Assembly: GCA_035944555.1 (NCBI GenBank)
Contig: DASZAY010000012.1
Coordinates: 77,899-141,898 of the forward strand
Direction of reading: 5' to 3'
From: Thermomicrobiales bacterium
GTDB taxonomy: Bacteria > Chloroflexota > Chloroflexia > Thermomicrobiales > UBA6265
DNA: 64,000 nt
Position numbers and translations under genes: made by a program
The notes under the pieces: generated by a model
Database searches by the model: none
The model's input: the letters and a program-made list of their open reading frames with translations, nothing else
Told to the model about the DNA's origin: nothing
Shown: in pieces, positions 1-64,000 of the stretch
Layout: each line of letters starts with the position of its first letter
Numbering within the stretch: position 1 is the first letter of the stretch

Positions 1-254
1 GACGAACCGACCTGGATGTCGACGACCCTGGGGACCGAGAGGATCGCGTCGAGTCGTTCCGCGAGGCGATCGCGCCCGGGGACATCTGCGAGGATCGCTT
101 CGGTCCGGGCCTGCTGGGCGGCATCCCAGTCCCGGACGCGCGGGTCGTTCCCGTCCTCCAACCAGCGGTAAGGGTCCTTGATCTCGATGCCGTGGATCGT
201 CTCGCGGACGTCGTCTCGTGGCGTCTCGGGTATCGGTGGGTAAGTGGTACTCAT
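1..254 (-). CDS. Prolyl oligopeptidase (peptidase S9A) family protein, N-terminal fragment; gene runs off the window start
   Basis: Hand translation of the minus strand from ATG at 254 gives MSTTYPPIPETPRDDVRETIHGIEIKDPYRWLEDGNDPRVRDWDAAQQARTEAILADVPGRDRL... The HG-x-x-x-x-DPYRWLED ... V-x-x-W-x-x-x-Q pattern is the typical N-terminus of S9A prolyl endopeptidases. The ORF track omits it because the window edge truncates it. Confidence 0.7.
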   Translation of the reverse strand, partial: MSTTYPPIPETPRDDVRETIHGIEIKDPYRWLEDGNDPRVRDWDAAQQARTEAILADVPGRDRLAERLDAILSVPRVVDIQVGS

Positions 255-397
255 TGGGACGAAGTCTCCTCGGACGCGGTCGTTGTGGAGCGGGCGACCG
301 TACGGATGCGGCAAGGGCCAGCTATCCTCCAGGCAGTCGTGACATGGTACGTGAAACCAGCGAGGAAGCTGGCGACGAAGACCGTTCTGGAGGACTG

Positions 398-1777
398 ATG
401 GATCGCCCCGGAGACGACGCCATGCGGGCTGGCGACTTTGATATCGTCAGCGACCGGATCAATGAGCGCTCTGCGATGGCCGCCGGGATGATCGCCGATC
501 AGTCGGCCGGGGAGGCAGCCGCCGAGCTGGGACTGCGCCGGACCCAGGCGCTTCTCGAGCGCCTGGGACGCCCACAGGACGCCTATGCGGTCGTCCACGT
601 CGCCGGCAGCAAGGGCAAGGGCTCGACGAGCGCCATGATCGCTGCCTGCCTGAAGGCGGCCGGGCACCGGACTGGCCGCGCCACGTCGCCGCATCTCTAT
701 CGCTTCACCGAACGCATCGCGATCGACGGTCGCGACATTGAGGACGGGTGCTTTGCCGACGTGGCGACGGAAGTGCTCGACGCCGCCGAAGCCATGGAAC
801 AGGAGGATCCGACGCTGGGCACCGTCAACGCCTACGAGGTGCTGCTGGCCGTGGCGCTGGTCGCGTTCCGGCGAGCGGGTTGCGTGGCGGTCGTTGTTGA
901 GGTCGGGATCGGCGGGCGACTCGACGCGAGTAACGTCGTCGACCCGGCGGTTTCCGTGATCACCACGTTGGATCTCGAGCACACCGCCATCCTGGGACCG
1001 ACGCTCGTCGACATCGCCCGCGAGAAGGCTGGCATCACCAAGCCGGGCCGGGCCGTGGTCGTCGCTCCACAGCCACCGGACGCAATGGCGGTCATCCGAC
1101 GCCGGGCGGCGGAAATGAGCAGTCCCCTGGTTGTGGTCGGGAGTGACGACATCACTGTTGCGCCGGTACCGCGGCGCTTGCCCGGCCCCCACCAGCGGCT
1201 GAACGCGGCGGTGGCGACGGCCGCCGTCCGGGAACTTGCCGGATCCCGCCCGGAACTGCGCGTCGACCGCCACGCGATCGTCGCCGGGATCGAGGCAGCG
1301 CACCTTCCTGGTCGATTCGAGATCATCGAAGCGGCACGCGTGTCACGGTTCGCCGCCAGGGACGATCCGCTGGCCGTCGTCGTGCTTGATGGGGCACACA
1401 CTCCGCTGGCCGCCGCCGCGCTCCGCGAGACAGTCATCTCGGAGTTCGGCCCGGATCGGCCGGTTCATGCGGTCGTTGGCCTAGCGAGCGACAAGGATGT
1501 CAGGGCGGTCCTGAGTGCCCTGGAGCCGGCCCTGGTACTGCCCGTCGCGGCCGCGTCCCCTCGGTCCATTCCCGTATCGACTATCGCGGCCACGGCGCGG
1601 GGGATGGGGATCAATGTCGTCACGGCGGGTGGTGGTGCGGTGGCGGAAGGGATCCGGGAGGCACTGCGCCTGGATCCGGTCGCGGTCGTCGTCGTGACCG
1701 GGTCCTTCAGCGTGGTGGCGGATGCGCGGGTCGCCTTCGGCCTGGATCTCTCGCCGCCGGACGTCTCGCTCCTTTGA
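398..1777 (+). CDS. folC: Bifunctional folylpolyglutamate synthase / dihydrofolate synthase
   Basis: The ORF 218..1777 contains HVAGSKGKGSTSAMIAACLKAAGHRTGRATSPHLYRFTERI, the Mur-ligase/FPGS P-loop region, and has FPGS-like length. Start chosen at ATG 398 (MDRPGDD...). The upstream part of the ORF is R/G-rich and unlikely to be coding. The exact start is uncertain. Confidence 0.88.
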   Translation: MDRPGDDAMRAGDFDIVSDRINERSAMAAGMIADQSAGEAAAELGLRRTQALLERLGRPQDAYAVVHVAGSKGKGSTSAMIAACLKAAGHRTGRATSPHLYRFTERIAIDGRDIEDGCFADVATEVLDAAEAMEQEDPTLGTVNAYEVLLAVALVAFRRAGCVAVVVEVGIGGRLDASNVVDPAVSVITTLDLEHTAILGPTLVDIAREKAGITKPGRAVVVAPQPPDAMAVIRRRAAEMSSPLVVVGSDDITVAPVPRRLPGPHQRLNAAVATAAVRELAGSRPELRVDRHAIVAGIEAAHLPGRFEIIEAARVSRFAARDDPLAVVVLDGAHTPLAAAALRETVISEFGPDRPVHAVVGLASDKDVRAVLSALEPALVLPVAAASPRSIPVSTIAATARGMGINVVTAGGGAVAEGIREALRLDPVAVVVVTGSFSVVADARVAFGLDLSPPDVSLL

Positions 1778-1913
1778 TGTTTTGCGCGATTGGCGCCGGT
1801 ATCGCTGCCGACGGCCCGGACCGATGAAACCGGAATGTCGACATGCGCGTAGATCAGCGTGACACCACGAACGGGTGTGCCGATCGTCGGTGTGGCGTGA
1901 TCGAGTGACGGTG

Positions 1914-2525
1914 ATGGTGCCAGAGGCAACCAGGGATGACGCCGGGAACCGGGCGGAGTTCAGCGACGCGGACCTGATCGGTCTGGCCTCGCAGGGCGAT
2001 CCGCAGGCGCTCGAAGTCCTGTACGACCGTTACTCACGCGTCGTCTTCTCCTTTGCCCTGCGAATCGTGAACGATCAGCTGATCGCTGAGGAAGTACTCC
2101 AGGAAGTGTTCTTCCGTGCCTGGCAACAGGGTGGCTCGTTCCGGGCCAGCAAGGGGACGTTCCTGACGTGGCTGCTCAGCATCACGCACAACATGGCGAT
2201 TGACGAGGTGCGAAAGCGCAAGCGTCGACCCCAGCGTTCGGACAGCGATGACCCGGACGTCGTGCTGGCGGCAGTTGCCGATGGCGGACCGAGTGTCGAG
2301 GACGAAGTCTGGCTCCGCTCCTTGCGGGACCGTATCGCCCGGGCACTGGACACCTTGCCGGCGGCGCAGCGAGAAGCGATCGAACTGGCGTACTTTCGTG
2401 GCATGACCCACCGTGAGATCGCCGAGGCGCTCGGCGAACCATTGGGAACAATCAAGACCAGGATGCGGCTCGGTATGCTGAAGCTCCGTGATCAGCTGGA
2501 TGGCAGTGAGGTGGGTCTGGCGTGA
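1914..2525 (+). CDS. RNA polymerase ECF-type sigma-70 factor
   Basis: Region 2 (LYDRYSRVVFSFALRIV..AEEVLQEVFFRAW) and region 4 HTH (REAIELAYFRGMTHREIAEALGEPLGTIKTRMRLGMLKLR) are both present. Start taken at ATG 1914; GTG 1875 is an alternative. Confidence 0.9.
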   Translation: MVPEATRDDAGNRAEFSDADLIGLASQGDPQALEVLYDRYSRVVFSFALRIVNDQLIAEEVLQEVFFRAWQQGGSFRASKGTFLTWLLSITHNMAIDEVRKRKRRPQRSDSDDPDVVLAAVADGGPSVEDEVWLRSLRDRIARALDTLPAAQREAIELAYFRGMTHREIAEALGEPLGTIKTRMRLGMLKLRDQLDGSEVGLA

Positions 2526-3544
2526 GTGATCTCGATGGGCAGAATGTGCGGCAGTTCCGGGCGCGTGGTGCGGGCGTGACCCGGATGTCGAGCGCGAGTG
2601 AGCCGGGTGTCGCCGGCGAAACCAACCGGCCGATCCGGCGCCTTGCCGCGCCGATCACGCAGCCGTTCCCGGTGGCGTCCGATCACGGCCAGGCGCCGGA
2701 CGAGCACGTCGACGACCTGATCCCGGCCTACGCCCTCGGTGCGCTTGATGCCGACGAGCGAGTCGCCGTCGAGCGTCACGCGAGCTACTGCCCGACCTGT
2801 GCCCGCCAGCTGGCTGACATGCGCCGCACGGCGACCATGCTGCCGTTCTCGGTCGCGACGGCCGCGCCGTCGCCGGACGTCAAGGCGGCGCTGTTCGCCC
2901 GGATCGCCCACAGCACGGCGCCGGTCACCGCCGAGAACGCTGAGGAGTACCAGTGGGCCCGCCCGGTTCAGGCCAAGCCGCAGGTGACCCTGCCTTCTTC
3001 AGGCACCTGGCTGGATTCACAGACCTTCACCGCCGTCACGCCACCCGCTGCGACCGCTGTCCGCAAGCCGCGCCGCTCGATCGGCCGGGCGCTCGGGATC
3101 TCGGTGCCGGTCTTTCTCACGTTCGGGCTGCTCGCCCTGTTCGTCATCCCACAGATGCTGCCCTCCGACGATTCAAACAACCAAGACTTCATCGAGCTCC
3201 TGGGCAACACCGCCGCCGACTGCACTGGTGAGGGGAACCCGCTCGTCACCTCGACCGGGATCGTCGCGTGCGGGTACGTCCAGCCTTCGACCACGGCCAA
3301 CCTGGCGACTGTTTACGTCAGCAACCTGATCGACAGCACGGTCCGCGAGGGCTACGTCGTCAATCTGGCCGAGGATGGTTCCTACCGCGGTATTGGTCCG
3401 CTGACGATGACCGGTCCCGCGACCGGGGAGCTTCAATTCAGTATTCCGGCGGGTACAAACGCCAACACTGCCCGCCTCTGTATCACTGGGGCGGACGAGG
3501 ATCCCAATCTGGTCTGCACGACTGACCTGACGCCGGCTGCCTGA
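2522..3544 (+). CDS. Anti-sigma factor (zinc-finger/RskA-like N-terminus, single TM, extracytoplasmic C-terminal domain)
   Basis: The GTGA start/stop overlap with the sigma gene suggests translational coupling. Contains LIPAYALGALDADERVAVERHASYCPTCARQL, an anti-sigma H-x3-C-x2-C type motif, and one TM segment (ISVPVFLTFGLLALFVIPQML). An internal start at 2585 is possible. Confidence 0.75.
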   Translation: MSDLDGQNVRQFRARGAGVTRMSSASEPGVAGETNRPIRRLAAPITQPFPVASDHGQAPDEHVDDLIPAYALGALDADERVAVERHASYCPTCARQLADMRRTATMLPFSVATAAPSPDVKAALFARIAHSTAPVTAENAEEYQWARPVQAKPQVTLPSSGTWLDSQTFTAVTPPAATAVRKPRRSIGRALGISVPVFLTFGLLALFVIPQMLPSDDSNNQDFIELLGNTAADCTGEGNPLVTSTGIVACGYVQPSTTANLATVYVSNLIDSTVREGYVVNLAEDGSYRGIGPLTMTGPATGELQFSIPAGTNANTARLCITGADEDPNLVCTTDLTPAA

Positions 3545-3567
3545 ACTTCACCTACAGGTTGAGAGAA

Positions 3568-3612
3568 ATGAGACAGACCCGCTGGAGCAATCCTCCAGCG
3601 GGTCTGTCTCAT
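3568..3612. terminator. Perfect 20-bp hairpin (loop CAATC) between convergent genes; likely an intrinsic, I-shaped terminator without a U-tract
   Basis: ATGAGACAGACCCGCTGGAG-caatc-CTCCAGCGGGTCTGTCTCAT lies 24 nt after the anti-sigma stop. No T-run follows it. Confidence 0.6.
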
Positions 3613-3870
3613 CTCGTCCACCGACGGACGGAATTCCAGCAAGGCGCACAGCGGCGCCGGAGCGGATCGGATTCTGACAGCCATTAACGACAGGTTGACT
3701 GGCCCAGTAACTTTGGTCCACTGCGTTAGCCAGTGCACGAGCCGGGCAAGCACAGCCTTAACGTGCAGGAGGCTCTTATGCCGGCCACCGTCAGGACGGG
3801 ATCGGCGCCTGCGTTCAATGTAGTGACGGCCCGGGGAGCGAGATCGCCCGCAACTACGGCGTGAAGCCGG

Positions 3871-4938
3871 TCACGCCTCGGTCGGAGCAACTTCTGTCGG
3901 CCGGGGCCGGTTGCGCAGCCAGAGCCGGAGCACGCCGTACAGGACAGGGATCGCGAGGAACATGCAGATCCGGTAGCTGACAGCGGCGACCAGTGCCGGT
4001 GCCGCCGCAGCGCCCTCGACCCCCGCGACGGCGACCATCATCGCTTCCCGCACTCCGGTGCCGCCCGGGACCATGCTGGCCATGCCGACCAGCCACGGAA
4101 GCGTCGCCATCCCCAGGATCATCCGGATGTGGTGATCGGCATTGAGGGCGTCGAGCAGCACCCACAACACCGCGCCCTGGGTTAACCAGTAGAGCAGGGT
4201 GACGCCCATCGCGACCGCAAAGACGCCGGGACGACGCCTGGGCGCCAGGAACAGGTCTCCAGCGGCACGGATAGCCTTGGCGCGGACGACGCGGCTGCGG
4301 AGGGCGAGGATCACCACCCCGGCGATCCCGACCGCGATCACCGCGCCAAGGGCGAACAGCAGCGTCGTCGGAATGGTTTCGAGAACGCTCCATGAGGCGG
4401 GGGCGAGCAAAAGCCAGAGCGTGGCGCCGGCGGCCAGGATGAGGACGTCGGCCAGCAGCTCCCATGCGGCGACCGTGCTCGTCTGACCGAAGCTCAGGCC
4501 GATCGCTCGCTTGGTCAACGCGGCCCGGGCCGGGATCGCGACGCTGACCGGCGACACGTAGTTCAACGCGACGGATGTGAGGAAGGCTTCGGCGGCCCGG
4601 GGCAGGTCGGACCGGCCAGCGATCAGGATGACCAGGATGTGCCAGCGCAGGCAGTTCAGGGCCAGTCCGGCGAGGAACAGCACCGCGCCCCCAACCAGCT
4701 GATACCGGTTGGCTGTCCGCACCGTTTCGACGATCTCACCGAGCGAACCGCGCGCCCAGAGCACCGCGAGGGCGACGACGATAACACCGAGGAAGATCAG
4801 GGGCGTCGGGACCTTCCCGACGATGCGGCGGAAGCGGAGCAGCGGGGCGAGCAGACGCCTGACGGCGGGAGGGAGCGCCGGTGCTCCACCCGCCGTCACT
4901 TCGTCCGCGACTCCATCAGGCACGGCGGGGGATGTCAT
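3871..4938 (-). CDS. Flippase-like / lysylphosphatidylglycerol-synthase-TM-region (UPF0104) family membrane protein
   Basis: Polytopic membrane protein, about 8 TM by eye, with an LNCLRWHILV motif region typical of UPF0104. It sits directly downstream of and slightly overlapping a GT2 gene, which is a common pairing. Start set at ATG 4938 (MTSPAVPDG); the ORF-track start at 5070 would overlap the GT2 gene by 155 nt. Confidence 0.6.
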   Translation of the reverse strand: MTSPAVPDGVADEVTAGGAPALPPAVRRLLAPLLRFRRIVGKVPTPLIFLGVIVVALAVLWARGSLGEIVETVRTANRYQLVGGAVLFLAGLALNCLRWHILVILIAGRSDLPRAAEAFLTSVALNYVSPVSVAIPARAALTKRAIGLSFGQTSTVAAWELLADVLILAAGATLWLLLAPASWSVLETIPTTLLFALGAVIAVGIAGVVILALRSRVVRAKAIRAAGDLFLAPRRRPGVFAVAMGVTLLYWLTQGAVLWVLLDALNADHHIRMILGMATLPWLVGMASMVPGGTGVREAMMVAVAGVEGAAAAPALVAAVSYRICMFLAIPVLYGVLRLWLRNRPRPTEVAPTEA

Positions 4939-6118
4939 CCCGCTCGCTTCCGGTATTCGGCGACGTGGCGGTGGAGGGATCAGCCTCGCTGATGGAGTCT
5001 CCCAGGTCAGGCGCCGTGTCGAGGCCGATCGAGGCTCGGATCTGCTGGGCGATCCCCGATCTCGGTGCATTTGACCCGTGCGTCAGGAACTCACCGAGCA
5101 GGCCGAGCGCGAAGAACTGCGTACCGATCACGATCAGCAGGACGGCCAGCAGGAGCGCTGGGCGGTTGCCGATCGAGGATCCGGTGATCAGCTTGTCCGC
5201 CGACAACCAGAATGCGAGCAGCACGCCGAGCGCCAGCGCCGACAGGCCCGGCAGGCCGAACAGGTGCATCGGGCGCTGGCGGTACTGCGTCAGGAACGTC
5301 ACGGTCAGTAGATCGAGGAAACCCTTGACCAGCCGCGACCAGCCGTACTTCGAGCGCCCCCATGTCCTCGGGTGGTGCTTGACGGGCAACTCGCCGATCC
5401 GGTAGCCGTCCGCCGAGGCAAGGACCGGAGTAAACCGGTGGAGCTCGCCATACAGCCGGAGGCTCCGGGCGACTTCATTGCGGTAGGCCTTGAAGCCACA
5501 ATTGAAGTCGTGGAGCTGGACGCCGCTGGCTCGGCGAACCGTCCAGTTGAAGATCCGGCTCGGGAACGTCTTGCCGAGCGGGTCCTGCCGCCGCTGCTTC
5601 CAGCCCGAGACCAGGTCATACCCCTCGTCGAGCATCGCCAGGAAGTTGGGCAGCTCGTCCGGGTCGTCCTGCAGGTCGCCGTCCATCGTGATGATCACGT
5701 CACCTCGCGCCACGGCGAACGCGTTGGCCAGGCCCTCGGCCTTACCGAAGTTGCGGCGGTGGCGCAGCCCGATGACGCGGTGATCCGCCCGGTTGAGCTG
5801 GCCGATGACGGACCAGGTCCGGTCAGTGGAGCCATCGTCGACGATCAGGATCTCGTAAGGGAGGTTGACCTGCTCCAGGACGTCAGTCAGGCGGGCGTGA
5901 AGGGTCGGGAGGTTGCCCTCCTCGTTGTGGCAGGGAATGACGACCGAGATCGATCGGATCGGGTCGCGGCCATCGGAGACGCCCGGGATGGATTGGGTGC
6001 CGGTCATCGTTTCGCTCGCGTCGCTGGCGCGGCCATTGGCGCCGGGCTCGACACTGGTGCGGGTCCGCTGCTTGCTCCCCGGCATCGCGACCGAGGCGCT
6101 GGACTCGATCTGGACCAC
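4916..6118 (-). CDS. Family 2 glycosyltransferase, polyprenyl-phosphate glycosyltransferase (GtrB/DPM1-like) with C-terminal TM helices
   Basis: Contains ISVVIPCHNEEGNLPTLHARL..YEILIVDDGSTDRT..ITMDGDLQDDP, the GT2 DxD region, plus two C-terminal TM segments as in GtrB-like enzymes. The start is ambiguous: GTG 6118, ATG 6085 or ATG 6007. Confidence 0.85.
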   Translation of the reverse strand: MVQIESSASVAMPGSKQRTRTSVEPGANGRASDASETMTGTQSIPGVSDGRDPIRSISVVIPCHNEEGNLPTLHARLTDVLEQVNLPYEILIVDDGSTDRTWSVIGQLNRADHRVIGLRHRRNFGKAEGLANAFAVARGDVIITMDGDLQDDPDELPNFLAMLDEGYDLVSGWKQRRQDPLGKTFPSRIFNWTVRRASGVQLHDFNCGFKAYRNEVARSLRLYGELHRFTPVLASADGYRIGELPVKHHPRTWGRSKYGWSRLVKGFLDLLTVTFLTQYRQRPMHLFGLPGLSALALGVLLAFWLSADKLITGSSIGNRPALLLAVLLIVIGTQFFALGLLGEFLTHGSNAPRSGIAQQIRASIGLDTAPDLGDSISEADPSTATSPNTGSERDDIPRRA

Positions 6119-6242
6119 GCACTGTTCTCCCGCTGAGGGCCTCTGAGGGCGACAGGTTCTCGCAACACCGACGGACTATATCGCCCGGCGTCCGGGCGGC
6201 GCAACGGGCGAGCCCGTCCGGACGCACGGATTGCGGCGACGC

Positions 6243-7562
6243 CTAGCGTCCGCCGTCCACCTCGTTCCGGAACGCCGCCGAGAACGCGGCGATCGTCCGG
6301 TCGATATCGGCATCGGAGTGGGCGAGGGAGGGGAAGAGCACCTCGTACTGGGAGGGTGCGACATAGACGCCCTGACCAAGCAGGTGATGGAAGATCCGGG
6401 CGTATGCTCCGGCGTCGCTCCGCTTGGCGTCCTCGTAGTTGCGGACCGGGCCAGCCTGCATGTACCAGCCGCCCATGGCACCGGCCCGGGCGGTCGTCAC
6501 CGCCACGCCAGTCTCCCGCGCGGCCGTCTCGATCCCGTCCATCAGCCGGTCGGTCGTCGCGACGATCCCGTCGAACACGCCCGGCCGGGTGAGCATCTCC
6601 AGCGTCGCGTTGCCGGCGGCCGTCGCCACCGGGTTGCCGGAGAGCGTTCCGCCCTGGTACATCGATCCGACCGGCGCGACGTGCCGCATGATCGATTCCG
6701 GCCCGGCGTACGCCGCCAGCGGGAAGCCACCGCCCACGACCTTGCCCAGCGTGACGATGTCAGCCGTGACACCCGACCACGTTGAGGCACCGCCAAGGGC
6801 GACCCGGAAGCCGGTCATCACCTCGTCGAAGATCAGCAGGGCGCCATGCTCGCGGGTGATGTCGCGAAGACCCTGGAGGAACCCAGGCTCCGGCAGGACC
6901 ATGCCCATGTTGCCGGCGATCGGCTCGACGATGATCGCCGCGATCCGCTCCGCGGCCGCGTTGAACAACTCGCGGACGGCGGCAAGGTCGTTGTATGGCG
7001 CGACCAGCGTGTCGGCCGTGACGGCGGCGGGGACGCCCGGGCTGTCGGGCAGGCCGAACGTGGCGACGCCCGACCCGGCCTGGACGAGCAGCAGATCGGC
7101 GTGCCCGTGGTAGCAGCCGGCGAACTTCACGATCCGGTCCCGGCCGGTCGCGGCGCGGGCGAGCCGGAGCGCGCTCATCGTCGCCTCGGTCCCGGAGGAC
7201 ACCAGCCGGACCTGCTCTACACCGGGGACGAGGGAGGCAATCCGTTCGGCCAGCGCCGTCTCCGCTTCGGTCGGCGCCCCGAACGACGTTCCCCGTCGGA
7301 CGGCGGCGATCACCGCCTCCGTCACCTCAGGATGCGCGTGTCCGAGGATCATCGGCCCCCAGGACATGACGTAGTCGAGATACTCGTTCCCGTCGAGGTC
7401 GGTGAAGCAGGCCCCGGCGGCATGGTCGTAGTAGACCGGCGTGCCACCGACGCCACGGAACGCTCGCACGGGACTGTTCACCCCGCCGGGAATTACGTCC
7501 CGGGCGCGAGCAAACGCATCGGCGGAGCGAGGCAGGTCACGGGTTGCGGTGGCCGTCGTCAT
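6243..7562 (-). CDS. hemL: Glutamate-1-semialdehyde 2,1-aminomutase
   Basis: Contains GGVNSPVRAFRGVGGTPVYYDHAAGACFTDLDGNEYLDYVMSWGPMILGHAHPEV, has the length of a class-III aminotransferase, and lies directly downstream of hemA. Confidence 0.95.
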   Translation of the reverse strand: MTTATATRDLPRSADAFARARDVIPGGVNSPVRAFRGVGGTPVYYDHAAGACFTDLDGNEYLDYVMSWGPMILGHAHPEVTEAVIAAVRRGTSFGAPTEAETALAERIASLVPGVEQVRLVSSGTEATMSALRLARAATGRDRIVKFAGCYHGHADLLLVQAGSGVATFGLPDSPGVPAAVTADTLVAPYNDLAAVRELFNAAAERIAAIIVEPIAGNMGMVLPEPGFLQGLRDITREHGALLIFDEVMTGFRVALGGASTWSGVTADIVTLGKVVGGGFPLAAYAGPESIMRHVAPVGSMYQGGTLSGNPVATAAGNATLEMLTRPGVFDGIVATTDRLMDGIETAARETGVAVTTARAGAMGGWYMQAGPVRNYEDAKRSDAGAYARIFHHLLGQGVYVAPSQYEVLFPSLAHSDADIDRTIAAFSAAFRNEVDGGR

Positions 7563-7625
7563 GGCAGGTCTCCGGTAGTGCTGGTGCGACCGTGCCCCCG
7601 CAAGCTGTGGATGGGCCGGGCGCGC

Positions 7626-9008
7626 CTAGTCGGCGGGGATGGAGGCTCGCACCGGGATGGGGCAGGCACCAGGATTGTCGGACTCGGTCCGGACCGGAGC
7701 CACGGGCGGGATGACCCCTGGTGCTTCGAGACCGAACAGCCGGGCCAGCGCGGCGGCGTCGTCCAACCGCGACGCGCTGTCCGCGCGGGTCAGGTTGGAG
7801 GTCGGCGTGTGGAGGAGCTTGTTGGTCAGCCCGGCCGCCAGCGCCGCGACGACTTCGCGGTCACGGTCTGACAGGTGGCCGAGACGGCTAAATGCCTTGC
7901 AGAGCTCGATCTCGCGGAGCTCGTCCGCCCGCTCCCGAAGCGCGGCGATGGTCGGACTGACCTGCCGACCCTCGTGCCAGGCTCGGAACTGCCGCAGGCC
8001 ATCCGCGATCAGGTGCTCGACGTGGATGATCTCCGCGGCCTGACCGGACCGGTAGCCCGCGGCGATCTCTTCGAGGGCATCGACATCACGCAGCAGGACC
8101 CGGGAGTCGTCAGCAACGGCCGGGTCGACGCACCGCGGCAACCCGACGTCCATCAATACCAGCGGCGCGCCCGTTCGGCGAACCTGGCTCATCGTCGCCG
8201 GAGTGATCACCGGGCGGTCGCCGGCGGTCGCGGCGATGGCGAGGTCGGCCATGGCGAGCACGTCCGGCAGCTGATCGAGCGCGATCGCTTCGCCGCCCGT
8301 CTGGGCAGCCAGCGTCTCGGCGCGGGACCGAGTCCGGTTGGCGATCAGCAGGCGCCCGACCTGGCCGGTCCGAAGTAGCTTGGCGGCCAGCGTCCCCATC
8401 GGGCCGGCGCCGATGACGACGGCCGTCCGACCCCGCAGCGGGTTGACATGGGCGACGGGAGCGGGACACGGCATCCGCTCCAGGTCCATCCGGTCCAGCG
8501 CGACAAGGATGGGGCAGGCAGCCGTAAATTCCCGGGCCGCCAGCGCGACCGCAGCGTGGGCAATGGAAGTCTTGTTGCGGGCAATGTCCGTGTGCGTTCG
8601 TGCCTGCTTGCCGACCTTGAGCGCGTCGGTTGCCAGCCGGGAGATGAACGGGCCGACGATTCCGGCCGAACGGGCGGCGCCCAGCGCGTCCCGGATCTGC
8701 CCGAGGATCTGGGGCTCACCCAGGACCATCGACTCCAGCCCGGCGGCGACCCGGAACAGGTGACGGACCGCGGCGTCATCCGTCAGCGCGACGGTAGCGG
8801 ATTCGACGTCACGCAGCCCGACCCCTGTCGCTTCGACGACGAAGCGGGTCAGGCGACTGACGGCGTCGTGCGGATCCTGGCCGGAAACGACGGCGTAGAC
8901 CTCGACCCGGTTGCAGGTAGAGAGGATCATCCCCTCGGCGGCGTGCCGGCCGAGCAGCGCCAGGCCATCCGCCAGCCGGTCGGCCGGGAACGACAGCTGC
9001 TCACGCAA
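7626..9008 (-). CDS. hemA: Glutamyl-tRNA reductase (coordinates start at the first canonical start, TTG 9008; the conserved N-terminus continues upstream, see findings)
   Basis: Contains the ILSTCNRVEVYA active-site Cys motif and the NAD-binding VVIGAGPMG, and has HemA-like length. The upstream in-frame sequence [21 protein letters not shown] matches the usual HemA N-terminus. Confidence 0.9.
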   Translation of the reverse strand: MREQLSFPADRLADGLALLGRHAAEGMILSTCNRVEVYAVVSGQDPHDAVSRLTRFVVEATGVGLRDVESATVALTDDAAVRHLFRVAAGLESMVLGEPQILGQIRDALGAARSAGIVGPFISRLATDALKVGKQARTHTDIARNKTSIAHAAVALAAREFTAACPILVALDRMDLERMPCPAPVAHVNPLRGRTAVVIGAGPMGTLAAKLLRTGQVGRLLIANRTRSRAETLAAQTGGEAIALDQLPDVLAMADLAIAATAGDRPVITPATMSQVRRTGAPLVLMDVGLPRCVDPAVADDSRVLLRDVDALEEIAAGYRSGQAAEIIHVEHLIADGLRQFRAWHEGRQVSPTIAALRERADELREIELCKAFSRLGHLSDRDREVVAALAAGLTNKLLHTPTSNLTRADSASRLDDAAALARLFGLEAPGVIPPVAPVRTESDNPGACPIPVRASIPAD

Positions 9009-9263
9009 GTCCAGCGTGGCGCTATGGAAGTCGGATCCGATCGCGACCAGCCGCGGGGTGGCCGGCGTCTCGCCGTACGCGTTCAGCCTAGGATCTCCCG
9101 TGGTCGCGGCCAGCGGGCGCGGGACCAGATGAGAACGATGTGCAAACAGACGTTAGGATACGCCACCCGGCCCGCGAAAGAACATAGGTTTGCGCATGTT
9201 TTCTTGCGGTCGGTGCATCCGTTCAAGGGACCTCGAACCGCAGTGTCGCAAGGTTGGAATTCG

Positions 9264-12101
9264 TCAGCCCGTGTTCTTCAGGCCGCTGGCGATCCCGTTG
9301 ATCGTGAGCAGCATGGCCTTTGTCAGCGACTCATCACGCTCCTGAAGAGGCACGCCGCCCTCCCGGAGACGGCGACGGAGCTCCAGCTGGAGGAAGCTGA
9401 GCGGGTCGACGTAGGGATTGCGCCGCTCGACGGACCGCTGCAGGACCGGGTCTTGGTCCAGGAGCCGCCGCTGCCTGGTGACAGCGAGCAGGGACTGTTC
9501 CGTCAGGTCCCACTCGGCCCGGATCCGGTTCCAGACCGGATCGGTCGCGGCGTCGCGGCCCGCCGCGACGACGTAGCGCTCGGCGATCGTCCGGTCCGCC
9601 CGGGCGAGGGCCAGTTCGGCGTTCCGGAGCGCGTTCCGGAAGAAGAGCCAGCGGCTGTCCATCGCCTGCAGCGCCTCGAGCCCGTGACTATCAATGGCTG
9701 CCTGCAGGCCGGAACCGAGTCCGTACCAGCCGGGCAGGAGGATTCGGGCCTGGGTCCAGGCGAACACCCAGGGGATGGCTCGCAGATCCTCGATCCTGGT
9801 CGATTGCACCCGCCGTGCGGGACGCGAGCCGAGCTGGAGCAGGGCGATCTCGTCGATCGGTGTGACCGACGCGAAGAACTCGACCAGCTCATCGCTTCCG
9901 TAGACGAGGTCCCGGTACGCGGTGGACGATGCGTCCGAGATCGTCGTCATCACCGGGCGGTAGTGGTCGATCTCGTCCGCCGACGGCGCGTCCGGCAGGC
10001 CGATCGTGGCAAGCAGGACGGCGCCGCCGGTCAGTTCGAGTTCCCGGTGGGCGATCTCCGGGATGGAGTAGCGAGCCGAGATCACCTCGCCCTGCTCGGT
10101 CAGCTTGATTCCGCCGCCGATGGTGCCCGGCGGCAGCGCCAGGATCGCGGTGTTGGTCGGTCCGCCGCCACGGCCGATCGAACCGCCGCGACCGTGGAAG
10201 AAGACCAGGTCGACGCCGTACGAGCGGATCATTTCGGCCAGGGCTTCCTGCGAGGCGTAGAGGCCCCACGTCGACCCGAAATACCCGACGTCCTTGTTGG
10301 AATCGGAGTAGCCGACCATGATCTCCTGCGTGTCCCCGACCGAGGCGAGTGCCGCCCGGTAGACCGGCTCGTCCAGCAGCGTGCGCATCGTCTCTGGCGC
10401 TGCGCGGAGCGTCTCGCCGGCCTCGAAAAGTGGCGCGATCCGGAGGACCGCGTTCCCGCCGCCGGCACCGGCCAGCCCGGTCTCCTTCATCAGGAGCAGT
10501 ACCTCGAGGACGTCGCTCGACGCCTCGGTGTTGGAGATGATGTAGGTCCGGATCACGCCGGCATCCTGGCCGGACAGCGCGGCGCGGATCGTCCGGAACG
10601 TCTCGATGACCTCGCGGGCGACGTCTCCGAGCGGCGAGAGATCCAGCGGGATCAGAGGCCGGGGCGACGCGATCTCGCGGGCCAGCAGGGCGAACCGCTC
10701 GTCCTCGGACAGGGCACCGTAGTCGGCGACGACGCCGGTCAGGGCGAAGATCTCGGTCAGTGCGGTCTGGTGGCGCTTTGAGTTATCGCGAATGTCCAGG
10801 GTCGCGAAATGGAAGCCGAAGATCTCGACCTGCCGGATCGTGTCGCGCAGGTCGCCGTCAATGATCAGCGTCTCGCCCTGGTCGGCCAGCGAAGCGCGGA
10901 TGAGTTGCAGGTCTGCCAGCAGTTCCGCCGGGGCGTGATAGGGCATCGCGTCGGCGCTGCTGTTCGGCACGCGGATGCGGTCTCCACGCGGGTCGCCGGG
11001 CAGAATTTCGTGGCTCTCGCCGTACCCGATGCCCTGGGCCCGGGTCAGCCGGAGTCGCTCACGCATCAGCGTCAGGAGTTGCCGGTACGGCTCGCCACGG
11101 TTGAGCGACTCCAGCTCCCGGCCAAGTTCCGGGAACCACGCCCGGTAGACGGCCAGGTAGTCGTCGAGCCGCGGCGCGGGTCCGGCGATCCACTCCGAGA
11201 CCGACAGCCGGCCAGCCAGCTCGGTCAGCCGATCTTCCAGGAACCGCAGCGCCGTCTCGCGCATCAGGGCCAGCGCCTCGCGAGTCCGCTCCGGCGTCAC
11301 ATTGGGGTTGCCGTCCCGGTCGCCACCCATCCAGGATCCGAAGCCGAGGAACGGTGGGACGCGCATCTCTGTGCCCGGATAGGCCTCGGCCAGTGCTCCC
11401 TCGATGTCCCGGTAGATCTGCGGCAGGACGTTGACGAGCGTGCTGCCGAAGTAAACGAGTCCGGCCCGGACTTCATCGAGCACGCTCGGCGAAACGGCCC
11501 GGATCTCGTCAGAGCTCCAGAGCTCGGCGACGGTGGCAGCGATCCGGCTGCGGGTCTGCGCCATCGCGGCCGGCGAGGGCGGTCGCTCGTCCATCGACCG
11601 GAGGGCGACGAACAGACGGGCCAGCTTGTCGATCACGGTCCGGCGACGTGACTCGGTCGGGTGCGCCGTGAGGACGAGGCGGACCTCGGCGTCGTCGAGG
11701 AGCGCCTGCATCTGTTCCGCCGACAGCCCGTTTCCCGCGCCGTAGCCGGTAGCGACCGCCGCGACGACCGAACGAAGCGAGCCACGTCGAGGGGCGGCGC
11801 CGGGGGTATAGTCGTGTGCCTGGAGCCGGCGGATGCGCTCGTTGTCCTCGGCGAGGTTCACGAGCTGGAAATACGAGGTGAACGCGCGGATCAGCACCCG
11901 GAGATCGGCGACATCCGCTTCACGCAGCGCCGTCTCCATCCGGCTGACGGCCGTCTCGTCACCGTTTCGGGCCGCCTTGGCCAAGGCGCGGATCATCTCC
12001 TCGAAGGCGAACGCCTCCTCGCCGGCCTGAGCCCGGATTGCGTCCCCGAGCAGGCCACCGAGCAGGAAGATGTCGTCGGAGATGGTGCGACCGGCAGGCA
12101 T
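9264..12101 (-). CDS. ppc: Phosphoenolpyruvate carboxylase
   Basis: 945 aa. Contains the VLTAHPTE and GYSDSNKDVG motifs and the FHGRGGSIGRGGGP loop, all PEPC signatures. Confidence 0.95.
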   Translation of the reverse strand: MPAGRTISDDIFLLGGLLGDAIRAQAGEEAFAFEEMIRALAKAARNGDETAVSRMETALREADVADLRVLIRAFTSYFQLVNLAEDNERIRRLQAHDYTPGAAPRRGSLRSVVAAVATGYGAGNGLSAEQMQALLDDAEVRLVLTAHPTESRRRTVIDKLARLFVALRSMDERPPSPAAMAQTRSRIAATVAELWSSDEIRAVSPSVLDEVRAGLVYFGSTLVNVLPQIYRDIEGALAEAYPGTEMRVPPFLGFGSWMGGDRDGNPNVTPERTREALALMRETALRFLEDRLTELAGRLSVSEWIAGPAPRLDDYLAVYRAWFPELGRELESLNRGEPYRQLLTLMRERLRLTRAQGIGYGESHEILPGDPRGDRIRVPNSSADAMPYHAPAELLADLQLIRASLADQGETLIIDGDLRDTIRQVEIFGFHFATLDIRDNSKRHQTALTEIFALTGVVADYGALSEDERFALLAREIASPRPLIPLDLSPLGDVAREVIETFRTIRAALSGQDAGVIRTYIISNTEASSDVLEVLLLMKETGLAGAGGGNAVLRIAPLFEAGETLRAAPETMRTLLDEPVYRAALASVGDTQEIMVGYSDSNKDVGYFGSTWGLYASQEALAEMIRSYGVDLVFFHGRGGSIGRGGGPTNTAILALPPGTIGGGIKLTEQGEVISARYSIPEIAHRELELTGGAVLLATIGLPDAPSADEIDHYRPVMTTISDASSTAYRDLVYGSDELVEFFASVTPIDEIALLQLGSRPARRVQSTRIEDLRAIPWVFAWTQARILLPGWYGLGSGLQAAIDSHGLEALQAMDSRWLFFRNALRNAELALARADRTIAERYVVAAGRDAATDPVWNRIRAEWDLTEQSLLAVTRQRRLLDQDPVLQRSVERRNPYVDPLSFLQLELRRRLREGGVPLQERDESLTKAMLLTINGIASGLKNTG

Positions 12102-12410
12102 GGAGCGCAGGTCCTCTCGTGGAAATATCGATACAGACGCCGGTTGCCATCATGCCGGCAGATCTGGGCCGGCAAACCCGATCAGGATACCCGGCGTGGA
12201 ACGGCCACCGCGAACGAAGACGTCGGAGGGCATGGGCGGAGAGTACGGGACGGCCTTCCTGCGGTTGGATACGTGGCTATCCGCCCCGCCCAGGCCGGAC
12301 AGTGGTCGCCCGGAGCACGGCCCTCAGATACACTGGCCAGCATCAACATGAATGCAGCATGAACCGGGTCGCACATCGGGGCGATCCTTGGGTGGCCGGG
12401 AGGCAAGCGG

Positions 12411-13220
12411 GTGGATTTCATCGTCCTGGGCAGCATCCTTGGGGCGATCCTGATCGCAGCCGGGCGCGCCTGCGTGGAGCTCGTGCCGTGGCGGCTCCCC
12501 GCTCCGTCGGACGATCAGGAATGGCTGGAGGTCCGCGACCGACGTCGCCTGGTCCGGCTGCTCCGGGCTGGCGGCCGGATGCTCGTCGTCGTCGGCGTGG
12601 TGCTCCTGCTGACGACCGGCGTGCTGGTCGTGATGGGCGCCTCTGACCGTGTTGCGCTCACGACCGTGCTGATCGTCGGCATCGGCGGAATGCTCGCCGC
12701 CGCGGGTCTACTGGGCTGGTACCGCTACCAGGACTCCACGGGGGCGATCCAGCGCCGCCAGTTGCGCGCAATACGTTCCCGCCTCGGGTCAACGCAGCCC
12801 GGCAACGCCCGCCGACACGACGAGCAGGCAGGACGGACGGCTCGAGCGGAGGGCCAGAGGGACCCGGATGAGCGCGGCCAACGGCGGGCGGTGGGTGGAC
12901 GTCGGAGCGAGCGAGCGACTCGCCGGGTTGCCAGTCCGGAACGGGAGCTTCCGGACGCAAGGCTGAGCCGTGATCCGGAGCGCGGGCCGGAACCCCGGCA
13001 GGATGCTCTTCCCAGACCCCGGATGGCCAATGCAGTCCGCTCCGAGACCGGGGACCGCACCGGGCCACTACCCGCCGCGCGGAGAGCGCCGGGTTCGGAT
13101 CGGCCCTCCTCGGCTCGACGGCCCACTGGTTCCTACGAGCCGGTCCGGCGGGTGGACGATGCCCCTCCGGCCGGGATTGCCCCCCGGCGACCAGCAATGG
13201 AGCGACACCAGGGCCGGTGA
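12411..13220 (+). CDS. Hypothetical membrane protein with an Arg-rich disordered C-terminal tail
   Basis: GGAGG lies 6 nt upstream of GTG 12411. Third-position GC is high in the first 120 codons. There are three predicted TM segments, then about 150 aa of R/P/E-rich low complexity. I recognise no family. Confidence 0.5.
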   Translation: MDFIVLGSILGAILIAAGRACVELVPWRLPAPSDDQEWLEVRDRRRLVRLLRAGGRMLVVVGVVLLLTTGVLVVMGASDRVALTTVLIVGIGGMLAAAGLLGWYRYQDSTGAIQRRQLRAIRSRLGSTQPGNARRHDEQAGRTARAEGQRDPDERGQRRAVGGRRSERATRRVASPERELPDARLSRDPERGPEPRQDALPRPRMANAVRSETGDRTGPLPAARRAPGSDRPSSARRPTGSYEPVRRVDDAPPAGIAPRRPAMERHQGR

Positions 13221-13259
13221 GCGTGCCTGTCTCGCGCCGTCCTATCGCCTTCTGCCTTC

Positions 13260-13526
13260 GTGAAACGGGTTTCGATGTCGGTCTTTGGTGTGAGTCTGCT
13301 CGACCTGTTGCTGCTCACCTTCTGCTTCTCGGTGCCCTTCGCGGTGCTGGCCGTCATCGTCACCGTGCTCTATCGGCGTGATCGACGACTCACTCCGCCT
13401 GAACCCGACGCCCGGATGCCGTCGCACAATCCCCAGGCCGCTCCTGCCCGCCAGCCGGGCGACGAGCGCACCCGTGGCAAGGCGCGAGACGCGAACCCAG
13501 GTCCTGAGATCAGCGACCGGACGTAG
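13260..13526 (+). CDS. Small hypothetical membrane protein
   Basis: 88-aa ORF with one strong TM segment (VSLLDLLLLTFCFSVPFAVLAVIVTVLY) followed by a charged tail. No homology recognised. An ATG at 13275 is an alternative start. Confidence 0.35.
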   Translation: MKRVSMSVFGVSLLDLLLLTFCFSVPFAVLAVIVTVLYRRDRRLTPPEPDARMPSHNPQAAPARQPGDERTRGKARDANPGPEISDRT

Positions 13527-13684
13527 CCAGGTTCGGGACTCGGATGGTTCAACGAGTCGCTCGGTCTGGCTCAATCACGGCCTGGCCGCGTCCACCCGGC
13601 ATGTGAGTGATCGTGCGAGCCATACAACGGGCCGAGACTGGCTTCCCCGTTGGTGCGTCCTTGGTCCGGCATCCTTAGTGACAC

Positions 13685-14665
13685 TCATGTCCGGGGACGG
13701 CGCGTCGGTTGCGGGTCCGGCTGGTCGGGCGCGGCCTGGGTCGGTGGCAGCGGTGATGGCGCGGTCGGCGGTGGAGGTGGGGGCACCGTTGGCGGTGGCG
13801 GGGCTGGTCGGACCTGTGTCGGTTCCGGTTGCACCTGTGGTGGCACAGCCGTGGGACGGTCGCCGCGAACAGGTACCGGGGTCGCGGTCGGGCGGCGCGG
13901 GGTGCTCGTCGCGCGGTCCGGAGCGGTCGCGTCGGGTGTCGGCTGGCGATCGACCGGGGCCGCCGTGGTGGGTCGCCGTGGTGGGAGCCTCGTCGGTGGC
14001 TCGGTCGGAACCACCCGCGTTGCCGGCGGCGCGGTGGCGGTGGCAGCCGCCTGTCGGGTCGGCAGGCGCGTGATTGGCTGGGTGGCCGTCGCAGCGGCTG
14101 TCGCCTGGGTTGTGGGAGTCGCGGTCGCCCGGCGGGTCGCTGTGGCGGTCGGCGCCGGTGGTGCAGTCGGTGGCGCCGAGGTTGGCCGCACGGTCGGCGG
14201 AACAGGTGCGGCCGTGGGGGGACGTGGAGTCTTCGTCGCGGCGAGGCCCGGGCCGACGCGCGTGGGAGTGGCGCGTGGCGTGGCGGTCGACGTCGGACTG
14301 ATGGTCGCCGATGCCGTGGAAGTCGCCGTCGCGCGGGCGGTCGCGGTCCGGGTCGGCGTGCTCATGATGGTCGCCGTCGGGTAGCGCTGGGTGATACCGA
14401 TGTTGACGACCCGGACGGTCGACGTCGGCGTGGGACCGGGCGTGTCGGTGGCCGGTACGGTCGGGGCTACGTCGGCCGGGGATGTCGGATCGGGACGGGC
14501 CTGCTCGTCCGGGGCGGCGATCTCTGTGCCCTCGGCATCAACCGGTTCCTCGCCGAGCGCGGGCAGGATCACGATCGTCACGACCAGGATCGCCGTCACG
14601 ACGAGCGAAGCCAGTGAGACCAGAGTCGGAATGATGGAACCGCGGCGGCGGGTGCGATTAACCAC
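13685..14665 (-). CDS. Membrane-anchored Pro/Thr/Ala-rich low-complexity protein
   Basis: GAGGG lies 7 nt upstream of GTG 14665. An N-terminal anchor (IIPTLVSLASLVVTAILVVTIVILPAL) is followed by about 280 aa of P/T/A/R-rich sequence ending in PPPPTVPPPPPPTAPSPLPPT. The opposite-strand ORFs are G/V/R-rich shadows. Confidence 0.6.
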   Translation of the reverse strand: MVNRTRRRGSIIPTLVSLASLVVTAILVVTIVILPALGEEPVDAEGTEIAAPDEQARPDPTSPADVAPTVPATDTPGPTPTSTVRVVNIGITQRYPTATIMSTPTRTATARATATSTASATISPTSTATPRATPTRVGPGLAATKTPRPPTAAPVPPTVRPTSAPPTAPPAPTATATRRATATPTTQATAAATATQPITRLPTRQAAATATAPPATRVVPTEPPTRLPPRRPTTAAPVDRQPTPDATAPDRATSTPRRPTATPVPVRGDRPTAVPPQVQPEPTQVRPAPPPPTVPPPPPPTAPSPLPPTQAAPDQPDPQPTRRPRT

Positions 14666-14920
14666 GGGGTTTCCCTCTCACCACGTTGGTGGATGCGGCG
14701 CTGCGGTACGTAGCCACTGGAGCGGAACTGCATCGTCCCGGTAGCGATCCGGCGAGGGGGTCCGGGTCTGCTCGGGGCCGCCTGCCCGGACCGCGAGTCG
14801 GAGGGCCTGCGCGCCAGGATCGAGTATACGGGTGAACGTAAAGCGTGAGGATTATCAGCGAAACCGTCCATGGGAATCGGGAGGCACCGGGCCCTTACTG
14901 CCTGAAGCGTCCCGCTGCAG

Positions 14921-17218
14921 TCAGTTCCGACGATCCCGTCCCTGGCCGACTGATCGGGTGGACGCGAGCCAGGCACCGAGAAAGATCAGGGCCATGATCC
15001 CGGCAATGGTGAAGAGCACCACGTAGCGATTCCAGCCGAATCGCTCGGTCAGGCCTTCATCGATGATTGCCGGGGCCCGGGCGACCTGCGTCGACTCGAC
15101 CTCGGACGAGCCGGTCACGGTTGCCACACCCCCGGACAGCTGATTGAGTCGCTCGACGTCCTCGAAGGCCCCGCCGGTCTGGGTCACGCCAGCGTCGGTG
15201 GTCGAGGTCAGGAGCAGCGTTGCACCGCCCGAGCGCCAGGGTGAGGGGAGCAGCGCGACCTGGCCGAGCGCCGGCAGGACGCTTCCGGTCGTGCTGGTCT
15301 GGCCGGGGGCGTTGACCAGCCCTCCGTACCGGCGTACGAGGTCCCCGGCTACAGGGTTGCGGGTGGCCGTGCCAATCACGATCAGATTGGTCGCCGTCCG
15401 GTCCGTCTCGGTCAGGCGGGAGACCGGTATCAGCACGGGCAGCGACCGCGCATCACCGGCCGACCAGCGGGCCACAGCTGCGAGCGTGCGCATCGCGACC
15501 TGCATCTCGGCGGTCGTCGGCCAGTCGGGGACGACCGCGATCAGCGGCGTTACCGGGGCCAGCGGGTCGCCGGCCAGCGGGGCCGGGAAGCTGGCCAGTT
15601 CAAGGACGCGCTCCGTTTCGTGGGGCAGGACCCAGCGCGATCCCGGCAAAATGGTGACGGTCGGGGGCGTCAGGCCGGCACAGGTCGCGCCTACCCCGAG
15701 GTTGACGCCGGCCACCAGCGACAGAGACCGGCGATCGGCGCCGCTCACGGCCCCGAGCTGGCTCGCCGGCACCTCGAACCGGGCTGCCTGGCGGGTAGGG
15801 GCGGTCTCCGGTGATCCACCGACTACCGCATCCTGCCCGCCTGCCCGCAGCGGCATGGAGCCCATCCAGTGACCATTGAGCGTCAGCGACAGACTGGAGT
15901 CCGGCGAGATATTGCCCGAGACCGACACGTCCAGAATGAGGTGAGAACCACCGGACAGCAGCCAGCCGGCCGGCCTCGGGAACGTCAGGGACATCTGCTG
16001 GGCGCCGGTCCCCGAGAAGGAATACGTCCCGGCTCCGAGCTGACCAAATGTCGCGGTGTTCCCGTCCCAGCTGGGACTGCGGAGCTCCGGGGTGAGCACC
16101 TCGCGTCCCGTCAGGATCGCCCACGAGCCTGCCAGGTTGTTGGCTCGGCCCGGCCGGACCAGCGCGGCGGCCGCATCCAGTACGCCGTCCGGCGTTGCGC
16201 TCGAGACGAGCAGACGGGGGACGACCGAGCGCTGCAGCGCGAGCAACCCACGATCGGACGGGACGGCGCCGTTTGGCGTGCGCCACGTCGTGCCATCCCA
16301 GGAGACGTCGCCCCAGGTCAGGCTTCCGGCGAAGCGGACCCCGGCTGATACGACGATGGCCGGCTGATCGGGCGGGATCTGGTCGGCGAACAGGATCGTC
16401 GTCGGGACCTGTCGCTCCGCTGACCACCGTCCCAGTGCCGTCGCGAGGTGCCCCGCCGCCTGGAATTCCTCCGGCGCCGCCCCTTGCCCGACGACGATGG
16501 TCACGGCCCGCGCAGAGATATCGCCCTCCCGTGAGACCGGATCGGGCGTCGCCGGCATGAACAGGCTGGGCAGATCCGCCAGGCCAGCACTCTGGTCCAG
16601 GTTGGTGCGATCGAACTCGATCGACGAGTCGGACCGGATGACCAGCCAGCGACCCGGATCGATCGCTGGCGGGCAGCCAGCGCCAGCGGTCACCAGCCGG
16701 GTGTCGATGGTTAGGACAACGCTGGCGGTTTGCGGCAGGCGGTCGGTCGCCTCCAGCGGCACGAGGAGTTCCGCGACCTGACCGTTGGCTTCTTCCAGCG
16801 TGGTTGATCGCCGGACCTGGCCATTGACGGAAACCGTCAGTGAGGATGCCTCGTGATCAAGGAGCGACGACGCCTCGAATCGGAGGACGAGGTGACTGTC
16901 CGTCCCGAGCGTCTGCGACGGTCGGAGTGGCACCTCGACAACCGACGTCATGAGGCTGGCGGTGATCTTCTGGTCCGGGTAACCCAGCAGGAGAAAGGTC
17001 GACCGGGCGTCGGTCAGGGGCAGCTCCGCGGACGGGGCGGGAGATGGCTCGCCGGACGGCGAATCCTCCTGGGCGACGACCGCGATGCGTTCCGCTGCGA
17101 CCGGGACGCGGGGCGCCGTGGAGACCGCGACCGGGAGAACCAGCACCGCGACGAGCAGAAGGAGGAAGGGGCGACCGATCCACTGGGCGGCAGGTCGATC
17201 GGGCAGGGGGCGGTGCAT
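14921..17218 (-). CDS. BcsB-like (cellulose synthase regulatory subunit family-like) bitopic envelope protein
   Basis: Has an N-terminal TM/signal segment (FLLLLVAVLVLPVAV), a large extracytoplasmic region and a C-terminal TM anchor (YVVLFTIAGIMALIFLGAWLA). Two repeats resemble the BcsB pattern, an L-x-V-x-(V/L)-NG core reached after a 'profile' stretch: SSLTVSVNGQVRRSTTL and SSLSLTLNGHWMGSMPL. Start set at ATG 17218. Assigned by pattern recognition only. Confidence 0.5.
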   Translation of the reverse strand: MHRPLPDRPAAQWIGRPFLLLLVAVLVLPVAVSTAPRVPVAAERIAVVAQEDSPSGEPSPAPSAELPLTDARSTFLLLGYPDQKITASLMTSVVEVPLRPSQTLGTDSHLVLRFEASSLLDHEASSLTVSVNGQVRRSTTLEEANGQVAELLVPLEATDRLPQTASVVLTIDTRLVTAGAGCPPAIDPGRWLVIRSDSSIEFDRTNLDQSAGLADLPSLFMPATPDPVSREGDISARAVTIVVGQGAAPEEFQAAGHLATALGRWSAERQVPTTILFADQIPPDQPAIVVSAGVRFAGSLTWGDVSWDGTTWRTPNGAVPSDRGLLALQRSVVPRLLVSSATPDGVLDAAAALVRPGRANNLAGSWAILTGREVLTPELRSPSWDGNTATFGQLGAGTYSFSGTGAQQMSLTFPRPAGWLLSGGSHLILDVSVSGNISPDSSLSLTLNGHWMGSMPLRAGGQDAVVGGSPETAPTRQAARFEVPASQLGAVSGADRRSLSLVAGVNLGVGATCAGLTPPTVTILPGSRWVLPHETERVLELASFPAPLAGDPLAPVTPLIAVVPDWPTTAEMQVAMRTLAAVARWSAGDARSLPVLIPVSRLTETDRTATNLIVIGTATRNPVAGDLVRRYGGLVNAPGQTSTTGSVLPALGQVALLPSPWRSGGATLLLTSTTDAGVTQTGGAFEDVERLNQLSGGVATVTGSSEVESTQVARAPAIIDEGLTERFGWNRYVVLFTIAGIMALIFLGAWLASTRSVGQGRDRRN

Positions 17219-17316
17219 CGGCGGTCGCGCTCCGGGATGGTTCGGCGAGGGACGGTCGGACCGGGACAGCATATCCGTCCGGGACCGGACCGGACGACCC
17301 CGACCCGGTCCGGGGC

Positions 17317-17976
17317 TCAGGTCCGACCGGTCGCCGCCCGCCGGGCGCGGTTGGCGGCAAGGTATCGCGACAGCCACCGGATCAGCAGGTCGGCGAGGAT
17401 AGCCAGGAGGGTGATCGCGATCGCGCCGGCGAGAATCTGCTCCGGTCGCCGGAGCTTGACCCCGTCGAACAGGAGGCGGCCGAGTCCACCGGCCGCGACC
17501 CAGCCGGCGACCGTCGCGGTGCTGATCGTCACCACCGTCGCGGTCCGGACTCCGGCGACGATCACCGGCAGGGCGAGCGGCAGGGTGACCCGGGTGAACA
17601 CCTGTGCGCCGGAGAGCCCCATCCCGCGCGCCGCCTCGATGACGGCCGGATCGACGCCACGCAGCCCCGTGATGATGTTGCGGACGAGGAACGTCAGCGA
17701 GTAGGCGGCGAGGACGATGACGGCATTGTTCGTTCCCAGACCCACCACGGGGATGAGGATGGCCAGGAACGCCAGGGATGGGATCGTGTAGATGGCGCCA
17801 AGCACGCTCAGGATCGGCAGGCCCAGAGCGGGAAACCGGGCGCCCAGTACGCCGAGCGGGATCGCGATGACCAGCCCGAGCAGCAGCGCGTAGACGCTCA
17901 GTTGCAGGTGCTCCAGCGTCAGCTCAAGCACCCGACCAGGGTTTTCGAACAGGTAGTCGAGCGACAGGCCGCTCAT
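17317..17976 (-). CDS. Osmoprotectant (glycine betaine/choline/carnitine-type) ABC transporter permease
   Basis: BPD_transp_1-type permease of about 219 aa with 5-6 TM segments. It has a 4-nt overlap with the upstream ATPase gene and belongs to a four-gene Opu-type cluster. Confidence 0.85.
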   Translation of the reverse strand: MSGLSLDYLFENPGRVLELTLEHLQLSVYALLLGLVIAIPLGVLGARFPALGLPILSVLGAIYTIPSLAFLAILIPVVGLGTNNAVIVLAAYSLTFLVRNIITGLRGVDPAVIEAARGMGLSGAQVFTRVTLPLALPVIVAGVRTATVVTISTATVAGWVAAGGLGRLLFDGVKLRRPEQILAGAIAITLLAILADLLIRWLSRYLAANRARRAATGRT

Positions 17977-19046
17977 CTCGAGGACCCGGTAGCGACAATG
18001 GCGTCCGCGTCCGTGACGATCGTGTCGTCGATGCCCATGCTGGCAATACCGGCCCCGGGCTGGCTGATGCCATGGACGGTGGCGAAGTCGACCCAGCCGA
18101 TCGGGCGGGCGTCGGCGTCGACCACAATCACCCGGTCACTGGACGACTCCAGCAACCGGTCCAGCGCGGCGCGGCCAGTGCCGCTCGCCAGGATGGTCGC
18201 CTCATCGGCTCGGGGAGCGCGGCCGTCCAGCGGTCGCACCACATCCCGAATCGGGAGAAGTTCCAGGCGCCGCATCACGTTGCCGGACCCGACGAGCTGG
18301 GCGACGAACTCGTCGGCCGGCCGTGTCACCACTGCCAGCGGCGTGTCGTACTGGACGACCGCGCCATCGCGCATGACGATGATCCGGTCAGCCAATCGCA
18401 GGGCCTCCTCGATGTCGTGCGTCACGAAGACCATTGTCTGCCCCATCTGGCGATGGAGGCGGCGCAGCTCGTCCTGGAGGCGGGTACGGGTAATGGCGTC
18501 CAGTGCGCCGAACGGTTCATCCATCAGCAGCGTGCGCGGCTCCCCGGCGAGCGCCCGGGCCAGACCGACGCGCTGTTGCTGTCCGCCGGAGAGTTGCGAC
18601 GGGTAGCGACGGCGGTACTCATCCGGCGGCAGGCCGACCAGCTCCAGCAGCTCATCAACCCGGCGGCCGATCCGCGCCTTGTCCCAGCCGAGCAGCTTCG
18701 GGACGACGGCGACGTTGTCGGCGATGCGAAGATGCGGGAAGAGACCGGTCTGCTGGATGACGTAGCCCATCCGGCGGCGGAGGCGGGTCGGGGAGAGGGA
18801 CGTGATGTCGTCACCGTCCAGCCGGATGGTGCCGCCCGTCGGCTCATAGAGGCGGTTGGTGAGCTTGAGCAGCGTGGTCTTGCCACAGCCGGACGGCCCG
18901 AGGATCACGACCAGCTCGCCGGGGGTGATCTCCAGTGAGACGTCGTGGACCGCCGCCGCGCCGCTGTTCCCGGCGTACCGCTTGGAGACGTTCTCGTAAG
19001 TGATCCGGCTTCCCGTGTCGCCGGATCGACTGTCACTTGTCATCAT
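17973..19046 (-). CDS. Osmoprotectant ABC transporter ATP-binding protein with C-terminal CBS pair (OpuCA/OpuBA-like)
   Basis: Walker [10 protein letters not shown], signature LSGGQQQRVGLARAL and Walker B LLMDEPFGALD are present, plus a C-terminal region of about 120 aa typical of the CBS domains in Opu ATPases. Start set at ATG 19046 (MMTSDSR..). Confidence 0.9.
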   Translation of the reverse strand: MMTSDSRSGDTGSRITYENVSKRYAGNSGAAAVHDVSLEITPGELVVILGPSGCGKTTLLKLTNRLYEPTGGTIRLDGDDITSLSPTRLRRRMGYVIQQTGLFPHLRIADNVAVVPKLLGWDKARIGRRVDELLELVGLPPDEYRRRYPSQLSGGQQQRVGLARALAGEPRTLLMDEPFGALDAITRTRLQDELRRLHRQMGQTMVFVTHDIEEALRLADRIIVMRDGAVVQYDTPLAVVTRPADEFVAQLVGSGNVMRRLELLPIRDVVRPLDGRAPRADEATILASGTGRAALDRLLESSSDRVIVVDADARPIGWVDFATVHGISQPGAGIASMGIDDTIVTDADAIVATGSSR

Positions 19047-19175
19047 CGCTCTCCGTCGACACCGGGACCAGGAGCGGACCGGGTCACATCCGGGAGTCTG
19101 GATCAATCCGCCCGAAAACGCCGGGAGGGCACCGGCCGTGGCCAGCACCCTCCCGGCAGCGTATCAGGGTTGGAA

Positions 19176-20192
19176 TCAGCCCGTGATGATGCCGTTGTCG
19201 GTCAGGAACTGCCGCGCGACGTCAGCCGGCTCCCCGCCATCGACGACCACCGCGACGTTGAGCGAGATCATCGCCTCGGTCGTCAGCAGATCGATGACCG
19301 GGTTCACCAGCTCCGGGATGTTCGGGTAGGCCTCGATGACCTCGTTGCGGAACACCGGGACCGCGTGGGCCGGCGGGAACAGGCTCAGGTCGTCCTGCAG
19401 CACGACCAGGTCGTTCTGGGCGATCTCGGCGTCGGTCCCGAAGGCGAGGACGACGTTCGCCTCGCCAGCAAGGAACGCATCGTACTTCAGGCCCGGGTCG
19501 ACGCCATTGACGGTGGCGTTCTCGAAGCCGCCGCCGTAGGTCGCCTGCAGCGCGACGAACCCGTCGCCGCGATCGGGCGCCTCGAAGTCGACCGGCGCGG
19601 AGATCGTGATGTCGTTGTCAGCGCCCCACTCAGCCAGCTCGCTGATGGTCGTGATGCCGTTCTCGTCGGAGAAGGCGCGGGTCACGGCGATCGCCTGGTT
19701 GTTGTTGAAGGGCGTCTGGTTGAGCGCCGTCAGGCCGAGCTCGGCGTACCCGGCGACGATCGCGTCGTAGACGTAGAGATCGGCGGCCGAGAACGCGGAT
19801 CCCTCACCGGCGACTGGTGTCGCGGCTTCGGGCGACGCCGCGAGCTGACCCGCGACCTCAGCGTAATCCATCGCGAAGATGCCTTCGAAGGTGTACGCCG
19901 TGCCCGAGTACTCCGGGTAGACGTCGATCTCACCCTCGACGAGCGCGGTGTGGGCGATGCCCGTGCCGCCCAGGTTGATGGCGTCGAGGTTGACGGCGAC
20001 GCCGCCGTTCTCGAGGGCCTGGCCGATCAGGTGGCCGAGCGTGAACTGCTCCGGGAAGTCCTTGGAGCCGACGCGGACGGGTTCGCCCTGTGCTCCCGAC
20101 GGCCGGGTGAGTGCGGCGAGTCCGAGCCCGGCAACGGGAACGGCAGCCGCTCCCTTGAGAATGGTTCGACGGGAAAGGGGAGTGCGGTTCAT
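19176..20192 (-). CDS. Glycine betaine/choline-type substrate-binding protein (OpuAC family), Tat signal
   Basis: MNRTPLSRRTILKGAAAVPVAGLGLAAL is a twin-arginine signal, and SKDFPEQFTLGHLIGQALENGG is typical of OpuBC/OpuCC-like binding proteins. GAAAGG lies upstream of ATG 20192. Confidence 0.85.
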   Translation of the reverse strand: MNRTPLSRRTILKGAAAVPVAGLGLAALTRPSGAQGEPVRVGSKDFPEQFTLGHLIGQALENGGVAVNLDAINLGGTGIAHTALVEGEIDVYPEYSGTAYTFEGIFAMDYAEVAGQLAASPEAATPVAGEGSAFSAADLYVYDAIVAGYAELGLTALNQTPFNNNQAIAVTRAFSDENGITTISELAEWGADNDITISAPVDFEAPDRGDGFVALQATYGGGFENATVNGVDPGLKYDAFLAGEANVVLAFGTDAEIAQNDLVVLQDDLSLFPPAHAVPVFRNEVIEAYPNIPELVNPVIDLLTTEAMISLNVAVVVDGGEPADVARQFLTDNGIITG

Positions 20193-20455
20193 CACAGGGA
20201 AACCTTTCGTCCTGGGGTGATTGGCGATCCAAGGGTGGATCCTGGCCGGGGGACTACACCCGGACAGAGCGAAGGGGGACCGTCGCAGGCCGAATGGTTC
20301 GTTCGCAAGAACAGTTCCCCAATCGGCCGGGATCCCCCGGTCCACAGACCATAGGTTGAATGCCGGTCAATCCTTGCCCTCTTGAGGCAGACGGGACGGG
20401 CTATCGCCACCGGCGGACCGGACGGAACCGGAGACCGGGGAGTTGGCCCGTTCCG

Positions 20456-21169
20456 CTACCGACCGGGAGCGGGGGCAGCACGGAACGGCCAGAGCCGTCG
20501 TGCTCGAGAGGAGCGGCCCGGCTGCTCCGGCGGCGTAACGGCACGCTGGAACCCGGCGAGGATCACCTCGGTCAGCAGGGCGAGGATTGCGATCGGGATC
20601 GCCCCGGTGAGCAGCTCCACGTCGTTGAGCGTCGAGATCCCGCTGGTCAGGTAGAGCCCCAGGGTCCGGACGCCGATGAACGCCGCCACGGCCGCCGACG
20701 CGATGATCTCGATAGCGGCCGCCCGGACGCCACCGATGATCACCGGCAACGCAAGGGGCACCTCCACCCGGAAGAATGCCTGGACCGGGGTCATCCCGAG
20801 TCCCTTCGCGTTCTCTCTGACGGAGGCGGAGACGCTTCGCAGCCCGGCGTCGGTGTTGATGACGAGCGGCGGCCCGGCCAGGACGACCAGCGCGATCAGC
20901 GCCGTCTGGTAGCCGGTCCCGATGACCGAGTAGCCAAGGAAGACGATGGCCAGCGACGGCACCACCCGCGCGGCCGAGACCACGCCAAGGATCCCCGGGC
21001 CGACGATGCGCGTCTTGTTAACCAGGACCCCGAGCGGCACGAAGATCAGGAGCGCGAGTACCAGCGCGGACCCGGACAGGCGCAGGTGCGTCTCCAGGGC
21101 GCCGGTGAATCGGTCCGGGTTGTCCGCGATCGCGGTCCAGACTTCGCCAAGGATGCCCAGGGTCGACAC
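20456..21169 (-). CDS. Osmoprotectant ABC transporter permease (second permease)
   Basis: 237-aa BPD_transp_1 permease, paralogous in pattern to 17317..17976, and the first gene of the cluster. Confidence 0.85.
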   Translation of the reverse strand: MSTLGILGEVWTAIADNPDRFTGALETHLRLSGSALVLALLIFVPLGVLVNKTRIVGPGILGVVSAARVVPSLAIVFLGYSVIGTGYQTALIALVVLAGPPLVINTDAGLRSVSASVRENAKGLGMTPVQAFFRVEVPLALPVIIGGVRAAAIEIIASAAVAAFIGVRTLGLYLTSGISTLNDVELLTGAIPIAILALLTEVILAGFQRAVTPPEQPGRSSRARRLWPFRAAPAPGR

Positions 21170-21506
21170 TCCGTTCAGGTGATCAGCGGGTCAGGTCCGC
21201 ACGATGGCCGGAGGGATTCGTGCCGATCGTAACAACTCGGCCATAGTTCCGCGATAGCGGAGGCGCGAGCGCGTGCAACCATCGTCCTTGCGAATCGGTC
21301 ACTTGACCCTGACGCGGCGGGAGGGTGTGCAATCCGACCGCAGGAGCACCATCGCCCGCAAGGTCCGGGCCGACCGGCAACCATCTGTCTCCCGGGCGTT
21401 CACCGGGACACGGAACGACCGGTATCACGATGCACCATGACGGCGAGCGCGCGATTGCGAATACCCGGCGGACCGATCGGTGCTGCCGGGCTGGGGGAGC
21501 GAGAGC

Positions 21507-22355
21507 ATGACGACGGAAACGGGCATGAAGATGGACACGGGGAACCAGGCGGCGAGCGACGGCCGGTACATGATCCAGGCGACCAGGGTCGTCAAGGAGT
21601 ACACCACCGGCCACGCCACCATCCCCGCGCTCAAGGGCGTCGACTTCGCGGTCGAGCGGGGCGAAATGGTCGCCGTGATGGGGCCGTCGGGTTGCGGCAA
21701 GACCACCCTGCTCAACTGCCTCTCCGGGCTGGACGACATCACGTCCGGGCAGGTCCTGCTCGAGGGGGTGGACCTCGCCACCCAGAGCGACCGGCAGCGG
21801 ACGGTGTCGCGGGCCAAGCGGATGGGGTTCATCTTTCAGGTCTACAACCTGCTGCCGGTCCTGAGCGCCGTCGAGAACGTGGAGCTGCCGCTGCTGGTCA
21901 GCGGGGTCAAGCCGAAGGAAGCCCGCAGCCGTGCCCAGGCCGCGCTCGGCCAGGTGGGCCTCGCGAAGTGGGCGGGACACCGGCCGGCCGAGCTGTCCGG
22001 TGGCCAGCGCCAGCGCGTCACGATCGCCCGGTCGCTGGTCAACGAGCCCGCCATCGTCTGGGCCGACGAGCCGACGGGCGCGCTGGACAGCACCAACGCG
22101 ACCGAGATCCTCAATCTGATGCGAACGCTCAACAAGGAGCAGGGGCTGACGCTGGTGATCGTCACGCATGACCCCGGTGTCGGCGCGGGCTGCGACCGCA
22201 TCGTCCGGATGCGCGACGGCGAGATCGTCGGCGAGGAGAAGACTTCCGGCGAGTTTGGCACCGACGGGCTCGGCACGCTTCACGGCACCGAGGACAGCGT
22301 CCAGATGCCCAGCCGGACGTCTCAGCTCACCCGCGAGCTCTACGCCCGGTCCTGA
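21507..22355 (+). CDS. ABC transporter ATP-binding protein (MacB/LolD-like)
   Basis: Contains [34 protein letters not shown] and [11 protein letters not shown]. It pairs with a downstream FtsX-type permease. The start is uncertain (21480 or 21507). Confidence 0.9.
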
Positions 22356-22426
22356 CCTCACCCGGCCGCCGCACCACTACCACGGCATCCCGCATCTGAG
22401 CGGGGCGCCGGGAGGATCGTGCCCAG

Positions 22427-25400
22427 ATGAACGAGATCTTCGGTATCTCCATGGACGCGATCATGGTGACCTTCGTCATCATGCTCGTCCTCTGCCTCTC
22501 CTATACCGCGTGGATCGCCTTGCGCCAGCGCGTCGTGTTCCGCCTCGGGATGCGAAACATCCCGCGGCGCAAAGCCCAGACGGCGCTGATCGTCGTCGGG
22601 CTGATGCTCTCGACGCTGATTTCCACCGCCGCCCTCGGGATGGGCGACACCATCGACCGGTCGCTCAGCCAGTCCGTCTACGGCGTACTCGGCGAGGTCG
22701 ACGAGCTGGTCTACCCGGCCGTCAGCCCGGGCGGCGACGCGATCACCGATACCAGCGCCACCCTGTCGGCCGACGCCCTGGGCGCGGTCGACGCCGTGGC
22801 TGCCACGTCGTCGATCATCGATGGCGTGATGCCGGCCCTGTACCTGCCGGTCCCGGTCGTGAACGACGCCAGCCAGCTGTCCACACCCGAGAACCTGATC
22901 GTTGGCATCGACCCGACTCGCGCCGACCAGTTCGGCGGGCTGCGGACGCCCGGCGGTGAGGTGATCGACCTGGCCGCGGTGCCGAGTGGTCAGGTCGTCA
23001 TCAGCGAAGGCCTGTCGGAGGAGATCGATGCCGCCGCCGGGGACCAGCTGACCATCTACTACGCCAACCAGCCCGTTCCCCTGACCGTGGCGGCCGTCGC
23101 CGAGAACAGCCCGCTCTCCGGCGTGCTGAACACCAGCAACCAGAACGGCATGGTTGTCCGGCTGGACGAGCTGCAGCGCGCGACGGGGATGGAAGGCCTC
23201 CTGTCCTTCATCGCCGTTTCCAATGTCGGCAATGGCGATGACTCGATCGGCCGGACCGATGATGCCGTGGCGGAACTGGAGCCGGCCCTGTCCACGCAGC
23301 CGGTCGCGGTCAATCCGATCAAGCAGGACCTGCGTGAGCAGTCCGCGTTGATCTCCTCCTCGCTCACCGGTCTGTTCCTGGTGCTGGGGCTGTTCTCGAT
23401 CGCGGTCGGCGTGCTGCTGATCGTCCTGATCTTCTCGATGCTCGCCGCCGAGCGCCGGGCCGAGATGGGCATGGCCCGCGCCGTCGGCCAGCAGCGCCGT
23501 CACCTGATCCAGCAGTTCATCGCCGAAGGGTCGGGCTACGCGCTGCTCTCCGGGTTAGTCGGAGCGGCGGCCGGGACCCTGGTGATCCTGGGGCTGGCGC
23601 AGATCCTCAAGGACGCGGTCGGCGACTTCTTCGACGTCCAGGGCTTCGTGTCGTGGCGCAGCATCGTCGTCGGCTACTGCCTTGGCGTGATCATGACCTT
23701 CCTCGCGATCGTCGTCGCCTCGTTCCGGGCCAGCCGCCTGAACGTCGTCGCTGCCATCCGCGACCTGCCGGATCGTGAGGAGGCCAAGCGGCGCAAGCGG
23801 ACGCTGGTCACCGCGTCCCTGATCACCCTGGTTGGTGTCCTGCTGATCGCGGGCGGTGTCTCCCTGGGGGAGAGCGGGACCTTCCTGTTCTACTTCGGCA
23901 TGAGCCTCGTCCCGCTTGGCCTGGCGACGTTCGCCCGCTGGTTCGGCGTCCCGTCCCGGCTCGCCTACTCGCTGGTCGGCCTGTACCTGCTGCTGCTCTG
24001 GTTCCTGCCGGCGGAGCAGTCCCGGGCGGTCTTCGGTGAGGTCGCGACCGGCGGCGACTTCGAGATGTTCTTCCTGATCGGCATCTTCTCGGTCGCCGGG
24101 ACGACGATGCTGATCACCCAGAACCTGGACATCCTGCTCGCTCTGGCCAGCCGGATCGGGTCGCTGTTCGGGTCGCGGCTGCCGGCCGTTCGCCTGGCGA
24201 TCGCCTATCCGGGCGCCAACGTCGGGCGCACCGGTCTGACGATCGCGATGTTCAGCCTGATCGTGTTCTCGCTGGTCGCGTTCTCGACGGTCAGCGCCAA
24301 CTTCAGCCGGATCTTCATCAACTCGGATGCCGGCGCGGGCTACGACGTCCAGGTCGTCGTCCAGCAGGCCAACCAGATCCCGGACCAGGATATCGTCGGG
24401 GCGCTCAACGCAGCCGGCGCCGATACCAGCGACATCACTGCCGTCGGAACCATCCCGCAGGTGGCCGCGCAGGCGCCGATGCGGCAGCTGGACAGCCCGG
24501 ACCCGGGTACGGACCTTCCTGACGATTCGTCCCTGGCGCCGCTTGCCGGTTTCAGTGACAGCTGGCTGGAGAACGCCGAGGTCCGCTTCCAGGCGCGCGC
24601 CGCCGGCTATCCCGACGACGCCGCGATCATCAACGCCCTGCGGACAGAACCGGACGTCGCGGTCGTCGATGCCGGGTCGATCGGCGCCAATGGTGGGTTC
24701 CCGGGCCAGTTCCTGGTCCGCGGGTTCGAGGCGACCGAGCAGGGCTGGAACCCGATCCAGGTCGCGTTCACCGACCCGACGACCGGTGAGTCCCGGACCC
24801 TCCGCGTCATCGGGGTGATCGATCAGGACTTCAGCACGCTGTTCGGCGTCTACGTCGGCGGCGGGACGGCCGCGACGCTGGCTCCCGAGCCCAACCAGGT
24901 GACCTATACGATCGCCCTCGCCGACCCGGACAACGCCACGGACCGGGCCCGGGAGATCGGATCGGCGCTGCTGGCCAATGGCGCGGTCGCCGACTCGTAT
25001 GACGAGATCCTGGAAGAGAACCAGGGCATCTTCTCCGGCTTCCTCCTGCTGATCCAGGGCTTCATGGGACTGGGTCTGATCGTCGGAATCGCCGCCGTCG
25101 GCGTGATCGCCTTCCGCGCGGTGATCGAGCGGCGCCAGCAGATCGGCGTGCTGCGAGCGATCGGCTACGCCCGGTCGATGGTCTCGCTCAGTTTCATGAT
25201 CGAGACGGCGTTCGTCGTCGGCCTCGGCGTGATCTCGGGGACCATCCTCGCGCTGGTCACCGCCTGGCAGCTGTTCCAGGATCCCAACTTCACCGGTGAG
25301 ACGGGTGCCACCGGGATTGTGGTGCCGTGGGGGCTGGTCCTCGTCGTCCTCGCGATCACCTTCGGGTTCGCGATGCTGATGACCTGGGTGCCGAGCCGCC

Positions 25401-25444
25401 AGGCCGCCAGCATCCGGCCGGCCGAGGCGCTGCGCTACGAGTAG
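22427..25444 (+). CDS. FtsX-like ABC transporter permease with two FtsX domains and large extracytoplasmic loops
   Basis: 1005 aa. Two blocks of 4 TM segments have the FtsX pattern (e.g. FSMLAAERRAEMGMARAVG and AFRAVIERRQQIGVLRAIGY), separated by long soluble regions. Confidence 0.85.
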   Translation: MNEIFGISMDAIMVTFVIMLVLCLSYTAWIALRQRVVFRLGMRNIPRRKAQTALIVVGLMLSTLISTAALGMGDTIDRSLSQSVYGVLGEVDELVYPAVSPGGDAITDTSATLSADALGAVDAVAATSSIIDGVMPALYLPVPVVNDASQLSTPENLIVGIDPTRADQFGGLRTPGGEVIDLAAVPSGQVVISEGLSEEIDAAAGDQLTIYYANQPVPLTVAAVAENSPLSGVLNTSNQNGMVVRLDELQRATGMEGLLSFIAVSNVGNGDDSIGRTDDAVAELEPALSTQPVAVNPIKQDLREQSALISSSLTGLFLVLGLFSIAVGVLLIVLIFSMLAAERRAEMGMARAVGQQRRHLIQQFIAEGSGYALLSGLVGAAAGTLVILGLAQILKDAVGDFFDVQGFVSWRSIVVGYCLGVIMTFLAIVVASFRASRLNVVAAIRDLPDREEAKRRKRTLVTASLITLVGVLLIAGGVSLGESGTFLFYFGMSLVPLGLATFARWFGVPSRLAYSLVGLYLLLLWFLPAEQSRAVFGEVATGGDFEMFFLIGIFSVAGTTMLITQNLDILLALASRIGSLFGSRLPAVRLAIAYPGANVGRTGLTIAMFSLIVFSLVAFSTVSANFSRIFINSDAGAGYDVQVVVQQANQIPDQDIVGALNAAGADTSDITAVGTIPQVAAQAPMRQLDSPDPGTDLPDDSSLAPLAGFSDSWLENAEVRFQARAAGYPDDAAIINALRTEPDVAVVDAGSIGANGGFPGQFLVRGFEATEQGWNPIQVAFTDPTTGESRTLRVIGVIDQDFSTLFGVYVGGGTAATLAPEPNQVTYTIALADPDNATDRAREIGSALLANGAVADSYDEILEENQGIFSGFLLLIQGFMGLGLIVGIAAVGVIAFRAVIERRQQIGVLRAIGYARSMVSLSFMIETAFVVGLGVISGTILALVTAWQLFQDPNFTGETGATGIVVPWGLVLVVLAITFGFAMLMTWVPSRQAASIRPAEALRYE

Positions 25445-25477
25445 CCGCCCCGCCGGTGCTTGAGAGACACGGTTCGG

Positions 25478-25524
25478 CCCGGCTTGCTCCCGACTGGTGA
25501 GCAGGCCGGGTCGAACTGTTTTCG
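25478..25524 (+). terminator. Intrinsic terminator after the FtsX permease gene
   Basis: CCCGGCTTGCTC-ccgactggt-GAGCAGGCCGGG forms 12 bp with one G.U pair, followed by tcgaacTGTTTTcg. Confidence 0.6.
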
Positions 25525-25652
25525 AAAGTTTACCGGGTCAATGGATGGCCGAAAACGTGCGGGTCCGACGGCGATGCGTTCGCCCTGCTTCGGGGGCGTC
25601 GCCATGTGTCGTGTCCCGGCCCGGGACCCGGCGAAAACACAAGGAGACGACC

Positions 25653-27368
25653 ATGTCGCGTCCCGCCGGTCTGGCGCGCCCATCATGGGTGCTGACCGTC
25701 CTGCTTGCCCTGCTGATCGCGACCGGAACGACGGGTCTCGCCGTGGCCCGGGACGCCACGCCGGCGGGCACGCCAGGCTCCGCCGGAGCCACCCCCGTGG
25801 TCGACCCGGCAACGATCGATCCCGTTCCCTGTACCACCCGGTATCAGGTCCCGGAAGGGTTCGTCGACGGCGAGAACATCACCTGCGGATACCTCACCGT
25901 CCCGGCCTTCCCCGGGGACGCGGGCTCGCCGGTCGTCCGGCTGCACGTCATGCGGTTGGTCGCGACGGGTGACAGTCCGCGGCCGGAGCCACTGGTCGTC
26001 CTGACGGGAGGTCCGGGCCAGAATGGCGGGAGCCTGCTGCCGCTCTTCCTGCCAGCGACCGAGCAGGTCCCGATCTCCTACGCTCCGCTGCTCGAGAACC
26101 AGGACGTCATCCTGTTCGATCAGCGGGGCACGGGCGCTTCCGAGTCGGTACTCACCTGTCCCGGCGATGCCGTCCCGCTCGTCGTTCCGCCTGGTGACCC
26201 GGCAACTTCCGGGACGCCGGTCGCCGCCACGCCTGCCGCCAAGCCAGTCGGCACGCCGGCGGGTGAGGTCCCGGTGATCGCCCTGCCAGACGAGGACGTC
26301 GCCATCGCCACGGTGGTGCAGTGCCTGCAAGCGATCGAGGGGACGGGCGTCGATCTCGCTGCCTTCAACACCGAGAACAACGCCGCCGATGTCGCCGCGC
26401 TGATCGGCGCGCTCGACGCGGGGCAGGCCGATCTCTACGGGATCTCCTACGGCTCATACCTTGGCCAGCGCGTGATCACGCGGTACCCGGAGCTGGTTCG
26501 CAGCGCCGTTCTGGCTTCCGTCGTCGCTCCGGATACCGATATCTTCGTGCGGCAGGTGACCGGCCTGGACGAGAGCCTGACCCGGATCTTCGCCCTCTGC
26601 GAGGCGGACGCCCAATGCGCCGCCGCCAACGCCGATCTGGATGCGTCGCTGCAGGCCGCCTACGACCGGCTGGAGGCCGAGCCTGCCATCGTCGAACTGA
26701 CCGATCCGGCCAGCCAGATGACGGCCGGTATCCCCATCGACGGCGAGCTGTTCCTCCAGACGGTCTACCTGCTGGCCTTCACGTCCCAGCCGTACGGGGT
26801 GCCTCCGGTGATCAGTCAGGTGGCGGCCGGCGACTTTGCGCTGCTCGAGGTTCTCGCGCCCCTGATCACCCAGGCGGGTGGGCTGGCGACCGGCCTGCTG
26901 GGGGCGGTCTACTGTCAGGACTTCGCGCAGGACGTCGACCTTGACCAGGTCCTGGCCGACGCGGGCGTCCGCCCGGTGCTGGAGCAGGGTTTCACCACGT
27001 CGTGGAGGTCGTTCAACGCGGTCTGCGAGGCGATCGACCTGCCGACGGCGGCGGCGGAGGCCGATACCGTGGGGAGCAACGTGCCGACCCTGCTGATCAG
27101 TGGCGGTCTCGACACCATCACCCCCGCGGAGGACGCCGACGTGGTGCTCTTCGAGCTCCCGGCGGGGCAAGAGGTCACCTTCGATGTCCTCGGCCATGAC
27201 CCGGGGACGGCGGGTGGAACCTGCAGCATCGGGCTGATCGGGAGCTTCCTGGCGGCTCCGGAACAGCCGGTCGATGCCGGTTGTGCCGAGCAGGTCACGC
27301 TTGACATGTCGCCACCGGGCTTCTACGACGAGGGCGAGGCGACTCCTGTCGCGACGCCGGTCGCGTAG
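25653..27368 (+). CDS. Secreted alpha/beta hydrolase, S33 (tripeptidyl/prolyl aminopeptidase-like) family
   Basis: AAGGAG lies 6 nt upstream of ATG 25653. A signal peptide ends at ..GLAVA|RDATP. Contains LTGGPGQNG, FDQRGTGASE and the nucleophile elbow GISYGSY. Confidence 0.8.
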   Translation: MSRPAGLARPSWVLTVLLALLIATGTTGLAVARDATPAGTPGSAGATPVVDPATIDPVPCTTRYQVPEGFVDGENITCGYLTVPAFPGDAGSPVVRLHVMRLVATGDSPRPEPLVVLTGGPGQNGGSLLPLFLPATEQVPISYAPLLENQDVILFDQRGTGASESVLTCPGDAVPLVVPPGDPATSGTPVAATPAAKPVGTPAGEVPVIALPDEDVAIATVVQCLQAIEGTGVDLAAFNTENNAADVAALIGALDAGQADLYGISYGSYLGQRVITRYPELVRSAVLASVVAPDTDIFVRQVTGLDESLTRIFALCEADAQCAAANADLDASLQAAYDRLEAEPAIVELTDPASQMTAGIPIDGELFLQTVYLLAFTSQPYGVPPVISQVAAGDFALLEVLAPLITQAGGLATGLLGAVYCQDFAQDVDLDQVLADAGVRPVLEQGFTTSWRSFNAVCEAIDLPTAAAEADTVGSNVPTLLISGGLDTITPAEDADVVLFELPAGQEVTFDVLGHDPGTAGGTCSIGLIGSFLAAPEQPVDAGCAEQVTLDMSPPGFYDEGEATPVATPVA

Positions 27369-27580
27369 AGGTCCAACCCGGATAACCGAATGGCAGTGCG
27401 GGGCGTACCAGGGACCACGGATGACCACACTTGTCGCGCTGGACGGGTACCATGTCAGCGAATCCGTCAGGCGGGCTGCCAAGTGAGACATCGGGCCGGG
27501 CGGGCAATGGGCATCCACCGCCCCGCCGGTCCGGTGCCGGGCAGTGACCACCGCCCCCGTTGCCACCGAGGAGAACCGCT

Positions 27581-29038
27581 TTGGTCTGGGCCTACCCTGA
27601 TCGCCGCGTCAAGATCGTCACGACACTCGGCCCGTCCGTCAGTGGGCAGGAGCGCCTGCGCGGGCTGCTCGAGGCTGGTGCCGACGTCGTCCGCATCAAC
27701 GCCTCCCACGGGACGGAGGAGGGGTGGGCGCAGCTCATCTCCGACGTCCGGACCGTTTCCGCCGAGCTCGGCCGCCGGGTCCCGATCCTGTTTGATCTCC
27801 AGGGGCTGAAGATCCGGACGGGAGCCGTCCCGAACAGTGAGGCGGTTCCCGTTGCCCGTGGCGCCACGCTCAGGATCGTACCGCGGCAGGTCGAGAGCTC
27901 GACCGAGGTGATCGGAATCGGCTTTCCGGATCTGCTCAAGGTGATCGAGGCCGGCAGCCGCTTGCTGATCTCTGACGGGTTGATCGAGCTGCTGGTCGAG
28001 GAGGTCAACGAGGATCACGCGCGCTGCATCGTCAGCCGCGGCGGAATGCTCAACGGGCGCCAGGGGGTGACGCTGCCCGGCGCGCCGATCAAGGGTGGGT
28101 CCGTCACCGAGCAGGACCGGGCTGACATCGCCTTCGCCGCGAAGCACGGCGTCGACTTCCTCGGACTGTCGTTCGTCAACGACGCAAGCGACGTCGTCCT
28201 GGCCCGCAAGACCGCCGCGGAGCATGGCGCCGCGCCAGGGCTGATCGCCAAGATCGAGAGCGGCAACGCGCTCGAGAACGTCGAGGAGATCGCCCGGGAG
28301 TCAGACGGCCTCATGGTCGCCCGGGGAGACCTCGGCGTGCAACTCCCACCGGAGCGCGTCCCGCGGGCGCAGAAGCGGATCATCGCCGTCGCCAACCGGA
28401 TGGGGATCCCGGTCATCACCGCCACGCAGATGCTGGAGTCGATGATCACCCAGCCGGTGGCGACGCGGGCCGAGACCAGCGACATCGCCAACGCCGTCTG
28501 GGACGGTACTGACGCGGTGATGCTGTCGGCCGAGTCGGCGACCGGCAAGTATCCGTACGAGGCGGTCCAGACGATGGACCGGATCATCAAGGAGATCGAG
28601 CGCGACGGCCCGATCCGGAGCGAGTCGTCGCAGTTGCCGCTGCCGCACCACCCGGATGAGTCGCTGAACTTCGCCGACGCGATCGCCCGGGCCGGGTCGG
28701 CGATGGCCGATGCGTCCGAGCTCGCCAAGCTGATCGTCGTGTTCACGTACGGTGGCGCAGCCGCCCGCCGGATGGCCAAGTACCGGCCATCGCAGCCGAT
28801 CGTCGCCGTCTGCTCCCAGGAGAGCATCGCGACCCGGCTCAACCTCGTCTGGGGCGTCCGCACGCTGGTCCTGCCTCTGGAGCAGGAGATCAACCAGATG
28901 TTCGACCGCGCCGGCGAGGCCGTGATTGAGGCGGGACTCGGGACCGGGTCGGACTATGCCCTGCTGGTCGGCAGTCTGCCGATGGTCGAGCGCTCCGGCA
29001 CGACGAACCTGCTCCACGTCCGCCCGCTCACCGATTAG
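27581..29038 (+). CDS. pyk: Pyruvate kinase
   Basis: Contains KIVTTLGPS, VVRINASHG and MVARGDLGV motifs. GAGGAG lies 7 nt upstream of TTG 27581, which gives the usual short N-terminus. The ORF-track start at 27560 is also a TTG. Confidence 0.92.
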   Translation: MVWAYPDRRVKIVTTLGPSVSGQERLRGLLEAGADVVRINASHGTEEGWAQLISDVRTVSAELGRRVPILFDLQGLKIRTGAVPNSEAVPVARGATLRIVPRQVESSTEVIGIGFPDLLKVIEAGSRLLISDGLIELLVEEVNEDHARCIVSRGGMLNGRQGVTLPGAPIKGGSVTEQDRADIAFAAKHGVDFLGLSFVNDASDVVLARKTAAEHGAAPGLIAKIESGNALENVEEIARESDGLMVARGDLGVQLPPERVPRAQKRIIAVANRMGIPVITATQMLESMITQPVATRAETSDIANAVWDGTDAVMLSAESATGKYPYEAVQTMDRIIKEIERDGPIRSESSQLPLPHHPDESLNFADAIARAGSAMADASELAKLIVVFTYGGAAARRMAKYRPSQPIVAVCSQESIATRLNLVWGVRTLVLPLEQEINQMFDRAGEAVIEAGLGTGSDYALLVGSLPMVERSGTTNLLHVRPLTD

Positions 29039-29058
29039 GCGCTCATCGCTCCTGACTC

Positions 29059-29104
29059 CGAACGACAGAGGCCGGTGGCAATCGCCACCGGCCTCTGTCG
29101 TTCG
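29059..29104. terminator. Perfect 21-bp hairpin (loop AATC) between convergent genes; likely a bidirectional intrinsic terminator
   Basis: CGAACGACAGAGGCCGGTGGC-aatc-GCCACCGGCCTCTGTCGTTCG lies 20 nt after the pyk stop and 25 nt after the minus-strand gene stop. Confidence 0.65.
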
Positions 29105-29129
29105 CCACCTGATATGGACCGGGTAACCG

Positions 29130-29927
29130 TCAGTGCTCGTGCCCCGCGGGCTCCGGGGTCACGACTGGAACGGCGGCTCCAAACCACTGGTCGCGCCAGG
29201 TCGCGAGCGTCCCGATGTCCGCGGTTGCTTCGTCGCTGGCCGTCGTCGCGAACGCGGCGAGGTCCGACTGATCCGATTCCTGCGAGACGAACAGCGCTAT
29301 CGCGACGCCGTCCTGCAGCTCGGCGAGGGTCAGGTCCAGGGCGGCGACGTCGAACGGGATCTCGGAGTGCTGGGCGAAGTCGCAGAGTGCCGTGGCCCGG
29401 CTGGCCCCGTCGGCCGGCATGGCCTCACCAGATCCGGCCAGCGCGCCAGCCGCGGCCAGGCTGCGGTCCAGCAGGGCCGACTGGAACGCTGCAGGCGTCT
29501 CCGGTGCGCCGGGGTACCAGTTGTCACGCCACGCCAATAGCTGATCGAGCTGCCCCTGCGCTGCTGCCCGCGCATCTCCGGCGTACTGGACCAGCTCGGA
29601 TGTCGTCCCGCCCGCTTCCGTCACGCTCGCGAGCGCGATGATCGCCTCGGTGTGCGAGATCAGCGTGTCGAGCGCGAGCAGGTCCGCCGGCACGTCCTCG
29701 AGCGACTCAGGCGCCGGCTGGCCGGCGACCGGGGTGGCCGCCTGCCGCTCGGCCACCCCGTCGCAGACAGCAGAGATACGCGCCGGATCAGGCGTGCCGG
29801 CAGCCGGTGGAGAGGCGTCCTGGGCGAGGGCACCGGCAGCGCCCGTAAGCATCGCGCTCGAGAGCAGCATCCCTGCGATGAGGCGGCGAACGTGGGTGGT
29901 CGTCCGGTTGGTCGCGGCGTCATTCAT
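29130..29927 (-). CDS. Secreted DUF305-like (ferritin-like four-helix) protein, two repeats
   Basis: A signal peptide ends at ..GALA|QDASP. Two repeats end in QLDQLLAWRDNWYPG and DIGTLATWRDQWFG, resembling the DUF305 Q-x-x-E-I-x-x-M-x-x-W pattern. The usual His pairs are largely absent. Assigned by pattern only. Confidence 0.45.
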   Translation of the reverse strand: MNDAATNRTTTHVRRLIAGMLLSSAMLTGAAGALAQDASPPAAGTPDPARISAVCDGVAERQAATPVAGQPAPESLEDVPADLLALDTLISHTEAIIALASVTEAGGTTSELVQYAGDARAAAQGQLDQLLAWRDNWYPGAPETPAAFQSALLDRSLAAAGALAGSGEAMPADGASRATALCDFAQHSEIPFDVAALDLTLAELQDGVAIALFVSQESDQSDLAAFATTASDEATADIGTLATWRDQWFGAAVPVVTPEPAGHEH

Positions 29928-29983
29928 GGCAGTCCATCCTCCATGGGTTCGGCCGTCGGGCGGGGCGACGGGTCGGCGTGGTG

Positions 29984-30328
29984 CTAATCGGCCGGCGTGG
30001 CCTCGACGGTGGCAATGCCGGCGGGCGGGGTGCCGGTCGGGGCGCCAGCGGCAGGTGAGCCACCCGCCGCGGCCGTCGAGGTCGAGTTCGCCGCGGCGGT
30101 GTTGTAGATCTCGGCTGTCTCGGTCATCACCGCGTCATTGGCGTCCTGCCGGACGTCCGTAGTGAAGGTGATAACCAGCGCGAAGACGATGATGGCGATC
30201 GTGACGACGGCGAAGATCGCGAAGATTCCCTTGCTGCCCCGGCTCGTCCCGGTGTGCGGGGGGTAGATCAGTTCCTCACGGGCGATGTCTCGCTTGGGCC
30301 GGAAGAGATTGCGGAGCGGATTCGGCAT
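29984..30328 (-). CDS. Small hypothetical single-TM protein with an Ala/Thr/Pro-rich tail
   Basis: 114-aa ORF with TM segment IFAIFAVVTIAIIVFALVITF and a C-terminus ending ..TGTPPAGIATVEATPAD. No family recognised. Confidence 0.4.
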   Translation of the reverse strand: MPNPLRNLFRPKRDIAREELIYPPHTGTSRGSKGIFAIFAVVTIAIIVFALVITFTTDVRQDANDAVMTETAEIYNTAAANSTSTAAAGGSPAAGAPTGTPPAGIATVEATPAD

Positions 30329-30477
30329 GGGTCTGGTCTGGTCTCGTCAATGGAGGCCGTCCCGGGTCGCGCCCGGTCGGGTGACCACGCCCGCGGCCAC
30401 CGGGGCAGCGTACCACCGCCAACAGGGGCCGCAATCCGGGTTCGCGACGCCGTGCCCGGACCGCGGCACCCCGCCGG

Positions 30478-31650
30478 TCAGCCGGCGCCGAGGATCTCAC
30501 GCAGCCGCCGGAGGACGATCACGTCCTCGCCCGGCTGGATCGTCTGCGGGTTGAGCGCGATGGTGTCGGTCCCGACCGCGGCGACGGCAATGCGTGGGTC
30601 ACCGTCCCAGAGCTCGCGGACGATCGTGTCCCGGGTCAGGGCCAGATCAGGTGAGAGGGTGACCATCGCACGGCTGTGGGGTTGCCCGGCCTCGCTGGGA
30701 AACGATCGCTCCGCCGTGACGCCCTCGATCCCGGACAACCCCTCGATCCAGCCGCGCACGATGGTCTCGTACCCCTCGATGACTGCCGGCTCATCCTGCC
30801 GGAGTGCCACCTCGACCGCGGCGAGCAGACCAACCATCTCCTCCTTGCCAACCTTCATTGGACGCCCGAGGCTGTGATTCGGCGAACCATTGACCCGGCA
30901 GGCCGCCACCAGATCGGGCCGTCCAAGGACCAGCCCGGAACTCTGCGGGCCGCGCAGTCCCTTGCCGCCGCTGAAGATGGCGAGGTCGGCGCCGAGCTCC
31001 CTGGTGAAGTGCCAGAGATTGCTGATGTTGGGCACCTGCGCCGCCGCGTCGACGATCACAGGAACATGGTGCTCGTGGGCGATCGCCACCACCTCCTCGA
31101 TCGGCAGGGCGTTCTCAGCGAAGTGTGCGCCCGCGAACCACAGCACGCAGGCGGTCCGGTCGCTGATGGCGGCGCGGAGATCCTCGGCCGTGCCGCCGAT
31201 CTCGACTACCCGCGCCCCGGTCTGGCGGGCGGCGTAGTCGTACCCGTTGCGCTGGCTCTGGTGGATGATCACCTCGGTCCGCTCGATCCCCTCCAGGTAC
31301 GGGAAGGCGGCGATCCGGTTGAGGTCGCTCCCGGCGATGCAGGCCGCGACGGCCATCGTGATCCCGGCCGCGGCACCGGACGAGACGTAGCAGGCCTCAT
31401 TGCCGGTCAGCATCGCGATCCGCTCACCGACCCGGAGTTGCAACTCATCCAGTGGGATGAAGTGCTGTGATGCCTCCGCCATCGCCCGGACGGCTTCCTC
31501 AGGCATGATGCTGCCGCCCAGCCGGGTCAGGGTGGCGGAAGCATTGATGACCGGGCGGATCTCCAGGCGACGGTAGACCTCGGGCACGGCCGCGGGGACG
31601 GCCTCCTGGGCGACGTCGGCGGCAGCGCTGGCGGCAGGGGATTCGGTCAT
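30478..31650 (-). CDS. SelA-like PLP-dependent enzyme (L-seryl-tRNA(Sec) selenium transferase-related / DgaE-like family)
   Basis: Contains INASATLTRLGGSIMPEEAV and the PLP-lysine region FSGGKGLRGPQSSGLVLG, typical of the SelA/DgaE fold-type I family. It lacks the SelA N-terminal domain. Confidence 0.8.
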   Translation of the reverse strand: MTESPAASAAADVAQEAVPAAVPEVYRRLEIRPVINASATLTRLGGSIMPEEAVRAMAEASQHFIPLDELQLRVGERIAMLTGNEACYVSSGAAAGITMAVAACIAGSDLNRIAAFPYLEGIERTEVIIHQSQRNGYDYAARQTGARVVEIGGTAEDLRAAISDRTACVLWFAGAHFAENALPIEEVVAIAHEHHVPVIVDAAAQVPNISNLWHFTRELGADLAIFSGGKGLRGPQSSGLVLGRPDLVAACRVNGSPNHSLGRPMKVGKEEMVGLLAAVEVALRQDEPAVIEGYETIVRGWIEGLSGIEGVTAERSFPSEAGQPHSRAMVTLSPDLALTRDTIVRELWDGDPRIAVAAVGTDTIALNPQTIQPGEDVIVLRRLREILGAG

Positions 31651-31697
31651 CAGGGAGTCTCCTTGGGAATGGTGGGTCGTCGGGTCAGAACGAGGGG

Positions 31698-32516
31698 TCA
31701 GGGGGCACGGAGCCGGAACGCGAGTGTCACGGGCAGGTCACCGTCGGGTGGGCCGTCCGGAGTCCCGTCGGTCCGGAACGGGAGCTCGGTCAATCCGTCC
31801 AGCACCATCCCGGCCGCGAGGAACGGCGCCAGGTAATCGGTGATCGTCCGCTCGAAGTAGTGGTGCGGGTGGGGCTCGCCCGGCATCCCGCCACCGAGGG
31901 CCGAGATCGAAGTCAGGTAGCGGCTGGTCTTCACGCCACGCTCGACCGTCATCACACCACCAGTTTCCCGCTGCTCTTCGTAGCGGACGGTGTCGACCGT
32001 GTTGAAGCAGGGGCGGGGGATGACGGCGACGAACCGGCCGCCGGGACGCAGCAGCCTGGGCATCGCCGCGGCCACTGGGCCGATCTCCGGGATGTCCTGC
32101 AGGACCATCGTCGAAACGACAGCGTCAAACGGGACGGAAGTCAGGGCATCTAGGGCCACGGGGTCGGTCGCATCGAGCTGCCGCCAGGTGATCCTGTCCG
32201 CATCCGGGCGGCCCGAAGACCGCGCGGCGGCTCGCTCCAGGAAGACCGGGCTGAAGTCGGTCGCGACGACCGTCGCGCCGAGTTCGGCCAGCCGCCGCGT
32301 GAACACCCCGTTGCCACAGCCGATGTCGAGCACCCGCTGTCCCGTCACCTCGCCGAGAAGCGACTCAGCGGCCGGCACGACCGCCGACAGGTGGAAGCGG
32401 TTGCCGTCGGCCATGCGGTCGTCCCAGAACGCCGCCTTGCCGTCCCAGATCACCCGCATCTCTGCGATCGTCGGGACGGTTGGCGCCTGAGCCCCCGACA
32501 CGGTCACCCTTCCCAT
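31698..32516 (-). CDS. Class I SAM-dependent methyltransferase
   Basis: Motif I VLDIGCGNGVFTRRLAELGATVVATDFS is present. The start is ambiguous (32567, 32516 or 32459); 32516 is chosen to limit overlap with the upstream SDR gene. Confidence 0.8.
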   Translation of the reverse strand: MGRVTVSGAQAPTVPTIAEMRVIWDGKAAFWDDRMADGNRFHLSAVVPAAESLLGEVTGQRVLDIGCGNGVFTRRLAELGATVVATDFSPVFLERAAARSSGRPDADRITWRQLDATDPVALDALTSVPFDAVVSTMVLQDIPEIGPVAAAMPRLLRPGGRFVAVIPRPCFNTVDTVRYEEQRETGGVMTVERGVKTSRYLTSISALGGGMPGEPHPHHYFERTITDYLAPFLAAGMVLDGLTELPFRTDGTPDGPPDGDLPVTLAFRLRAP

Positions 32517-33286
32517 AGCCGGACGGAGTGGGCGCCGTCGATCATCAGGCTCTGGCCACTGATCCACTCGGACTCGGGGAGGCAGAAGAACAGCACGGCG
32601 TTAGCGGTGTCTTCAGACCGCCCGGCCCTGCCGAGCGGCACCCACTTGCTGAATCCCGCCCCCCAGGTCGCGGCGGGCCGGTTACCGGACGGCTTGTCCG
32701 GGATCCCGCCGGGCACGACGCAATTGACCGTGATGCCGTGTTCGCCCAATTCGTAGGCCATGTTTTGCGTCATCGTCTCGACGGCGCCCTTGTTGGAGTC
32801 GTAGACGGCGGCATTGGTGTGGCAGAGATGGGCACCAATCGTGGACGTGTTGACGATCCGTCCCCGGATGCCGCGCTCGATCATGTGTCGGGCAGCGTGC
32901 TGCGCGAGGACGAACGGGGACCGGTAGTTGACGTTGGTCTGGTACTCCCAGTCGTCGTCCGGCACCTCCCAAAATCGACCCCGGATGCTCATCCCGGCGT
33001 TGTTGACCAGGATGTCGAGCTGGGGGACCGCCCCCAGCGCCTGCTCGGCGAGCCGATGGGTGTCGCCGATCTTCGAGAGGTCGGCCGGGAAACCGGTCGT
33101 GTGAACGCCGAGCGCGCCGATCTCCTCGACGGCCTGGTCGACGTCCGCCTGGGCACGACCGTGGACCACGATCCCGCAGCCCTCGCGGGCCAGCCATTCG
33201 GCGGCGGTTCGTCCAAGCCCACGGGTGCTGCCGGTGACGAGGGCGTACTTGCCGGCGAGCCGACCGCCGGTCGTTGCTGATTCCAC
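32504..33286 (-). CDS. SDR family oxidoreductase
   Basis: Contains ALVTGSTRGLGRTAAEWLAREG (TGxxxGxG), NNAG, and the catalytic YDSNK (YxxxK). Confidence 0.9.
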   Translation of the reverse strand: MESATTGGRLAGKYALVTGSTRGLGRTAAEWLAREGCGIVVHGRAQADVDQAVEEIGALGVHTTGFPADLSKIGDTHRLAEQALGAVPQLDILVNNAGMSIRGRFWEVPDDDWEYQTNVNYRSPFVLAQHAARHMIERGIRGRIVNTSTIGAHLCHTNAAVYDSNKGAVETMTQNMAYELGEHGITVNCVVPGGIPDKPSGNRPAATWGAGFSKWVPLGRAGRSEDTANAVLFFCLPESEWISGQSLMIDGAHSVRLWEG

Positions 33287-33378
33287 CGGATCCCTTTCCT
33301 GTCTGAGTCTGGAGGCGACGGAGCCGGCCCATTATCAGGGGCCGGCTCCAATGGCGCTATGGTGGGAGGGGTACGCCG

Positions 33379-34305
33379 CTAGCCCTTGAGCGCTCCCGCC
33401 GTCAGGCCACCCTCGAGCCGTCGCTGGAAGACGATGTAGACCACCAGCATCGGCACCATCGTGATGGTCAGGCCGGCAAACAGGGCCGACCAGTCCGAGC
33501 GGTAACCCTGGTTGAGATTCAGCGCCTGCAATCCCTGGGCGATGACGTAGTTGTTCTGATCGGCGTTCAGGACCAGCGGCAGCAGGTACTGGTTCCACTG
33601 GCCGAGGAAGTTGAAGATCGCCATCGCGATGATGCCCGGCCGGGCGAGGGGAAGCATGATCTGGAAGAACACGCGGTACGGACCGGCTCCGTCGATGATC
33701 GCCGCTTCGGCCAGGTCGGTCGGCAGGTTCTTGAAGAAGCCGTGCAGGAAGAAGATCGAGAACGGCAGCGAGTAGGCGATGTAGACGAGGACCAGGCCGT
33801 GCTTGGTGCCGAGCAATCCGAGGTCCTGGACGACGAAGTAGAGCGGGACCAGCGCCAGGAAGGTCGGGAACATCAGGCCGGCGACGAACAGGTAGTAGAT
33901 GACCCGGTTGCCCGGCCACTGGAACCGCGACAGCGCATAGGCGGCCATCGACGAGACGAGCAGAGTGCCAACGACACCGAAGCCCACCACGACGACCGTG
34001 TTCCAGATGTACCGGCCGATCCGGGCCTCGTTCCAGGCCCGGACGAAGTTGTCCATCTGGAGGGCGCCGGGGATGCTCCACGGTGAGGACAGGATCTCAG
34101 CGTCGGTCTTGAACGCCGAGACCACCATCCAGAGCAGCGGCAGGATGACCAGCGCCGCCCAGATGGTCAGGAAGACCTGCGAGGTGAAGAGGAAGCTCCA
34201 GTCGCCCTTCGTCATGTGGTGGCGCCGGAAGTCGGTGCTGGCGACGGCGGCGTGATCACCGTCCCCGATCCCGTCCTGCTTGATCTGCTCCGCGTTGATG
34301 ACCAT
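33379..34305 (-). CDS. Carbohydrate ABC transporter permease (CUT1, MalG/UgpE-like)
   Basis: Has 6 TM segments and the EAA-loop region DLAEAAIIDGAGPYRVFFQIMLPLARPG. Confidence 0.9.
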   Translation of the reverse strand: MVINAEQIKQDGIGDGDHAAVASTDFRRHHMTKGDWSFLFTSQVFLTIWAALVILPLLWMVVSAFKTDAEILSSPWSIPGALQMDNFVRAWNEARIGRYIWNTVVVVGFGVVGTLLVSSMAAYALSRFQWPGNRVIYYLFVAGLMFPTFLALVPLYFVVQDLGLLGTKHGLVLVYIAYSLPFSIFFLHGFFKNLPTDLAEAAIIDGAGPYRVFFQIMLPLARPGIIAMAIFNFLGQWNQYLLPLVLNADQNNYVIAQGLQALNLNQGYRSDWSALFAGLTITMVPMLVVYIVFQRRLEGGLTAGALKG

Positions 34306-34390
34306 GTCGTCTCCTGCTGGGCGAGGTGGCTCGTGTGGCTCCCGCTCCGTCGCGACAGCGAAGGGGAGGGACCGGGCAGAAGGCCCGGCC

Positions 34391-35278
34391 CTAGTACTCG
34401 TACGTGTCGCGGCGGGAAGCGCGAAGGGTGATCAGCGAGAGGATCAGCGTCAGAAGCAGTAGCACGACGCCCATCGCCGTGGCGTAGCCCCAGAGCGAGC
34501 GGGTAAAGGCGCGGTCGTACATGTAGAGGGCGATGACTTCGGTCGAGCGGTTGGGACCACCGGCGGTCATGACCTGAACCAGCGCGAACATGTCCAGCGC
34601 GGCGATGGCGATATAGACGACGCCGACCCGAATGTTCTCCCAGATCAGCGGCAGCGTGATCGTCCGGAACTGGGTGAAGCGGCCCGCGCCGTCGAGTGTG
34701 GCGGCTTCAAAGAACGAGTCGGGGATCCCCTGGATGCCGGCGATGAACAGCACCATGTAGAAGCCAACACCCTGCCAGATCACCACGGCGGCAATCGCCC
34801 AGATCGCGATGGTCGGGTCGCCGAGCCAGGCGACGGGCTGATCGAAACCCAGGAAGCGGAGCACGCCGTTGAGCAAACCATCTCCGGTGGACTTGTAAAC
34901 ATTCTTGAAGAGCACGCCGATGATTACGATCGAGAGGATCTGGGGGAAGAAGAAGACGATCCGGTAGAACGACGAACCGGGTACGCCTCGCGCCCCCTGG
35001 GTGAACAGGGTCGCGAAGAGGAGCGCCAGCGAGATCGTGATCAGCGGGATGACGAGCAGGAAGAACGCGTTGTTGCCTAGCGCGTTGGTGAAGTTGCCGT
35101 CTTCGGCCAGCCGCTGGTAATTGGAGAACCCGGTCCAGGGCCGCTGGTCGGACATGCCCCGCCAGTCCGTCAGGGAAACATAGAAGGATTGCACGTAGGG
35201 ATAGAGGACGAAGACCCCGTACAGGATGAGCGCGGGCAGCATGAAGGGGATGACCAGACGATAGCGCTGGTGGTGCAT
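34391..35278 (-). CDS. Carbohydrate ABC transporter permease (CUT1, MalF/UgpA-like)
   Basis: Has 6 TM segments and the EAA loop FFEAATLDGAGRFTQFRTITLPL. Confidence 0.9.
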   Translation of the reverse strand: MHHQRYRLVIPFMLPALILYGVFVLYPYVQSFYVSLTDWRGMSDQRPWTGFSNYQRLAEDGNFTNALGNNAFFLLVIPLITISLALLFATLFTQGARGVPGSSFYRIVFFFPQILSIVIIGVLFKNVYKSTGDGLLNGVLRFLGFDQPVAWLGDPTIAIWAIAAVVIWQGVGFYMVLFIAGIQGIPDSFFEAATLDGAGRFTQFRTITLPLIWENIRVGVVYIAIAALDMFALVQVMTAGGPNRSTEVIALYMYDRAFTRSLWGYATAMGVVLLLLTLILSLITLRASRRDTYEY

Positions 35279-35383
35279 AGGGACTTCTCCGGAAACACGA
35301 CACCGGCCGGGCGCTAACCCGACCGGGGACGGCGCCGGCGGGCGACCACGTGGGCCCCCGCCGGCGCGGGGCAGTGCCGGGGA

Positions 35384-36943
35384 CTACTCGTAGTCCGGGC
35401 GGGTCTGCTTGACGATGAAGTCGTCGGACGCGATGGCGTCGGCCGCAGCCTGGCAGTTCTCGCAGAACTGGTCGGCAGTGACGGCGCCGGTCAGCAGGTT
35501 GAACATCTGGTTCTTGGTCTCGGTGTTGAGATCCACGTACCAGCCGGAGTAGTAGGACGTGAGCAGGTTCTCGCCGGCGGCGGCGATGGTGGCCTGCTGG
35601 GACGCGAGGGCCGGACCGGCATCGAGGCCGTCAGCAGCGCCCTGGACAGTCGAGAGGGTGCGAGTCGCCTGCGAGTAGTAGCTGGCGCCCGTCTTGGAGA
35701 GCAGGAGCCGGATCCACTCCATACCGCCGGTCACGTTGGCGGCCTGGGCCGGGACGAAGAAGTTCTCGCCGGCACCGGCGAAGATCGCCTCGAACGGCAG
35801 CACGTCGGAGCTACTCAACGACGGGACCGGGAAGCAGTTCATCTCGAAGGCGTCGACGGCCTCGACCGAGCCGAGCGTCGAGACGCCGGACTCGTTCTCG
35901 AGCCAGGAACCGCACGGCAGGAACACGGCGCGGCCGTTGAGCCACTCGGTCTGGGACTGGGTGTGATCCAGGCCCTCGAAGCCCTGCAGGAGGTAGCCGC
36001 TGGTCGCCAGCTGCTCGATGGCGGCGGCGGCGGCGCGAACCGGCTCAGCCAGCCAGGCACCCTCGCGGAGGTTGTCGATGTTGCCCATCGCCTCCAGGCC
36101 ACCGTTCTTGAAGACCAGCTGGTCGAAGACGAAGCCGCGCATGTACTGGGTGTGGACACCGGTCGTGACCCACGGCGCGATCCCGAGATCCGTCTGGATC
36201 TGGCCGCAGAGCGTCATCATCTCTTCCCAGGTCCTGGGGTAGGTGATGCCGTTGTCCGTCATGAGCTTGTTGGACGCCCAGACGCCGAGGACCGTGTAGG
36301 TCAGATAGAGGATGTTCTGCTGGCCGTTGAAGATGCCGGAGTTCATCGAGCCCGGGATCAGGGTGTCAGCGAAGGTCGCGCCCGGGGTATCGAGCGAGAG
36401 CGCCTCCATCAGCGGGGCGAGGTCGGCGAGCTGACCTTCATTGGCGAGGGTGGTCTGGTCGAGATTATTGGCGCCGGAGTTGTCGATCACGTCCGGCGGG
36501 TTGCCGCCGACGAAGCGCGGCTGGAGTGCGGGGCCGAGACCCTGGCCGTACTCGAAATTGATGGTCGCATCGGGGTAGAGCTGGTTGTAGATCGTGTTGA
36601 CGTTCTCGGCGTAGGCGATGCCAAGACCACCGTTGAAGATGTACGGGTTGAGCGGAGCGGCCGGGTCGACGCCGAGCGGGTTGCTCGTGTCGATCGGGAA
36701 TTCAGCCATCGCGGCCGCTCCGGGGGTGGCACCCGGCGTGGCGCCGGGGGTGGCGCCGGGGGTGGCGCCAGGAGTGGCGCCCGGTGTGGCGTCCTGGGCG
36801 GAGACGCGGGACGCGGCGGAAATGGCGGCGACGAAGGCCGGCACGGAGATCCCGAGGGCGGCGGCGCGCTTCATCAGCGTGCGGCGGTCCCAGTTGTTGG
36901 CGGCGGATTCGGCGAAGAGGCGCTCGATACGACGATCGGTCAC
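35384..36943 (-). CDS. Extracellular solute-binding protein (CUT1 family) with a Tat signal and an (ATPG)n linker
   Basis: GGAGG lies 7 nt upstream of GTG 36943. The product starts VTDRRIERLFAESAANNWDRRTLMKRAAALGISVPAFVAAISAASRVSA|QDATPGATPGATPGATPGATPGATPG. The remainder has SBP_bac_1-like length and composition. The ORF-track start at 37348 would add an implausible 135-aa N-terminus. Confidence 0.85.
   Translation of the reverse strand: MTDRRIERLFAESAANNWDRRTLMKRAAALGISVPAFVAAISAASRVSAQDATPGATPGATPGATPGATPGATPGAAAMAEFPIDTSNPLGVDPAAPLNPYIFNGGLGIAYAENVNTIYNQLYPDATINFEYGQGLGPALQPRFVGGNPPDVIDNSGANNLDQTTLANEGQLADLAPLMEALSLDTPGATFADTLIPGSMNSGIFNGQQNILYLTYTVLGVWASNKLMTDNGITYPRTWEEMMTLCGQIQTDLGIAPWVTTGVHTQYMRGFVFDQLVFKNGGLEAMGNIDNLREGAWLAEPVRAAAAAIEQLATSGYLLQGFEGLDHTQSQTEWLNGRAVFLPCGSWLENESGVSTLGSVEAVDAFEMNCFPVPSLSSSDVLPFEAIFAGAGENFFVPAQAANVTGGMEWIRLLLSKTGASYYSQATRTLSTVQGAADGLDAGPALASQQATIAAAGENLLTSYYSGWYVDLNTETKNQMFNLLTGAVTADQFCENCQAAADAIASDDFIVKQTRPDYE
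36716..36796 (-). repeat. In-frame tandem repeat of about six imperfect 12-nt units, encoding (ATPG)n
   Basis: The plus strand reads GGGGTGGCACCC GGCGTGGCGCCG GGGGTGGCGCCG GGGGTGGCGCCA GGAGTGGCGCCC GGTGTGGCGTCC. On the minus strand this codes DATPGATPGATPGATPGATPGATPG. Confidence 0.8.
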
Positions 36944-37248
36944 GGTCCAACCTCCACAGGCGAGTTGATCCGGAGCGCCGGCGCCACGTGGCCGGTCGCA
37001 CGTCGTGCAAGCCCGGGACATTCCGGGATTCACCGGCGGGTGGATGGGGACGCCATTGCCCCCACTCGCTCCGGTTCGATCTTGTCTTGCACGTCTGTGC
37101 GGGTTGTACACCCAACGTCGGGCTCCCGCAACCCTGTCCGCCAAGGATCGCCCGCCTTTTGGGCAGAAAGGGCTACGGATTAGTGATATTCGGTTGGAAT
37201 GACCAAAGAACGTTGCGCGTTGTCCGGTCGGCCGCGAAAAACATCGAT

Positions 37249-39225
37249 TCAGGACGCTGACATCGTCGCCATGAGTGCCGCCGGACGGTAGCGTTCGATG
37301 CTCGATCGGTAGCCCGCGACCTCCGATTGCTGACGCTCCGCATCCCAACCGAGCGCCGGGCCGGCGATCCGGGCAGCCGTCTCGTCAGCGCCCACGGCAT
37401 TGTCCGCCTGGTAGGCGAGCATCGTCCGGCGGAGCAGGACGTCGGCCAGTGACTGGGCGCCTTCCTCGCGGACGGCGAAGACGATCTCGGCGGCGATCGC
37501 ATCGCCCGAACCGATCGGCTGGCCGAGCTCCGGCTCGTCGCGGGCCAGCCGGGCGATATTCGCGGCCCGGGTGCCGTAGGTCCGGACGAGGTGTCGTGCC
37601 GTCGCGGCCGTCAGCTCGGGGAACGAGCGTGTGAAGGCGGCAGTGAAGGCGTCGCGGTCGTCCTGGCCGATCGTCGCCCCTTCCAGCCGGGCGCCGGGCA
37701 GCGACTCCTTCTCCGTCCGGCAGGTCGCGGTTGGCCGGTCCAGCTTGCCGTAGACGTCATCGACGGTCTGCTCGGCGAGCTCACGGTAGGTGGTCAGCTT
37801 GCCGCCGACGATCGAGATGAGCCCCTCGGCGTCGGGAGCGTGGTCCAGCACGAGGTGACGCCGGGTGATCGACCCCTCGGCTCCCTCGCCCTGCCAGGGC
37901 AGCGGCCGGATCCCGCTGTAGGTGTAGAGCACGTCGTCGCGTTCGAGCGCCGCGGTCGGCAGGACCCGGTTGGTCTCCTCGATCAGGTAGTCGATCTCCT
38001 CGTCGGAGGCGACGACCCGGTCGAGGTCGCCCTCGTAGCGGACATCGGTGGTCCCGATCAGGAACAGGTCGTTCCAGGGGATGATGAAGAATGGCCGGCC
38101 GTCGGTACGGGCCTCGACATAGAGGGCGTCCTGTGGGGCGCCGGCGAACGGGGCGACGATGATGTGGGAACCCTTTGTCCCGCCGATCAGTCGCTTGCCA
38201 CCTGGCGCACCGGACCGGAACTGGGCGAGGAAGCCGCGCAGGAACCGCTGTCCCGCGTCGATCACCGACTCGCGGTCCGGTTGGGAATTGTCCTCAGTTC
38301 CCTCCGTCTGGGTCGGTTGGGAGCCGGCTGCCGAGTTGACCCCTCCCAGTCCGTCACCGGAGGAAGCGGGCACGTGCCCGGTCGAGCCGTCATCGATGAT
38401 CGTCGCCGGGTCGTTCGCGGCCGCGGTGCTGTCGGCGGCCGGCGGCTCGATGGCGGTCTCGTTCCCGAGCGTCGCGTCTACCCATGGGCCGGTGACGTTG
38501 ACCGTGACGGCCGCGCGGACGGTATGCGTCGTGTCGTCGAGCAGGTCCGTGAACGTCGCGCCGGTCACCCGCCGTCCCTGGAACGTGATCTCGTCGACCC
38601 GGCAGTACGTCAGGACCACGGCCCCGTGTGCCTCGGCGTCGATCGCGTTCTCGACCGCCAGCCGCTCGGCGTACTCAACCTGGCCGTCGTAGTACAGCGC
38701 TGCGCCGGTCAGCCCACGCTGCTCCAGGCCCGGGGCGCGGGCCAGTGCAGACTCCACGGACAGCATTCGGTGGCGGTCCAGTGACTTGCCAGTGCTCAGG
38801 ACGTCGTAGCCAATCATCCCCAGGCGGACAAGTCCCTTGCCCCGCTTGTCATCCTCGTAGATCGGGATCATCAGCGGTAGCGGCCGGACGAGGTGCGCCG
38901 CCGTCCGGAGCAGCGTCTCGCGCTCGTGCAGTGATTCTCGTACCAGCCCGACCTCGCCGTATTCGAGGTACCGCAACCCACCATGGATCAACCGGGATGA
39001 CCATGCCGTCGTCCCGGACGCGATGTCTCCCTTGTCCAGCAGCAGCACGCGCAGGCCACGCATGGCGGCGTCCCGGGCGATCCCGCAGCCATTGATGCCG
39101 GCGCCGATCACGAGCAGGTCGAAGGTACCGTCCCCCAGCCGTTCGGCGACCGATTGGCCGTACCGGCGCCGGGTGTCAGGGGTTGTTGGACGGTCGGTCG
39201 GGCTGCTGGGGTCGGTGGCGGTCAT
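37249..39225 (-). CDS. glpD: FAD-dependent glycerol-3-phosphate dehydrogenase with an internal low-complexity insertion
   Basis: Contains DLLVIGAGINGCGIARDAAMRG (the FAD GxGxxG), SSRLIHGGLRYLE, and NVTGPWVD ... GTKGSHIIV. At 658 aa it is longer than the roughly 500-550 aa that is typical. Confidence 0.9.
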   Translation of the reverse strand: MTATDPSSPTDRPTTPDTRRRYGQSVAERLGDGTFDLLVIGAGINGCGIARDAAMRGLRVLLLDKGDIASGTTAWSSRLIHGGLRYLEYGEVGLVRESLHERETLLRTAAHLVRPLPLMIPIYEDDKRGKGLVRLGMIGYDVLSTGKSLDRHRMLSVESALARAPGLEQRGLTGAALYYDGQVEYAERLAVENAIDAEAHGAVVLTYCRVDEITFQGRRVTGATFTDLLDDTTHTVRAAVTVNVTGPWVDATLGNETAIEPPAADSTAAANDPATIIDDGSTGHVPASSGDGLGGVNSAAGSQPTQTEGTEDNSQPDRESVIDAGQRFLRGFLAQFRSGAPGGKRLIGGTKGSHIIVAPFAGAPQDALYVEARTDGRPFFIIPWNDLFLIGTTDVRYEGDLDRVVASDEEIDYLIEETNRVLPTAALERDDVLYTYSGIRPLPWQGEGAEGSITRRHLVLDHAPDAEGLISIVGGKLTTYRELAEQTVDDVYGKLDRPTATCRTEKESLPGARLEGATIGQDDRDAFTAAFTRSFPELTAATARHLVRTYGTRAANIARLARDEPELGQPIGSGDAIAAEIVFAVREEGAQSLADVLLRRTMLAYQADNAVGADETAARIAGPALGWDAERQQSEVAGYRSSIERYRPAALMATMSAS

Positions 39226-39512
39226 TGGGCGAGGTCCTCGTTGCTGGGTCGATGAACGATGTCATCCAAAGGGTAGCGCAGCATGGTCGCCACCGGTCCG
39301 GTACCGGTCGAATCGACCGTGGCCGCGGCGGTTCCCTGGCATGACCGCTGACCAGCCCGGTCGGCGACAATCCCGCTCCGGATAGCGACGGACTGGCGTG
39401 CGGACAGGGGACGACCACCATCAACGAAGACGCTTCGGCTGTTCCGCACGACTGGCGTCGAACACTGTGGGCGCTCTGGGTCGCGCAGACGCTGGCCCTG
39501 GTTGCGTTCTCG

Positions 39513-40655
39513 ATGCGGTCGCCCTTCATCCCGTTCTTCCTCGGCGACCTCGGGGCCGACGCAACCGCGCAGGCACACTGGGCCAGTGCGATCGCGGCCG
39601 GCGGGGCACTGACGTCCATGATCGCGGCACCGCTCTGGGGCGTGCTGGCCGACCGGGTTGGGCGGCGGCCGATGGTTGTCCGGGCCATGATCTTTGGCGC
39701 GGTCACGGTCGGTCTGATGAGCGTCGCGACGGCGCCGTGGCAGTTGTTCGGCCTTCGCCTGGTCGAGGGAGCAACGACCGGGACCGTCGCCGCCTGTGCC
39801 GCGCTCATCGCCGCGACGGTCCCGGCGGAGCGGCTTGGTTTCGCCCTGGGCCTGATGCATACGTCGGTGTTCTCCGGCAATGCCATCGGGCCACTGCTCG
39901 GTGGCTTCCTCGCCGACTGGCTGGGGTATCGGGCGACCTACGCCACCTGTGGCGTCCTGATCGGCATCGGCGCCGTGATCGTCATCCTGCTGGTACGCGA
40001 GCGGTTCATCCGTCCGAGGCCTGAATCGCGGCGTCCCGGGGCGACGGGAGGGTGGAACCGCCGGCGTTGGCTCGCGCTGCTTGGCCCGGTCGTGGTGGTG
40101 ATGCTCGGGGTGATGTTCGTGCTGCGGGCGGCGTCGCAGGCAATGCAGCCGATCTTCCCGCTCTTTATCGGCACGTTACCCCAGACGGCGCTGAGCGATG
40201 CCCAGGCAACCGGGATCGTCTTCGGCGCACAGGGCGTGGCCGCCGCCATCACCTCCGTCTGGCTGGGAGCACTTGGCGACCGGATCGGTCATCGCCGCGT
40301 GCTGCTGCTCGCCGCCGCCGGAAGCGGGCTCGCATCGCTGCCCATGGCGCTGGCGACCGACGTCTGGCAGTTGGTCGTCCTGCAGGCACTCTTCGGACTG
40401 TTCGCCGGTGGACTGATCCCGTCGACCAACGCCCTGGTCAGCCGCGCAACTTCACCGGCTCACCGTGGCGCCATCTTCGGCCTGATGACCGGTGCCGGGG
40501 GGCTCGGATCGCTGGTCGGCCCACTGGCTGCCGCCGGAGTCGCGACATCGGCCGGGTATGGCGCCGCCTTCGTCATGGTCGCGCTGGCTCTGCTCGTGAC
40601 AGCCGCCGCGCTGGTCGTCGCCTTTCGCAGGGTGCCCGGTCTCGTCGCTCGATGA
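39513..40655 (+). CDS. MFS transporter (coordinates start at the first canonical ATG; TM1 appears to begin upstream, see findings)
   Basis: Has 11-12 TM segments and an MFS loop motif, GVLADRVGRRPMVV. The upstream in-frame sequence ..HDWRRTLWALWVAQTLALVAFS looks like the true TM1. Confidence 0.8.
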   Translation: MRSPFIPFFLGDLGADATAQAHWASAIAAGGALTSMIAAPLWGVLADRVGRRPMVVRAMIFGAVTVGLMSVATAPWQLFGLRLVEGATTGTVAACAALIAATVPAERLGFALGLMHTSVFSGNAIGPLLGGFLADWLGYRATYATCGVLIGIGAVIVILLVRERFIRPRPESRRPGATGGWNRRRWLALLGPVVVVMLGVMFVLRAASQAMQPIFPLFIGTLPQTALSDAQATGIVFGAQGVAAAITSVWLGALGDRIGHRRVLLLAAAGSGLASLPMALATDVWQLVVLQALFGLFAGGLIPSTNALVSRATSPAHRGAIFGLMTGAGGLGSLVGPLAAAGVATSAGYGAAFVMVALALLVTAAALVVAFRRVPGLVAR

Positions 40656-40705
40656 GGTCGTGACGTTTCGGCTCTGTCGGTTTCCCGGCGCAGCGTAGTC
40701 CGGGC

Positions 40706-40735
40706 TTTACGCAACTGGGATGATGTGATTATGGT
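40706..40735 (+). promoter_or_regulatory. Candidate sigma-70-type promoter (TTTACG-N18-TATGGT)
   Basis: An AT-enriched patch sits about 35 nt upstream of the strong SD+ATG at 40769. The hexamers only partly match consensus. Confidence 0.3.
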
Positions 40736-40768
40736 CAACGTCCTCCACCGGGGATTTCCCACCTAGGA

Positions 40769-41421
40769 GTGAAGGCCATGCGACCCGTAACCACTCCTGG
40801 CAGGACGCACAGCCGGTTTATCTCTGGTCTCGGTGCCCTCGCGCTCGCGGGCGGACTCGTTCGTGGCCGCATCCGCCGTCCCGCGGGGCCGCGGTCAATG
40901 CCTGCGCCGATCCCGTGCTGCCCCCGACGATCGTCGGGTCCGGGCAGACGCAGGGCATGTCCGGAGATGACGTGATCTGGGGCTCCGATGGGGCCGACGT
41001 GATCGATAGCGGTCCGGGTAACGATGTCATCTGCGGCTTCGGCGGGGATGACGTGCTCCTCGGCGGATCCGGCGAGGACATCATCAAGGGCGGACCCGGT
41101 TCCGATACAGCCGACGGCGGGGCGGGTGTGGACAGTGTCAGTGGAGGAGACGGATTTCTCGGTGCCGATCCGGCTGACCGCGACGTCGTCAGTGGCGGCT
41201 CCGGTGACGACTTCGTCAGTGCCGGAGACTTTGCTGTCATCGGTGGCGGTAGCGGAGCGGACTTCCTGAGCAGCGGGTCGGTCGACGCAACCTGTCGGGA
41301 CAGTTCGGGATTCGATACCTGCCAGGTCAATAATGCGCTGGACCCGACCAGCGGCGTTCACCCGACGGGGACGGGCACGCTCTCGTCCTGCGAAGCGATC
41401 GGATCGAGCCCGGTCGGCTGA
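40769..41421 (+). pseudogene. Small secreted RTX-like (GGxGxD hemolysin-type Ca-binding repeat) protein, apparently frame-disrupted between the signal peptide and the repeat region
   Basis: AGGAG lies 8 nt upstream of ATG 40769, which opens a signal-peptide-like ORF (MKAMRPVTTPGRTHSRFISGLGALALAGGLV...) that stops at 40975. The repeat ORF (GSDGADVIDSGPGNDVICGFGGDDVLLGGSGEDIIKGGPGSDTADGGAGVD...) is in a different frame, open from before 40900 to 41421. If instead it starts at GTG 40915, the product is an intact 168-aa protein with no signal peptide. Confidence 0.5.
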
Positions 41422-41689
41422 CAACCGTCATGCCATGCAGAACGGAAGCGGACCGTGGGGCCCGGGGAACCGGTGAGCCGCGGTCCGTCTGCGTTGCGCC
41501 CACCGGGCAACCGGCGGTGATGCATTCCCGTAACGGACCACGAAGTTGAGGAACGGCACAAATCTGGCGTAGGTCGCACTGGTCGCGCGACGGTGGTTTC
41601 GCCTGGAAACGATCGCGCCGGCGTGGTCTATCCCGTTTGGGTCGGATGGGCCGGGTGCCCCGGGAGGGGCTCTGCATCTGGAGGATCAC

Positions 41690-42067
41690 ATGCGCTTCCT
41701 TCCCACACAGGTCCACGGGATCGTCGATTACCTCGCCGGTATCGTCTTCATCGCGTTGCCATGGCTCTTCGACTGGAACGACTCCGCGAAGACGATCCTG
41801 ACGATCCTCGGGATCGGCGTCATCGCGTACAGCCTGCTGACCCGGTATGAACTCGGAGTCATGAAGGTCATCCCGATGTCGACGCACCTCATGCTCGACC
41901 TTGTCGCTGGCGTCTTCCTGATCATTTCGCCGTTCATCTTCGACGTCGAGCCCGACGCTGCCCGGTGGACGATGGTCGTCCTTGGCGTCCTCGAGATCGG
42001 TGCTTCCCTGATGACGCGGACCGACCCGTACGAATCGGACCGGACCGCGAGCGCCGGACGAGCCTGA
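41690..42067 (+). CDS. Small 4-TM membrane protein, SPW-repeat-like
   Basis: GGAGG lies 5 nt upstream of ATG 41690. Two halves each carry a (L/S)P(W/F) motif after a TM segment: VDYLAGIVFIALPWLFDW and LDLVAGVFLIISPFIFD. The family assignment is by pattern only. Confidence 0.5.
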   Translation: MRFLPTQVHGIVDYLAGIVFIALPWLFDWNDSAKTILTILGIGVIAYSLLTRYELGVMKVIPMSTHLMLDLVAGVFLIISPFIFDVEPDAARWTMVVLGVLEIGASLMTRTDPYESDRTASAGRA

Positions 42068-42090
42068 TCGCCCTGACATTCGGAGAACGA

Positions 42091-42131
42091 AGAGAAGCCG
42101 GACCGGGGCGATGCTCCGGTCCGGCTTCTCT
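42091..42131 (+). terminator. Perfect 16-bp hairpin after the SPW-like gene; intrinsic terminator candidate
   Basis: AGAGAAGCCGGACCGG-ggcgatgct-CCGGTCCGGCTTCTCT is followed by tcgccggcgTTTTCg. Confidence 0.65.
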
Positions 42132-42367
42132 TCGCCGGCGTTTTCGCGAATAGTTCTGTTACCCGGACGCCAGCGGAACCACCGGGCCATTGCGGCCCTG
42201 GCGATCAGGATCACTCAGCGATCGCAACCAGGTGAACCATCTCCCGTGGTCAGGCAAAGTTGCGAGGACCGCTGCCGCTCCGCGGCTTTTCGGTCACAAT
42301 GGACCCATCGGATTGAGCACCTGCGCGTCGCGTCGCCCCCGGGCGGAAAGACGAACGAGGAAACTGC

Positions 42368-43693
42368 ATGAAGGTTACGTTCATCGGGGCAGGTAGTACC
42401 GTCTTCGCCCTGAATCTGCTCGGCGACATTCTCTCGTACGAGGAGCTCCGCGATTGCGAGATCGCGCTCCACGACATCAACGAGGAGCGTCTCTCGACCT
42501 CCGCGACGGTCGTCCGGCAGGCCGTCGACAAGCTCGGCGCACCGACCAGGGTCACCGAGACGACCGACCGCCGCGCGGCCTTGGACGGCGCGAACTACGT
42601 CCTGACGATGATCCAGGTCGGTGGCTACCGCCCCGCGACGGTGACAGACTTCGAGGTCCCCAAGAAGTACGGCCTCCGGCAGACCATCGCCGACACGCTC
42701 GGCATCGGCGGCATCATGCGGGGCCTGCGCACGGTGCCGGTGCTGGTCGATATCGCCCGCGACATGGAGGAGCTCTGCCCCGAGGCTCCGCTGCTCCAGT
42801 ACGTCAACCCCATGGCGATCAACTGCTGGGCGCTCAACGAGCTGACCGACATCAAGACGATCGGGCTCTGCCATAGCGTCCAGGGGACGGCAGGCGAGCT
42901 GGCCCGGGACCTGGACATCCCGCTGGCAGAGATCGACTACGTCGCCGCCGGCATCAACCACATGGCGTTCTACCTGAAGTTCCAGCACAAGGGTGAGGAT
43001 CTCTACCCGCGCCTCCGCCAGATCGAGGCTGAAGGGACGATGCCGGCGGGCAACCGAGTCCGGTACGAGATGCTCAAGCGCACCGGCTACTTCGTCACGG
43101 AGTCCAGCGAGCACTTCAGCGAGTACGTGCCCTGGTTCATCAAGCGTGACCGGCCGGACCTGATCGAGCAGTTCAACATCCCGCTCGACGAGTACCCACG
43201 CCGCTGCGAGCGCCAGATCGCCCGCTGGGAGGACCAGAAGTCCCGGCTGGAGTCCGGCGGGTTCGAGCTCAACACCGAGCGGAGCAACGAGTACGCCGCC
43301 GGGATCATCCACAGCATGGAGACGGGCCAGCCACGGGTCGTCTACGGCAACGTCCCCAACCACGGCCTGATCGACAACCTGCCGGTCGGTGCGACCGTCG
43401 AGGTGCCCTGCCTCGTCGACCGCAACGGCGTCCAGCCAACCGCCGTCGGCACGCTGCCGACCCACCTCGCGGCGCTGATGCAGACCAATGTCAACGTCCA
43501 GGCGCTCACGGTCGAGGCGGTCATCACGGGCAACCGGGACAGCGTCTACCACGCCGCCATGCTCGACCCGCACACCGCCGCCGAGCTGGACCTTGACCAG
43601 ATCTGGCACCTGGTCGATGACCTGATCGACGCCCACGGCACGGAGTTCCTGCCGGACTTCGCCAGCCGGACGGCGGCCATGGCCGCGGACTAG
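42368..43693 (+). CDS. Glycoside hydrolase family 4 (NAD+/Mn2+-dependent alpha-galactosidase/alpha-glucosidase type)
   Basis: Contains [20 protein letters not shown] (the N-terminal Rossmann GxGS), GLCHSVQGT (the conserved Cys-His region) and INHMAF. Confidence 0.9.
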
Positions 43694-43781
43694 TCCCTGC
43701 CGACCGGCTCACGGTACCCGAGCCGTGAGCCGGCCCAAACAGTGCCAACCACCGGAGATCGCCATGGTCGCCGAACGATAG

Positions 43782-44345
43782 ATGGCAACACTGGAAGACC
43801 TTGACCTGACCCCGGACGATGGCCAGACCTACGAGATCATCGACGGAGTGATCGTCGTGTCACCAGCGCCCACCTGGAAGCACCAGGCAACGGTCCGCCG
43901 CCTCGACTGGATCTTCACGGATTGGGTTCGCGCGACCGACGCCGGGGAATTGCAGGCCGCTCCGTTCGACATCGTCCTGCGGGAAGGCCAGGTCCTGCAG
44001 CCGGACCTCCTGTACATCGCGAGCGACAATCCGGGTGAGATTGTGCGAGGCAGGTTCCACGGGGTGCCCGATGTCTGCGTGGAAGTGGTTGCTCCGACAA
44101 GCCGGACCCGCGATGGCGACATCAAGTCGGCTCGCTATGCCTCCGCGGGTGTACCCGAATTCTGGCTGGCGGATCCGGATACCAGAAGCATGGCGGTCTA
44201 CCAGCTGGTCCATGGCTTCTATCAGGAGCGCGCCCCGGACGTCGATGGCTCTCTGGCGTCGTCGGTGATGGCCGGCGTTCGCGTGGATCCGGAGGCGCTG
44301 TTCGACGCCGTTGAGCGGTCACAGCGACGATTTACCCGCGACTGA
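43782..44345 (+). CDS. Uma2 family (DUF820) PD-(D/E)xK-type endonuclease
   Basis: Contains YEIIDGVIVVSPAPTWKHQ, PDLLYI, PDVCVEVVAPTSRTRDGDIKSARYASAGVPEFWLADP, the typical Uma2 motif order. Confidence 0.85.
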   Translation: MATLEDLDLTPDDGQTYEIIDGVIVVSPAPTWKHQATVRRLDWIFTDWVRATDAGELQAAPFDIVLREGQVLQPDLLYIASDNPGEIVRGRFHGVPDVCVEVVAPTSRTRDGDIKSARYASAGVPEFWLADPDTRSMAVYQLVHGFYQERAPDVDGSLASSVMAGVRVDPEALFDAVERSQRRFTRD

Positions 44346-44434
44346 TACGTCCCTTCTCACCGACCCGTCATGACGACGACATGCCAGGTAGCTGGACAAC
44401 GATCAGCGAGGAAGCGGCCACGTTGGCTCCGCGC

Positions 44435-47152
44435 TTACCGGGATCGGTGCGGGACTGAGCGGCGGGAGCGAACTACCCACCAGGCGCCGGTCAGCAGCGC
44501 CGCGACCAGCACGGCGTGGGCGACGACCGAGACGGCGAACCCGAGCCGGAGACTCAGCGGCTCATACCGTAGTTCGACTTCATGGGTCCCAGCCGGGAGC
44601 GCGATTCCCCGCAGGCCAACGTTGGTGGGGTAGAGCGGGACCTCCTCGCCGTCGAGGAACGCCGACCACCCCTCGTCATACACCTCACTCATTACGAGAA
44701 ACCCATCGTGGGACGACTCGGCCGTGTAGGTGATCCGCTCGGGGGCATACGACACCAGGGTCGCCGAGCCGGTCGCGTCGTCTGGCGCGCCGGCGATCGG
44801 CGGGACATCGCCCTCGACGACCGCGACCCGATCGGGCCGGAAGCCGATCTGGCTGATCCGGTTGAGCGCCGTCTGCCGGTCGGCGACGATTACGTCATGC
44901 GTCACCCAGGCCGGACCGAGATTGCCGGGATTGTCGTAGATCGCCACCCACTCGTCCTCATACAGCAGCTCACGGTTCTGTTCCATTGCCGCGACGTCGC
45001 GCCGCTCTGGCGGGAGCGACCGGTCGATCAGGACGTGCCCGACGTTGAGCATATCCAGCACCGTTTCATTGCGGAGGGGCGGGTACGGGTCGGCGAAGTG
45101 GTAGTCCTGCGCCGCCCCGTTGAGCGCCAGGACCATGTCGGCGTAGCGGCTGAGCTGGATCGGGTTGTATCCCTGCATCTCGTAGAGGCCGAGGTAGACC
45201 GAGCGACCGTTGGCCTGCGCCGCCTGCGTGTGCGGGTCGTAGCGGCGCTGGACGGCGTACCCGCGCGCACCGGGATTGTCCTCGTCGACGGTGCCCGTCC
45301 CGATGTAGCTGATGTAGCGGCTGTGCTCGCCTGATTCCTGGGCGTCCATCAGGAACTGACCCGATCCCCCCGGGCCGTCGGTCCGGGTGTAGATAGCAGC
45401 CGCCTCAGCCACCGGTTCGTCCGGGGTCCACTGACCTTGCCATCCTCGGATCAGGCGTGATTCGCCTGTGGTTGAGTCGATCACCTCCAGGCCCATCGGC
45501 TGGAGAAACGTCACGAGGATGATCGCGGCGGGGATTGCCCGGTACATCCGGGTTGCGGCCGGCAGCCGCCGCGTCCAACGTGGATCGACCATCAGCCAGA
45601 CCAGCAGCGTCACGATGGTGGCGGCGACGATCGGCGTCGGCGTGATTTCGATGCCACGTGTGGGGAACCAGGCGTACGCGATCAGCAGGAGGATCAGCGG
45701 CAGAAAGACGACTGGTGCCCGGCCAGGGCGGCCGCGCTGGGACCAGAGCCGGTCGACGGTCGCGCCGGCAAGGATCGCGGGTCCGATCATCAGCACCGAG
45801 AGGATGATGGGGACGTTGTGGATGTGTAGGTCGTACCACATCGGGAACAGCCGGAAGACGGCATGAAGGGGCGTGTCGGGCAGGGTGAGGGTCAGGACGA
45901 CCACCGTCATCCCGGCGAAGAAGGGGACGGCGAACCTGGTCCGTGCCAGGAACGGCGCCATGAGCATCAGGACGATCGCACCGGCGGCGATGGTCACGTC
46001 GCGGCTGCCGAACGAGTCGACGACTAGACGCCGGAGCAACCCGGCGAGGTCGTAGGGTCCGACGTCGTAGCCCACGACCCCGTCGTAGCCGCCCGATCCG
46101 ATCGTCGACGCGAGGTAGGTCTCCAGGCGAGGCCAGAGCGCCGCCAGATTGAGGAGCACCCCACCGACCATGATCGTCCCACCGGTCACGACCATCGTGA
46201 CAAGCCTGTCGCTCGCCTTCGGACGCCCCGTCGGAGGAGCGATCAGCGTGCGATAGACCACCCACGCCGAGATCATCAGGCAGGCGTCATACGCCCCCTG
46301 TCCCGGGAACGCGGCAAGCACCTGGCTGACCGCAAAGGCACCCAGCGCCAGCCCGAAGACGCGGACCTGCCATGACGCGGCACGCAGGGCGACTTCAACG
46401 CCCAGCAGCGCGGTCGGGATGAATAGCGCGACGAGGGCGCGGGGTGCGCAGCAGTGTGTCTCATGGAAGGACAGTGGACCGAACGCGAACACGACGCCGG
46501 CCATGATGCTGCCCAGCCGGTTCATGTCCAGTCGGCGGGCCAGTGCGTAGGTGCTAAGGGCGGCGAAGACAAAGTCGAATCCGATCTTCACCTTGAAGGC
46601 GACGATCGGATCAGGGATAAGCCCGAACGTGAGCATCGTCGGGAAGTACATCCAGCCCGACTGGGGATCGCCAGCGATGGGAGCGCCCGAGAACTGATGC
46701 GGATTCCAGCCGGGCAGGTCGAAGTCTCGCAGACGGTCGCCGAGCAGGGTATTCCATGGGACCCACTGGGCCAGGATGTCGTGCCGTCCGATCCAGGCGT
46801 CGTAGACGGACCGGTTCCAGGCAACGAGCAGCGCCAACGCGACGAGGACACCGACGGCGACGAGCTCCCTGAGGACACTCGACCGCGAGAACCACCCCGG
46901 CCCCTCGGTCACGTTGGTGGAACGATTCAGCGCAGGGCTCGGTGTCGCGCGCTCCACGTCGGATCGTGTTGTGGTGACAGGTTCGGACGTCACGACGGCG
47001 CGCTCCCACGAGACGGCAAGAGCCGACGGTACACGGGTATCGCCGGCCGTCGTGGGCGGAGATGGGCCGTAGTCTACGTGACGGTCGCCTCGCAGGACAG
47101 TCGTCGAATCACCGGTGATCCTGAGATGTGGCGTCACCAGATCCGTGCTCAT
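44435..47152 (-). CDS. YfhO-family large polytopic membrane protein (putative glycosyl/lipid-linked sugar transferase)
   Basis: 905 aa with more than 12 TM segments. The extracytoplasmic C-terminal region ends in LDGEEVPLYPTNVGLRGIALPAGTHEVELRYEPLSLRLGFAVSVVA, which matches the characteristic YfhO C-terminus plus a final TM. The start may lie downstream of 47152. Confidence 0.65.
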   Translation of the reverse strand: MSTDLVTPHLRITGDSTTVLRGDRHVDYGPSPPTTAGDTRVPSALAVSWERAVVTSEPVTTTRSDVERATPSPALNRSTNVTEGPGWFSRSSVLRELVAVGVLVALALLVAWNRSVYDAWIGRHDILAQWVPWNTLLGDRLRDFDLPGWNPHQFSGAPIAGDPQSGWMYFPTMLTFGLIPDPIVAFKVKIGFDFVFAALSTYALARRLDMNRLGSIMAGVVFAFGPLSFHETHCCAPRALVALFIPTALLGVEVALRAASWQVRVFGLALGAFAVSQVLAAFPGQGAYDACLMISAWVVYRTLIAPPTGRPKASDRLVTMVVTGGTIMVGGVLLNLAALWPRLETYLASTIGSGGYDGVVGYDVGPYDLAGLLRRLVVDSFGSRDVTIAAGAIVLMLMAPFLARTRFAVPFFAGMTVVVLTLTLPDTPLHAVFRLFPMWYDLHIHNVPIILSVLMIGPAILAGATVDRLWSQRGRPGRAPVVFLPLILLLIAYAWFPTRGIEITPTPIVAATIVTLLVWLMVDPRWTRRLPAATRMYRAIPAAIILVTFLQPMGLEVIDSTTGESRLIRGWQGQWTPDEPVAEAAAIYTRTDGPGGSGQFLMDAQESGEHSRYISYIGTGTVDEDNPGARGYAVQRRYDPHTQAAQANGRSVYLGLYEMQGYNPIQLSRYADMVLALNGAAQDYHFADPYPPLRNETVLDMLNVGHVLIDRSLPPERRDVAAMEQNRELLYEDEWVAIYDNPGNLGPAWVTHDVIVADRQTALNRISQIGFRPDRVAVVEGDVPPIAGAPDDATGSATLVSYAPERITYTAESSHDGFLVMSEVYDEGWSAFLDGEEVPLYPTNVGLRGIALPAGTHEVELRYEPLSLRLGFAVSVVAHAVLVAALLTGAWWVVRSRRSVPHRSR

Positions 47153-47637
47153 CGGCGTGATCGGGTTCGGCGGCGGGCTGGAACGGGAAGGTCGTTCGTA
47201 ACCAGGCGATCAGCGACGCCTCGTCGCCGAAAATCTCGTCGAGCGCCTCGCTCAGCATCGGGTTGAGCGGGTCGTTCGGGAGCCACGATCGGCTGTCGGT
47301 CCGTAGCGCGACGATCGTCGGTCGGCCGGCCGCCCTCACGCATGCGGCCCAGTGCCCACGCGAGCCCCAGTTCGAACGCGACCCCCTCATCCGGGACGCG
47401 ACCGTCCAGCACGGCAAGCACGAGGTCGGCCGCGAGGATCTCCGATGTGTCGAGTTCGAAGACCCGGCGACGCTGCTCGGCGGCGGCGGGGTCGCCGGGA
47501 TCGACTGCGGCCATCTCCAGGCCGTCGCGCTGGGGCAGGAAGACCCGGTGATTGAGCTCCTCCAGCTGCCAGGTCAGTCGGGCGTTGAAGCGTTGCTCGG
47601 CCACGTTGAACAGTGGCGCCGCGAAGTAGATCCGCAT
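47109..47637 (-). pseudogene. Nucleoside 2-deoxyribosyltransferase-like protein, coding sequence split over two frames near 47324..47345
   Basis: Frame A (47637 to about 47340) reads MRIYFAAPLFNVAEQRFN..VFLPQRDG..LAVLDGRVPDEGVAFELGLAWALG and then becomes R-rich nonsense. Frame B (ORF 47109..47417) continues with the expected family sequence ..GRPTIVALRTDSRSWLPNDPLNPMLSEALDEIFGDEASLIAWL. Confidence 0.7.
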
Positions 47638-47663
47638 CCCGTTTCTCCGTCGTTGCCAGCCGG

Positions 47664-49199
47664 CTACTCCGTGTCCCAGGCGCGAGCCCGGTCGACCGCC
47701 CGGCGCCAGAGGTGGTGACGCGTGTCGCGCTCATCAGCCGAGATGGCGGGTTCGAAGCGTCGTCCCTCGCCGTTTCGCGTCCGGGCCCGGTGCTGATCCG
47801 GCGTGTCCAGCCCCGCACCGATCCGGGCGAGGGCGGCGGCACCGAGAGCCGTCGTTTCGAGCACCGGCGAGCGCACGACGGGGACGCCGAGCAGGTCGGC
47901 CTGGAGCTGGAGCAGGAGGTCGTTGGCCGCCGCGCCGCCATCAACGCGTAGCTCGGTGAGCGGGACGGGCGCGTCGGTGACCATCGCGTCGATGACATCG
48001 CGAGTCTGGTGGGCAATCGCTTCCAGGGCAGCCCGGGCGATGTGGGCCTTCGTGGTTCCGCGTGAGAGCCCGATGATCAGCCCACGGGCGTCGGGATCCC
48101 AGTCCGGTGCGCCGAGTCCGGTCAGCGCAGGGACGAACACCACACCGCCACTGTCATCGACCGTCGCGGCCAGATCCTCGATCTCGTGCGCTTGTCGGAT
48201 CAGCCCGAGACCATCGCGGAGCCACTGGACAGCCGCGCCAGTCACGAAGATCGAGCCTTCCAGTGCATAACGAGGCGACTCACCGGCGATCTGCCAGGCA
48301 AGGGTGGTGAGCAGCCCGTGACTGGATTCGATCGGAGCCGCCCCGGTCTGCATCAGGAGGAACGATCCGGTGCCGTACGTGTTCTTGGCTTCGCCCGGCT
48401 TCAGGCACGCCTGGCCGAAGAGCGCGGCGTGCTGGTCCCCGGCGATGCCGGTCACGGGGATCTCAGCGCCGAAAAGGTCCGGCTGGGTCGAACCGAAATC
48501 ACCGGCCGAGGGCAGGACCTGGGGTAGCATCGCGGCCGGGATCGCGAGGTCGGCAAGGAGCTCAGCCGACCACTCGCCCGCCCGGATGTCGAACAGCATG
48601 GTCCGGCCCGCGTTGGTGATATCCGTCCGGTGCTGACCGCCGGTGAGGTGCCAGAGAAGCCACGAGTCGACCGTGCCGAAGACGATCTCGCCGGCCTCGG
48701 CGCGACGACGCAGGTCGGGGTAACCCTCGAGCATCGCGGCGATCTTGGTCGCCGAGAAGTAGGCGTCCGGCCGCAGTCCCGTGATCCGGTGGTAACGCTC
48801 CGCCTGCCCGCGCCGGACGATCTCCTCGACGATCGGCGCCGTCTGCCGGCTCTGCCACGAGATCGCCGGGGCGACCGGCGCGCCGGAATGGCGGTCCCAC
48901 AGGACAGTGGTCTCCCGCTGGTTGGTGATGCCGATCGCCGCGATGTCCGCCGCCGCGACCCCGGCCCGGTCAATGGCCTTCCGGGCAACATCGAGCGTGA
49001 CATCCAGCAACTGGTCGGCATCCTGGTCGACCCAGCCGGAGCGTGGGTAGGTGGGCGTAACCGGCCGCTGGGCGGTGGCCAGGAGCGCATTGTCGTCGCC
49101 GTAGATGATCGCGCGGCTCGAGGTCGTTCCCTGATCCAGCGCGAGGATCACTCCGGTCGCTGTCGTCGTTGTCGTGCCGTCCGTCATCGGTCCGGTCAC
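47664..49199 (-). CDS. glpK: Glycerol kinase
   Basis: Contains ILALDQGTTSSRAIIY, GITNQRETTVLWD, and the FGGY-family C-terminus LRVDGGAAANDLLLQLQADLLGVPV. Confidence 0.95.
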   Translation of the reverse strand: MTGPMTDGTTTTTATGVILALDQGTTSSRAIIYGDDNALLATAQRPVTPTYPRSGWVDQDADQLLDVTLDVARKAIDRAGVAAADIAAIGITNQRETTVLWDRHSGAPVAPAISWQSRQTAPIVEEIVRRGQAERYHRITGLRPDAYFSATKIAAMLEGYPDLRRRAEAGEIVFGTVDSWLLWHLTGGQHRTDITNAGRTMLFDIRAGEWSAELLADLAIPAAMLPQVLPSAGDFGSTQPDLFGAEIPVTGIAGDQHAALFGQACLKPGEAKNTYGTGSFLLMQTGAAPIESSHGLLTTLAWQIAGESPRYALEGSIFVTGAAVQWLRDGLGLIRQAHEIEDLAATVDDSGGVVFVPALTGLGAPDWDPDARGLIIGLSRGTTKAHIARAALEAIAHQTRDVIDAMVTDAPVPLTELRVDGGAAANDLLLQLQADLLGVPVVRSPVLETTALGAAALARIGAGLDTPDQHRARTRNGEGRRFEPAISADERDTRHHLWRRAVDRARAWDTE

Positions 49200-49296
49200 C
49201 TTCCTTTACGAGCCGGCCGCCGGGCCAGGGCCGATCCTTCCCGATGCCGCCGCATTGCGAAGCACAGGCCACGGGCGAAGCCTGCGCTGGCCGATG

Positions 49297-50151
49297 TCAG
49301 CCGCCGACTGCGCCGCGGCGCTCCTCGATCGCTGCCGACGTGACGCCGAGCAAACCCTCGACCGTCAGCCCGACCCGCCCGAGCAGGAATCCGTCCAGGT
49401 TCGGGAGTTCCCGCAGCAACGGCGCGACCGATTCCACCGAGACGCTGCCGCCATAGAGGAGGGGAACGTCCGGCCGCTCGATCAGGATCGTACCGAACCG
49501 GTCGTTGAGCGCGGCAGTGATCTCGGCCAAAATCGGACGGATGTCGTCCGGGCCGGCCGCAGTCGACGCGCCGATCGCCCAGGCAGGCTCGTAGGCGATC
49601 AGGACGCGGTCGAGCGCCGTGCGGTCAATCCGGCTCAGCGCGATCTTGACCTGCCGGCGGACCGTCTCGACCCCGACCCCATGTGCCCGGTCGTCGGCGT
49701 TCTCACCAACGCAGAGCATCACGCGGAGCCCGCCTTCGAGCGCGACGCCGACCTTGCGGGCGACCGACTCATTGGTCTCGCCGAACAGCGTCCGCCGCTC
49801 GGCGTGGCCGATCAGGACCAGGTCGGTCCCGAGCGCGGCCAGCATTGGGGTGGAAATCTCACCGGTGAAGGCGCCGTTGAGATGCCCCTCGACGTTCTGG
49901 GCACCAATCCAGACGGGAAGGTTCGTGGCGCGCGCCGCCGGGACGGCCGCCGGCAGCGACGTGTAGGGCGGACAGAGGAAGAGTCGCGTGTCCGTCCCGT
50001 CCAGGAGCGTGCGTCCCCGGCGGCCGAGCTCGTCGAGATACGCCACGGTCTCGTCGTTGGTCTGCTGCAGCTTGGTATTGGTCCCGATGTAGAGCGTCCG
50101 GGACCGGGGCTGAGGGCGATCGGCAACCGATAGGGACGGGGACGTCGACAT
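49297..50151 (-). CDS. Triose-phosphate isomerase family protein (divergent N-terminal motif)
   Basis: Contains IGHAERRTLF (catalytic His region) and IAYEPAWAIGAS (catalytic Glu region). The N-terminal lysine motif reads IGTNTKL instead of the canonical GNWKMN. GAGAGGA lies upstream of ATG 50151. Confidence 0.8.
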   Translation of the reverse strand: MSTSPSLSVADRPQPRSRTLYIGTNTKLQQTNDETVAYLDELGRRGRTLLDGTDTRLFLCPPYTSLPAAVPAARATNLPVWIGAQNVEGHLNGAFTGEISTPMLAALGTDLVLIGHAERRTLFGETNESVARKVGVALEGGLRVMLCVGENADDRAHGVGVETVRRQVKIALSRIDRTALDRVLIAYEPAWAIGASTAAGPDDIRPILAEITAALNDRFGTILIERPDVPLLYGGSVSVESVAPLLRELPNLDGFLLGRVGLTVEGLLGVTSAAIEERRGAVGG

Positions 50152-50358
50152 ACGGGGGTCCTCTCTGGGCGGCCTGTCCGGAAGGCGGACGACGCGACGG
50201 TCGCGTCCCATTGTCGCCGGAGTCAGAGGATGGCGCCCGGCCGGACCGGAGACTGCTGGAGGCGATGAATCGTCTCCCGGGTGGCGGTCCGGGTGCTGCA
50301 AACGAGTGCCCAGGAGGAGCGGAGAAATCGAACGTGAATTGCTGAACCTTCCGGGTGA

Positions 50359-50387
50359 TTGACCAAGTATTACGTATTTGCTAAGGT
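50359..50387 (+). promoter_or_regulatory. Candidate sigma-70-type promoter TTGACC-N17-TAAGGT
   Basis: Lies in the most AT-rich patch of the window (..gattgaccaagtattacgtatttgctaaggtagagt..). It is oriented toward rpsP, about 550 nt upstream of its ATG. Confidence 0.4.
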
Positions 50388-50510
50388 AGAGTAGCTGTCA
50401 TCCCGCTATGTGCGGCCTGTCCGGCCCCTCGGGATCCACCAAACATTTCTCATTTCGCCCGTTCATGCCAGTACCGCAGGTACCGACGGGCCGACCCAGG
50501 AGCATCTGTC

Positions 50511-50720
50511 TTGACTGCATCCGTCGTCCCTCCCGCCGCGCCATTGATCGCCAATCGCCCGAGCGCCCTCATCGCGCAGGCGCTCGTCGAGCGGCAGAGT
50601 GCTGGCCAGATCACCGCTCGTGCTAACGAGATGGGGCTACCCAGCGCGATGACCAAAGTGATCGTCGCTGCCTGTGGGTGTGAGTCCACACCGACGACTT
50701 CCCCGGCTACCCAGCACTGA
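50511..50720 (+). CDS. Hypothetical 69-aa ORF in the rpsP leader region (TTG start); coding status uncertain
   Basis: Sequence: MTASVVPPAAPLIANRPSALIAQALVERQSAGQITARANEMGLPSAMTKVIVAACGCESTPTTSPATQH. Third-position GC is about 74% by hand count, somewhat below neighbouring genes. There is no clear SD and no family recognised. Confidence 0.25.
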   Translation: MTASVVPPAAPLIANRPSALIAQALVERQSAGQITARANEMGLPSAMTKVIVAACGCESTPTTSPATQH

Positions 50721-50847
50721 GCAACGTGCCGTACGGATTGCCGGTTGCGACAGGCTGTGCGACAATCGCCGATGCTGACCGTGGGGAAGGGTTTCGGCTA
50801 CCCCCATGGCGTGGACCAGATGGTCCCCGCAACAGCGCGTTCCGGCC

Positions 50848-50882
50848 GACCCGGGGGGTATCGCCCACCGGGTCTCTGTTTG
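50848..50882 (+). terminator. Hairpin plus T-rich tail 58 nt upstream of rpsP; terminator or attenuator candidate
   Basis: GACCCGGGGG-gtatcg-CCC(a)CCGGGTC forms 10 bp with one bulged A, followed by TCTGTTTG. Confidence 0.45.
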
Positions 50883-50939
50883 CCGGTCCGCAGCCGACTC
50901 GCTGACCGCGGGTCTGTCCGATGAAAGAGGTCCATTGTC

Positions 50940-51233
50940 ATGATCAAGATCCGCCTCAAGCGCATGGGTGCCAAGAAGCGTCCGAGCTATCGTCTGATCG
51001 TTGCCGACAGCCGGTCGCCCCGGGATGGTCGCTTCATCGAAACCATCGGGTTCTACGATCCGATCGCCGAGCCGGCTATCATCCGGGTCGATGGCGATCG
51101 CGCTCGCCACTGGTTCAGCGTTGGCGCCCAGCCGACTGATACCGCCCGCTCGCTGCTGGTCAAGCAGGGCATCCTGACCCAGTCCGGCAAGCTGAAGCCG
51201 GCCGTGGAGAGCACCGAGGCCACCACCGCCTGA
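50940..51233 (+). CDS. rpsP: 30S ribosomal protein S16
   Basis: Starts [47 protein letters not shown] lies upstream of the ATG. Confidence 0.95.
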
Positions 51234-51265
51234 TCGGTGGCCGGCCAGTCGAACGGGGAAGCACG

Positions 51266-51616
51266 ATGCGTGACGACCACGTTCCCGAGTACACCGGCCC
51301 ACGCGACCGCACCCAGCGTGCGGTCGAACGGCCGGACCATGATTCGGACCTGACTCCAGCCGGCAATACCGACGCCGAAGCGCACCTCGAAAACGTGGTG
51401 CGCTTCCTTGCGTCCGCCCTCGTCGACGAGCCGGATGCGGTCGAGGTCACCAGCCGGAGCCGCGAGCACAGCGTTTACCTCAACCTCCGGGTCGGGGACG
51501 GCGAGCTGGGCAAGGTCATCGGCCGGCAGGGTCGGACGGCACGAGCGATCCGGACCGCGGTCCAGATCGCCGGAGCACGCCATGACGTCCGAGCTTCCCT
51601 CGACATCGAAGGCTGA
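51266..51616 (+). CDS. KH domain RNA-binding protein (YlqC/UPF0109 family) with N-terminal extension
   Basis: Contains LVDEPDAVEVTSRSREHSVYLNLRVGDGELGKVIGRQGRTARAIRTAV, with the KH GxxG motif as GRQG. It occupies the conserved position between rpsP and rimM. Confidence 0.85.
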   Translation: MRDDHVPEYTGPRDRTQRAVERPDHDSDLTPAGNTDAEAHLENVVRFLASALVDEPDAVEVTSRSREHSVYLNLRVGDGELGKVIGRQGRTARAIRTAVQIAGARHDVRASLDIEG

Positions 51617-52424
51617 GCCCACCGGCGAGACCGGTACGGAGCAGCCCACTCGTCCCGCCGCTCGCCCCCGGACCGCCGTACCACGGCGCCCCTCACCGAG
51701 GAAGCGCCCTCGCGCCACGCCGCCCGCTGCCACACCCGGCACGGACCGGGGAGCGGCTGTTCCGGCGCCGGGCGATCCTCCTCCCTTCGCCCCACAGTTG
51801 CCCGGGCCACCTCGCCGCACGGCTCGATCGCCCGGTCGTCCCGTTCCGGCACCACGCCCGCAGCCATTCCGGACCAGACGCCTCGATGAAACGACCGGGC
51901 CTGATTTCGCCCAGGCGGTCGGCGAGGTCCGGCTTGCGGTCGGTGTCCTCGTCGGGGTCCATGGCATCCATGGCGAGCTCAAGCTTCAGCTCTGGACGGA
52001 CACTCCTGATCACCTCAAGTCGATCCGGTCTGTCTGGATCGGTGAGGAGCAGCAGACCCGGCGATTGACCGGCGTCCGCCTGACGCCCGATCGGGCCCTG
52101 ATCCGGATCGCCGGAGTGAGCTCGCCGGAGGTTGCACGGACCTTCGTCGGCCAGACCCTCTACATCGCCGGGACCGACGCCCGTCCGCTGGATGAGGGCG
52201 AACTCTTCCTTTACCAGCTTGTCGGGCTGCGGGTATCGCAGGAGGATGGCACCGAGATCGGCTCGATCGCCGATGTGATCGAGACCGGCGCCAATGACGT
52301 GCTGGTGATCAAGCCGCCGGCGGGCGGGCCGGATATCCTCTATCCGCATCACCGCGAGTTCGTTGTCGGCGTCGATCTCGAGGCCGGCACGATGACGGTT
52401 CGCCCGCTCGATTTCCTGAACTAG
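51582..52424 (+). CDS. rimM: Ribosome maturation factor RimM with a Pro/Arg-rich N-terminal extension
   Basis: The C-terminal 175 aa, LAVGVLVGVHGIHGELKLQLWTD ... GELFLYQLVGLRV ... VLVIKPPAGGPDILYPHHREFVVGVDLEAGTMTV, form the RimM plus PRC-barrel pattern. The first in-frame ATG after the KH gene region is 51582. A TTG about 45 codons upstream of the domain is an alternative start. Confidence 0.85.
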   Translation: MTSELPSTSKAEPTGETGTEQPTRPAARPRTAVPRRPSPRKRPRATPPAATPGTDRGAAVPAPGDPPPFAPQLPGPPRRTARSPGRPVPAPRPQPFRTRRLDETTGPDFAQAVGEVRLAVGVLVGVHGIHGELKLQLWTDTPDHLKSIRSVWIGEEQQTRRLTGVRLTPDRALIRIAGVSSPEVARTFVGQTLYIAGTDARPLDEGELFLYQLVGLRVSQEDGTEIGSIADVIETGANDVLVIKPPAGGPDILYPHHREFVVGVDLEAGTMTVRPLDFLN

Positions 52425-52452
52425 TTGCAGCGGACCGAATAGCGAATGGAAA

Positions 52453-52490
52453 CGCGGCTCCGGCGTCTCGCTGGGGCCGCGCCGCTTTTT
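52453..52490 (+). terminator. Short GC hairpin followed by T5 after rimM
   Basis: GCGGC..(loop)..GCCGC is followed by TTTTT at 52486..52490. The stem is only about 5 bp, with alternative registers possible. Confidence 0.4.
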
Positions 52491-52598
52491 CGGGTTGCGA
52501 CCGCGATGAAAGCCGGAGGCGATGGGCGCGGCAACGACCTTGGTATTCGGTCGTGGGTGGGCCCGCACCGGGCGCGAGTACCTGCGATCTTTGCCGCT

Positions 52599-53215
52599 CT
52601 AGCGAGCGAGGAATGTCACGACCAAGCCGAGGTGGACGGTGTTGAAGGCAGAGGTCAGCAGGCTATGGACCAGGATAATCCGGCGGATCCACCGGTTCGT
52701 CACTCGGGCAGTCCCGCTGGAGAAGGAGGCTCCGATGGCGAACGAGAAGTAGACGAAGTCGAATATGTCCGGCTCGTCCTCGTCTTCGAAATGGAGCCCA
52801 CGGTCGAGGTAGTGGCTGGCCGCGTGGGCCAGCGTGAACGACGTCAGTAGCAGGAATTTGCCGGAGACGATGCCGAGCGTCCCGCCAATGGTAGAGCAGC
52901 TCCTGACCGTCCGACCTGATCACGATGATCGCGCTCAGGACCGAGAACGCCGCGATGGCAACTGTGAAGTCGACGCCGGTTTCCTTGCCGAGGAACCATC
53001 GGTACAAGCGATTGATCTTGACGGTGTTCTGCCACTCGGCCCATAACGCCTCTCTGATGCAGAGGCGTGCAGGAACGCGAGGATTGTCAGAACAAGATAT
53101 GCGAAGGCGAACGCCAGGTCAGTGATGGAAATCGAGTGGAAGGAGTCGACCTGCGATTGGGGCCGTATTGGATGGACACCAGGATGGAGACCGGGACGCA
53201 GGACCGGGAGGCGAT
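52599..53215 (-). pseudogene. DUF1345 family membrane protein, decayed (at least 2-3 frameshifts, no identifiable start)
   Basis: Hand translation of the minus strand gives three pieces in three frames. The 3' part (52602..52919) reads ..IGGTLGIVSGKFLLLTSFTLAHAASHYLDRGLHFEDEDEPDIFDFVYFSFAIGASFSSGTARVTNRWIRRIILVHSLLTSAFNTVHLGLVVTFLAR*, the DUF1345 C-terminal signature. The middle part is in a second frame (ORF 52663..53007: ..WFLGKETGVDFTVAIAAFSVLSAIIVI..). The 5' part is in a third frame (..SISITDLAFAFAYLVLTILAFLHASASERR..). GC content is locally reduced. Confidence 0.6.
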
Positions 53216-53312
53216 CCCCAGTCGGACGTTATCGCGACGGAGGACACTCTGCTACCAGTTTCCGGACCTCAACCGAGTCCGGACCTCGCCAGCAAGGCGA
53301 GGCCCGCACGTC

Positions 53313-54203
53313 TCACGTTAGACGGCCCGGCAGGCGCTCGATGGTACGGACGGTGAGGGCGGCTGCTCTCCGGCCAACTTCGGCCAGCGGGAACTCGTCC
53401 ATCGCGCCGCCAAGATCCGTCGCAGCGGTGTACTCGTTGTTGGAGATGTCCTTGATCGGCAACAGCGGCAGGTCCAGCCGCTGGCAGATCACGCCCAGAG
53501 CCGCCGTTTCCATCTCCTCGCAGAGCGTCCCGTGGCGCTCGAACAGGATGTCGATCCGCGCCGTCGCCTGGGTCCAGGTGTCGGCCGAGGCGACCGCCCC
53601 GACATGGATCTGCGGGACGTGACCGGTCGTCGGCCACGGCTCAGGTTGCCAGTCTGCGGCCGCCTCGTGAGCGGCACGAAGCAGCTCGGGATCGCTCGGC
53701 GTCTCGGAGGGCGGCAACGGGTCGGGGCCGGTCGAGAGCGTGTTGCCCCGGTAACGCTCGGTACCGTCCGGGAGCAGGTCGAAGGCGGCGTGGTTGATCG
53801 AGACGTCGCCGATGATCACGTCGCCCAGCGTCAGGTCTCGCCGGTGCGCGCCAGCGCAGCCGTAGGAGATCACCGCGCGGATGGTCATCCGCCCCAGCAG
53901 CGCGGCGAGCGCCCCGGCGGCATTGGCCGGACCGATCCCGGCGAGGACCGCCACGATTGGGTGCCCGGCGATCGTGCCGGACCAGACCGGCCAGGTCCCG
54001 GCCAGCGGGGTCCGGTTCGGCTCCGGCAGGACGGTGAGCTCCCGGCGAGCATCCTCGGTCAGGAGCCCCAGCGCCGGGTCGGCGCTCCCGTCCTCGGCTT
54101 CGTCGAGGACCAGCGCGTCGAACAGGTGACGGAGCTCGGTTCGCATCGCGACGATGATGGCGACCGGGGCGTTGGGGTGCTTGTGGGCGGAAATGGCGGG
54201 CAC
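53313..54203 (-). CDS. PNP_UDP_1 family nucleosidase (MTA/SAH nucleosidase / futalosine hydrolase-like)
   Basis: Contains VAIIVAMRTELRHL, VLAGIGPANAAGALAALL, ISYGCAGA and EEMETAALGVICQRLDLPLLPIKDISN, the typical MtnN/Pfs motif order. Several insertions are present. Confidence 0.75.
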   Translation of the reverse strand: MPAISAHKHPNAPVAIIVAMRTELRHLFDALVLDEAEDGSADPALGLLTEDARRELTVLPEPNRTPLAGTWPVWSGTIAGHPIVAVLAGIGPANAAGALAALLGRMTIRAVISYGCAGAHRRDLTLGDVIIGDVSINHAAFDLLPDGTERYRGNTLSTGPDPLPPSETPSDPELLRAAHEAAADWQPEPWPTTGHVPQIHVGAVASADTWTQATARIDILFERHGTLCEEMETAALGVICQRLDLPLLPIKDISNNEYTAATDLGGAMDEFPLAEVGRRAAALTVRTIERLPGRLT

Positions 54204-54225
54204 GGGACCTCCAGGGAGCCGGGAT

Positions 54226-54606
54226 CTATCGAAGCAGCGAGACGATCATGCTGCCGGCCAGGACGATCAGGACCAGCGTCGAAATGGCGGCGAAGCGGCG
54301 ATCGCCCAGCCGCAGGAAGCCCGCGATGATCCCAAGCGTGGTCACCACCGGCGTCAGCACGATCGCGAAGATCGCCAGCTCTGCGAAGGCTGCCGGGTTG
54401 CCATCGGCGACGGCGTCCGGGAGCTCGCCAAGGGTGAATGTCTCCCGGCCGATGGGATCGCCGCTGACGACGGACGCGACCAGGGAGGCGACGACGAAGG
54501 CGACGCAGACGAAGAAGCCGCTGACCAGGCAGAGGCGTGCGATCCGGTAGACCACGTCGGCAGGCTGCGTCTCGGCCGGGGATGGGGTGGAGGACGGTTG
54601 CTTCAT
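54226..54606 (-). CDS. DUF1634 domain membrane protein
   Basis: Small 3-4 TM protein immediately downstream of a TauE/SafE gene, which is the usual genomic partner. Start set at ATG 54606 (MKQPSS..). Confidence 0.7.
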   Translation of the reverse strand: MKQPSSTPSPAETQPADVVYRIARLCLVSGFFVCVAFVVASLVASVVSGDPIGRETFTLGELPDAVADGNPAAFAELAIFAIVLTPVVTTLGIIAGFLRLGDRRFAAISTLVLIVLAGSMIVSLLR

Positions 54607-54610
54607 CGGG

Positions 54611-55504
54611 CTAGCGCTCCCACGGGACATCGATGCCGGCGGCCTGGAGAATCATCGAGACGGCCAGGAACAGCATGATTGCGACGAACAGCCCGATCAG
54701 CTTCTCGGTCGACATCCGCCGGGTCAGGCGCGGACCGAGCTGCGAGCCGATGAAGACGCCGATCAGCGCGAACACGACGACCTGCGGGTCGATCTCGCCG
54801 GAGGCGTAGTAGACGGTCGCGGTCGCCACGGCGGCGAACCCCACCATGAAGGTGCTGGTCCCGGCCGCCGCCTTGACCGGCACCTTCATCAGCGCCGTCA
54901 TCGCCGGGACCTGGATCAGCCCGCCACCGATGCCGAGCATGCCGGAGAGGACGCCCGCTCCGGCGCCGATCCCGATCCCGGCCCGGATGTTCCGCGGCTC
55001 GTAGGCGATGTCCTTGCCGGTCGCCCGGTCGCGGAACCGCCCGGCGAGCGGGGAGAGGACCGGGGCCGAAGGCGGCGGGTCCTGGGATTCGCCGGGAATC
55101 GCGGTCGGCGCCTCAACCGGTACGACTTGGGGCTTTGGCCGGCGCTGGGCCAGCATCGAGATGATCGCGTAGACGAGGACCGCCGCGAAGATCGCGCTGA
55201 TCACGCGCTGATTCATCGCGACGCCGACGATCGCCCCGACGGTCGCGCCGGCGGCGGTGGTCACCTGGAGCAGCATCGCCAGCCGGAGATTGGTGAACTG
55301 GCTGCGCAGGTGGACCGTCGAGCCGACGACCGAGTTGGCGACGACGGCGACCGCGCTGGCCCCGATCGCCGCCTTCTGGTCGATGCCGAAGAAGATCGTG
55401 AACAGCGGGACGATGAAGATCCCGCCGCCGAGTCCGAGCATCGAGCCGATGATCCCGGCGCCGGCCGAAACGACCGTCAGCAGCAGGAGTTCCTGGAGTT
55501 CCAC
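54611..55504 (-). CDS. Sulfite exporter TauE/SafE family membrane protein
   Basis: Contains GAGIIGSMLGLGGGIFIVPLF and a second internal repeat GVLSGMLGIGGGLIQVPAM, the two-repeat TauE signature. Confidence 0.9.
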   Translation of the reverse strand: MELQELLLLTVVSAGAGIIGSMLGLGGGIFIVPLFTIFFGIDQKAAIGASAVAVVANSVVGSTVHLRSQFTNLRLAMLLQVTTAAGATVGAIVGVAMNQRVISAIFAAVLVYAIISMLAQRRPKPQVVPVEAPTAIPGESQDPPPSAPVLSPLAGRFRDRATGKDIAYEPRNIRAGIGIGAGAGVLSGMLGIGGGLIQVPAMTALMKVPVKAAAGTSTFMVGFAAVATATVYYASGEIDPQVVVFALIGVFIGSQLGPRLTRRMSTEKLIGLFVAIMLFLAVSMILQAAGIDVPWER

Positions 55505-55548
55505 ATTGCCCCCGAAGTGGCTGCCGGCCCGGATCGCGGGTCCGGTCG

Positions 55549-57093
55549 TTACTCGCGCGCCAGCACGGCGAGGGTCAGCAGGACCAGTCGGGCGGTCGCC
55601 CGGGTGTAGTCAGTGTCGACGCCGTCGATCGTATCGCAGGTGCAGTTGATCAGCGGATCGCCGTAGAGCATGCTCGCGACGAGGATCGTCGGGATACCGG
55701 CGTTGGTCAGCGGGACTTCATCTGCCACGATCGCCGGGTTTTGCCGTGGGGCGACGTTGAGCTCGAACCCGACGTCGTCATAAACAGTCAGCAGGATGTC
55801 CTGGATGAACGCGGACGATGGCGACGCGTTGACGTAGAGCACCCGGTAGCCGTAGGCGGTGCCGACCGAGTCGATGTTGATCCCACCGCCGTAGGGTGTG
55901 CCTTCCTCGATCGCTCGATCCCCGAACGCAAAAGCTCCCTGCAGCCCCACCTCCTCTCCATTGAGGGCGACCAGCCGGACCGGGTAGGTCAACTCGTACC
56001 CGGAGAGGACCCGGGCCGCTTCGAGCAGGACGGCTACACCTGTGCCGTTGTCCAATGCGCCCGGAGCGATGTCGTTGCCCGGCGTATCTTCGGCGATCGT
56101 GTCGAAGTGGGCGAATGCCGCCCAGATCGGGCCCTCGACCTTGCCCGGGATCTCGGCCACGACATTGAGGGACAGCATCCCGTTGCTGGCGACGTAGTCC
56201 TCGTACCAGACGTCCAGCCCGTAGGCGGCAAAGCGAAGGAACAGATATTCGGCCGCTATCTGGTTGCCCGGCAGGGCGAAGTACCGGGAGCCGGGAGTGC
56301 CGGGCTCGACGCCGGAGGACGCCAGGTCGGCGATCGTCCAGATGATCTCGCTCTCGTTCGCGTCCAGCGCCTGGTCGACGGCATCGGAGACCGCAGGCCG
56401 GCTGCCCCCGGGCTGAGCCGTGAGCTGCGGAGTCCCGGCCGGGACGTACGGCATGACCTTTTCGACTACCGTCCCGGCGGCGAGGAGTTCCGCGACGAAG
56501 GCGGGCACGGACGCCAAGGCGACGATGCTCGTCGCGGCCTCCTCGTCGACCACCGTCCCGGTCGCCTCGATCAACTCGCGATTGGGCCGTGCCGGCCCAT
56601 CGGTGATCGCATAGAGGTTGAGTGACGGCGCCTCGTCGACGATGTGGACCGGTTCGGCACCGGCAGCGACCAACCACCCGAGGTCGGGCGGCGTGCCGCC
56701 GACCCAGACGGCCGTCTCCGTCCGGTACGACGCCCGCATGCCAGTCGACTCAAGGGCGGTGTCGGTCGCCGGTCCGCTGGCGAACCGGACCAGACATGGG
56801 CCGGCGCAATCGAACGCGTCGACCGGTGTGGCCCGGACGTCGGGGGTGGCTGCCGGAGTGGCACTTACCGGGGTCGCACCGATCGGCGTGGCACTCACCG
56901 GAGTAGCACTTACCGGGGTGCCGACGGCCGGCGTTCCGCTCGTGGGGGTTGCGGCTACGGGACTCGACGGCGCCGGTGTGGCTCGCTCGACGCGACCCCA
57001 CGCGCCGGCAGGGAGCATCGATCCGACGATGACCAGGACGACGACGATCAGCAGGATCGGTCGGGGAGTGACCGCACCACGATTCCAGCGCAT
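55549..57093 (-). CDS. Secreted/anchored M28 family metallopeptidase with an (x-S-A-T-P)n linker
   Basis: Start at ATG 57093 (MRWNRGAVTPRPILLIVVVLVIVGSML). The M28 core reads AHFDTIAEDTPGNDIAPGALDNGTGVAVLLEAARVL ... LNGEEVGLQGAFAF. The ORF-track start at 57459 adds 122 implausible residues. Confidence 0.85.
   Translation of the reverse strand: MRWNRGAVTPRPILLIVVVLVIVGSMLPAGAWGRVERATPAPSSPVAATPTSGTPAVGTPVSATPVSATPIGATPVSATPAATPDVRATPVDAFDCAGPCLVRFASGPATDTALESTGMRASYRTETAVWVGGTPPDLGWLVAAGAEPVHIVDEAPSLNLYAITDGPARPNRELIEATGTVVDEEAATSIVALASVPAFVAELLAAGTVVEKVMPYVPAGTPQLTAQPGGSRPAVSDAVDQALDANESEIIWTIADLASSGVEPGTPGSRYFALPGNQIAAEYLFLRFAAYGLDVWYEDYVASNGMLSLNVVAEIPGKVEGPIWAAFAHFDTIAEDTPGNDIAPGALDNGTGVAVLLEAARVLSGYELTYPVRLVALNGEEVGLQGAFAFGDRAIEEGTPYGGGINIDSVGTAYGYRVLYVNASPSSAFIQDILLTVYDDVGFELNVAPRQNPAIVADEVPLTNAGIPTILVASMLYGDPLINCTCDTIDGVDTDYTRATARLVLLTLAVLARE
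56855..56930 (-). repeat. In-frame imperfect tandem repeat of about five 15-nt units, encoding GTPVSATPVSATPIGATPVSATP
   Basis: The plus strand reads GGAGTGGCACTTACC GGGGTCGCACCGATC GGCGTGGCACTCACC GGAGTAGCACTTACC GGGGTGCCGACGGCC. Confidence 0.6.
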
Positions 57094-57324
57094 CACGAAC
57101 TCCAGCAATCGACAACACCAACCACGATTACCTGTACATACACCGGGCGGAGTGTACCGCGATACGATGACTGATCCGATCCAGGGATACCGGGCTCTTT
57201 CGCGATCGTCGTTGACACGCAGGCCGGAGCGGGCGATGCTTCCCAGCGGCTTCGCCCGGGTGGGCGAGCCGCGACACGACTGACAACCCAGGGCGATCGG
57301 GCGTCTCTCCGCGGGCATGAATGC

Positions 57325-57430
57325 TGGCGGAGGAGACGAGACGGGGGAAGCCGGTGAGAATCCGGCGCTGTCCCGCAACTGTGACGGACGGACGAGAGTC
57401 CACTCCGGAGCCAGGCTACCCGTTCCGATC
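57325..57430 (+). promoter_or_regulatory. Cobalamin (B12) riboswitch aptamer
   Basis: The conserved core GGGAAGCCGGTGAGAATCCGGCGCTGTCCCGCAACTGTGA lies at 57345..57384. A B12-box-like AGTCCACTCCGG follows, then GAGCCAGGCTACCCG (compare the consensus GAGCCAGGAGACCTGCC). The aptamer lies in the 5' leader of the 57624 operon. Its boundaries are approximate. Confidence 0.85.
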
Positions 57431-57503
57431 GCGACCGGCCCCTCCGAGAGAGAGGGCATCCGGCGACCGGCTTCGCGATAGCTTCGCGTCTACCGGCCGA
57501 CCG

Positions 57504-57543
57504 ACGCCCGTTCCTCATCCGCGAGGGACGGGCGTTTCCGTTT
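57504..57543 (+). terminator. Riboswitch expression-platform terminator
   Basis: ACGCCCGT(t)CC-tcatccgcgag-GGACGGGCGT is followed by TTCCGTTTC. It lies 80 nt upstream of ATG 57624. Confidence 0.7.
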
Positions 57544-57623
57544 CAAGCCCACGGGGCCAGAGGACGGGACCACGGGATCGATCGGAAATCGCGCTGGACG
57601 ACTCGTCGCGGAGAAGAGATGTC

Positions 57624-58655
57624 ATGGTTGTTCCGTTCCACACACTGACTGGTGAGATCGCTCGCCGTCTCGCTGCCCTGCTGATCGCGCTGGCACTCGT
57701 CGGCGGGCTGGCGGCTCCGGCCGCCGCTCAGGAGGCCACTCCAGGGGCTGGTACGCCGTCGGCGGGGACGCCTGCGGCCTCCGTTGTCGGGCTCGGTGGC
57801 GTTGATCTCGCCGCTGCCGCGGCCGGGCTGATCGCCGTCCAGGATGCCGGTGGTGGCTTCATCGGCTTCAGCGGTGACGCCGATCCTGGCGTGACGACTG
57901 ACGCCGTCATGGCGCTTGTCGCGGCCGAAGAAGCTGGCGTCGATGTCGGCGACAGCATCGACCTCGCCCTCGGCTACCTCGAGAGCGAAGGCGCCGCCTA
58001 CGCGGAGATCGGGATCGGCCAGGCCGCCAAGCTGGTCCTGGCGGTTGTCGCCGCGGGCGCCGATCCGGCGGCATTCGGCGGGACGGACCTTGTGGAGGCC
58101 ATCGAAGGTATCGAGATCGTCGACGGAGTGATCGGCACCGGCTACTTCGACGCCGCCTACGTGACGCTCGCCGCCGCGGCGCTCGAGAGCGAGCGGACCA
58201 GCGAGTTCAGCGACGCACTGCTCGCTGGCCAGCTTGAGGACGGCTCCTGGGCGTACTCGCCCGGCGCGGCTGTCGGCGACGGTGATAGCAACACGACCGC
58301 GCTGGCGCTGCAGGCCATTGTCGCGACCGGCAACGCCGAAGACCCGGCGATTGAGGCCGGGCTGGCCTACCTTGCGACGGTCCGGGCCGAGAACGGAGGC
58401 TACGGGTACGCCGCCGTCACCGATGTGCCAACCGTCGCCGATGCTAATTCCACCGCGCTGGTGATCCAGGCGCTGATCGCGACCAGCACCCCGGTCGATG
58501 ATGCCGGATTCCAGGCCGATACCGAGGCGCTGGCGGCGTTCCAGCTGGAGTCCGGTCAGTTCGCCTACCTCCTCGACGATCCGACCGACAACCTGTTCGC
58601 GACCGTCCAGGCCATCCCGGCCGCCGCCGGACTGCCGCTGCCCGTCGCCGCCTGA
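57624..58655 (+). CDS. Secreted prenyltransferase/terpene-cyclase-like (alpha/alpha toroid repeat) protein, B12-riboswitch regulated
   Basis: A signal peptide ends at ..LAAPAAA|QEATPGAGTP. Repeated motifs of the QW/prenyltransferase type are spaced about 45-50 aa apart: VQDAGGGF, QLEDGSWAY, RAENGGYGY and QLESGQFAY. First gene after the riboswitch. Confidence 0.7.
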   Translation: MVVPFHTLTGEIARRLAALLIALALVGGLAAPAAAQEATPGAGTPSAGTPAASVVGLGGVDLAAAAAGLIAVQDAGGGFIGFSGDADPGVTTDAVMALVAAEEAGVDVGDSIDLALGYLESEGAAYAEIGIGQAAKLVLAVVAAGADPAAFGGTDLVEAIEGIEIVDGVIGTGYFDAAYVTLAAAALESERTSEFSDALLAGQLEDGSWAYSPGAAVGDGDSNTTALALQAIVATGNAEDPAIEAGLAYLATVRAENGGYGYAAVTDVPTVADANSTALVIQALIATSTPVDDAGFQADTEALAAFQLESGQFAYLLDDPTDNLFATVQAIPAAAGLPLPVAA

Positions 58656-58716
58656 TGAGATTCGCCGGGTCGCTCCCATTGCGGTCCGGCGAACGGAACC
58701 GATTGAACCCACGACC

Positions 58717-59403
58717 ATGAGACACATTCCCGTCCCGCTGCCGATCCTCGCTGTCGCCCTCCTGCTGATCACCATCCTGTCCCTCGATGGGACGGTGGTG
58801 GCTGGACAGGACGCGGCCGCCGGATCGGTCAGCCGGGCGGGAATCGTCGTTCTCCACGGTGACGGATCCCGGACCGACGCCGTCGTGGCGTTCCCGGGCG
58901 CCGACGTGTCCGGTGTCGAACTGCTCCGGCAATCGGGGATCGAGGTCCTCGCCGTCCCGTTCGGCGGCCTCGGTGAAGGGATCTGCCAGATCGAACAGGA
59001 AGGCTGCGAGATCTCGGAGTGCCGGCGGACCGTCTGCCAGGCGACGCGTGACGCCCCCTACTGGCAACTGTTCGACCGGGTCGCGGCTGACGGGACATGG
59101 CAGTCGGCCCGTCTGGGGGCCTCCGCCTCCCGGGTGAGGGACGGGCAGGTCGTCGTCTGGGCCTGGACCAACGATCCGATCGACCTGCCTCGCCTGGACC
59201 TGCCCGCGGTCGCGACCGCGGCGGGACTGGACCAGGAAGCCCTCGAGACGTTCGGGCAGGACGGCCCGGACGCGGTCGTCGCGTCGGGGTATACGAGCCC
59301 GTCCGCCCCGGTGACATCGAGTGCGGGGCTGATTGGCCTGCTGGCGATCATCGTGACCGGCGCGGTCATCCTGCTCGGCAGGCGCCTACGTATGGTCCGA
59401 TGA
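58717..59403 (+). CDS. DUF4430-like (transcobalamin beta-domain-like) protein with an N-terminal signal/TM and a C-terminal TM anchor
   Basis: The core AGIVVLHGDGSRTDAVVAFPGADVSGVELLRQSG..FGGLGEGICQIE..APYWQLFDRVAADGTWQSARLGASASRVRDGQVVVWAW follows the DUF4430 pattern, a (Y)W-x-(Y/L)-x-V..G......G.....(V/L).DG(D/Q).(I/V).W. The C-terminal anchor is GLIGLLAIIVTGAVILLG. Assigned by pattern only. Confidence 0.5.
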   Translation: MRHIPVPLPILAVALLLITILSLDGTVVAGQDAAAGSVSRAGIVVLHGDGSRTDAVVAFPGADVSGVELLRQSGIEVLAVPFGGLGEGICQIEQEGCEISECRRTVCQATRDAPYWQLFDRVAADGTWQSARLGASASRVRDGQVVVWAWTNDPIDLPRLDLPAVATAAGLDQEALETFGQDGPDAVVASGYTSPSAPVTSSAGLIGLLAIIVTGAVILLGRRLRMVR

Positions 59404-60878
59404 CGATTCCGGCGATCCCACGGCCCCGGAACGTGCCGTCCGTCCGGCGCACCCGACGACCATTATCCGGTTCCTTGCCGTCCGGTCGCAGCCGACCCGA
59501 CAGGAGAATCAGTGGGGCGCAGGGGTCGCGCTCCCAGGTCCGGGCCGTCACGCCGATCTCGGAACGACCTTCGACGTACCGTGATCCGGTTGACGCGACG
59601 CAGGTCCTCGATCCGCGCGTCTGGCTCGTCTGGCTGGCGGCAGTCACGTTCCCGGCTCTGGCTGGCCGGAACCCGTTTCCGCTTTTCGGGTTGCTGATCG
59701 TGGTCATCGTCGTCCGGGGAGCCTGGGCGCCGGCACTCGTCCGGGAGGCGGGCTGGGTGCTGGTCCTCCGGATCGCCCTCTTCGCCGCCGTCCTCAGCGT
59801 CCTCTTCAACCTGCTGGCGGCCCCGTTCGGCGACCAGGTCCTCGTCCGGCTCCCGTCGTGGTGGCCGCTCGGCGACGTCATGACGCTCAACGCCCTGACC
59901 TACGGGCTGATGGGGGCGCTGGCGATCGTCGTGATCGTCCTCGCGGGAACCATCGCCGGGGCGCTGGTCGACTGGCCGGAGCTGCTGCGGATGGTGCCAG
60001 GGCGGCTGCTCCCGCTCGCCGTTGCCGGGAGCATCGCCTGGGCGTTCGTCCCGCGGACCGTGTCGACGATCCGGGACATCCGCGACGCCCAGCGGAGCCG
60101 GGGCTTGCGCTTCGAGTCGGCCCGGGCGGTCCTGCCACTGCTGGTCCCGCTGATCGCGACCTCGCTGGAACGCGCGTCCACGACGGCCGAGGCGCTGGAA
60201 TCGCGAGGGTTCGGCGGCAGTTCGGGTCTGTCGCGAAGCCGCCGTCGCCGGGGCGCGAGGGCCATGCTGGCCGGAGGTGCAGCCCTGGGGGTCCTCGCCG
60301 CAACCACCTGGCTGAATGGAGACCGGACCGTGGCCGGACCCACCGCCCCTGGGGCGATCGTCCTGCTCGTCTGGGGCCTTCTCCTATCGCGCCAGTCGTC
60401 GGGCCGGACCCGCTATCGCCAACGTCGCTGGACCGGCGCGGACCGGGTGATCCTCGCGGCGGCGGCAGCCTCCCTCGGGTTGTCAGTCCTCGTCTGGCTC
60501 CGGCACCGGGAGGCGGTTGCCTGGAGCCCGTATCCCGATGTCGTCTGGCCCGCAGGCGACGGCTGGCTGATGGTGGCGATCCTCCTGCTGTTCGCGCCCG
60601 CGGTCGCCGCCCCCCTGGTCGTGCAGCGCGGGGAGTCGGCAAGCCGGGACGCTCTCGTCCAGTCCCCGGAAGCTCCCGGGACTTTCACGGTCGCGGTCGT
60701 CAAGGACAACGCGCCAGGACTAATGTCCCCGGCCAGTCGCCGCGGTCACCATTCCCGGCAGCGACCGTTCGCGTGCTGGCCTCCGCGGGTCATCAACCGC
60801 GGCAGGCAAGATCATGAGGTGCCCCGGTTGCTCGACGTGGTACCCAGGTCCGATCTGAGGCTCGCCGGGGATGATTGA
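59400..60878 (+). CDS. ECF transporter transmembrane (T) component EcfT/CbiQ with N- and C-terminal extensions
   Basis: The ATGA start/stop overlap with the preceding gene suggests coupling. TM1-4 are followed by the two coupling-helix motifs, IRDIRDAQRSRGL and TSLERASTTAEALESRGF (Ala-Arg-Gly type). There is a roughly 65-aa Arg-rich N-terminus, and about 4 TM segments instead of about 1 after the coupling helices. Confidence 0.85.
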   Translation: MTIPAIPRPRNVPSVRRTRRPLSGSLPSGRSRPDRRISGAQGSRSQVRAVTPISERPSTYRDPVDATQVLDPRVWLVWLAAVTFPALAGRNPFPLFGLLIVVIVVRGAWAPALVREAGWVLVLRIALFAAVLSVLFNLLAAPFGDQVLVRLPSWWPLGDVMTLNALTYGLMGALAIVVIVLAGTIAGALVDWPELLRMVPGRLLPLAVAGSIAWAFVPRTVSTIRDIRDAQRSRGLRFESARAVLPLLVPLIATSLERASTTAEALESRGFGGSSGLSRSRRRRGARAMLAGGAALGVLAATTWLNGDRTVAGPTAPGAIVLLVWGLLLSRQSSGRTRYRQRRWTGADRVILAAAAASLGLSVLVWLRHREAVAWSPYPDVVWPAGDGWLMVAILLLFAPAVAAPLVVQRGESASRDALVQSPEAPGTFTVAVVKDNAPGLMSPASRRGHHSRQRPFACWPPRVINRGRQDHEVPRLLDVVPRSDLRLAGDD

Positions 60879-62493
60879 GCGGCCAGCAAGGACCATCGCG
60901 CGGCTGGCCAATGTCTCGTACCGCTACCCTGGCGCCACGCGTCCCGTCCTCACCTCGGTGGACTGGGAGATCCCGGATGGCGCGTTCGTCGTCGTCGCCG
61001 GCGCGTCTGGCAGCGGCAAGAGCACCCTGCTGCGGACCCTCAACGGTCTGGTGCCCCACTACTCCGGCGGGCGCTTCGGTGGGCGGGTCACGGTGGCCGG
61101 CCTGGATACCCGCCGCCATGGTCCTCGTGAGCTGGCGAGATCGGTGGGGTTCGTCTTCCAGGACCCGGAAGCGCAGCTCGTCACAACCCGGGTGGTAGAC
61201 GAGATCGCGTTTGGCCCGGAACAGTTCGGGATGCCCACGCGGGCGCTACGGGTTCGGGTCGAGGAGGCGCTCGACCTGGTCGGGATCGCCCACTTGGGCG
61301 GCCGGGAGATCGCCACGCTCTCCGGGGGCGAGCGACAGCGCGTCGCCATCGCCGCCGCCATGGCGCTCGGTCCGCGTCTGCTCGTCCTCGATGAACCGAC
61401 CAGCCAGCTGGACCCGTGGTCGACCGAGGAGGTGATCGCGGCGCTCGTCCGGCTCAATTCCGATCACGGGATCACGGTCGTCATCGCCGAGCATCGCCTG
61501 GACCAGCTGGCTGCCGGAGCCGACCGCTTGCGGATGGCGATCGAGGACGGACGCTGGCTGGAGGGTCCACCAACCTCGGTTGTGGCCGACGGGCGGGTGC
61601 CCGATCTGCTCCTGCCGTCCGTCGTGCGTCTCGGGCGGCGGCTGGGCTGGTCGCCGCTGCCACTGACGGTCAAGGCGGCCCGCGTCGCCGCTGCCGGCAC
61701 ACCGGTGAGGATCAGTGCCCCGCGAACCGCCACCGCCGACGGTCAGACGCTGATCTCGGCTCAGGGCCTGCGCCTGGAGCATCCGGTTCCGGGCGGTGCG
61801 CGGCCGGTCCTCGCTGATGTCAACCTGCGACTTCGTGAGGGCGAGATCGTGTCCCTTGTCGGGCGGAACGGGTCGGGAAAGTCGACGCTGCTCCGTGCCC
61901 TCGCCGGCCTGCATCGTCCCTCCGCGGGGAGCATTCGCTGGCCTGGCGATGCCACCCGGCCCCTGGACGGGATCGTCGGTTACCTGCCCCAGGACCCGTC
62001 GGCGTTGTTGTTCAACGAGCGGGTCGAGGACGAGCTGGCAATCGGGCGGTCCGCCGCCGAACGGGCCGGACGACCTGAGCCGTCGTGTGAGGCATTGCTG
62101 GCGTGGCTCGGACTGGCCGATCTCGCCGACCGGCACCCGCGCGATCTGAGCTCGGGGCAACGGCAGCGGGTCGCGATCGCCGCGGTCCTGGCCGCCGCGC
62201 CGTCCGTCGTCCTGCTCGACGAGCCAACGCGCGGAATGGACGGCGTCCGGAAGGCTGAGTTGATCGCCCTGCTCCGGGAGCTGGCCGGCACCGGTCTCGC
62301 CATCGTTGTGGCGACCCATGACATGGAACTCGCTGCTGCCGTGGCCCATCGGGTCGTGATGCTGGGTGGGGGAGAAGTGATCGCGGATGGGCATCCGCGA
62401 TCGGTACTCGGCTCGGCGCTGGGTTACAGCCCCCAGGTGAGCCGGGTCCTCGGGCCGGACGTCCTCAGCGTCGAGGACGTCGAACGAGGCTGA
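60871..62493 (+). CDS. Fused double ATPase (EcfA-EcfA'/CbiO-like) of the ECF transporter
   Basis: Two complete ABC cassettes are present: GASGSGKSTLLRTLNG / LSGGERQRVAIAAAMA / LVLDEPTSQLD, and GRNGSGKSTLLRALAG / LSSGQRQRVAIAAVLA / VLLDEPTRGMD. The start overlaps the EcfT stop (ATGATTGA). Confidence 0.9.
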   Translation: MIERPARTIARLANVSYRYPGATRPVLTSVDWEIPDGAFVVVAGASGSGKSTLLRTLNGLVPHYSGGRFGGRVTVAGLDTRRHGPRELARSVGFVFQDPEAQLVTTRVVDEIAFGPEQFGMPTRALRVRVEEALDLVGIAHLGGREIATLSGGERQRVAIAAAMALGPRLLVLDEPTSQLDPWSTEEVIAALVRLNSDHGITVVIAEHRLDQLAAGADRLRMAIEDGRWLEGPPTSVVADGRVPDLLLPSVVRLGRRLGWSPLPLTVKAARVAAAGTPVRISAPRTATADGQTLISAQGLRLEHPVPGGARPVLADVNLRLREGEIVSLVGRNGSGKSTLLRALAGLHRPSAGSIRWPGDATRPLDGIVGYLPQDPSALLFNERVEDELAIGRSAAERAGRPEPSCEALLAWLGLADLADRHPRDLSSGQRQRVAIAAVLAAAPSVVLLDEPTRGMDGVRKAELIALLRELAGTGLAIVVATHDMELAAAVAHRVVMLGGGEVIADGHPRSVLGSALGYSPQVSRVLGPDVLSVEDVERG

Positions 62494-62535
62494 GGGGACC
62501 TGAGTCGTCGGGCAGGAACGTTCGACCGATGGGAC

Positions 62536-63177
62536 CTAGGAGGGAGTCTCGTCGGTTTCGTCAACAGCCTGGTCGGCTCTTGCTCCGAGCGCTGGCAGGA
62601 CGACTGCGTCGATATACCGGTACATGTACTCCGCATCCGGATCACACTGTTCGGCCATCGGGCGGGCCAGTGCGGCCCCAGCCATCATGTGCTGAAGGAA
62701 CTCGGCGGCGTCCGATCGGTTCGGCATCTCGCCGCGCTCGATCGCCCGGCCGAGCATCTGGTTGAGCAGCTGGCGCCCCGGTCCCGCGACCTCGGCCTCG
62801 ATCGCCCGGGCGAGCTCCGGGTGTCGCCGGCCGGCCTCCGAGAGGCTGCAGATCAGGTCCATCCGCGCGTTGCTGCCCGAGTACCGGCGGGCGATCTCCC
62901 GCAGGTCGCCACGCAGGCTGCCGGTATCGATGTTGGCCACGGTGGTGTATTTCAGGTGCCGCATCGCTGCGGCGACGAGCACTTCCTTGGATCCCCACTG
63001 CCGATAAAGGGTCGCCTTGCTGGACTTCGTCGCCGTGGCGATCTGGTCCATCGTCAGGTTGTCGTAGCCCTCGGCCGCGACCAGTTCCAGGATGCAGTCA
63101 TGGATCTCCGCCTCGCGCTCTGGCGAGAGGCGGGACCGGCGGGCGAGAGGTTCGGTTGTCAGCCCACTGGTCATCAT
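62536..63177 (-). CDS. TetR/AcrR family transcriptional regulator
   Basis: N-terminal HTH: REAEIHDCILELVAAEGYDNLTMDQIATATKSSKATLYRQWGSKEVLV. Start set at ATG 63177 (MMTSGL..). Confidence 0.9.
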   Translation of the reverse strand: MMTSGLTTEPLARRSRLSPEREAEIHDCILELVAAEGYDNLTMDQIATATKSSKATLYRQWGSKEVLVAAAMRHLKYTTVANIDTGSLRGDLREIARRYSGSNARMDLICSLSEAGRRHPELARAIEAEVAGPGRQLLNQMLGRAIERGEMPNRSDAAEFLQHMMAGAALARPMAEQCDPDAEYMYRYIDAVVLPALGARADQAVDETDETPS

Positions 63178-63343
63178 GTGAGTCCCTGACGCTTCGTCGC
63201 GTCGATGGTCGCGAGGGGCGAAAGAACGGGGAACCGATAATCCTTCGTTATTGTGCCATACCGCGGCGGTCGGAAGTGCCGCTCCGGGGCAGCGAAGCCG
63301 GGCCGCCACGCTACCGTGGCGGCCCGGCACTTCGCCGTCCGGA

Positions 63344-64000
63344 TCAGGCCATGTGGACCGGCTGCGACCCCTCGACCGGCGGCTGGGGACGCCCGGAGCG
63401 GAGGATCAGGGCGGTGAGAATGGCCCCGACCAGGAACAGGCCGGCCGACCACCAGTAGGCCGCGGAGTAGCTCTCGATCGACGCCTGGGCGATGGCCTCG
63501 GGGGTCGCCGCCCGGGTCGCGAGGTAGTCGGTGGCGGCCGTCGCGGCGATGGTGCTGAGCAGGGCCGTTCCGATCGAGCCACCGACCTGCTGGACAGTGT
63601 TCAGGAAGGCCGAACCAGCTCCGGCGTCGTCCGGGTCGACTCCGAGCGTGCCGACGCTCGTCGCCGTCGCGAAGATCAGGCCCATACCAACGCCCATCAC
63701 CAGCAGCGCCGGGAGGATGTCGACGGCGTAGGTACTACCCAGGTCCATCCGCGTCAGGTAGAGCAGCCCGAGGGCAGCCATCACCATGCCAGCCGGGATG
63801 AGCGGCCGGGCACCGACCCGGTAGACGAGGACGATCGAGGCCAGCGTGGCCGAGGTCATGATCGCGCCGACCATCGGCAGGAACGCGAGACCCGTCCGGA
63901 TCGGCGAGTAGCCGAGGCTCATCTGGAGGTAGTAGGTCAGGAACAGGAAGACACCGAACATGCCCGCGCCGGAGACCAGCAGGGCCAGCATGGAGCCGCC
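63344..64000 (-). CDS. MFS drug:H+ antiporter (EmrB/QacA, DHA2-like), C-terminal part; gene continues beyond the window end
   Basis: Contains FLFLTYYLQMSLGYSPIRTGLAFLPMV and the following TM segments typical of 14-TM DHA2 transporters. The frame stays open to position 64000. A TetR gene lies immediately downstream. Confidence 0.85.
   Translation of the reverse strand, partial: GGSMLALLVSGAGMFGVFLFLTYYLQMSLGYSPIRTGLAFLPMVGAIMTSATLASIVLVYRVGARPLIPAGMVMAALGLLYLTRMDLGSTYAVDILPALLVMGVGMGLIFATATSVGTLGVDPDDAGAGSAFLNTVQQVGGSIGTALLSTIAATAATDYLATRAATPEAIAQASIESYSAAYWWSAGLFLVGAILTALILRSGRPQPPVEGSQPVHMA

Follow-up and report, generated by a model that had tools for sequence, protein, structure and literature searches.

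Organization of the operon

The operon described here belongs to a Thermomicrobiales MAG of the Chloroflexota, described as monoderm, and was analysed within a 64-kb stretch of DNA, which is referred to as the window throughout. It begins with a cobalamin riboswitch, followed by a hairpin with a U-rich tail and by four tightly packed genes, g1 to g4 (Table 1). The gene coordinates match public gene calls; the start of g3 is ambiguous, one public gene call placing it at 59475. The ATGA overlap of g2 and g3 at 59400 and the ATGATTGA overlap of g3 and g4 at 60871, both part of the original prediction for this locus, were read in the sequence. The four gene assignments of that prediction were borne out by Pfam and NCBIfam searches, AF2 models and fold comparison, and a Pfam search agreed with its description of the flanks as an M28 peptidase and a TetR regulator.

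Table 1. Features of the riboswitch-preceded operon in the 64-kb window
Feature	Coordinates	Strand	Characteristics
Cobalamin riboswitch aptamer	57281..57443	+	Rfam RF00174, cmscan
Expression platform, probable intrinsic terminator	57504..57543	+	13-bp GC-rich hairpin 57504..57535, then UUCCGUUUC tail
g1, alpha/alpha-toroid protein, 343 aa	57624..58655	+	N-terminal signal/anchor; AF2 model and fold matches
g2, beta-grasp protein, 228 aa	58717..59403	+	Signal peptide; ~115-aa beta-grasp domain; C-terminal TM helix, then RRLR
g3, EcfT/CbiQ transmembrane component	59400 (or 59475)..60878	+	PF02361; 4-TM C-terminal extension, Arg/Pro-rich tail
g4, fused EcfA-EcfA' ATPase, 540 aa	60871..62493	+	Two PF00005 (ABC_tran) domains; TIGR04520

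The aptamer matches the full RF00174 model (positions 1–189) with 51.0 bits and an E value of 8.9e-10 in cmscan, above the gathering score of 31.5 bits, and its span encloses the riboswitch core that had been placed at 57345..57384. A terminator-type expression platform had also been proposed. The hairpin is present in both the minimum-free-energy and the centroid structures calculated with RNAfold, and in most related loci the stretch from the aptamer to the first gene likewise contains a GC-rich hairpin with a U-rich tail, although the hairpin of the window did not come up in a simple consensus terminator scan. Together with its UUCCGUUUC tail, it is a probable intrinsic terminator, as predicted from the sequence. 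No second cobalamin riboswitch was detected by the Rfam scan, either in the window or in the related Thermomicrobiales-type loci.

The extracytoplasmic proteins g1 and g2

The AF2 model of g1 (pLDDT 91.2) finds its best Foldseek matches in single-domain squalene-hopene cyclases and prenyltransferase beta subunits, with a TM-score of ~0.6; transcobalamin is absent among the top 50 fold matches. A role as a class II terpene cyclase or prenyltransferase enzyme was rejected, as the DxDD catalytic motif is missing in g1 (one of 39 family members has it), all Pfam matches are below threshold and the fold alone is common. The protein scores 75.7 bits on the NCBIfam model SCO2321_fam, under the cutoff of 300, and hhalign relates it, with a probability of 88% and an E value of 2.8e-6, to the toroid-like gene found in the CbrVUT cluster of Lactobacillus (locus L115). 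We view g1 as a secreted or N-terminally anchored alpha/alpha toroid, SCO2321-related and a counterpart of the transcobalamin alpha domain.

The g2 model (pLDDT 85.3) has as its best PDB match 3u7z (probability 1.00, E 1e-4, TM-score normalised to target 0.73), a structure whose deposition title reads 'putative metal binding protein' and which is found in CATH 2.170.130.30 together with the beta domains of transcobalamin and intrinsic factor (PMC13385337). Four cysteines are invariant in the beta-grasp domain across an alignment of 26 homologues. The protein had been called DUF4430-like, a label that its fold and its position in the operon uphold but sequence comparison does not: Pfam DUF4430 (PF14478) gives no match to g2 even at E 0.1, and when the g2 family is aligned by hhalign with a genuine DUF4430 protein, the probability is 0.3%. 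No NCBIfam model matches g2, the g2 homologue of locus L003 reaches 34 of the 85 bits required by NF040672, and distant homologues bear precomputed PF28005 (SCO2322). By its homologues g2 is SCO2322-like, and by its model it has a transcobalamin-beta-like fold. As judged from sequence, g1 and g2 are relatives of the SCO2321 (NF053823) and SCO2322 (PF28005/NF040672) families, but the curated thresholds exclude them from membership. In addition, single-chain fusions of a toroid and a g2-like domain are found in both orders, and in the clade of the window one chain (P0291/L033) consists of a g2-like domain and CbiQ.

The ECF module and its missing S component

The CbiQ family PF02361 matches residues 69–273 of g3 with 41.9 bits (cutoff 25), and the protein carries two Ala/Ser-Arg-Gly coupling motifs, SRG at residue 233 and SRG at residue 268. 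Its sequence is collinear with that of T components from relatives that encode S, in which the 4-TM extension is conserved too, and the protein has no extra domain able to replace S. In the subclade of the window the tail of g3 shows a weaker coding signal, with a third-codon-position GC of 0.76 versus 0.89. The g4 protein reaches 337.9 bits on TIGR04520 ECF_ATPase_1 (cutoff 315) and 324.5 bits on TIGR04521, just short of the cutoff of 330; Walker A, signature and Walker B are intact in both ATPase halves. The operon therefore contains two of the constituents of an ECF transporter, an EcfT with coupling motifs and two EcfA-type ATPase domains, and is devoid of the third, an S component in cis. 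This subunit, of about six TM helices, is encoded with the module in group I systems and elsewhere in group II systems.

The absence of an S component from the operon and its flanks, already part of the original prediction, extends to the whole window, where the TM scan, Pfam and the S-family HMM agree. On re-annotation, the six-frame TM scan revealed no small 5–6 TM ORF within or beside the operon, the remaining 6-TM ORFs of the window being BPD_transp_1 permeases. The HMM built from the S family of the relatives, whose controls score 300–420 bits, found nothing in the window, CbrT-family components included (best E 4.3–4.5). About 20 distinct Thermomicrobiales/Chloroflexia loci that have the riboswitch and the four genes likewise showed no S gene within ±8 kb. 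By contrast, outside the Thermomicrobiales clade a CbrT-like S gene is part of the operon in all relatives that could be evaluated (Dehalococcoidia, Streptomyces and metagenomes). The S component of L115 matches the solved CbrT structure (6fnp_A, E 1.8e-9), and that of L003 shares 39.6% identity over residues 117–207 with the S components of Lactobacillus plasmids, including L115 (H11). As is well established, every known ECF transporter requires an S component (PMC5997447).

Conserved linkage to cobalamin riboswitches

The original prediction had proposed to examine whether the gene set is linked to B12 riboswitches in other genomes, and this linkage is conserved. Of the Thermomicrobiales-type genome loci whose contigs include DNA upstream of the operon, 21 of 21 have a cobalamin riboswitch there. 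So do four loci obtained through separate protein look-ups (L003, L004, L005 and L006, the last being the same contig as L019) and 19/24 loci of the broader family. The order g1-g2-T-AA' is kept in all of the Thermomicrobiales-type and protein look-up loci where the contig reaches far enough. This constancy of riboswitch and order, together with the fusions among toroid, g2-like domain and CbiQ, indicates that the genes function together as one unit.

Some relatives show a split organization. In L104 and L107, the pair of toroid and g2-like genes is co-transcribed with cobT, cobS and a putative cobU, the latter read from N-terminal sequence only, and no transporter is nearby; in L110, one riboswitch precedes the binding proteins and another T-AA'-S. 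The Thermomicrobiales operon could alternatively be a decayed or rewired remnant, in which the ECF module became non-functional or repurposed after the loss of S, while the surface proteins feed, for example, BtuCD or sequester corrinoids. The binding-protein pairs that stand without a transporter and the weaker coding signal of the g3 tail are compatible with this idea, which we nevertheless regard as very improbable: T and AA' are present in every evaluable clade member even though the clade ATPases have diverged to about 42–47% identity, the catalytic and coupling motifs are all intact, and the genes still overlap, which dead genes would not do for long.

Regarding the substrate, the corrinoid link of the original prediction was judged correct, on account of the riboswitches, the cobT/cobS neighbours, the metE gene adjoining the Streptomyces homologue (L114), the g2 fold, the g1 homology and the CbrT match of the L115 S component. 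The same machinery could instead move a cargo other than cobalamin, be it a different tetrapyrrole, a precursor or some metal; cobinamide and other incomplete corrinoids, heme and cobalt are examples. Deletion of Lsa1836-1840 in L. sakei impaired heme uptake (bioRxiv 10.1101/864751), and the four invariant cysteines of g2 and the deposition title of 3u7z point in the same direction. So does L074, where a g2-like gene lies beside a cluster that, from the N-termini of its ORFs, is putatively Zur/ZnuABC-like, and where the riboswitch is absent; the cobT/cobS neighbours in L104 and L107 tie the binding proteins to the salvage of incomplete corrinoids. However, control by a cobalamin riboswitch is nearly universal across the family, which argues for a product meeting the B12 demand of the cell, and the S components of the relatives are homologues of CbrT, which transports cobalamin and cobinamide but not hemin (PMC5997447). 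Another cargo is therefore improbable, and cobinamide would in any case fit the main explanation rather than rival it.

A probable corrinoid-scavenging module with S in trans

We lean, with moderate confidence, towards the operon being a B12-repressed corrinoid-scavenging ECF module with a split transcobalamin-like capture pair, its S component being encoded elsewhere. When corrinoid is abundant, the riboswitch would favour the terminator hairpin and the operon would be off, and when it is scarce, the four proteins would be made. The g1 toroid and the membrane-tethered g2 beta-grasp domain would then act at the external side of the membrane as a split transcobalamin, with the corrinoid sandwiched between them, and g3 (EcfT) and g4 (fused EcfA-A') would form the ATP-driven ECF module. 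A CbrT-like integral-membrane S component, encoded at a different locus in the manner of group II ECF systems and possibly under its own B12 riboswitch, would carry the substrate across. Corrinoid binding by g1 and g2, the hand-over to the membrane subunit and the location of S in trans are all steps that we infer. The last is the most probable arrangement, because all known ECF transporters need S and because the CbrT of L. delbrueckii is encoded away from its shared module (PMC5997447), and it is supported by the split systems of L110, L104 and L107 and by the lack of any domain in g3 replacing S.

Several observations count against this explanation. All other lineages keep S in the operon, so a long-term stoichiometric partner in trans is unexpected; the S gene is absent from ±8 kb of about 20 loci and from the window, and neither the window nor the related loci contain a second cobalamin riboswitch. 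Corrinoid binding by the capture pair, moreover, has against it that g2 is not DUF4430 by sequence and that transcobalamin lies outside the top 50 matches of g1.

The original prediction offered two alternatives, an S component borrowed from elsewhere in the genome and substrate capture by the two extracytoplasmic proteins, and these are still the pertinent ones. The same absence of S could mean that none is needed, the module being an importer fed by binding proteins, in which g1 and g2 deliver the corrinoid to T and the 4-TM extension and the g2 TM anchor provide the path. S is missing from about 20 diverged loci that retain the riboswitch together with the remaining four genes, tightly linked and overlapping, the intact ATPase and EcfT coupling motifs indicate that the ECF module is under selection, and g2 lies immediately 5' of T, overlapping it in ATGA; the P0291/L033 chain even joins a g2-like domain to CbiQ within the same clade, although an error of gene calling or a frameshift could have produced this fusion. 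The 4-TM extension and the g2-like TM anchor are, however, equally present in the S-encoding relatives L003 and L114, and so they are not clade-specific replacements of S. We know of no substrate pathway in EcfT, and no ECF transporter is known to function without S, which makes an S-independent importer unlikely, if still worth serious consideration. Slightly less likely still is its specific form for the Thermomicrobiales, in which the split transcobalamin-like pair would hand the corrinoid directly to the extended EcfT, energised by EcfA-A', as a binding-protein-dependent ECF-type importer.

Comparison with known systems

The original prediction considered the architecture uncharacterised, which does not hold, since a 2007 prediction (PMC1796856), the L. 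sakei system (bioRxiv 10.1101/864751) and the CbrVUT cluster of L115 precede it. Burroughs et al. (2007) predicted that ECF modules with a secreted toroid and a transcobalamin-beta-like protein are B12 scavengers, and their systems resemble the present one in the secreted or anchored beta-grasp protein paired or fused with a toroid, the CbiO-like ATPase and the CbiQ-like membrane protein (PMC1796856). Theirs is a prediction in which the S component is unaddressed, and g2 belongs to a sequence family missed by Pfam DUF4430.

A functional likeness exists with BtuCD-F, the type II ABC importer of B12, in which a high-affinity extracytoplasmic protein binds the corrinoid and passes it to an ATP-driven importer, and which is commonly under the control of a B12 riboswitch. 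The folds of BtuF, a class III substrate-binding protein, and of BtuC, a 10-TM permease, are unrelated to those of the window proteins, with no homology found.

The five-part L. sakei system Lsa1836-1840 (S, A-A', T, beta-like and alpha-like) was deleted and complemented and, despite the heme phenotype, is automatically annotated as cobalamin transport (bioRxiv 10.1101/864751). It differs from the window operon in having an S component, Lsa1836, and a recognisable DUF4430-type beta-like protein instead of the Cys-rich SCO2322 type, and no riboswitch control is reported in the consulted passages of the preprint, whereas a riboswitch precedes the window operon.

The CbrVUT/ECF-CbrT system is similar in substrate class (cobalamin, cobinamide) and in the kind of T and fused ATPase (PMC5997447), and the L. 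plantarum pMF1298-5 cluster (L115) has, in addition to the toroid-like gene homologous to g1, a DUF4430 gene at the g2 position. ECF-CbrT is defined by the S component CbrT, which is absent in the window, and CbrV of Lactobacillus, a protein of 298 aa, is without the 4-TM extension that g3 has. The L. delbrueckii ECF-CbrT is active in liposomes and needs no extracellular protein (PMC5997447).

Finally, the SCO2321-SCO2325-type clusters of Actinomycetota and Dehalococcoidia (L114, L003; NCBIfam NF053823 and NF040672, Pfam PF28005), for which a literature search found no experimental paper, share the toroid, the Cys-rich beta-grasp protein with a TM anchor, the extended EcfT and the fused ATPase, and L003 also the cobalamin riboswitch. 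They differ in that g1 and g2 fall under the NCBIfam cutoffs of their families and in that they encode a CbrT-like S component, which the window does not. The Streptomyces order, toroid-hypothetical-T-AA'-S, is that of the window plus S, the 313-aa hypothetical protein being a putative counterpart of g2 by its position only. The architecture itself is thus not new, and what is particular to the Thermomicrobiales is that an otherwise conserved operon lacks the S gene throughout the lineage.

Operon organization and regulation

The source of the window is a Thermomicrobiales (Chloroflexota) metagenome-assembled genome with a G+C content of 68%. The first two operon proteins, g1 and g2, are identical to NCBI VGT61_07995 and VGT61_08000, and a JGI contig carries the same locus. 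The gene overlaps described in the original prediction, ATGA between g2 and g3 (EcfT/CbiQ) and ATGATTGA between g3 and g4 (fused EcfA-EcfA'), were both found in the sequence, and the two genes named as flanks, an M28 peptidase and a TetR regulator, were confirmed, each on the opposite strand.

The cobalamin riboswitch reported upstream of these genes was recovered as a full-length match to the Rfam model, with a score of 51 bits (gathering score, 31.5 bits), and it is the sole Rfam match within the 64-kb window. Sixty bases 3' of the aptamer, RNAfold gives a 13-bp GC-rich hairpin followed by UUCCGUUUC, which was not listed by a consensus terminator scan. Since most related loci have a GC-rich hairpin and U-rich tail separating aptamer and first gene, the expression platform is likely a transcription-terminating OFF switch, at which termination would depend on B12. 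Conserved linkage of riboswitch and gene set, which had been named as a test of the operon, was found in 21 of the 21 Thermomicrobiales-type genome loci with upstream sequence. Separate protein lookups also placed a riboswitch 5' of the gene set in the related loci L003 (a Dehalococcoidia MAG), L004, L005 and L006, and one was found in 19 of 24 tested loci of the broader family. In Streptomyces sp. SAT1, the cluster adjoins metE.

Features of the operon, of the remaining window and of related loci (prefixed L)
Feature	Position	Strand	Remarks
OpuA-type glycine-betaine ABC system and divergent FtsX-type ABC system	17317..25444		OpuA type: two BPD_transp_1 permeases, ATPase, OpuAC binding protein; FtsX type: ATPase, 1,014-aa permease
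TauE/SafE (PF01925), DUF1634 and PNP_UDP_1 trio	53313..55504	-	divergent, just 5' of the riboswitch
Cobalamin riboswitch	57281..57443	+	
GC-rich hairpin	57504..57535		
g1	57624..58655	+	agrees with public gene calls
g2	58717..59403	+	agrees with public gene calls
g2 cysteine segment	58984..59037		residues 90-107
g3	59400 or 59475..60878	+	start ambiguous; agrees with public gene calls
g3 Arg/Pro-rich tail	60615..60878		3' end of g3
g4	60871..62493	+	agrees with public gene calls
P0291	L033:7001-8755		584 aa
g2-like gene and ZnuABC-like cluster	L074:3822-8062		
Receptor and cob genes	L104:4782-10500		
Receptor and cob genes	L107:1-5026		
Riboswitch of receptor unit	L110:4645-4827	+	
Riboswitch of transporter unit	L110:11798-11958	-	

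The extracytoplasmic proteins

The g1 protein has an N-terminal signal/anchor, and its AF2 model (pLDDT 91) shows an alpha/alpha toroid. Single-domain squalene-hopene cyclases and beta subunits of prenyltransferases lead its fold matches; transcobalamin is missing from the best 50. A role as a terpene cyclase or prenyltransferase was rejected because the DxDD catalytic motif was not found in g1, the protein is secreted, and its family shares homology with the toroid-like gene located after CbrVUT on the L. plantarum plasmid pMF1298-5 (hhalign probability 88%, E 2.8e-6).

The g2 protein is composed of a signal peptide, a domain of ~115 aa with four invariant cysteines, a linker, a C-terminal TM helix and arginines. 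It had been described as DUF4430-like, a description that holds for its fold and context. The AF2 model (pLDDT 85) is a beta-grasp domain, and its sole significant PDB match, 3u7z, is classified in CATH 2.170.130.30 with the beta domains of transcobalamin-1, transcobalamin-2 and intrinsic factor (PMC13385337, 2026). The description does not extend to the sequence: g2 has no Pfam or NCBIfam match, and comparing the g2 family with a genuine DUF4430 protein in hhalign gave no signal, so that the link between g2 and transcobalamin is drawn from fold and context rather than from sequence. A g2-family profile returned chance matches only among PDB sequences, and tblastn of g2 against plasmids matched nothing. 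The recent Pfam family PF28005 'SCO2322' is present on distant g2 homologues, and a search of 1.84 billion proteins with a profile of the g2 domain retrieved 2,234 cluster representatives (E ≤ 1e-3). Single chains among these matches carry toroid and g2-like domains in both orders, the one with the N-terminal toroid being the order of transcobalamin, and one chain combines a g2-like domain with CbiQ. Such fusions are evidence for joint action of g1 and g2, also with the ECF module.

Regarding the invariant cysteines, they follow the beta-grasp helix with the spacing C-x6-C-x4-C-x4-C, in a segment inserted at the place of the B12-contacting hairpin of transcobalamin; relatives have up to six cysteines (CFCQC). 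Disulfide formation or a role as metal or corrin ligands could explain these residues.

The ECF module

The g4 protein is a fused EcfA-EcfA' ATPase containing two ABC_tran domains, with TIGR04520 above its cutoff and all motifs intact. The g3 protein is an EcfT/CbiQ (T) subunit with both Arg-Gly coupling motifs and a C-terminal extension of 4 TM helices, for which the T protein of L003 has an alignable counterpart; the T protein of the Streptomyces locus L114 (389 aa) is similarly long, unlike Lactobacillus CbrV (298 aa). That this extension is a fused or degenerate S component, the integral-membrane substrate-binding subunit of ECF importers, was rejected because L003 encodes an S component of its own and the S-HMM signal in the extension is nil. 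As both the extension and the C-terminal anchor of g2 are common to S-containing relatives, their comparison revealed no clade-specific gain in the operon that would explain the loss of S.

Two further features of EcfT were observed. In the window and in the related loci L005, L007 and L008, the protein has ~60-90 additional residues at its end that are rich in Arg and Pro, and an RPxPWAxWPP-like motif is weakly conserved there in the window's subclade; third-codon-position GC is 0.76 in the g3 tail versus 0.89 in the remainder of the gene. In L033, a Thermomicrobiales-type MAG, a g2-like domain and CbiQ are called as one protein (P0291), with a gap of 850 bp before the ATPase gene; it is either a real fusion or a frameshift/assembly artefact.

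Absence of an S gene from the operon

In agreement with the original prediction, a scan of all frames found no small ORF of 5-6 TM helices in the operon or next to it. The other ORFs with 6 TM helices in the window were rejected as S components, being BPD_transp_1 permeases of the OpuA-type ABC system. An ABC ATPase and a 1,014-aa FtsX-type permease are encoded divergently to the OpuA genes, and both systems are unrelated to the B12 operon.

The relatives provide the reference for this absence. In L003, the operon has the order riboswitch-toroid-T-AA'-g2-like-S, with an S protein of 278 aa (PF07155/PF12822). It is related to the S components of Lactobacillus plasmids, including that of the pMF1298-5 CbrVUT cluster, which matches the solved L. 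delbrueckii CbrT chain 6fnp_A (E 1.8e-9); by sequence similarity, the S family of the relatives is CbrT-like. Among the 120 closest matches listed for the Dehalococcoidia protein, the named ones are from Dehalococcoidia or Chloroflexi. We classed 23 genome loci and 80 metagenome loci by tblastn and an HMM of the L003-type S family. Outside the Thermomicrobiales group, an S gene is present in all operons complete enough for judgement, the three cases without it being contigs that end directly after the cluster. The S-containing operons have three gene orders: toroid-T-AA'-g2-S, toroid-g2-S-T-AA' and toroid-g2-T-AA'-S, the last of which is the window order plus S and is also found in Streptomyces. 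The S HMM found nothing in the window and the other Thermomicrobiales-type loci, 424 kb in total (best E 4.3; controls, 300-420 bits). In a neighbour-joining tree of the fused ATPase, computed without support values, the S-less loci cluster apart from the S-containing clades, and one deep pair (L028 and L029) branches separately, a topology that suggests one or two old events. The riboswitch, the two receptors, T and A-A' have been kept over a long evolutionary time in an operon without an S gene.

About 20 S-less loci (L005-L009, L011, L012, L014-L019, L021, L022, L024, L026, L027) share the TauE trio of the window, often with just 200-350 bp between the TauE start and the aptamer. The trio is missing from the S-containing relatives examined (L003, L114), and it could reflect lineage synteny, rpsP and rimM also being nearby, or a functional link.

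Split relatives and proposed mechanism

In the metagenome locus L110, the plus-strand riboswitch drives g2-like, toroid and g2-like genes and the minus-strand one drives a convergent EcfT-ABC-S unit, which shows that the receptor half and the transporter half can each be under B12 control as a unit of its own. In L104 and L107, a riboswitch is followed by genes for a 581-aa toroid and a g2-like protein, cobT (PF02277), cobS (PF02654) and a putative cobU, the first two cob genes assigned by Pfam and cobU from its N-terminal sequence only. This order ties the receptor pair to corrinoid salvage and lower-ligand attachment; neither locus has ECF genes or a nearby transporter. In L074, a 358-aa g2-like protein lies directly 3' of a cluster whose ORF N-termini suggest ZnuABC-like genes, with a lipoprotein, an ATPase, a 9-TM permease and a regulator of Fur/Zur type. 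With this context and no cobalamin riboswitch present, some members of the g2-domain family may serve metal rather than corrinoid uptake.

The best-supported reading of the system is B12-repressed corrinoid scavenging, in which g1 and g2 would form a membrane-tethered split transcobalamin that binds corrinoid, g3 and g4 would be the ECF motor, and the S component would be supplied in trans from another locus. Supply in trans is favoured because S is indispensable in the ECF transporters studied and the L. delbrueckii CbrT gene lies apart from its module (PMC5997447), because the system can be split, as in L110, L104 and L107, and because T shows no compensating novelty. However, all other lineages retain S within the operon, none of the sampled neighbourhoods of this clade holds a second riboswitch or an S gene, and this clade has the apparent g2-like-CbiQ fusion. 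An importer whose ECF module works without any S component is a less likely but serious alternative.

Relation to known systems

The proposal that the architecture is uncharacterised was not borne out. Transcobalamin-like beta-grasp proteins of bacteria, which occur with toroids as fusions or pairs and are encoded together with CbiO/CbiQ, were described by Burroughs et al. (2007), who predicted a role in B12 scavenging (PMC1796856). In L. sakei, Verplaetse et al. characterised Lsa1836-1840, which encode S, A-A', T, beta-like and alpha-like proteins, and demonstrated a role in heme uptake (bioRxiv 10.1101/864751). Family models for SCO2321 and SCO2322 are now in NCBIfam and Pfam. The L. plantarum pMF1298-5 cluster differs in having a genuine DUF4430 protein at the position of g2. 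In the literature we found nothing on the SCO2321-2325-type actinobacterial or the Chloroflexota (Thermomicrobia) version, and no report of an S-less form. The operon is a variant of a known, under-studied kind, and what is new is the S-less form.

Whichever reading is true, the sister operons with and without S offer a natural pair for comparison, which makes the S question directly testable. To our knowledge, the biochemistry of bacterial transcobalamin-like surface receptors is almost uncharacterised. If S is encoded elsewhere, the operon would represent an ECF module that is dedicated, regulated by B12 and served by an S component encoded in trans, and it could also supply bacterial "split transcobalamin" proteins well suited to binding studies. 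Two traits define ECF transporters: a membrane-embedded, toppling S component and the absence of soluble binding proteins. The transcobalamin-like surface receptors already bend the second rule, and the Thermomicrobiales version may also bend the first; should there be no S component at all, it would be the first ECF-type importer to work independently of one.

Follow-up and report, generated by a model that had tools for sequence, protein, structure and literature searches.

A cobalamin-riboswitch operon encoding a putative split transcobalamin-like corrinoid binder beside an ECF-type transport module

The window analyzed here, a stretch of 64 kb, holds a tight four-gene operon downstream of a cobalamin riboswitch aptamer and a hairpin (Table 1). 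The aptamer lies on the same strand as gene 1, 181 nt upstream of it, and its covariance-model score exceeds the gathering threshold, which agrees with the claim of the first-pass annotation that genes 1 and 2 are riboswitch-regulated. The hairpin is probably the expression platform of this riboswitch; RNA folding of positions 57490–57552 gave −31 kcal/mol (z −4.1), none of 200 shuffled sequences was equally stable, and a simple consensus terminator scan did not flag the hairpin. Genes 1 and 2 encode two separate polypeptides with an intergenic gap of 61 nt, and the span assigned to them at first pass (57624–59403) was exact. Gene 3 (EcfT/CbiQ-like) follows without a gap, its ATG at 59400 overlapping the gene 2 stop codon (ATGA), and genes 3 and 4 (the latter EcfA-A′) share 8 nt at their junction.

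Table 1. Features of the riboswitch-led operon, in window coordinates.
Feature	Coordinates	Strand	Basis
Cobalamin riboswitch aptamer (RF00174)	57281..57443	+	Score of 51 bits, gathering threshold 31.5; E 8.9e-10; model covered in full (1–189)
Terminator-like, G+C-rich hairpin with a 14 bp stem, then UUUCCGUUUC	57503..57545	+	Sequence read and RNA fold
Gene 1, exported, unanchored alpha6/alpha6 toroid, 343 aa	57624..58655	+	ORF and start, AF2 model, Foldseek, homologues
Gene 2, exported beta-grasp-type domain with four-cysteine insert, linker, and C-terminal anchor, 228 aa	58717..59403	+	ORF, alignment, hydropathy, AF2 model
Gene 3, EcfT/CbiQ-like transmembrane component	59400..60878	+	Pfam CbiQ, PDB profile search, homologue alignment, hydropathy
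Gene 4, fused EcfA-EcfA′ ATPase with two ABC domains, 540 aa	60871..62493	+	Pfam, NCBIfam

The gene 1 product opens with a Sec-type signal (RR, a hydrophobic core, and AAPAAA/QE), in agreement with its earlier description as exported. It carries no membrane anchor, and no C-terminal anchor was found in 120 homologues. The four motifs noticed earlier are present (VQDAGGGF, QLEDGSWAY, RAENGGYGY, and QLESGQFAY, at residues 72, 203, 254, and 307), but the regular spacing claimed for them holds only for the last three (~51–53 residues apart), the first lying 131 residues upstream. Their core residues (Q73, G77-G78-F79, Q203, G207, W209, G258, Q307, G311, and Y315) are at least 85% conserved among 59 homologues. 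The AF2 model (pLDDT 91.8) is an alpha/alpha toroid of 12 helices, and Foldseek searches of the PDB with this model returned, among many other toroids, the transcobalamin chains 7qbg_C (E 7e-5, 303 columns), 4zrp, 8ixu, and 2v3n (E 7e-5 to 3e-4 and about 303–311 columns for the set). Terpene cyclases rank above transcobalamin in this search, the best matches being enzymes (terpene cyclases, prenyltransferase beta subunits, and GH76 mannanases); Pfam gave weak squalene-cyclase matches under cutoffs, and database annotations of relatives read “terpene cyclase/mutase family protein” or [quoted passage not shown] An enzymatic role for gene 1 is unlikely because the protein has a signal peptide, it lacks the DxDD motif (present in only 2 of the 59 homologues), and 27 of the 59 homologues are cysteine-free. 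Class II terpene cyclases rely on a catalytic DxDD, and protein prenyltransferase beta subunits have Zn ligands that include Cys; both are enzymes of the cytoplasm. Among NCBIfam models, SCO2321_fam (NF053823, an equivalog model) matched gene 1 at 3e-21, with 75.7 bits against a 300-bit cutoff and over model positions 99–220 only; by this comparison gene 1 is a relative of the SCO2321 family, not an equivalog. The homologue set for gene 1 numbered 368, and one distant toroid homologue, which itself carries a membrane anchor, matched SCO2321_fam at 3e-32.

Gene 2 encodes a signal peptide, a beta-grasp-type domain (residues ~38–152), and the C-terminal membrane anchor expected from the first reading, here a hydrophobic helix (203–221) followed by RRLRMVR; such an anchor is found in 252 of 271 proteins of this beta family. 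The insert of the domain, unmentioned in the earlier note, holds four invariant cysteines (C90, C97, C102, and C107; C-x6-C-x4-C-x4-C), which probably form two stabilizing disulfides. Cysteine counts of four (41 members) and eight (29 members) are commonest in the family, with five (27 members) and nine (20 members) also frequent. In the AF2 model (pLDDT 85.3), strands 38–46 and 52–60 are followed by helix 66–73, strands 77–81 and 87–92, a helix within the insert (99–105), strand 115–122, and, further on, strand 145–151, an order of bb-[abb]-bb as in the beta domain of transcobalamin. The only significant Foldseek match in the PDB was 3u7z (E 1e-4; TM 0.73 normalized to the target). A 2026 paper assigns this structure to CATH 2.170.130.30, which also includes the transcobalamin-1, transcobalamin-2, and intrinsic factor beta domains; this superfamily has bb-[abb]-bb order, and in transcobalamin and intrinsic factor a hairpin of the domain contacts cobalamin (PMC13385337). 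As no transcobalamin chain appeared among the top 50 PDB matches of the model, the link between gene 2 and the beta domain rests on one structure, 3u7z. The structure prediction and fold search proposed at first pass thus came out in favor of the pairing, gene 1 matching transcobalamin among other toroids and gene 2 matching a member of the beta-domain superfamily.

Sequence comparison tells a different story for the label “DUF4430-like” that gene 2 had received. The conserved ending noted along with the label is present (Y115-W116 ... D142-G143 ... W148-x-W150; across 26 homologues, W116, W148, and W150 are invariant and D142/G143 are conserved to 90% or more), but neither gene 2 (at E ≤ 1) nor 146 representatives of its family (at E ≤ 10) matched the DUF4430 model PF14478; human TCN2 residues 352–424 match it. 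Gene 1 gave no match to PF01122 (Cobalamin_bind) at E ≤ 1, against 5.6e-118 for human TCN2. Using hhalign, the gene 1 family profile reached a probability of 0.2% with the TCN2 alpha domain and the gene 2 family profile 0.6 and 0.3% with the TCN2 beta domain, and profile searches of the PDB gave chance matches only. Sequence-level homology of the pair to transcobalamin or DUF4430 was not found (no PF01122 or PF14478 match; hhalign below 1%). By sequence, gene 2 falls outside DUF4430 and is a relative of the uncharacterized SCO2322 family (PF28005): its profile retrieves PF28005-annotated proteins at 1e-15 to 9e-59, with the PF28005 annotation sitting on these homologues and no Pfam or NCBIfam match on record for gene 2 itself. 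In all, 2,584 cluster representatives matched at E ≤ 1e-3, and databases label relatives of gene 2 “hypothetical protein.” As a side observation, all hhalign runs of the two family profiles against the TCN2 domains aligned the same “W..(x)n..DG” stretch, the one already noted at first pass.

The ECF module said to adjoin the pair was found immediately downstream as a CbiQ/EcfT-like gene and a duplicated ECF ATPase, i.e., an EcfT (CbiQ-family) component and two EcfA-type ATPase domains as in ECF-type importers. Gene 3 matches Pfam CbiQ at 1.2e-10 (residues 69–273); its start codon is uncertain, and its conserved core (~59589–60620, residues ~64–406) consists of the CbiQ domain and a four-helix C-terminal extension. 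In PDB profile searches gene 3 matched the solved EcfT core only (the 5d3m/6fnp chain, 6e-13), and the homologue alignment shows the motifs RTRYR..W..D and Y.PYP in the extension; homologues are typically 345–355 aa long. Gene 4 has two Pfam ABC_tran matches (1.3e-60), scores above the NCBIfam cutoff for ECF_ATPase_1 (4e-101; 337.9 bits, cutoff 315), and falls just under that for ECF_ATPase_2 (4e-97; 324.5 bits, cutoff 330).

The association of these genes recurs well beyond this window. In a genome-locus search with a 15-sequence alignment as query, the pair lay with ECF genes, in the order gene 1, gene 2, EcfT, and EcfAA′, in 16 of 18 genome loci, which answers the earlier call for a check on co-occurrence; the same order appears in loci found via distant gene 1 homologues, the pair accompanies ECF genes in loci reached via distant homologues of either gene, and in one further locus (L029) all of these genes occur but are arranged differently. 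A riboswitch precedes the pair in all 15 genome loci with upstream sequence and also at L019, L025, L026, L029, L030, L032, L033, and L034, so that pair, ECF genes, and riboswitch occur together in 23 of 23 related loci that hold the pair and have enough upstream sequence. This riboswitch–operon linkage (>20 loci) extends down to ~30–35% protein identity and across differing gene orders. Fused versions of the two genes, which the first-pass annotation had suggested looking for, exist in both orders: toroid followed by the gene 2 domain (alpha-beta; P0308, P0264, and P0311) and the reverse (P0296, beta-beta-alpha, and a beta-alpha protein of L025), with P0308 sighted in two samples and P0296 in three. 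P0308 (with a riboswitch upstream) and P0264 occupy the two-gene slot of the operon, and the alpha-beta fusions retain the C-terminal hydrophobic anchor. At the distant locus L025 the pair is flanked on one side by CobT and on the other by genes for EcfT, EcfAA′, an S component, CobS, CobU, and a PduO-type adenosyltransferase, with one riboswitch ahead of all. A gene 2–EcfT fusion (P0268) was considered as evidence of contact between the beta domain and EcfT and is doubtful, since it is known from one contig only, where 850 nt of unexplained gap precede the ATPase gene.

We put the probability at roughly 0.65 that this is a B12-repressed corrinoid-scavenging operon in which genes 1 and 2 encode a split transcobalamin-like binder. 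A split corrinoid catcher of this kind—a putative binder and putative heterodimer—is well supported because the folds, the recurrence of the pair with ECF genes and riboswitch, the fusions in both orders, and the salvage-gene locus agree, and the original proposal of a split transcobalamin-like pair is upheld to this extent, with binder function putative. We infer which ligand is bound, that the two proteins form a heterodimer, and that the ligand passes on to the transporter. Under this model, when cobalamin is plentiful the aptamer would bind it and the downstream hairpin would terminate transcription, and when cobalamin is scarce the four proteins would be made. Gene 1 would supply a soluble exported alpha/alpha toroid and gene 2 a small beta-grasp-type domain at the outer membrane face, held there by its C-terminal helix. 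Judging from the fold matches and the sandwich formed by transcobalamin, intrinsic factor, and haptocorrin, the two proteins may close round a single corrinoid, either cobalamin or cobinamide; the beta half, being tethered, would retain the complex at the membrane, and the corrinoid would pass to an ECF-type importer powered by genes 3 and 4. The observed topology fits this arrangement, as alpha is unanchored, beta is anchored, and alpha-beta fusions are anchored. Intrinsic factor cleaved into 30 and 20 kDa fragments reportedly reassembles around cobalamin, a precedent for a two-chain binder.

The alternative that fares best, unlikely as we consider it, dispenses with the sandwich: only one protein, probably the beta-type domain, would bind ligand, and the toroid would serve some other purpose at the surface (e.g., corrinoid release from carriers or cell-wall polymer binding). 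The enzymes among the best fold matches of gene 1 speak for such a division of labor, as do proteins with tandem SCO2322 domains and no toroid (P0275 and P0388). Yet the toroid lacks DxDD, the pair remains strictly adjacent across diverged loci, and the two modules fuse in both orders, with fusions also found in the same operon slot; moreover, an unanchored alpha protein would need a tethered partner at the surface of a presumably monoderm cell.

The split-binder reading leaves the S component to be placed, and lacking it the import path through the membrane is incomplete. None is encoded in the operon, and the multi-helix membrane ORFs of the window that were scanned (hydropathy, GC3 screening, and Pfam) belong to other families; CbiM and CbiN are absent from both operon and window. 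With S proteins of related loci (L016, L024, L025, and L029) as tblastn queries, no match appeared in the window or in L001–L015, and no PDB chain detectably matches the PF12822-type S component of such loci. An S gene is missing from the operon both here and at more than 20 related loci. It is doubtful, in our estimate, that the ECF-type module runs without a classical S component, the alpha/beta pair delivering directly to the extended EcfT as in a binding-protein-dependent ECF transporter. More distant relatives have a PF12822-type S gene inside the operon and an EcfT with the same extension (L024, L025, L029, and L016), which weakens the idea of the four-helix extension as an S-component substitute and argues for an S gene that is simply encoded elsewhere. 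We presume that the S component lies elsewhere in the genome.

A second ligand class would be cobalt, another metal, or a metallophore, in which case the pair would capture metal outside the cytoplasm on behalf of a cobalt transporter of the CbiQ/CbiO type, with the four gene 2 cysteines as ligands. Genes 3 and 4 do match “cobalt transport” families (CbiQ and cbiO), 3u7z was labeled “putative metal binding protein” by its depositors, and the cysteine pattern of gene 2 is invariant; cobalt importers are, in addition, commonly under B12 riboswitch control (CbiMNQO operons). This reading is nevertheless improbable. Cobalt ECF systems have CbiM/CbiN as their S unit, and neither protein is present in the operon or the window; a toroid of ~290 residues joined by a beta domain has the architecture of a binder for large ligands. 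The neighbors in L025 are genes for cobamide salvage and the lower ligand (CobT, CobS, CobU, and the adenosyltransferase), not for a chelatase or the early pathway. The even cysteine counts that are commonest in the family are those of exported disulfides, a weak argument given the frequency of odd counts.

Heme, or another non-corrin tetrapyrrole, is a still less probable ligand. It was argued for the split pair of Lactobacillus sakei, in the only experimental study of a comparable pair, which favored heme uptake over cobalamin. Against this stand the cobalamin riboswitch, present wherever a related locus has both the pair and sufficient upstream sequence, the cobamide-salvage genes that share a transcription unit with the pair in L025, and the fact that no heme-related genes were found near the operon. 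Finally, that the two genes encode nothing more than “prenyltransferase/terpene cyclase family” and “hypothetical” proteins with no B12 link and an incidental riboswitch, as source annotations would have it, is very improbable and already contradicted by the comparative data, i.e., by the riboswitch linkage across diverged loci with varied gene orders, the export signals, and the missing catalytic motif.

Corrinoid capture outside the cell is poorly known in bacteria without BtuB or BtuF, and to our knowledge ECF transporters are usually described without soluble binding proteins. The locus gives a concrete candidate role to two uncharacterized families, the SCO2321-like toroids and SCO2322, namely that of a B12 carrier comparable to those of animals but made of two chains and tethered to the membrane. 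Public data contain ~2,600 SCO2322 clusters at 50% identity, and in the loci examined this family is nearly always linked to a riboswitch. If this role is correct, the transcobalamin architecture would reach well past the low-G+C Gram-positive bacteria, its supposed origin, B12 ecology and assays would gain a new class of high-affinity corrinoid binders, and the case for extracytoplasmic capture proteins in some ECF systems would be strengthened.

Vertebrate transcobalamin, intrinsic factor, and haptocorrin (PF01122 + PF14478) likewise combine an alpha6/alpha6 toroid with a small bb-[abb]-bb beta domain, and they act extracellularly on a B12-related ligand, as we propose for genes 1 and 2. They are single polypeptides, however, whereas here there are two, without detectable sequence similarity to them; gene 2 has the four-cysteine insert and membrane anchor, and delivery is to an endocytic receptor in vertebrates as opposed to the bacterial ECF-type transporter proposed here.

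Bacterial systems of this kind are known from a 2007 prediction and from L. sakei; what is new here is a divergent, unstudied family. The prediction concerned SLBB proteins that are transcobalamin-like, are joined to alpha/alpha toroids, and are encoded in CbiO/CbiQ-containing operons, as scavengers of B12 or its precursors (Burroughs, Balaji, Iyer and Aravind 2007, PMC1796856). Those proteins are exported or at the surface, the toroid may stand on either side of the beta domain (N- or C-terminal), one operon may encode paralogous beta proteins, and CbiO/CbiQ are linked, all of which recurs in the gene 1 and gene 2 families. That clade corresponds to Pfam’s present DUF4430 and was described as a Gram-positive innovation, whereas gene 2 is a relative of SCO2322 (PF28005), which the DUF4430 model does not detect; neither Chloroflexi nor Streptomyces is matched in the text of PMC1796856. 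In L. sakei, the operon Lsa1836-1840 encodes S, AA′, T, beta, and alpha components, with Lsa1839 beta-like, Lsa1840 alpha-like, and both exported; deletion and complementation tied lsa1836-1840 to heme uptake, and heme was docked between the two modeled proteins (bioRxiv 10.1101/864751). Both operons place a split pair beside an ECF module with a fused A-A′ ATPase. The L. sakei proteins, however, are recognizably transcobalamin-like by HHpred, their S component (Lsa1836) is in the operon, and heme is the assigned ligand, whereas the present operon has a divergent membrane-anchored beta protein, no S gene, and cobalamin riboswitch control.

The SCO2321 (NF053823) and SCO2322 (PF28005, NCBIfam NF040672) families are named for adjacent genes of Streptomyces coelicolor, gene 1 resembling the first and gene 2 the second, though SCO2321 family members are membrane proteins and gene 1 has no membrane anchor. 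We found no functional study of either family in the literature (SCO2321–SCO2324 returned one unrelated paper) and nothing relevant on riboswitch, prenyltransferase, and ECF in combination. BtuH of Bacteroides, considered as a DUF4430 protein, was dropped, since its paper names neither DUF4430, transcobalamin, nor intrinsic factor. The characterized ECF-type vitamin B12 importer is ECF-CbrT of Lactobacillus delbrueckii, which has a membrane S component; a term search of its paper gave no match for an extracytoplasmic binder (PMC5997447). ECF-CbrT and the present operon share an EcfT plus EcfA/A′ energizing module for corrinoid import (here proposed), and it is the EcfT of ECF-CbrT (5d3m/6fnp chain) to which the gene 3 core aligns, but the operon described here adds two exported binder-like proteins, has no S gene, and encodes an EcfT that is extended by four additional conserved helices.

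We propose, with a probability of about 0.65, that the exported toroid protein (gene 1) and the small membrane-anchored beta-type protein (gene 2) act as a split two-protein corrinoid binder feeding an ECF-type importer. Their genes, which the first-pass annotation had placed at the correct coordinates, belong to a high-G+C metagenome-assembled genome of the Thermomicrobiales (Chloroflexota), and identical proteins are recorded under the Thermomicrobiales name. Together with gene 3 (an EcfT match) and gene 4 (a fused A-A' ATPase), they form a tightly packed plus-strand series downstream of a cobalamin riboswitch—the sole Rfam match across the whole 64 kb. The hairpin and U-rich tract downstream of the riboswitch, which a simple terminator scan missed, are read as a transcription-terminating expression platform.

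Coordinates of the operon, of its neighbors in the window and of features in the compared loci
Feature	Position	Strand	Remarks
Cobalamin riboswitch aptamer	57281-57443	+	Rfam, 51 bits, E 9e-10
G+C-rich 14-bp hairpin, then U-rich tract	57503-57545		downstream of riboswitch; -31 kcal/mol, z -4.1
Gene 1	57624-58655	+	
Gene 2	58717-59403	+	
Gene 3	59400-60878	+	ATG overlaps gene 2 stop; true start uncertain
Gene 4	60871-62493	+	
PNP_UDP_1 nucleosidase-like, DUF1634, TauE/SafE permease cluster	53313-55504	-	divergent, upstream of riboswitch operon
M28-family peptidase ORF	55549-57459	-	between TauE cluster and riboswitch
OpuAC-type glycine-betaine ABC importer (two permeases, binding protein, ATPase) and second BPD_transp_1 permease pair	17317-22355 and 33379-35383		
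PF12822-type S gene, L016	9391-10149		
PF12822-type S gene, L024	1483-2304		
PF12822-type S gene, L025	7671-8555		
PF12822-type S gene, L029	7914-8753		
Riboswitch-headed unit, L025	3679-14030		small protein, CobT, [SCO2322+toroid], SCO2322, S component, EcfT, EcfAA', PduO-type adenosyltransferase, CobS, AP_endonuc_2 protein, CobU

Genes 1 and 2 belong together, given their conserved order, the recurrence of the same set in a different order, and their fusions. Specifically, of 18 loci from species-representative genomes—all Chloroflexota, with protein identities down to ~35%—16 have gene 1, gene 2, EcfT-like, and EcfAA' in this sequence on a single strand, and the same four genes also appear in loci found from distant gene 1 homologues. 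In the related locus L029, the set is reordered but intact (toroid, T, AA', SCO2322, S component). Both the co-occurrence in other genomes and the fused versions that the first-pass annotation had suggested looking for were thus found, the fusions in either order: the toroid precedes an SCO2322 (i.e., gene 2-type) domain and its membrane anchor in the homologues P0308, P0264, and P0311, and follows two SCO2322 domains in P0296 or a single one in a 479-residue protein of L025. Contigs encoding P0308 come from two samples and those encoding P0296 from three, and P0308 and P0264 fill the exact slot of separate genes 1 and 2, upstream of the EcfT gene. Beside this linkage, the view that the two proteins act independently of each other appears improbable. 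A single protein can also hold two or three SCO2322 domains in tandem (P0296, P0275, P0388; L021-L023), and along the short contigs of L021-L023 these domains alternate with toroid modules; such arrays suggest multi-site surface binders. In L030 (5001-7612; P0268, a single contig), gene 2 continues in frame into the EcfT-like protein, and ~850 nt lacking a called gene separate the two from the ATPase; this may be a genuine beta-T fusion, or else an artefact of assembly or of a frameshift.

Gene 1 had been described as exported and as carrying four Q/G/aromatic motifs, and it does have a signal peptide, no C-terminal membrane helix (a C-terminal anchor occurs in 0/120 toroid homologues), and the motifs at residues 72, 203, 254, and 307. 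Its Pfam matches are to squalene-cyclase, all sub-threshold; its match to the NCBIfam “SCO2321 family membrane protein” is partial and far under cutoff (3e-21); and most of its 368 homologues are unnamed or labelled prenyltransferase or terpene cyclase family. A confident AlphaFold2 model built from 59 homologues (pLDDT 91.8; twelve helices past the signal peptide) confirms the alpha/alpha toroid fold that had been claimed: Foldseek against the PDB returns alpha/alpha toroids, led by small squalene-hopene-cyclase-like proteins (9e-8), with drimenyl diphosphate synthase and Rab geranylgeranyltransferase beta subunits next below. Transcobalamin appears from rank 19 (7qbg_C, 7e-5; also 4zrp, 8ixu, and 2v3n), with ~303–311 aligned columns and the lowest rmsd values among the listed matches, so that it is among the toroid matches but is not singled out by Foldseek. 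Export, the absence of the DxDD motif of class II cyclases from gene 1, and the complete lack of cysteine in many homologues argue for a binding module rather than an enzyme. Just past the predicted signal-peptide cleavage site, an A-Q-x-A-T-P stretch (residues 35–40; window ~57726-57743) includes some of the family's most conserved positions (A35, A38, T39, and P40), though the region is disordered in the model; its role may lie in processing or in an interaction.

Gene 2 carries a signal peptide and the C-terminal anchor attributed to it (a membrane helix, then arginines), and its “YW...DG..V.W” ending, noted earlier, is among the best-conserved segments of its family. An exhaustive search with a cutoff of E<=1e-3 gives that family 2,584 cluster representatives, and its conserved core (residues ~38–152) holds invariant C90, C97, C102, and C107 as well as three invariant tryptophans. 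The protein itself matches no Pfam or NCBIfam family; PF28005, named “SCO2322” in the database, is precomputed on some homologues. In the AlphaFold2 model (pLDDT 85.3), two strands, a helix, a beta hairpin, and a short cysteine-bearing helix are followed by more strands, and the sole significant PDB match by Foldseek is 3u7z (E 1e-4; TM 0.73 when normalised to this target's 96 residues), a Ruminococcus gnavus protein from structural genomics that is unpublished. The CATH superfamily of this structure, 2.170.130.30, also takes in the transcobalamin-1, transcobalamin-2, and intrinsic factor beta domains, which have a bb-[abb]-bb arrangement whose hairpin contacts cobalamin (2026 paper, PMC13385337). 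Transcobalamin chains are absent from the top 50 matches. In human TCN2 (the sequence used is identical to PDB chains), the alpha domain is PF01122 and the beta domain (residues 352–424) is Pfam DUF4430; PF14478 matches 0/146 SCO2322 representatives even at E<=10, and comparisons of SCO2322 profiles with the TCN2 beta domain were insignificant. The earlier label “DUF4430-like” therefore fits the predicted fold, through 3u7z and the shared CATH superfamily, but by sequence SCO2322 and DUF4430 are separate families. Residues 152–190 (window ~59170-59286), which lie between the beta domain and the anchor, form a small segment (LP.LDL..VA..AGLD; two short helices plus a strand) that is modelled at high confidence and conserved in the closest subfamily only; in other members there are Pro/Thr-rich linkers, weak LPXTG-type matches (11/146), or a PEP-CTERM signal (P0245).

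We prefer a corrinoid as the ligand because of the riboswitch and the salvage context of L025, more than because of the folds. All 15 genome loci with upstream sequence included have a cobalamin riboswitch ahead of the pair, as do L019, L025, L026, L029, L030, L032, L033, and L034; the loci without it are contigs that stop too soon, the unusual L017, and L018, where a weak match to gene 2 stands alone. The riboswitch-headed unit of L025 is a cobinamide/cobamide salvage set, i.e., an uptake-plus-salvage cassette. These two lines of evidence point to a corrinoid and away from capture of cobalt or another metal by the pair, which is quite unlikely. They likewise point away from heme, claimed as ligand for a split pair of Lactobacillus sakei that adjoins an ECF module (S, AA', T, beta, alpha; bioRxiv 10.1101/864751), and we consider heme very unlikely here. 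To the absence of any B12 link whatever we give next to no credence. In the corrinoid-binder model, corrinoid limitation would lead to transcription of the operon, the beta-type domain would be tethered at the membrane's outer face, and the soluble toroid may join it around the corrinoid, as transcobalamin's two domains do; genes 3 and 4 would power the ECF-type importer that then receives the captured ligand. Of this model, the folds, the linkage, the regulation, and the topology come from the analysis itself, whereas the nature of the ligand, the pairing of the two proteins, and the transfer to the importer are inferred.

Neither the operon nor the rest of the 64 kb window yielded an ECF S (substrate-specific) component. 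L016, L024, L025, and L029 have a conserved PF12822-type S gene (250–294 aa), at four different positions, that neither the window nor the L001–L015 flanks (up to 6 kb each side) contain; its protein matches no PDB chain by sequence. The EcfT-like protein of these operons (~345–355 residues) bears a conserved C-terminal extension past the CbiQ core, with ~four transmembrane helices and RTRYR..W..D and Y.PYP motifs (residues ~280–410 of gene 3 in A5, the alignment of its homologues), that has no PDB match and is absent from solved EcfT structures. Relatives keep this extension whether their operon holds an S gene or lacks one, which makes it an improbable substitute for the S component; the S gene is probably located elsewhere in these genomes. 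The ends of gene 3 are uncertain, since its 63-residue Arg-rich N-terminus and the tail past residue ~410 are poorly conserved.

The concept of a transcobalamin-like binder in bacteria is not new, and we see no new principle here. Bacterial transcobalamin-like SLBB domains, viewed as a Gram-positive innovation, have been described as exported, joined to an alpha/alpha toroid on either side, with paralogues alongside and encoded with CbiO/CbiQ genes, and B12 scavenging was predicted (Burroughs, Balaji, Iyer and Aravind 2007, PMC1796856); neither Chloroflexi nor Streptomyces is matched in the text of that paper. Compared with these proteins and the L. sakei pair, the present system belongs to a different phylum (Chloroflexota), its beta-type domain comes from a sequence family invisible to DUF4430 models and combines a membrane anchor with a cysteine-rich insert, its riboswitch linkage is consistent across loci, and its operon lacks an S gene. 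Both families are already named in databases (SCO2321 and SCO2322); we found no functional literature on either, and the system is a worthwhile target for experiments.

Elsewhere in the window, the OpuAC-type importer and the BPD_transp_1 permease pair have no relation to the B12 finding. Individual genes of the divergent nucleosidase-DUF1634-TauE cluster recur in 10–14 of the 18 genome loci, and L019, L030, and L033 also have the cluster complete (L032 has DUF1634 and TauE fragments only). In L019 and L030 it directly adjoins the riboswitch, back-to-back, and in L032 it is close by. Either a functional link or plain synteny of related genomes could explain this recurrence. The M28-family peptidase has a long N-terminal repeat rich in Ala/Thr/Pro/Val (ATPVSATPVSATPIGATPVSATP...), and its longest ORF overlaps the riboswitch, so that the real start must sit further downstream.
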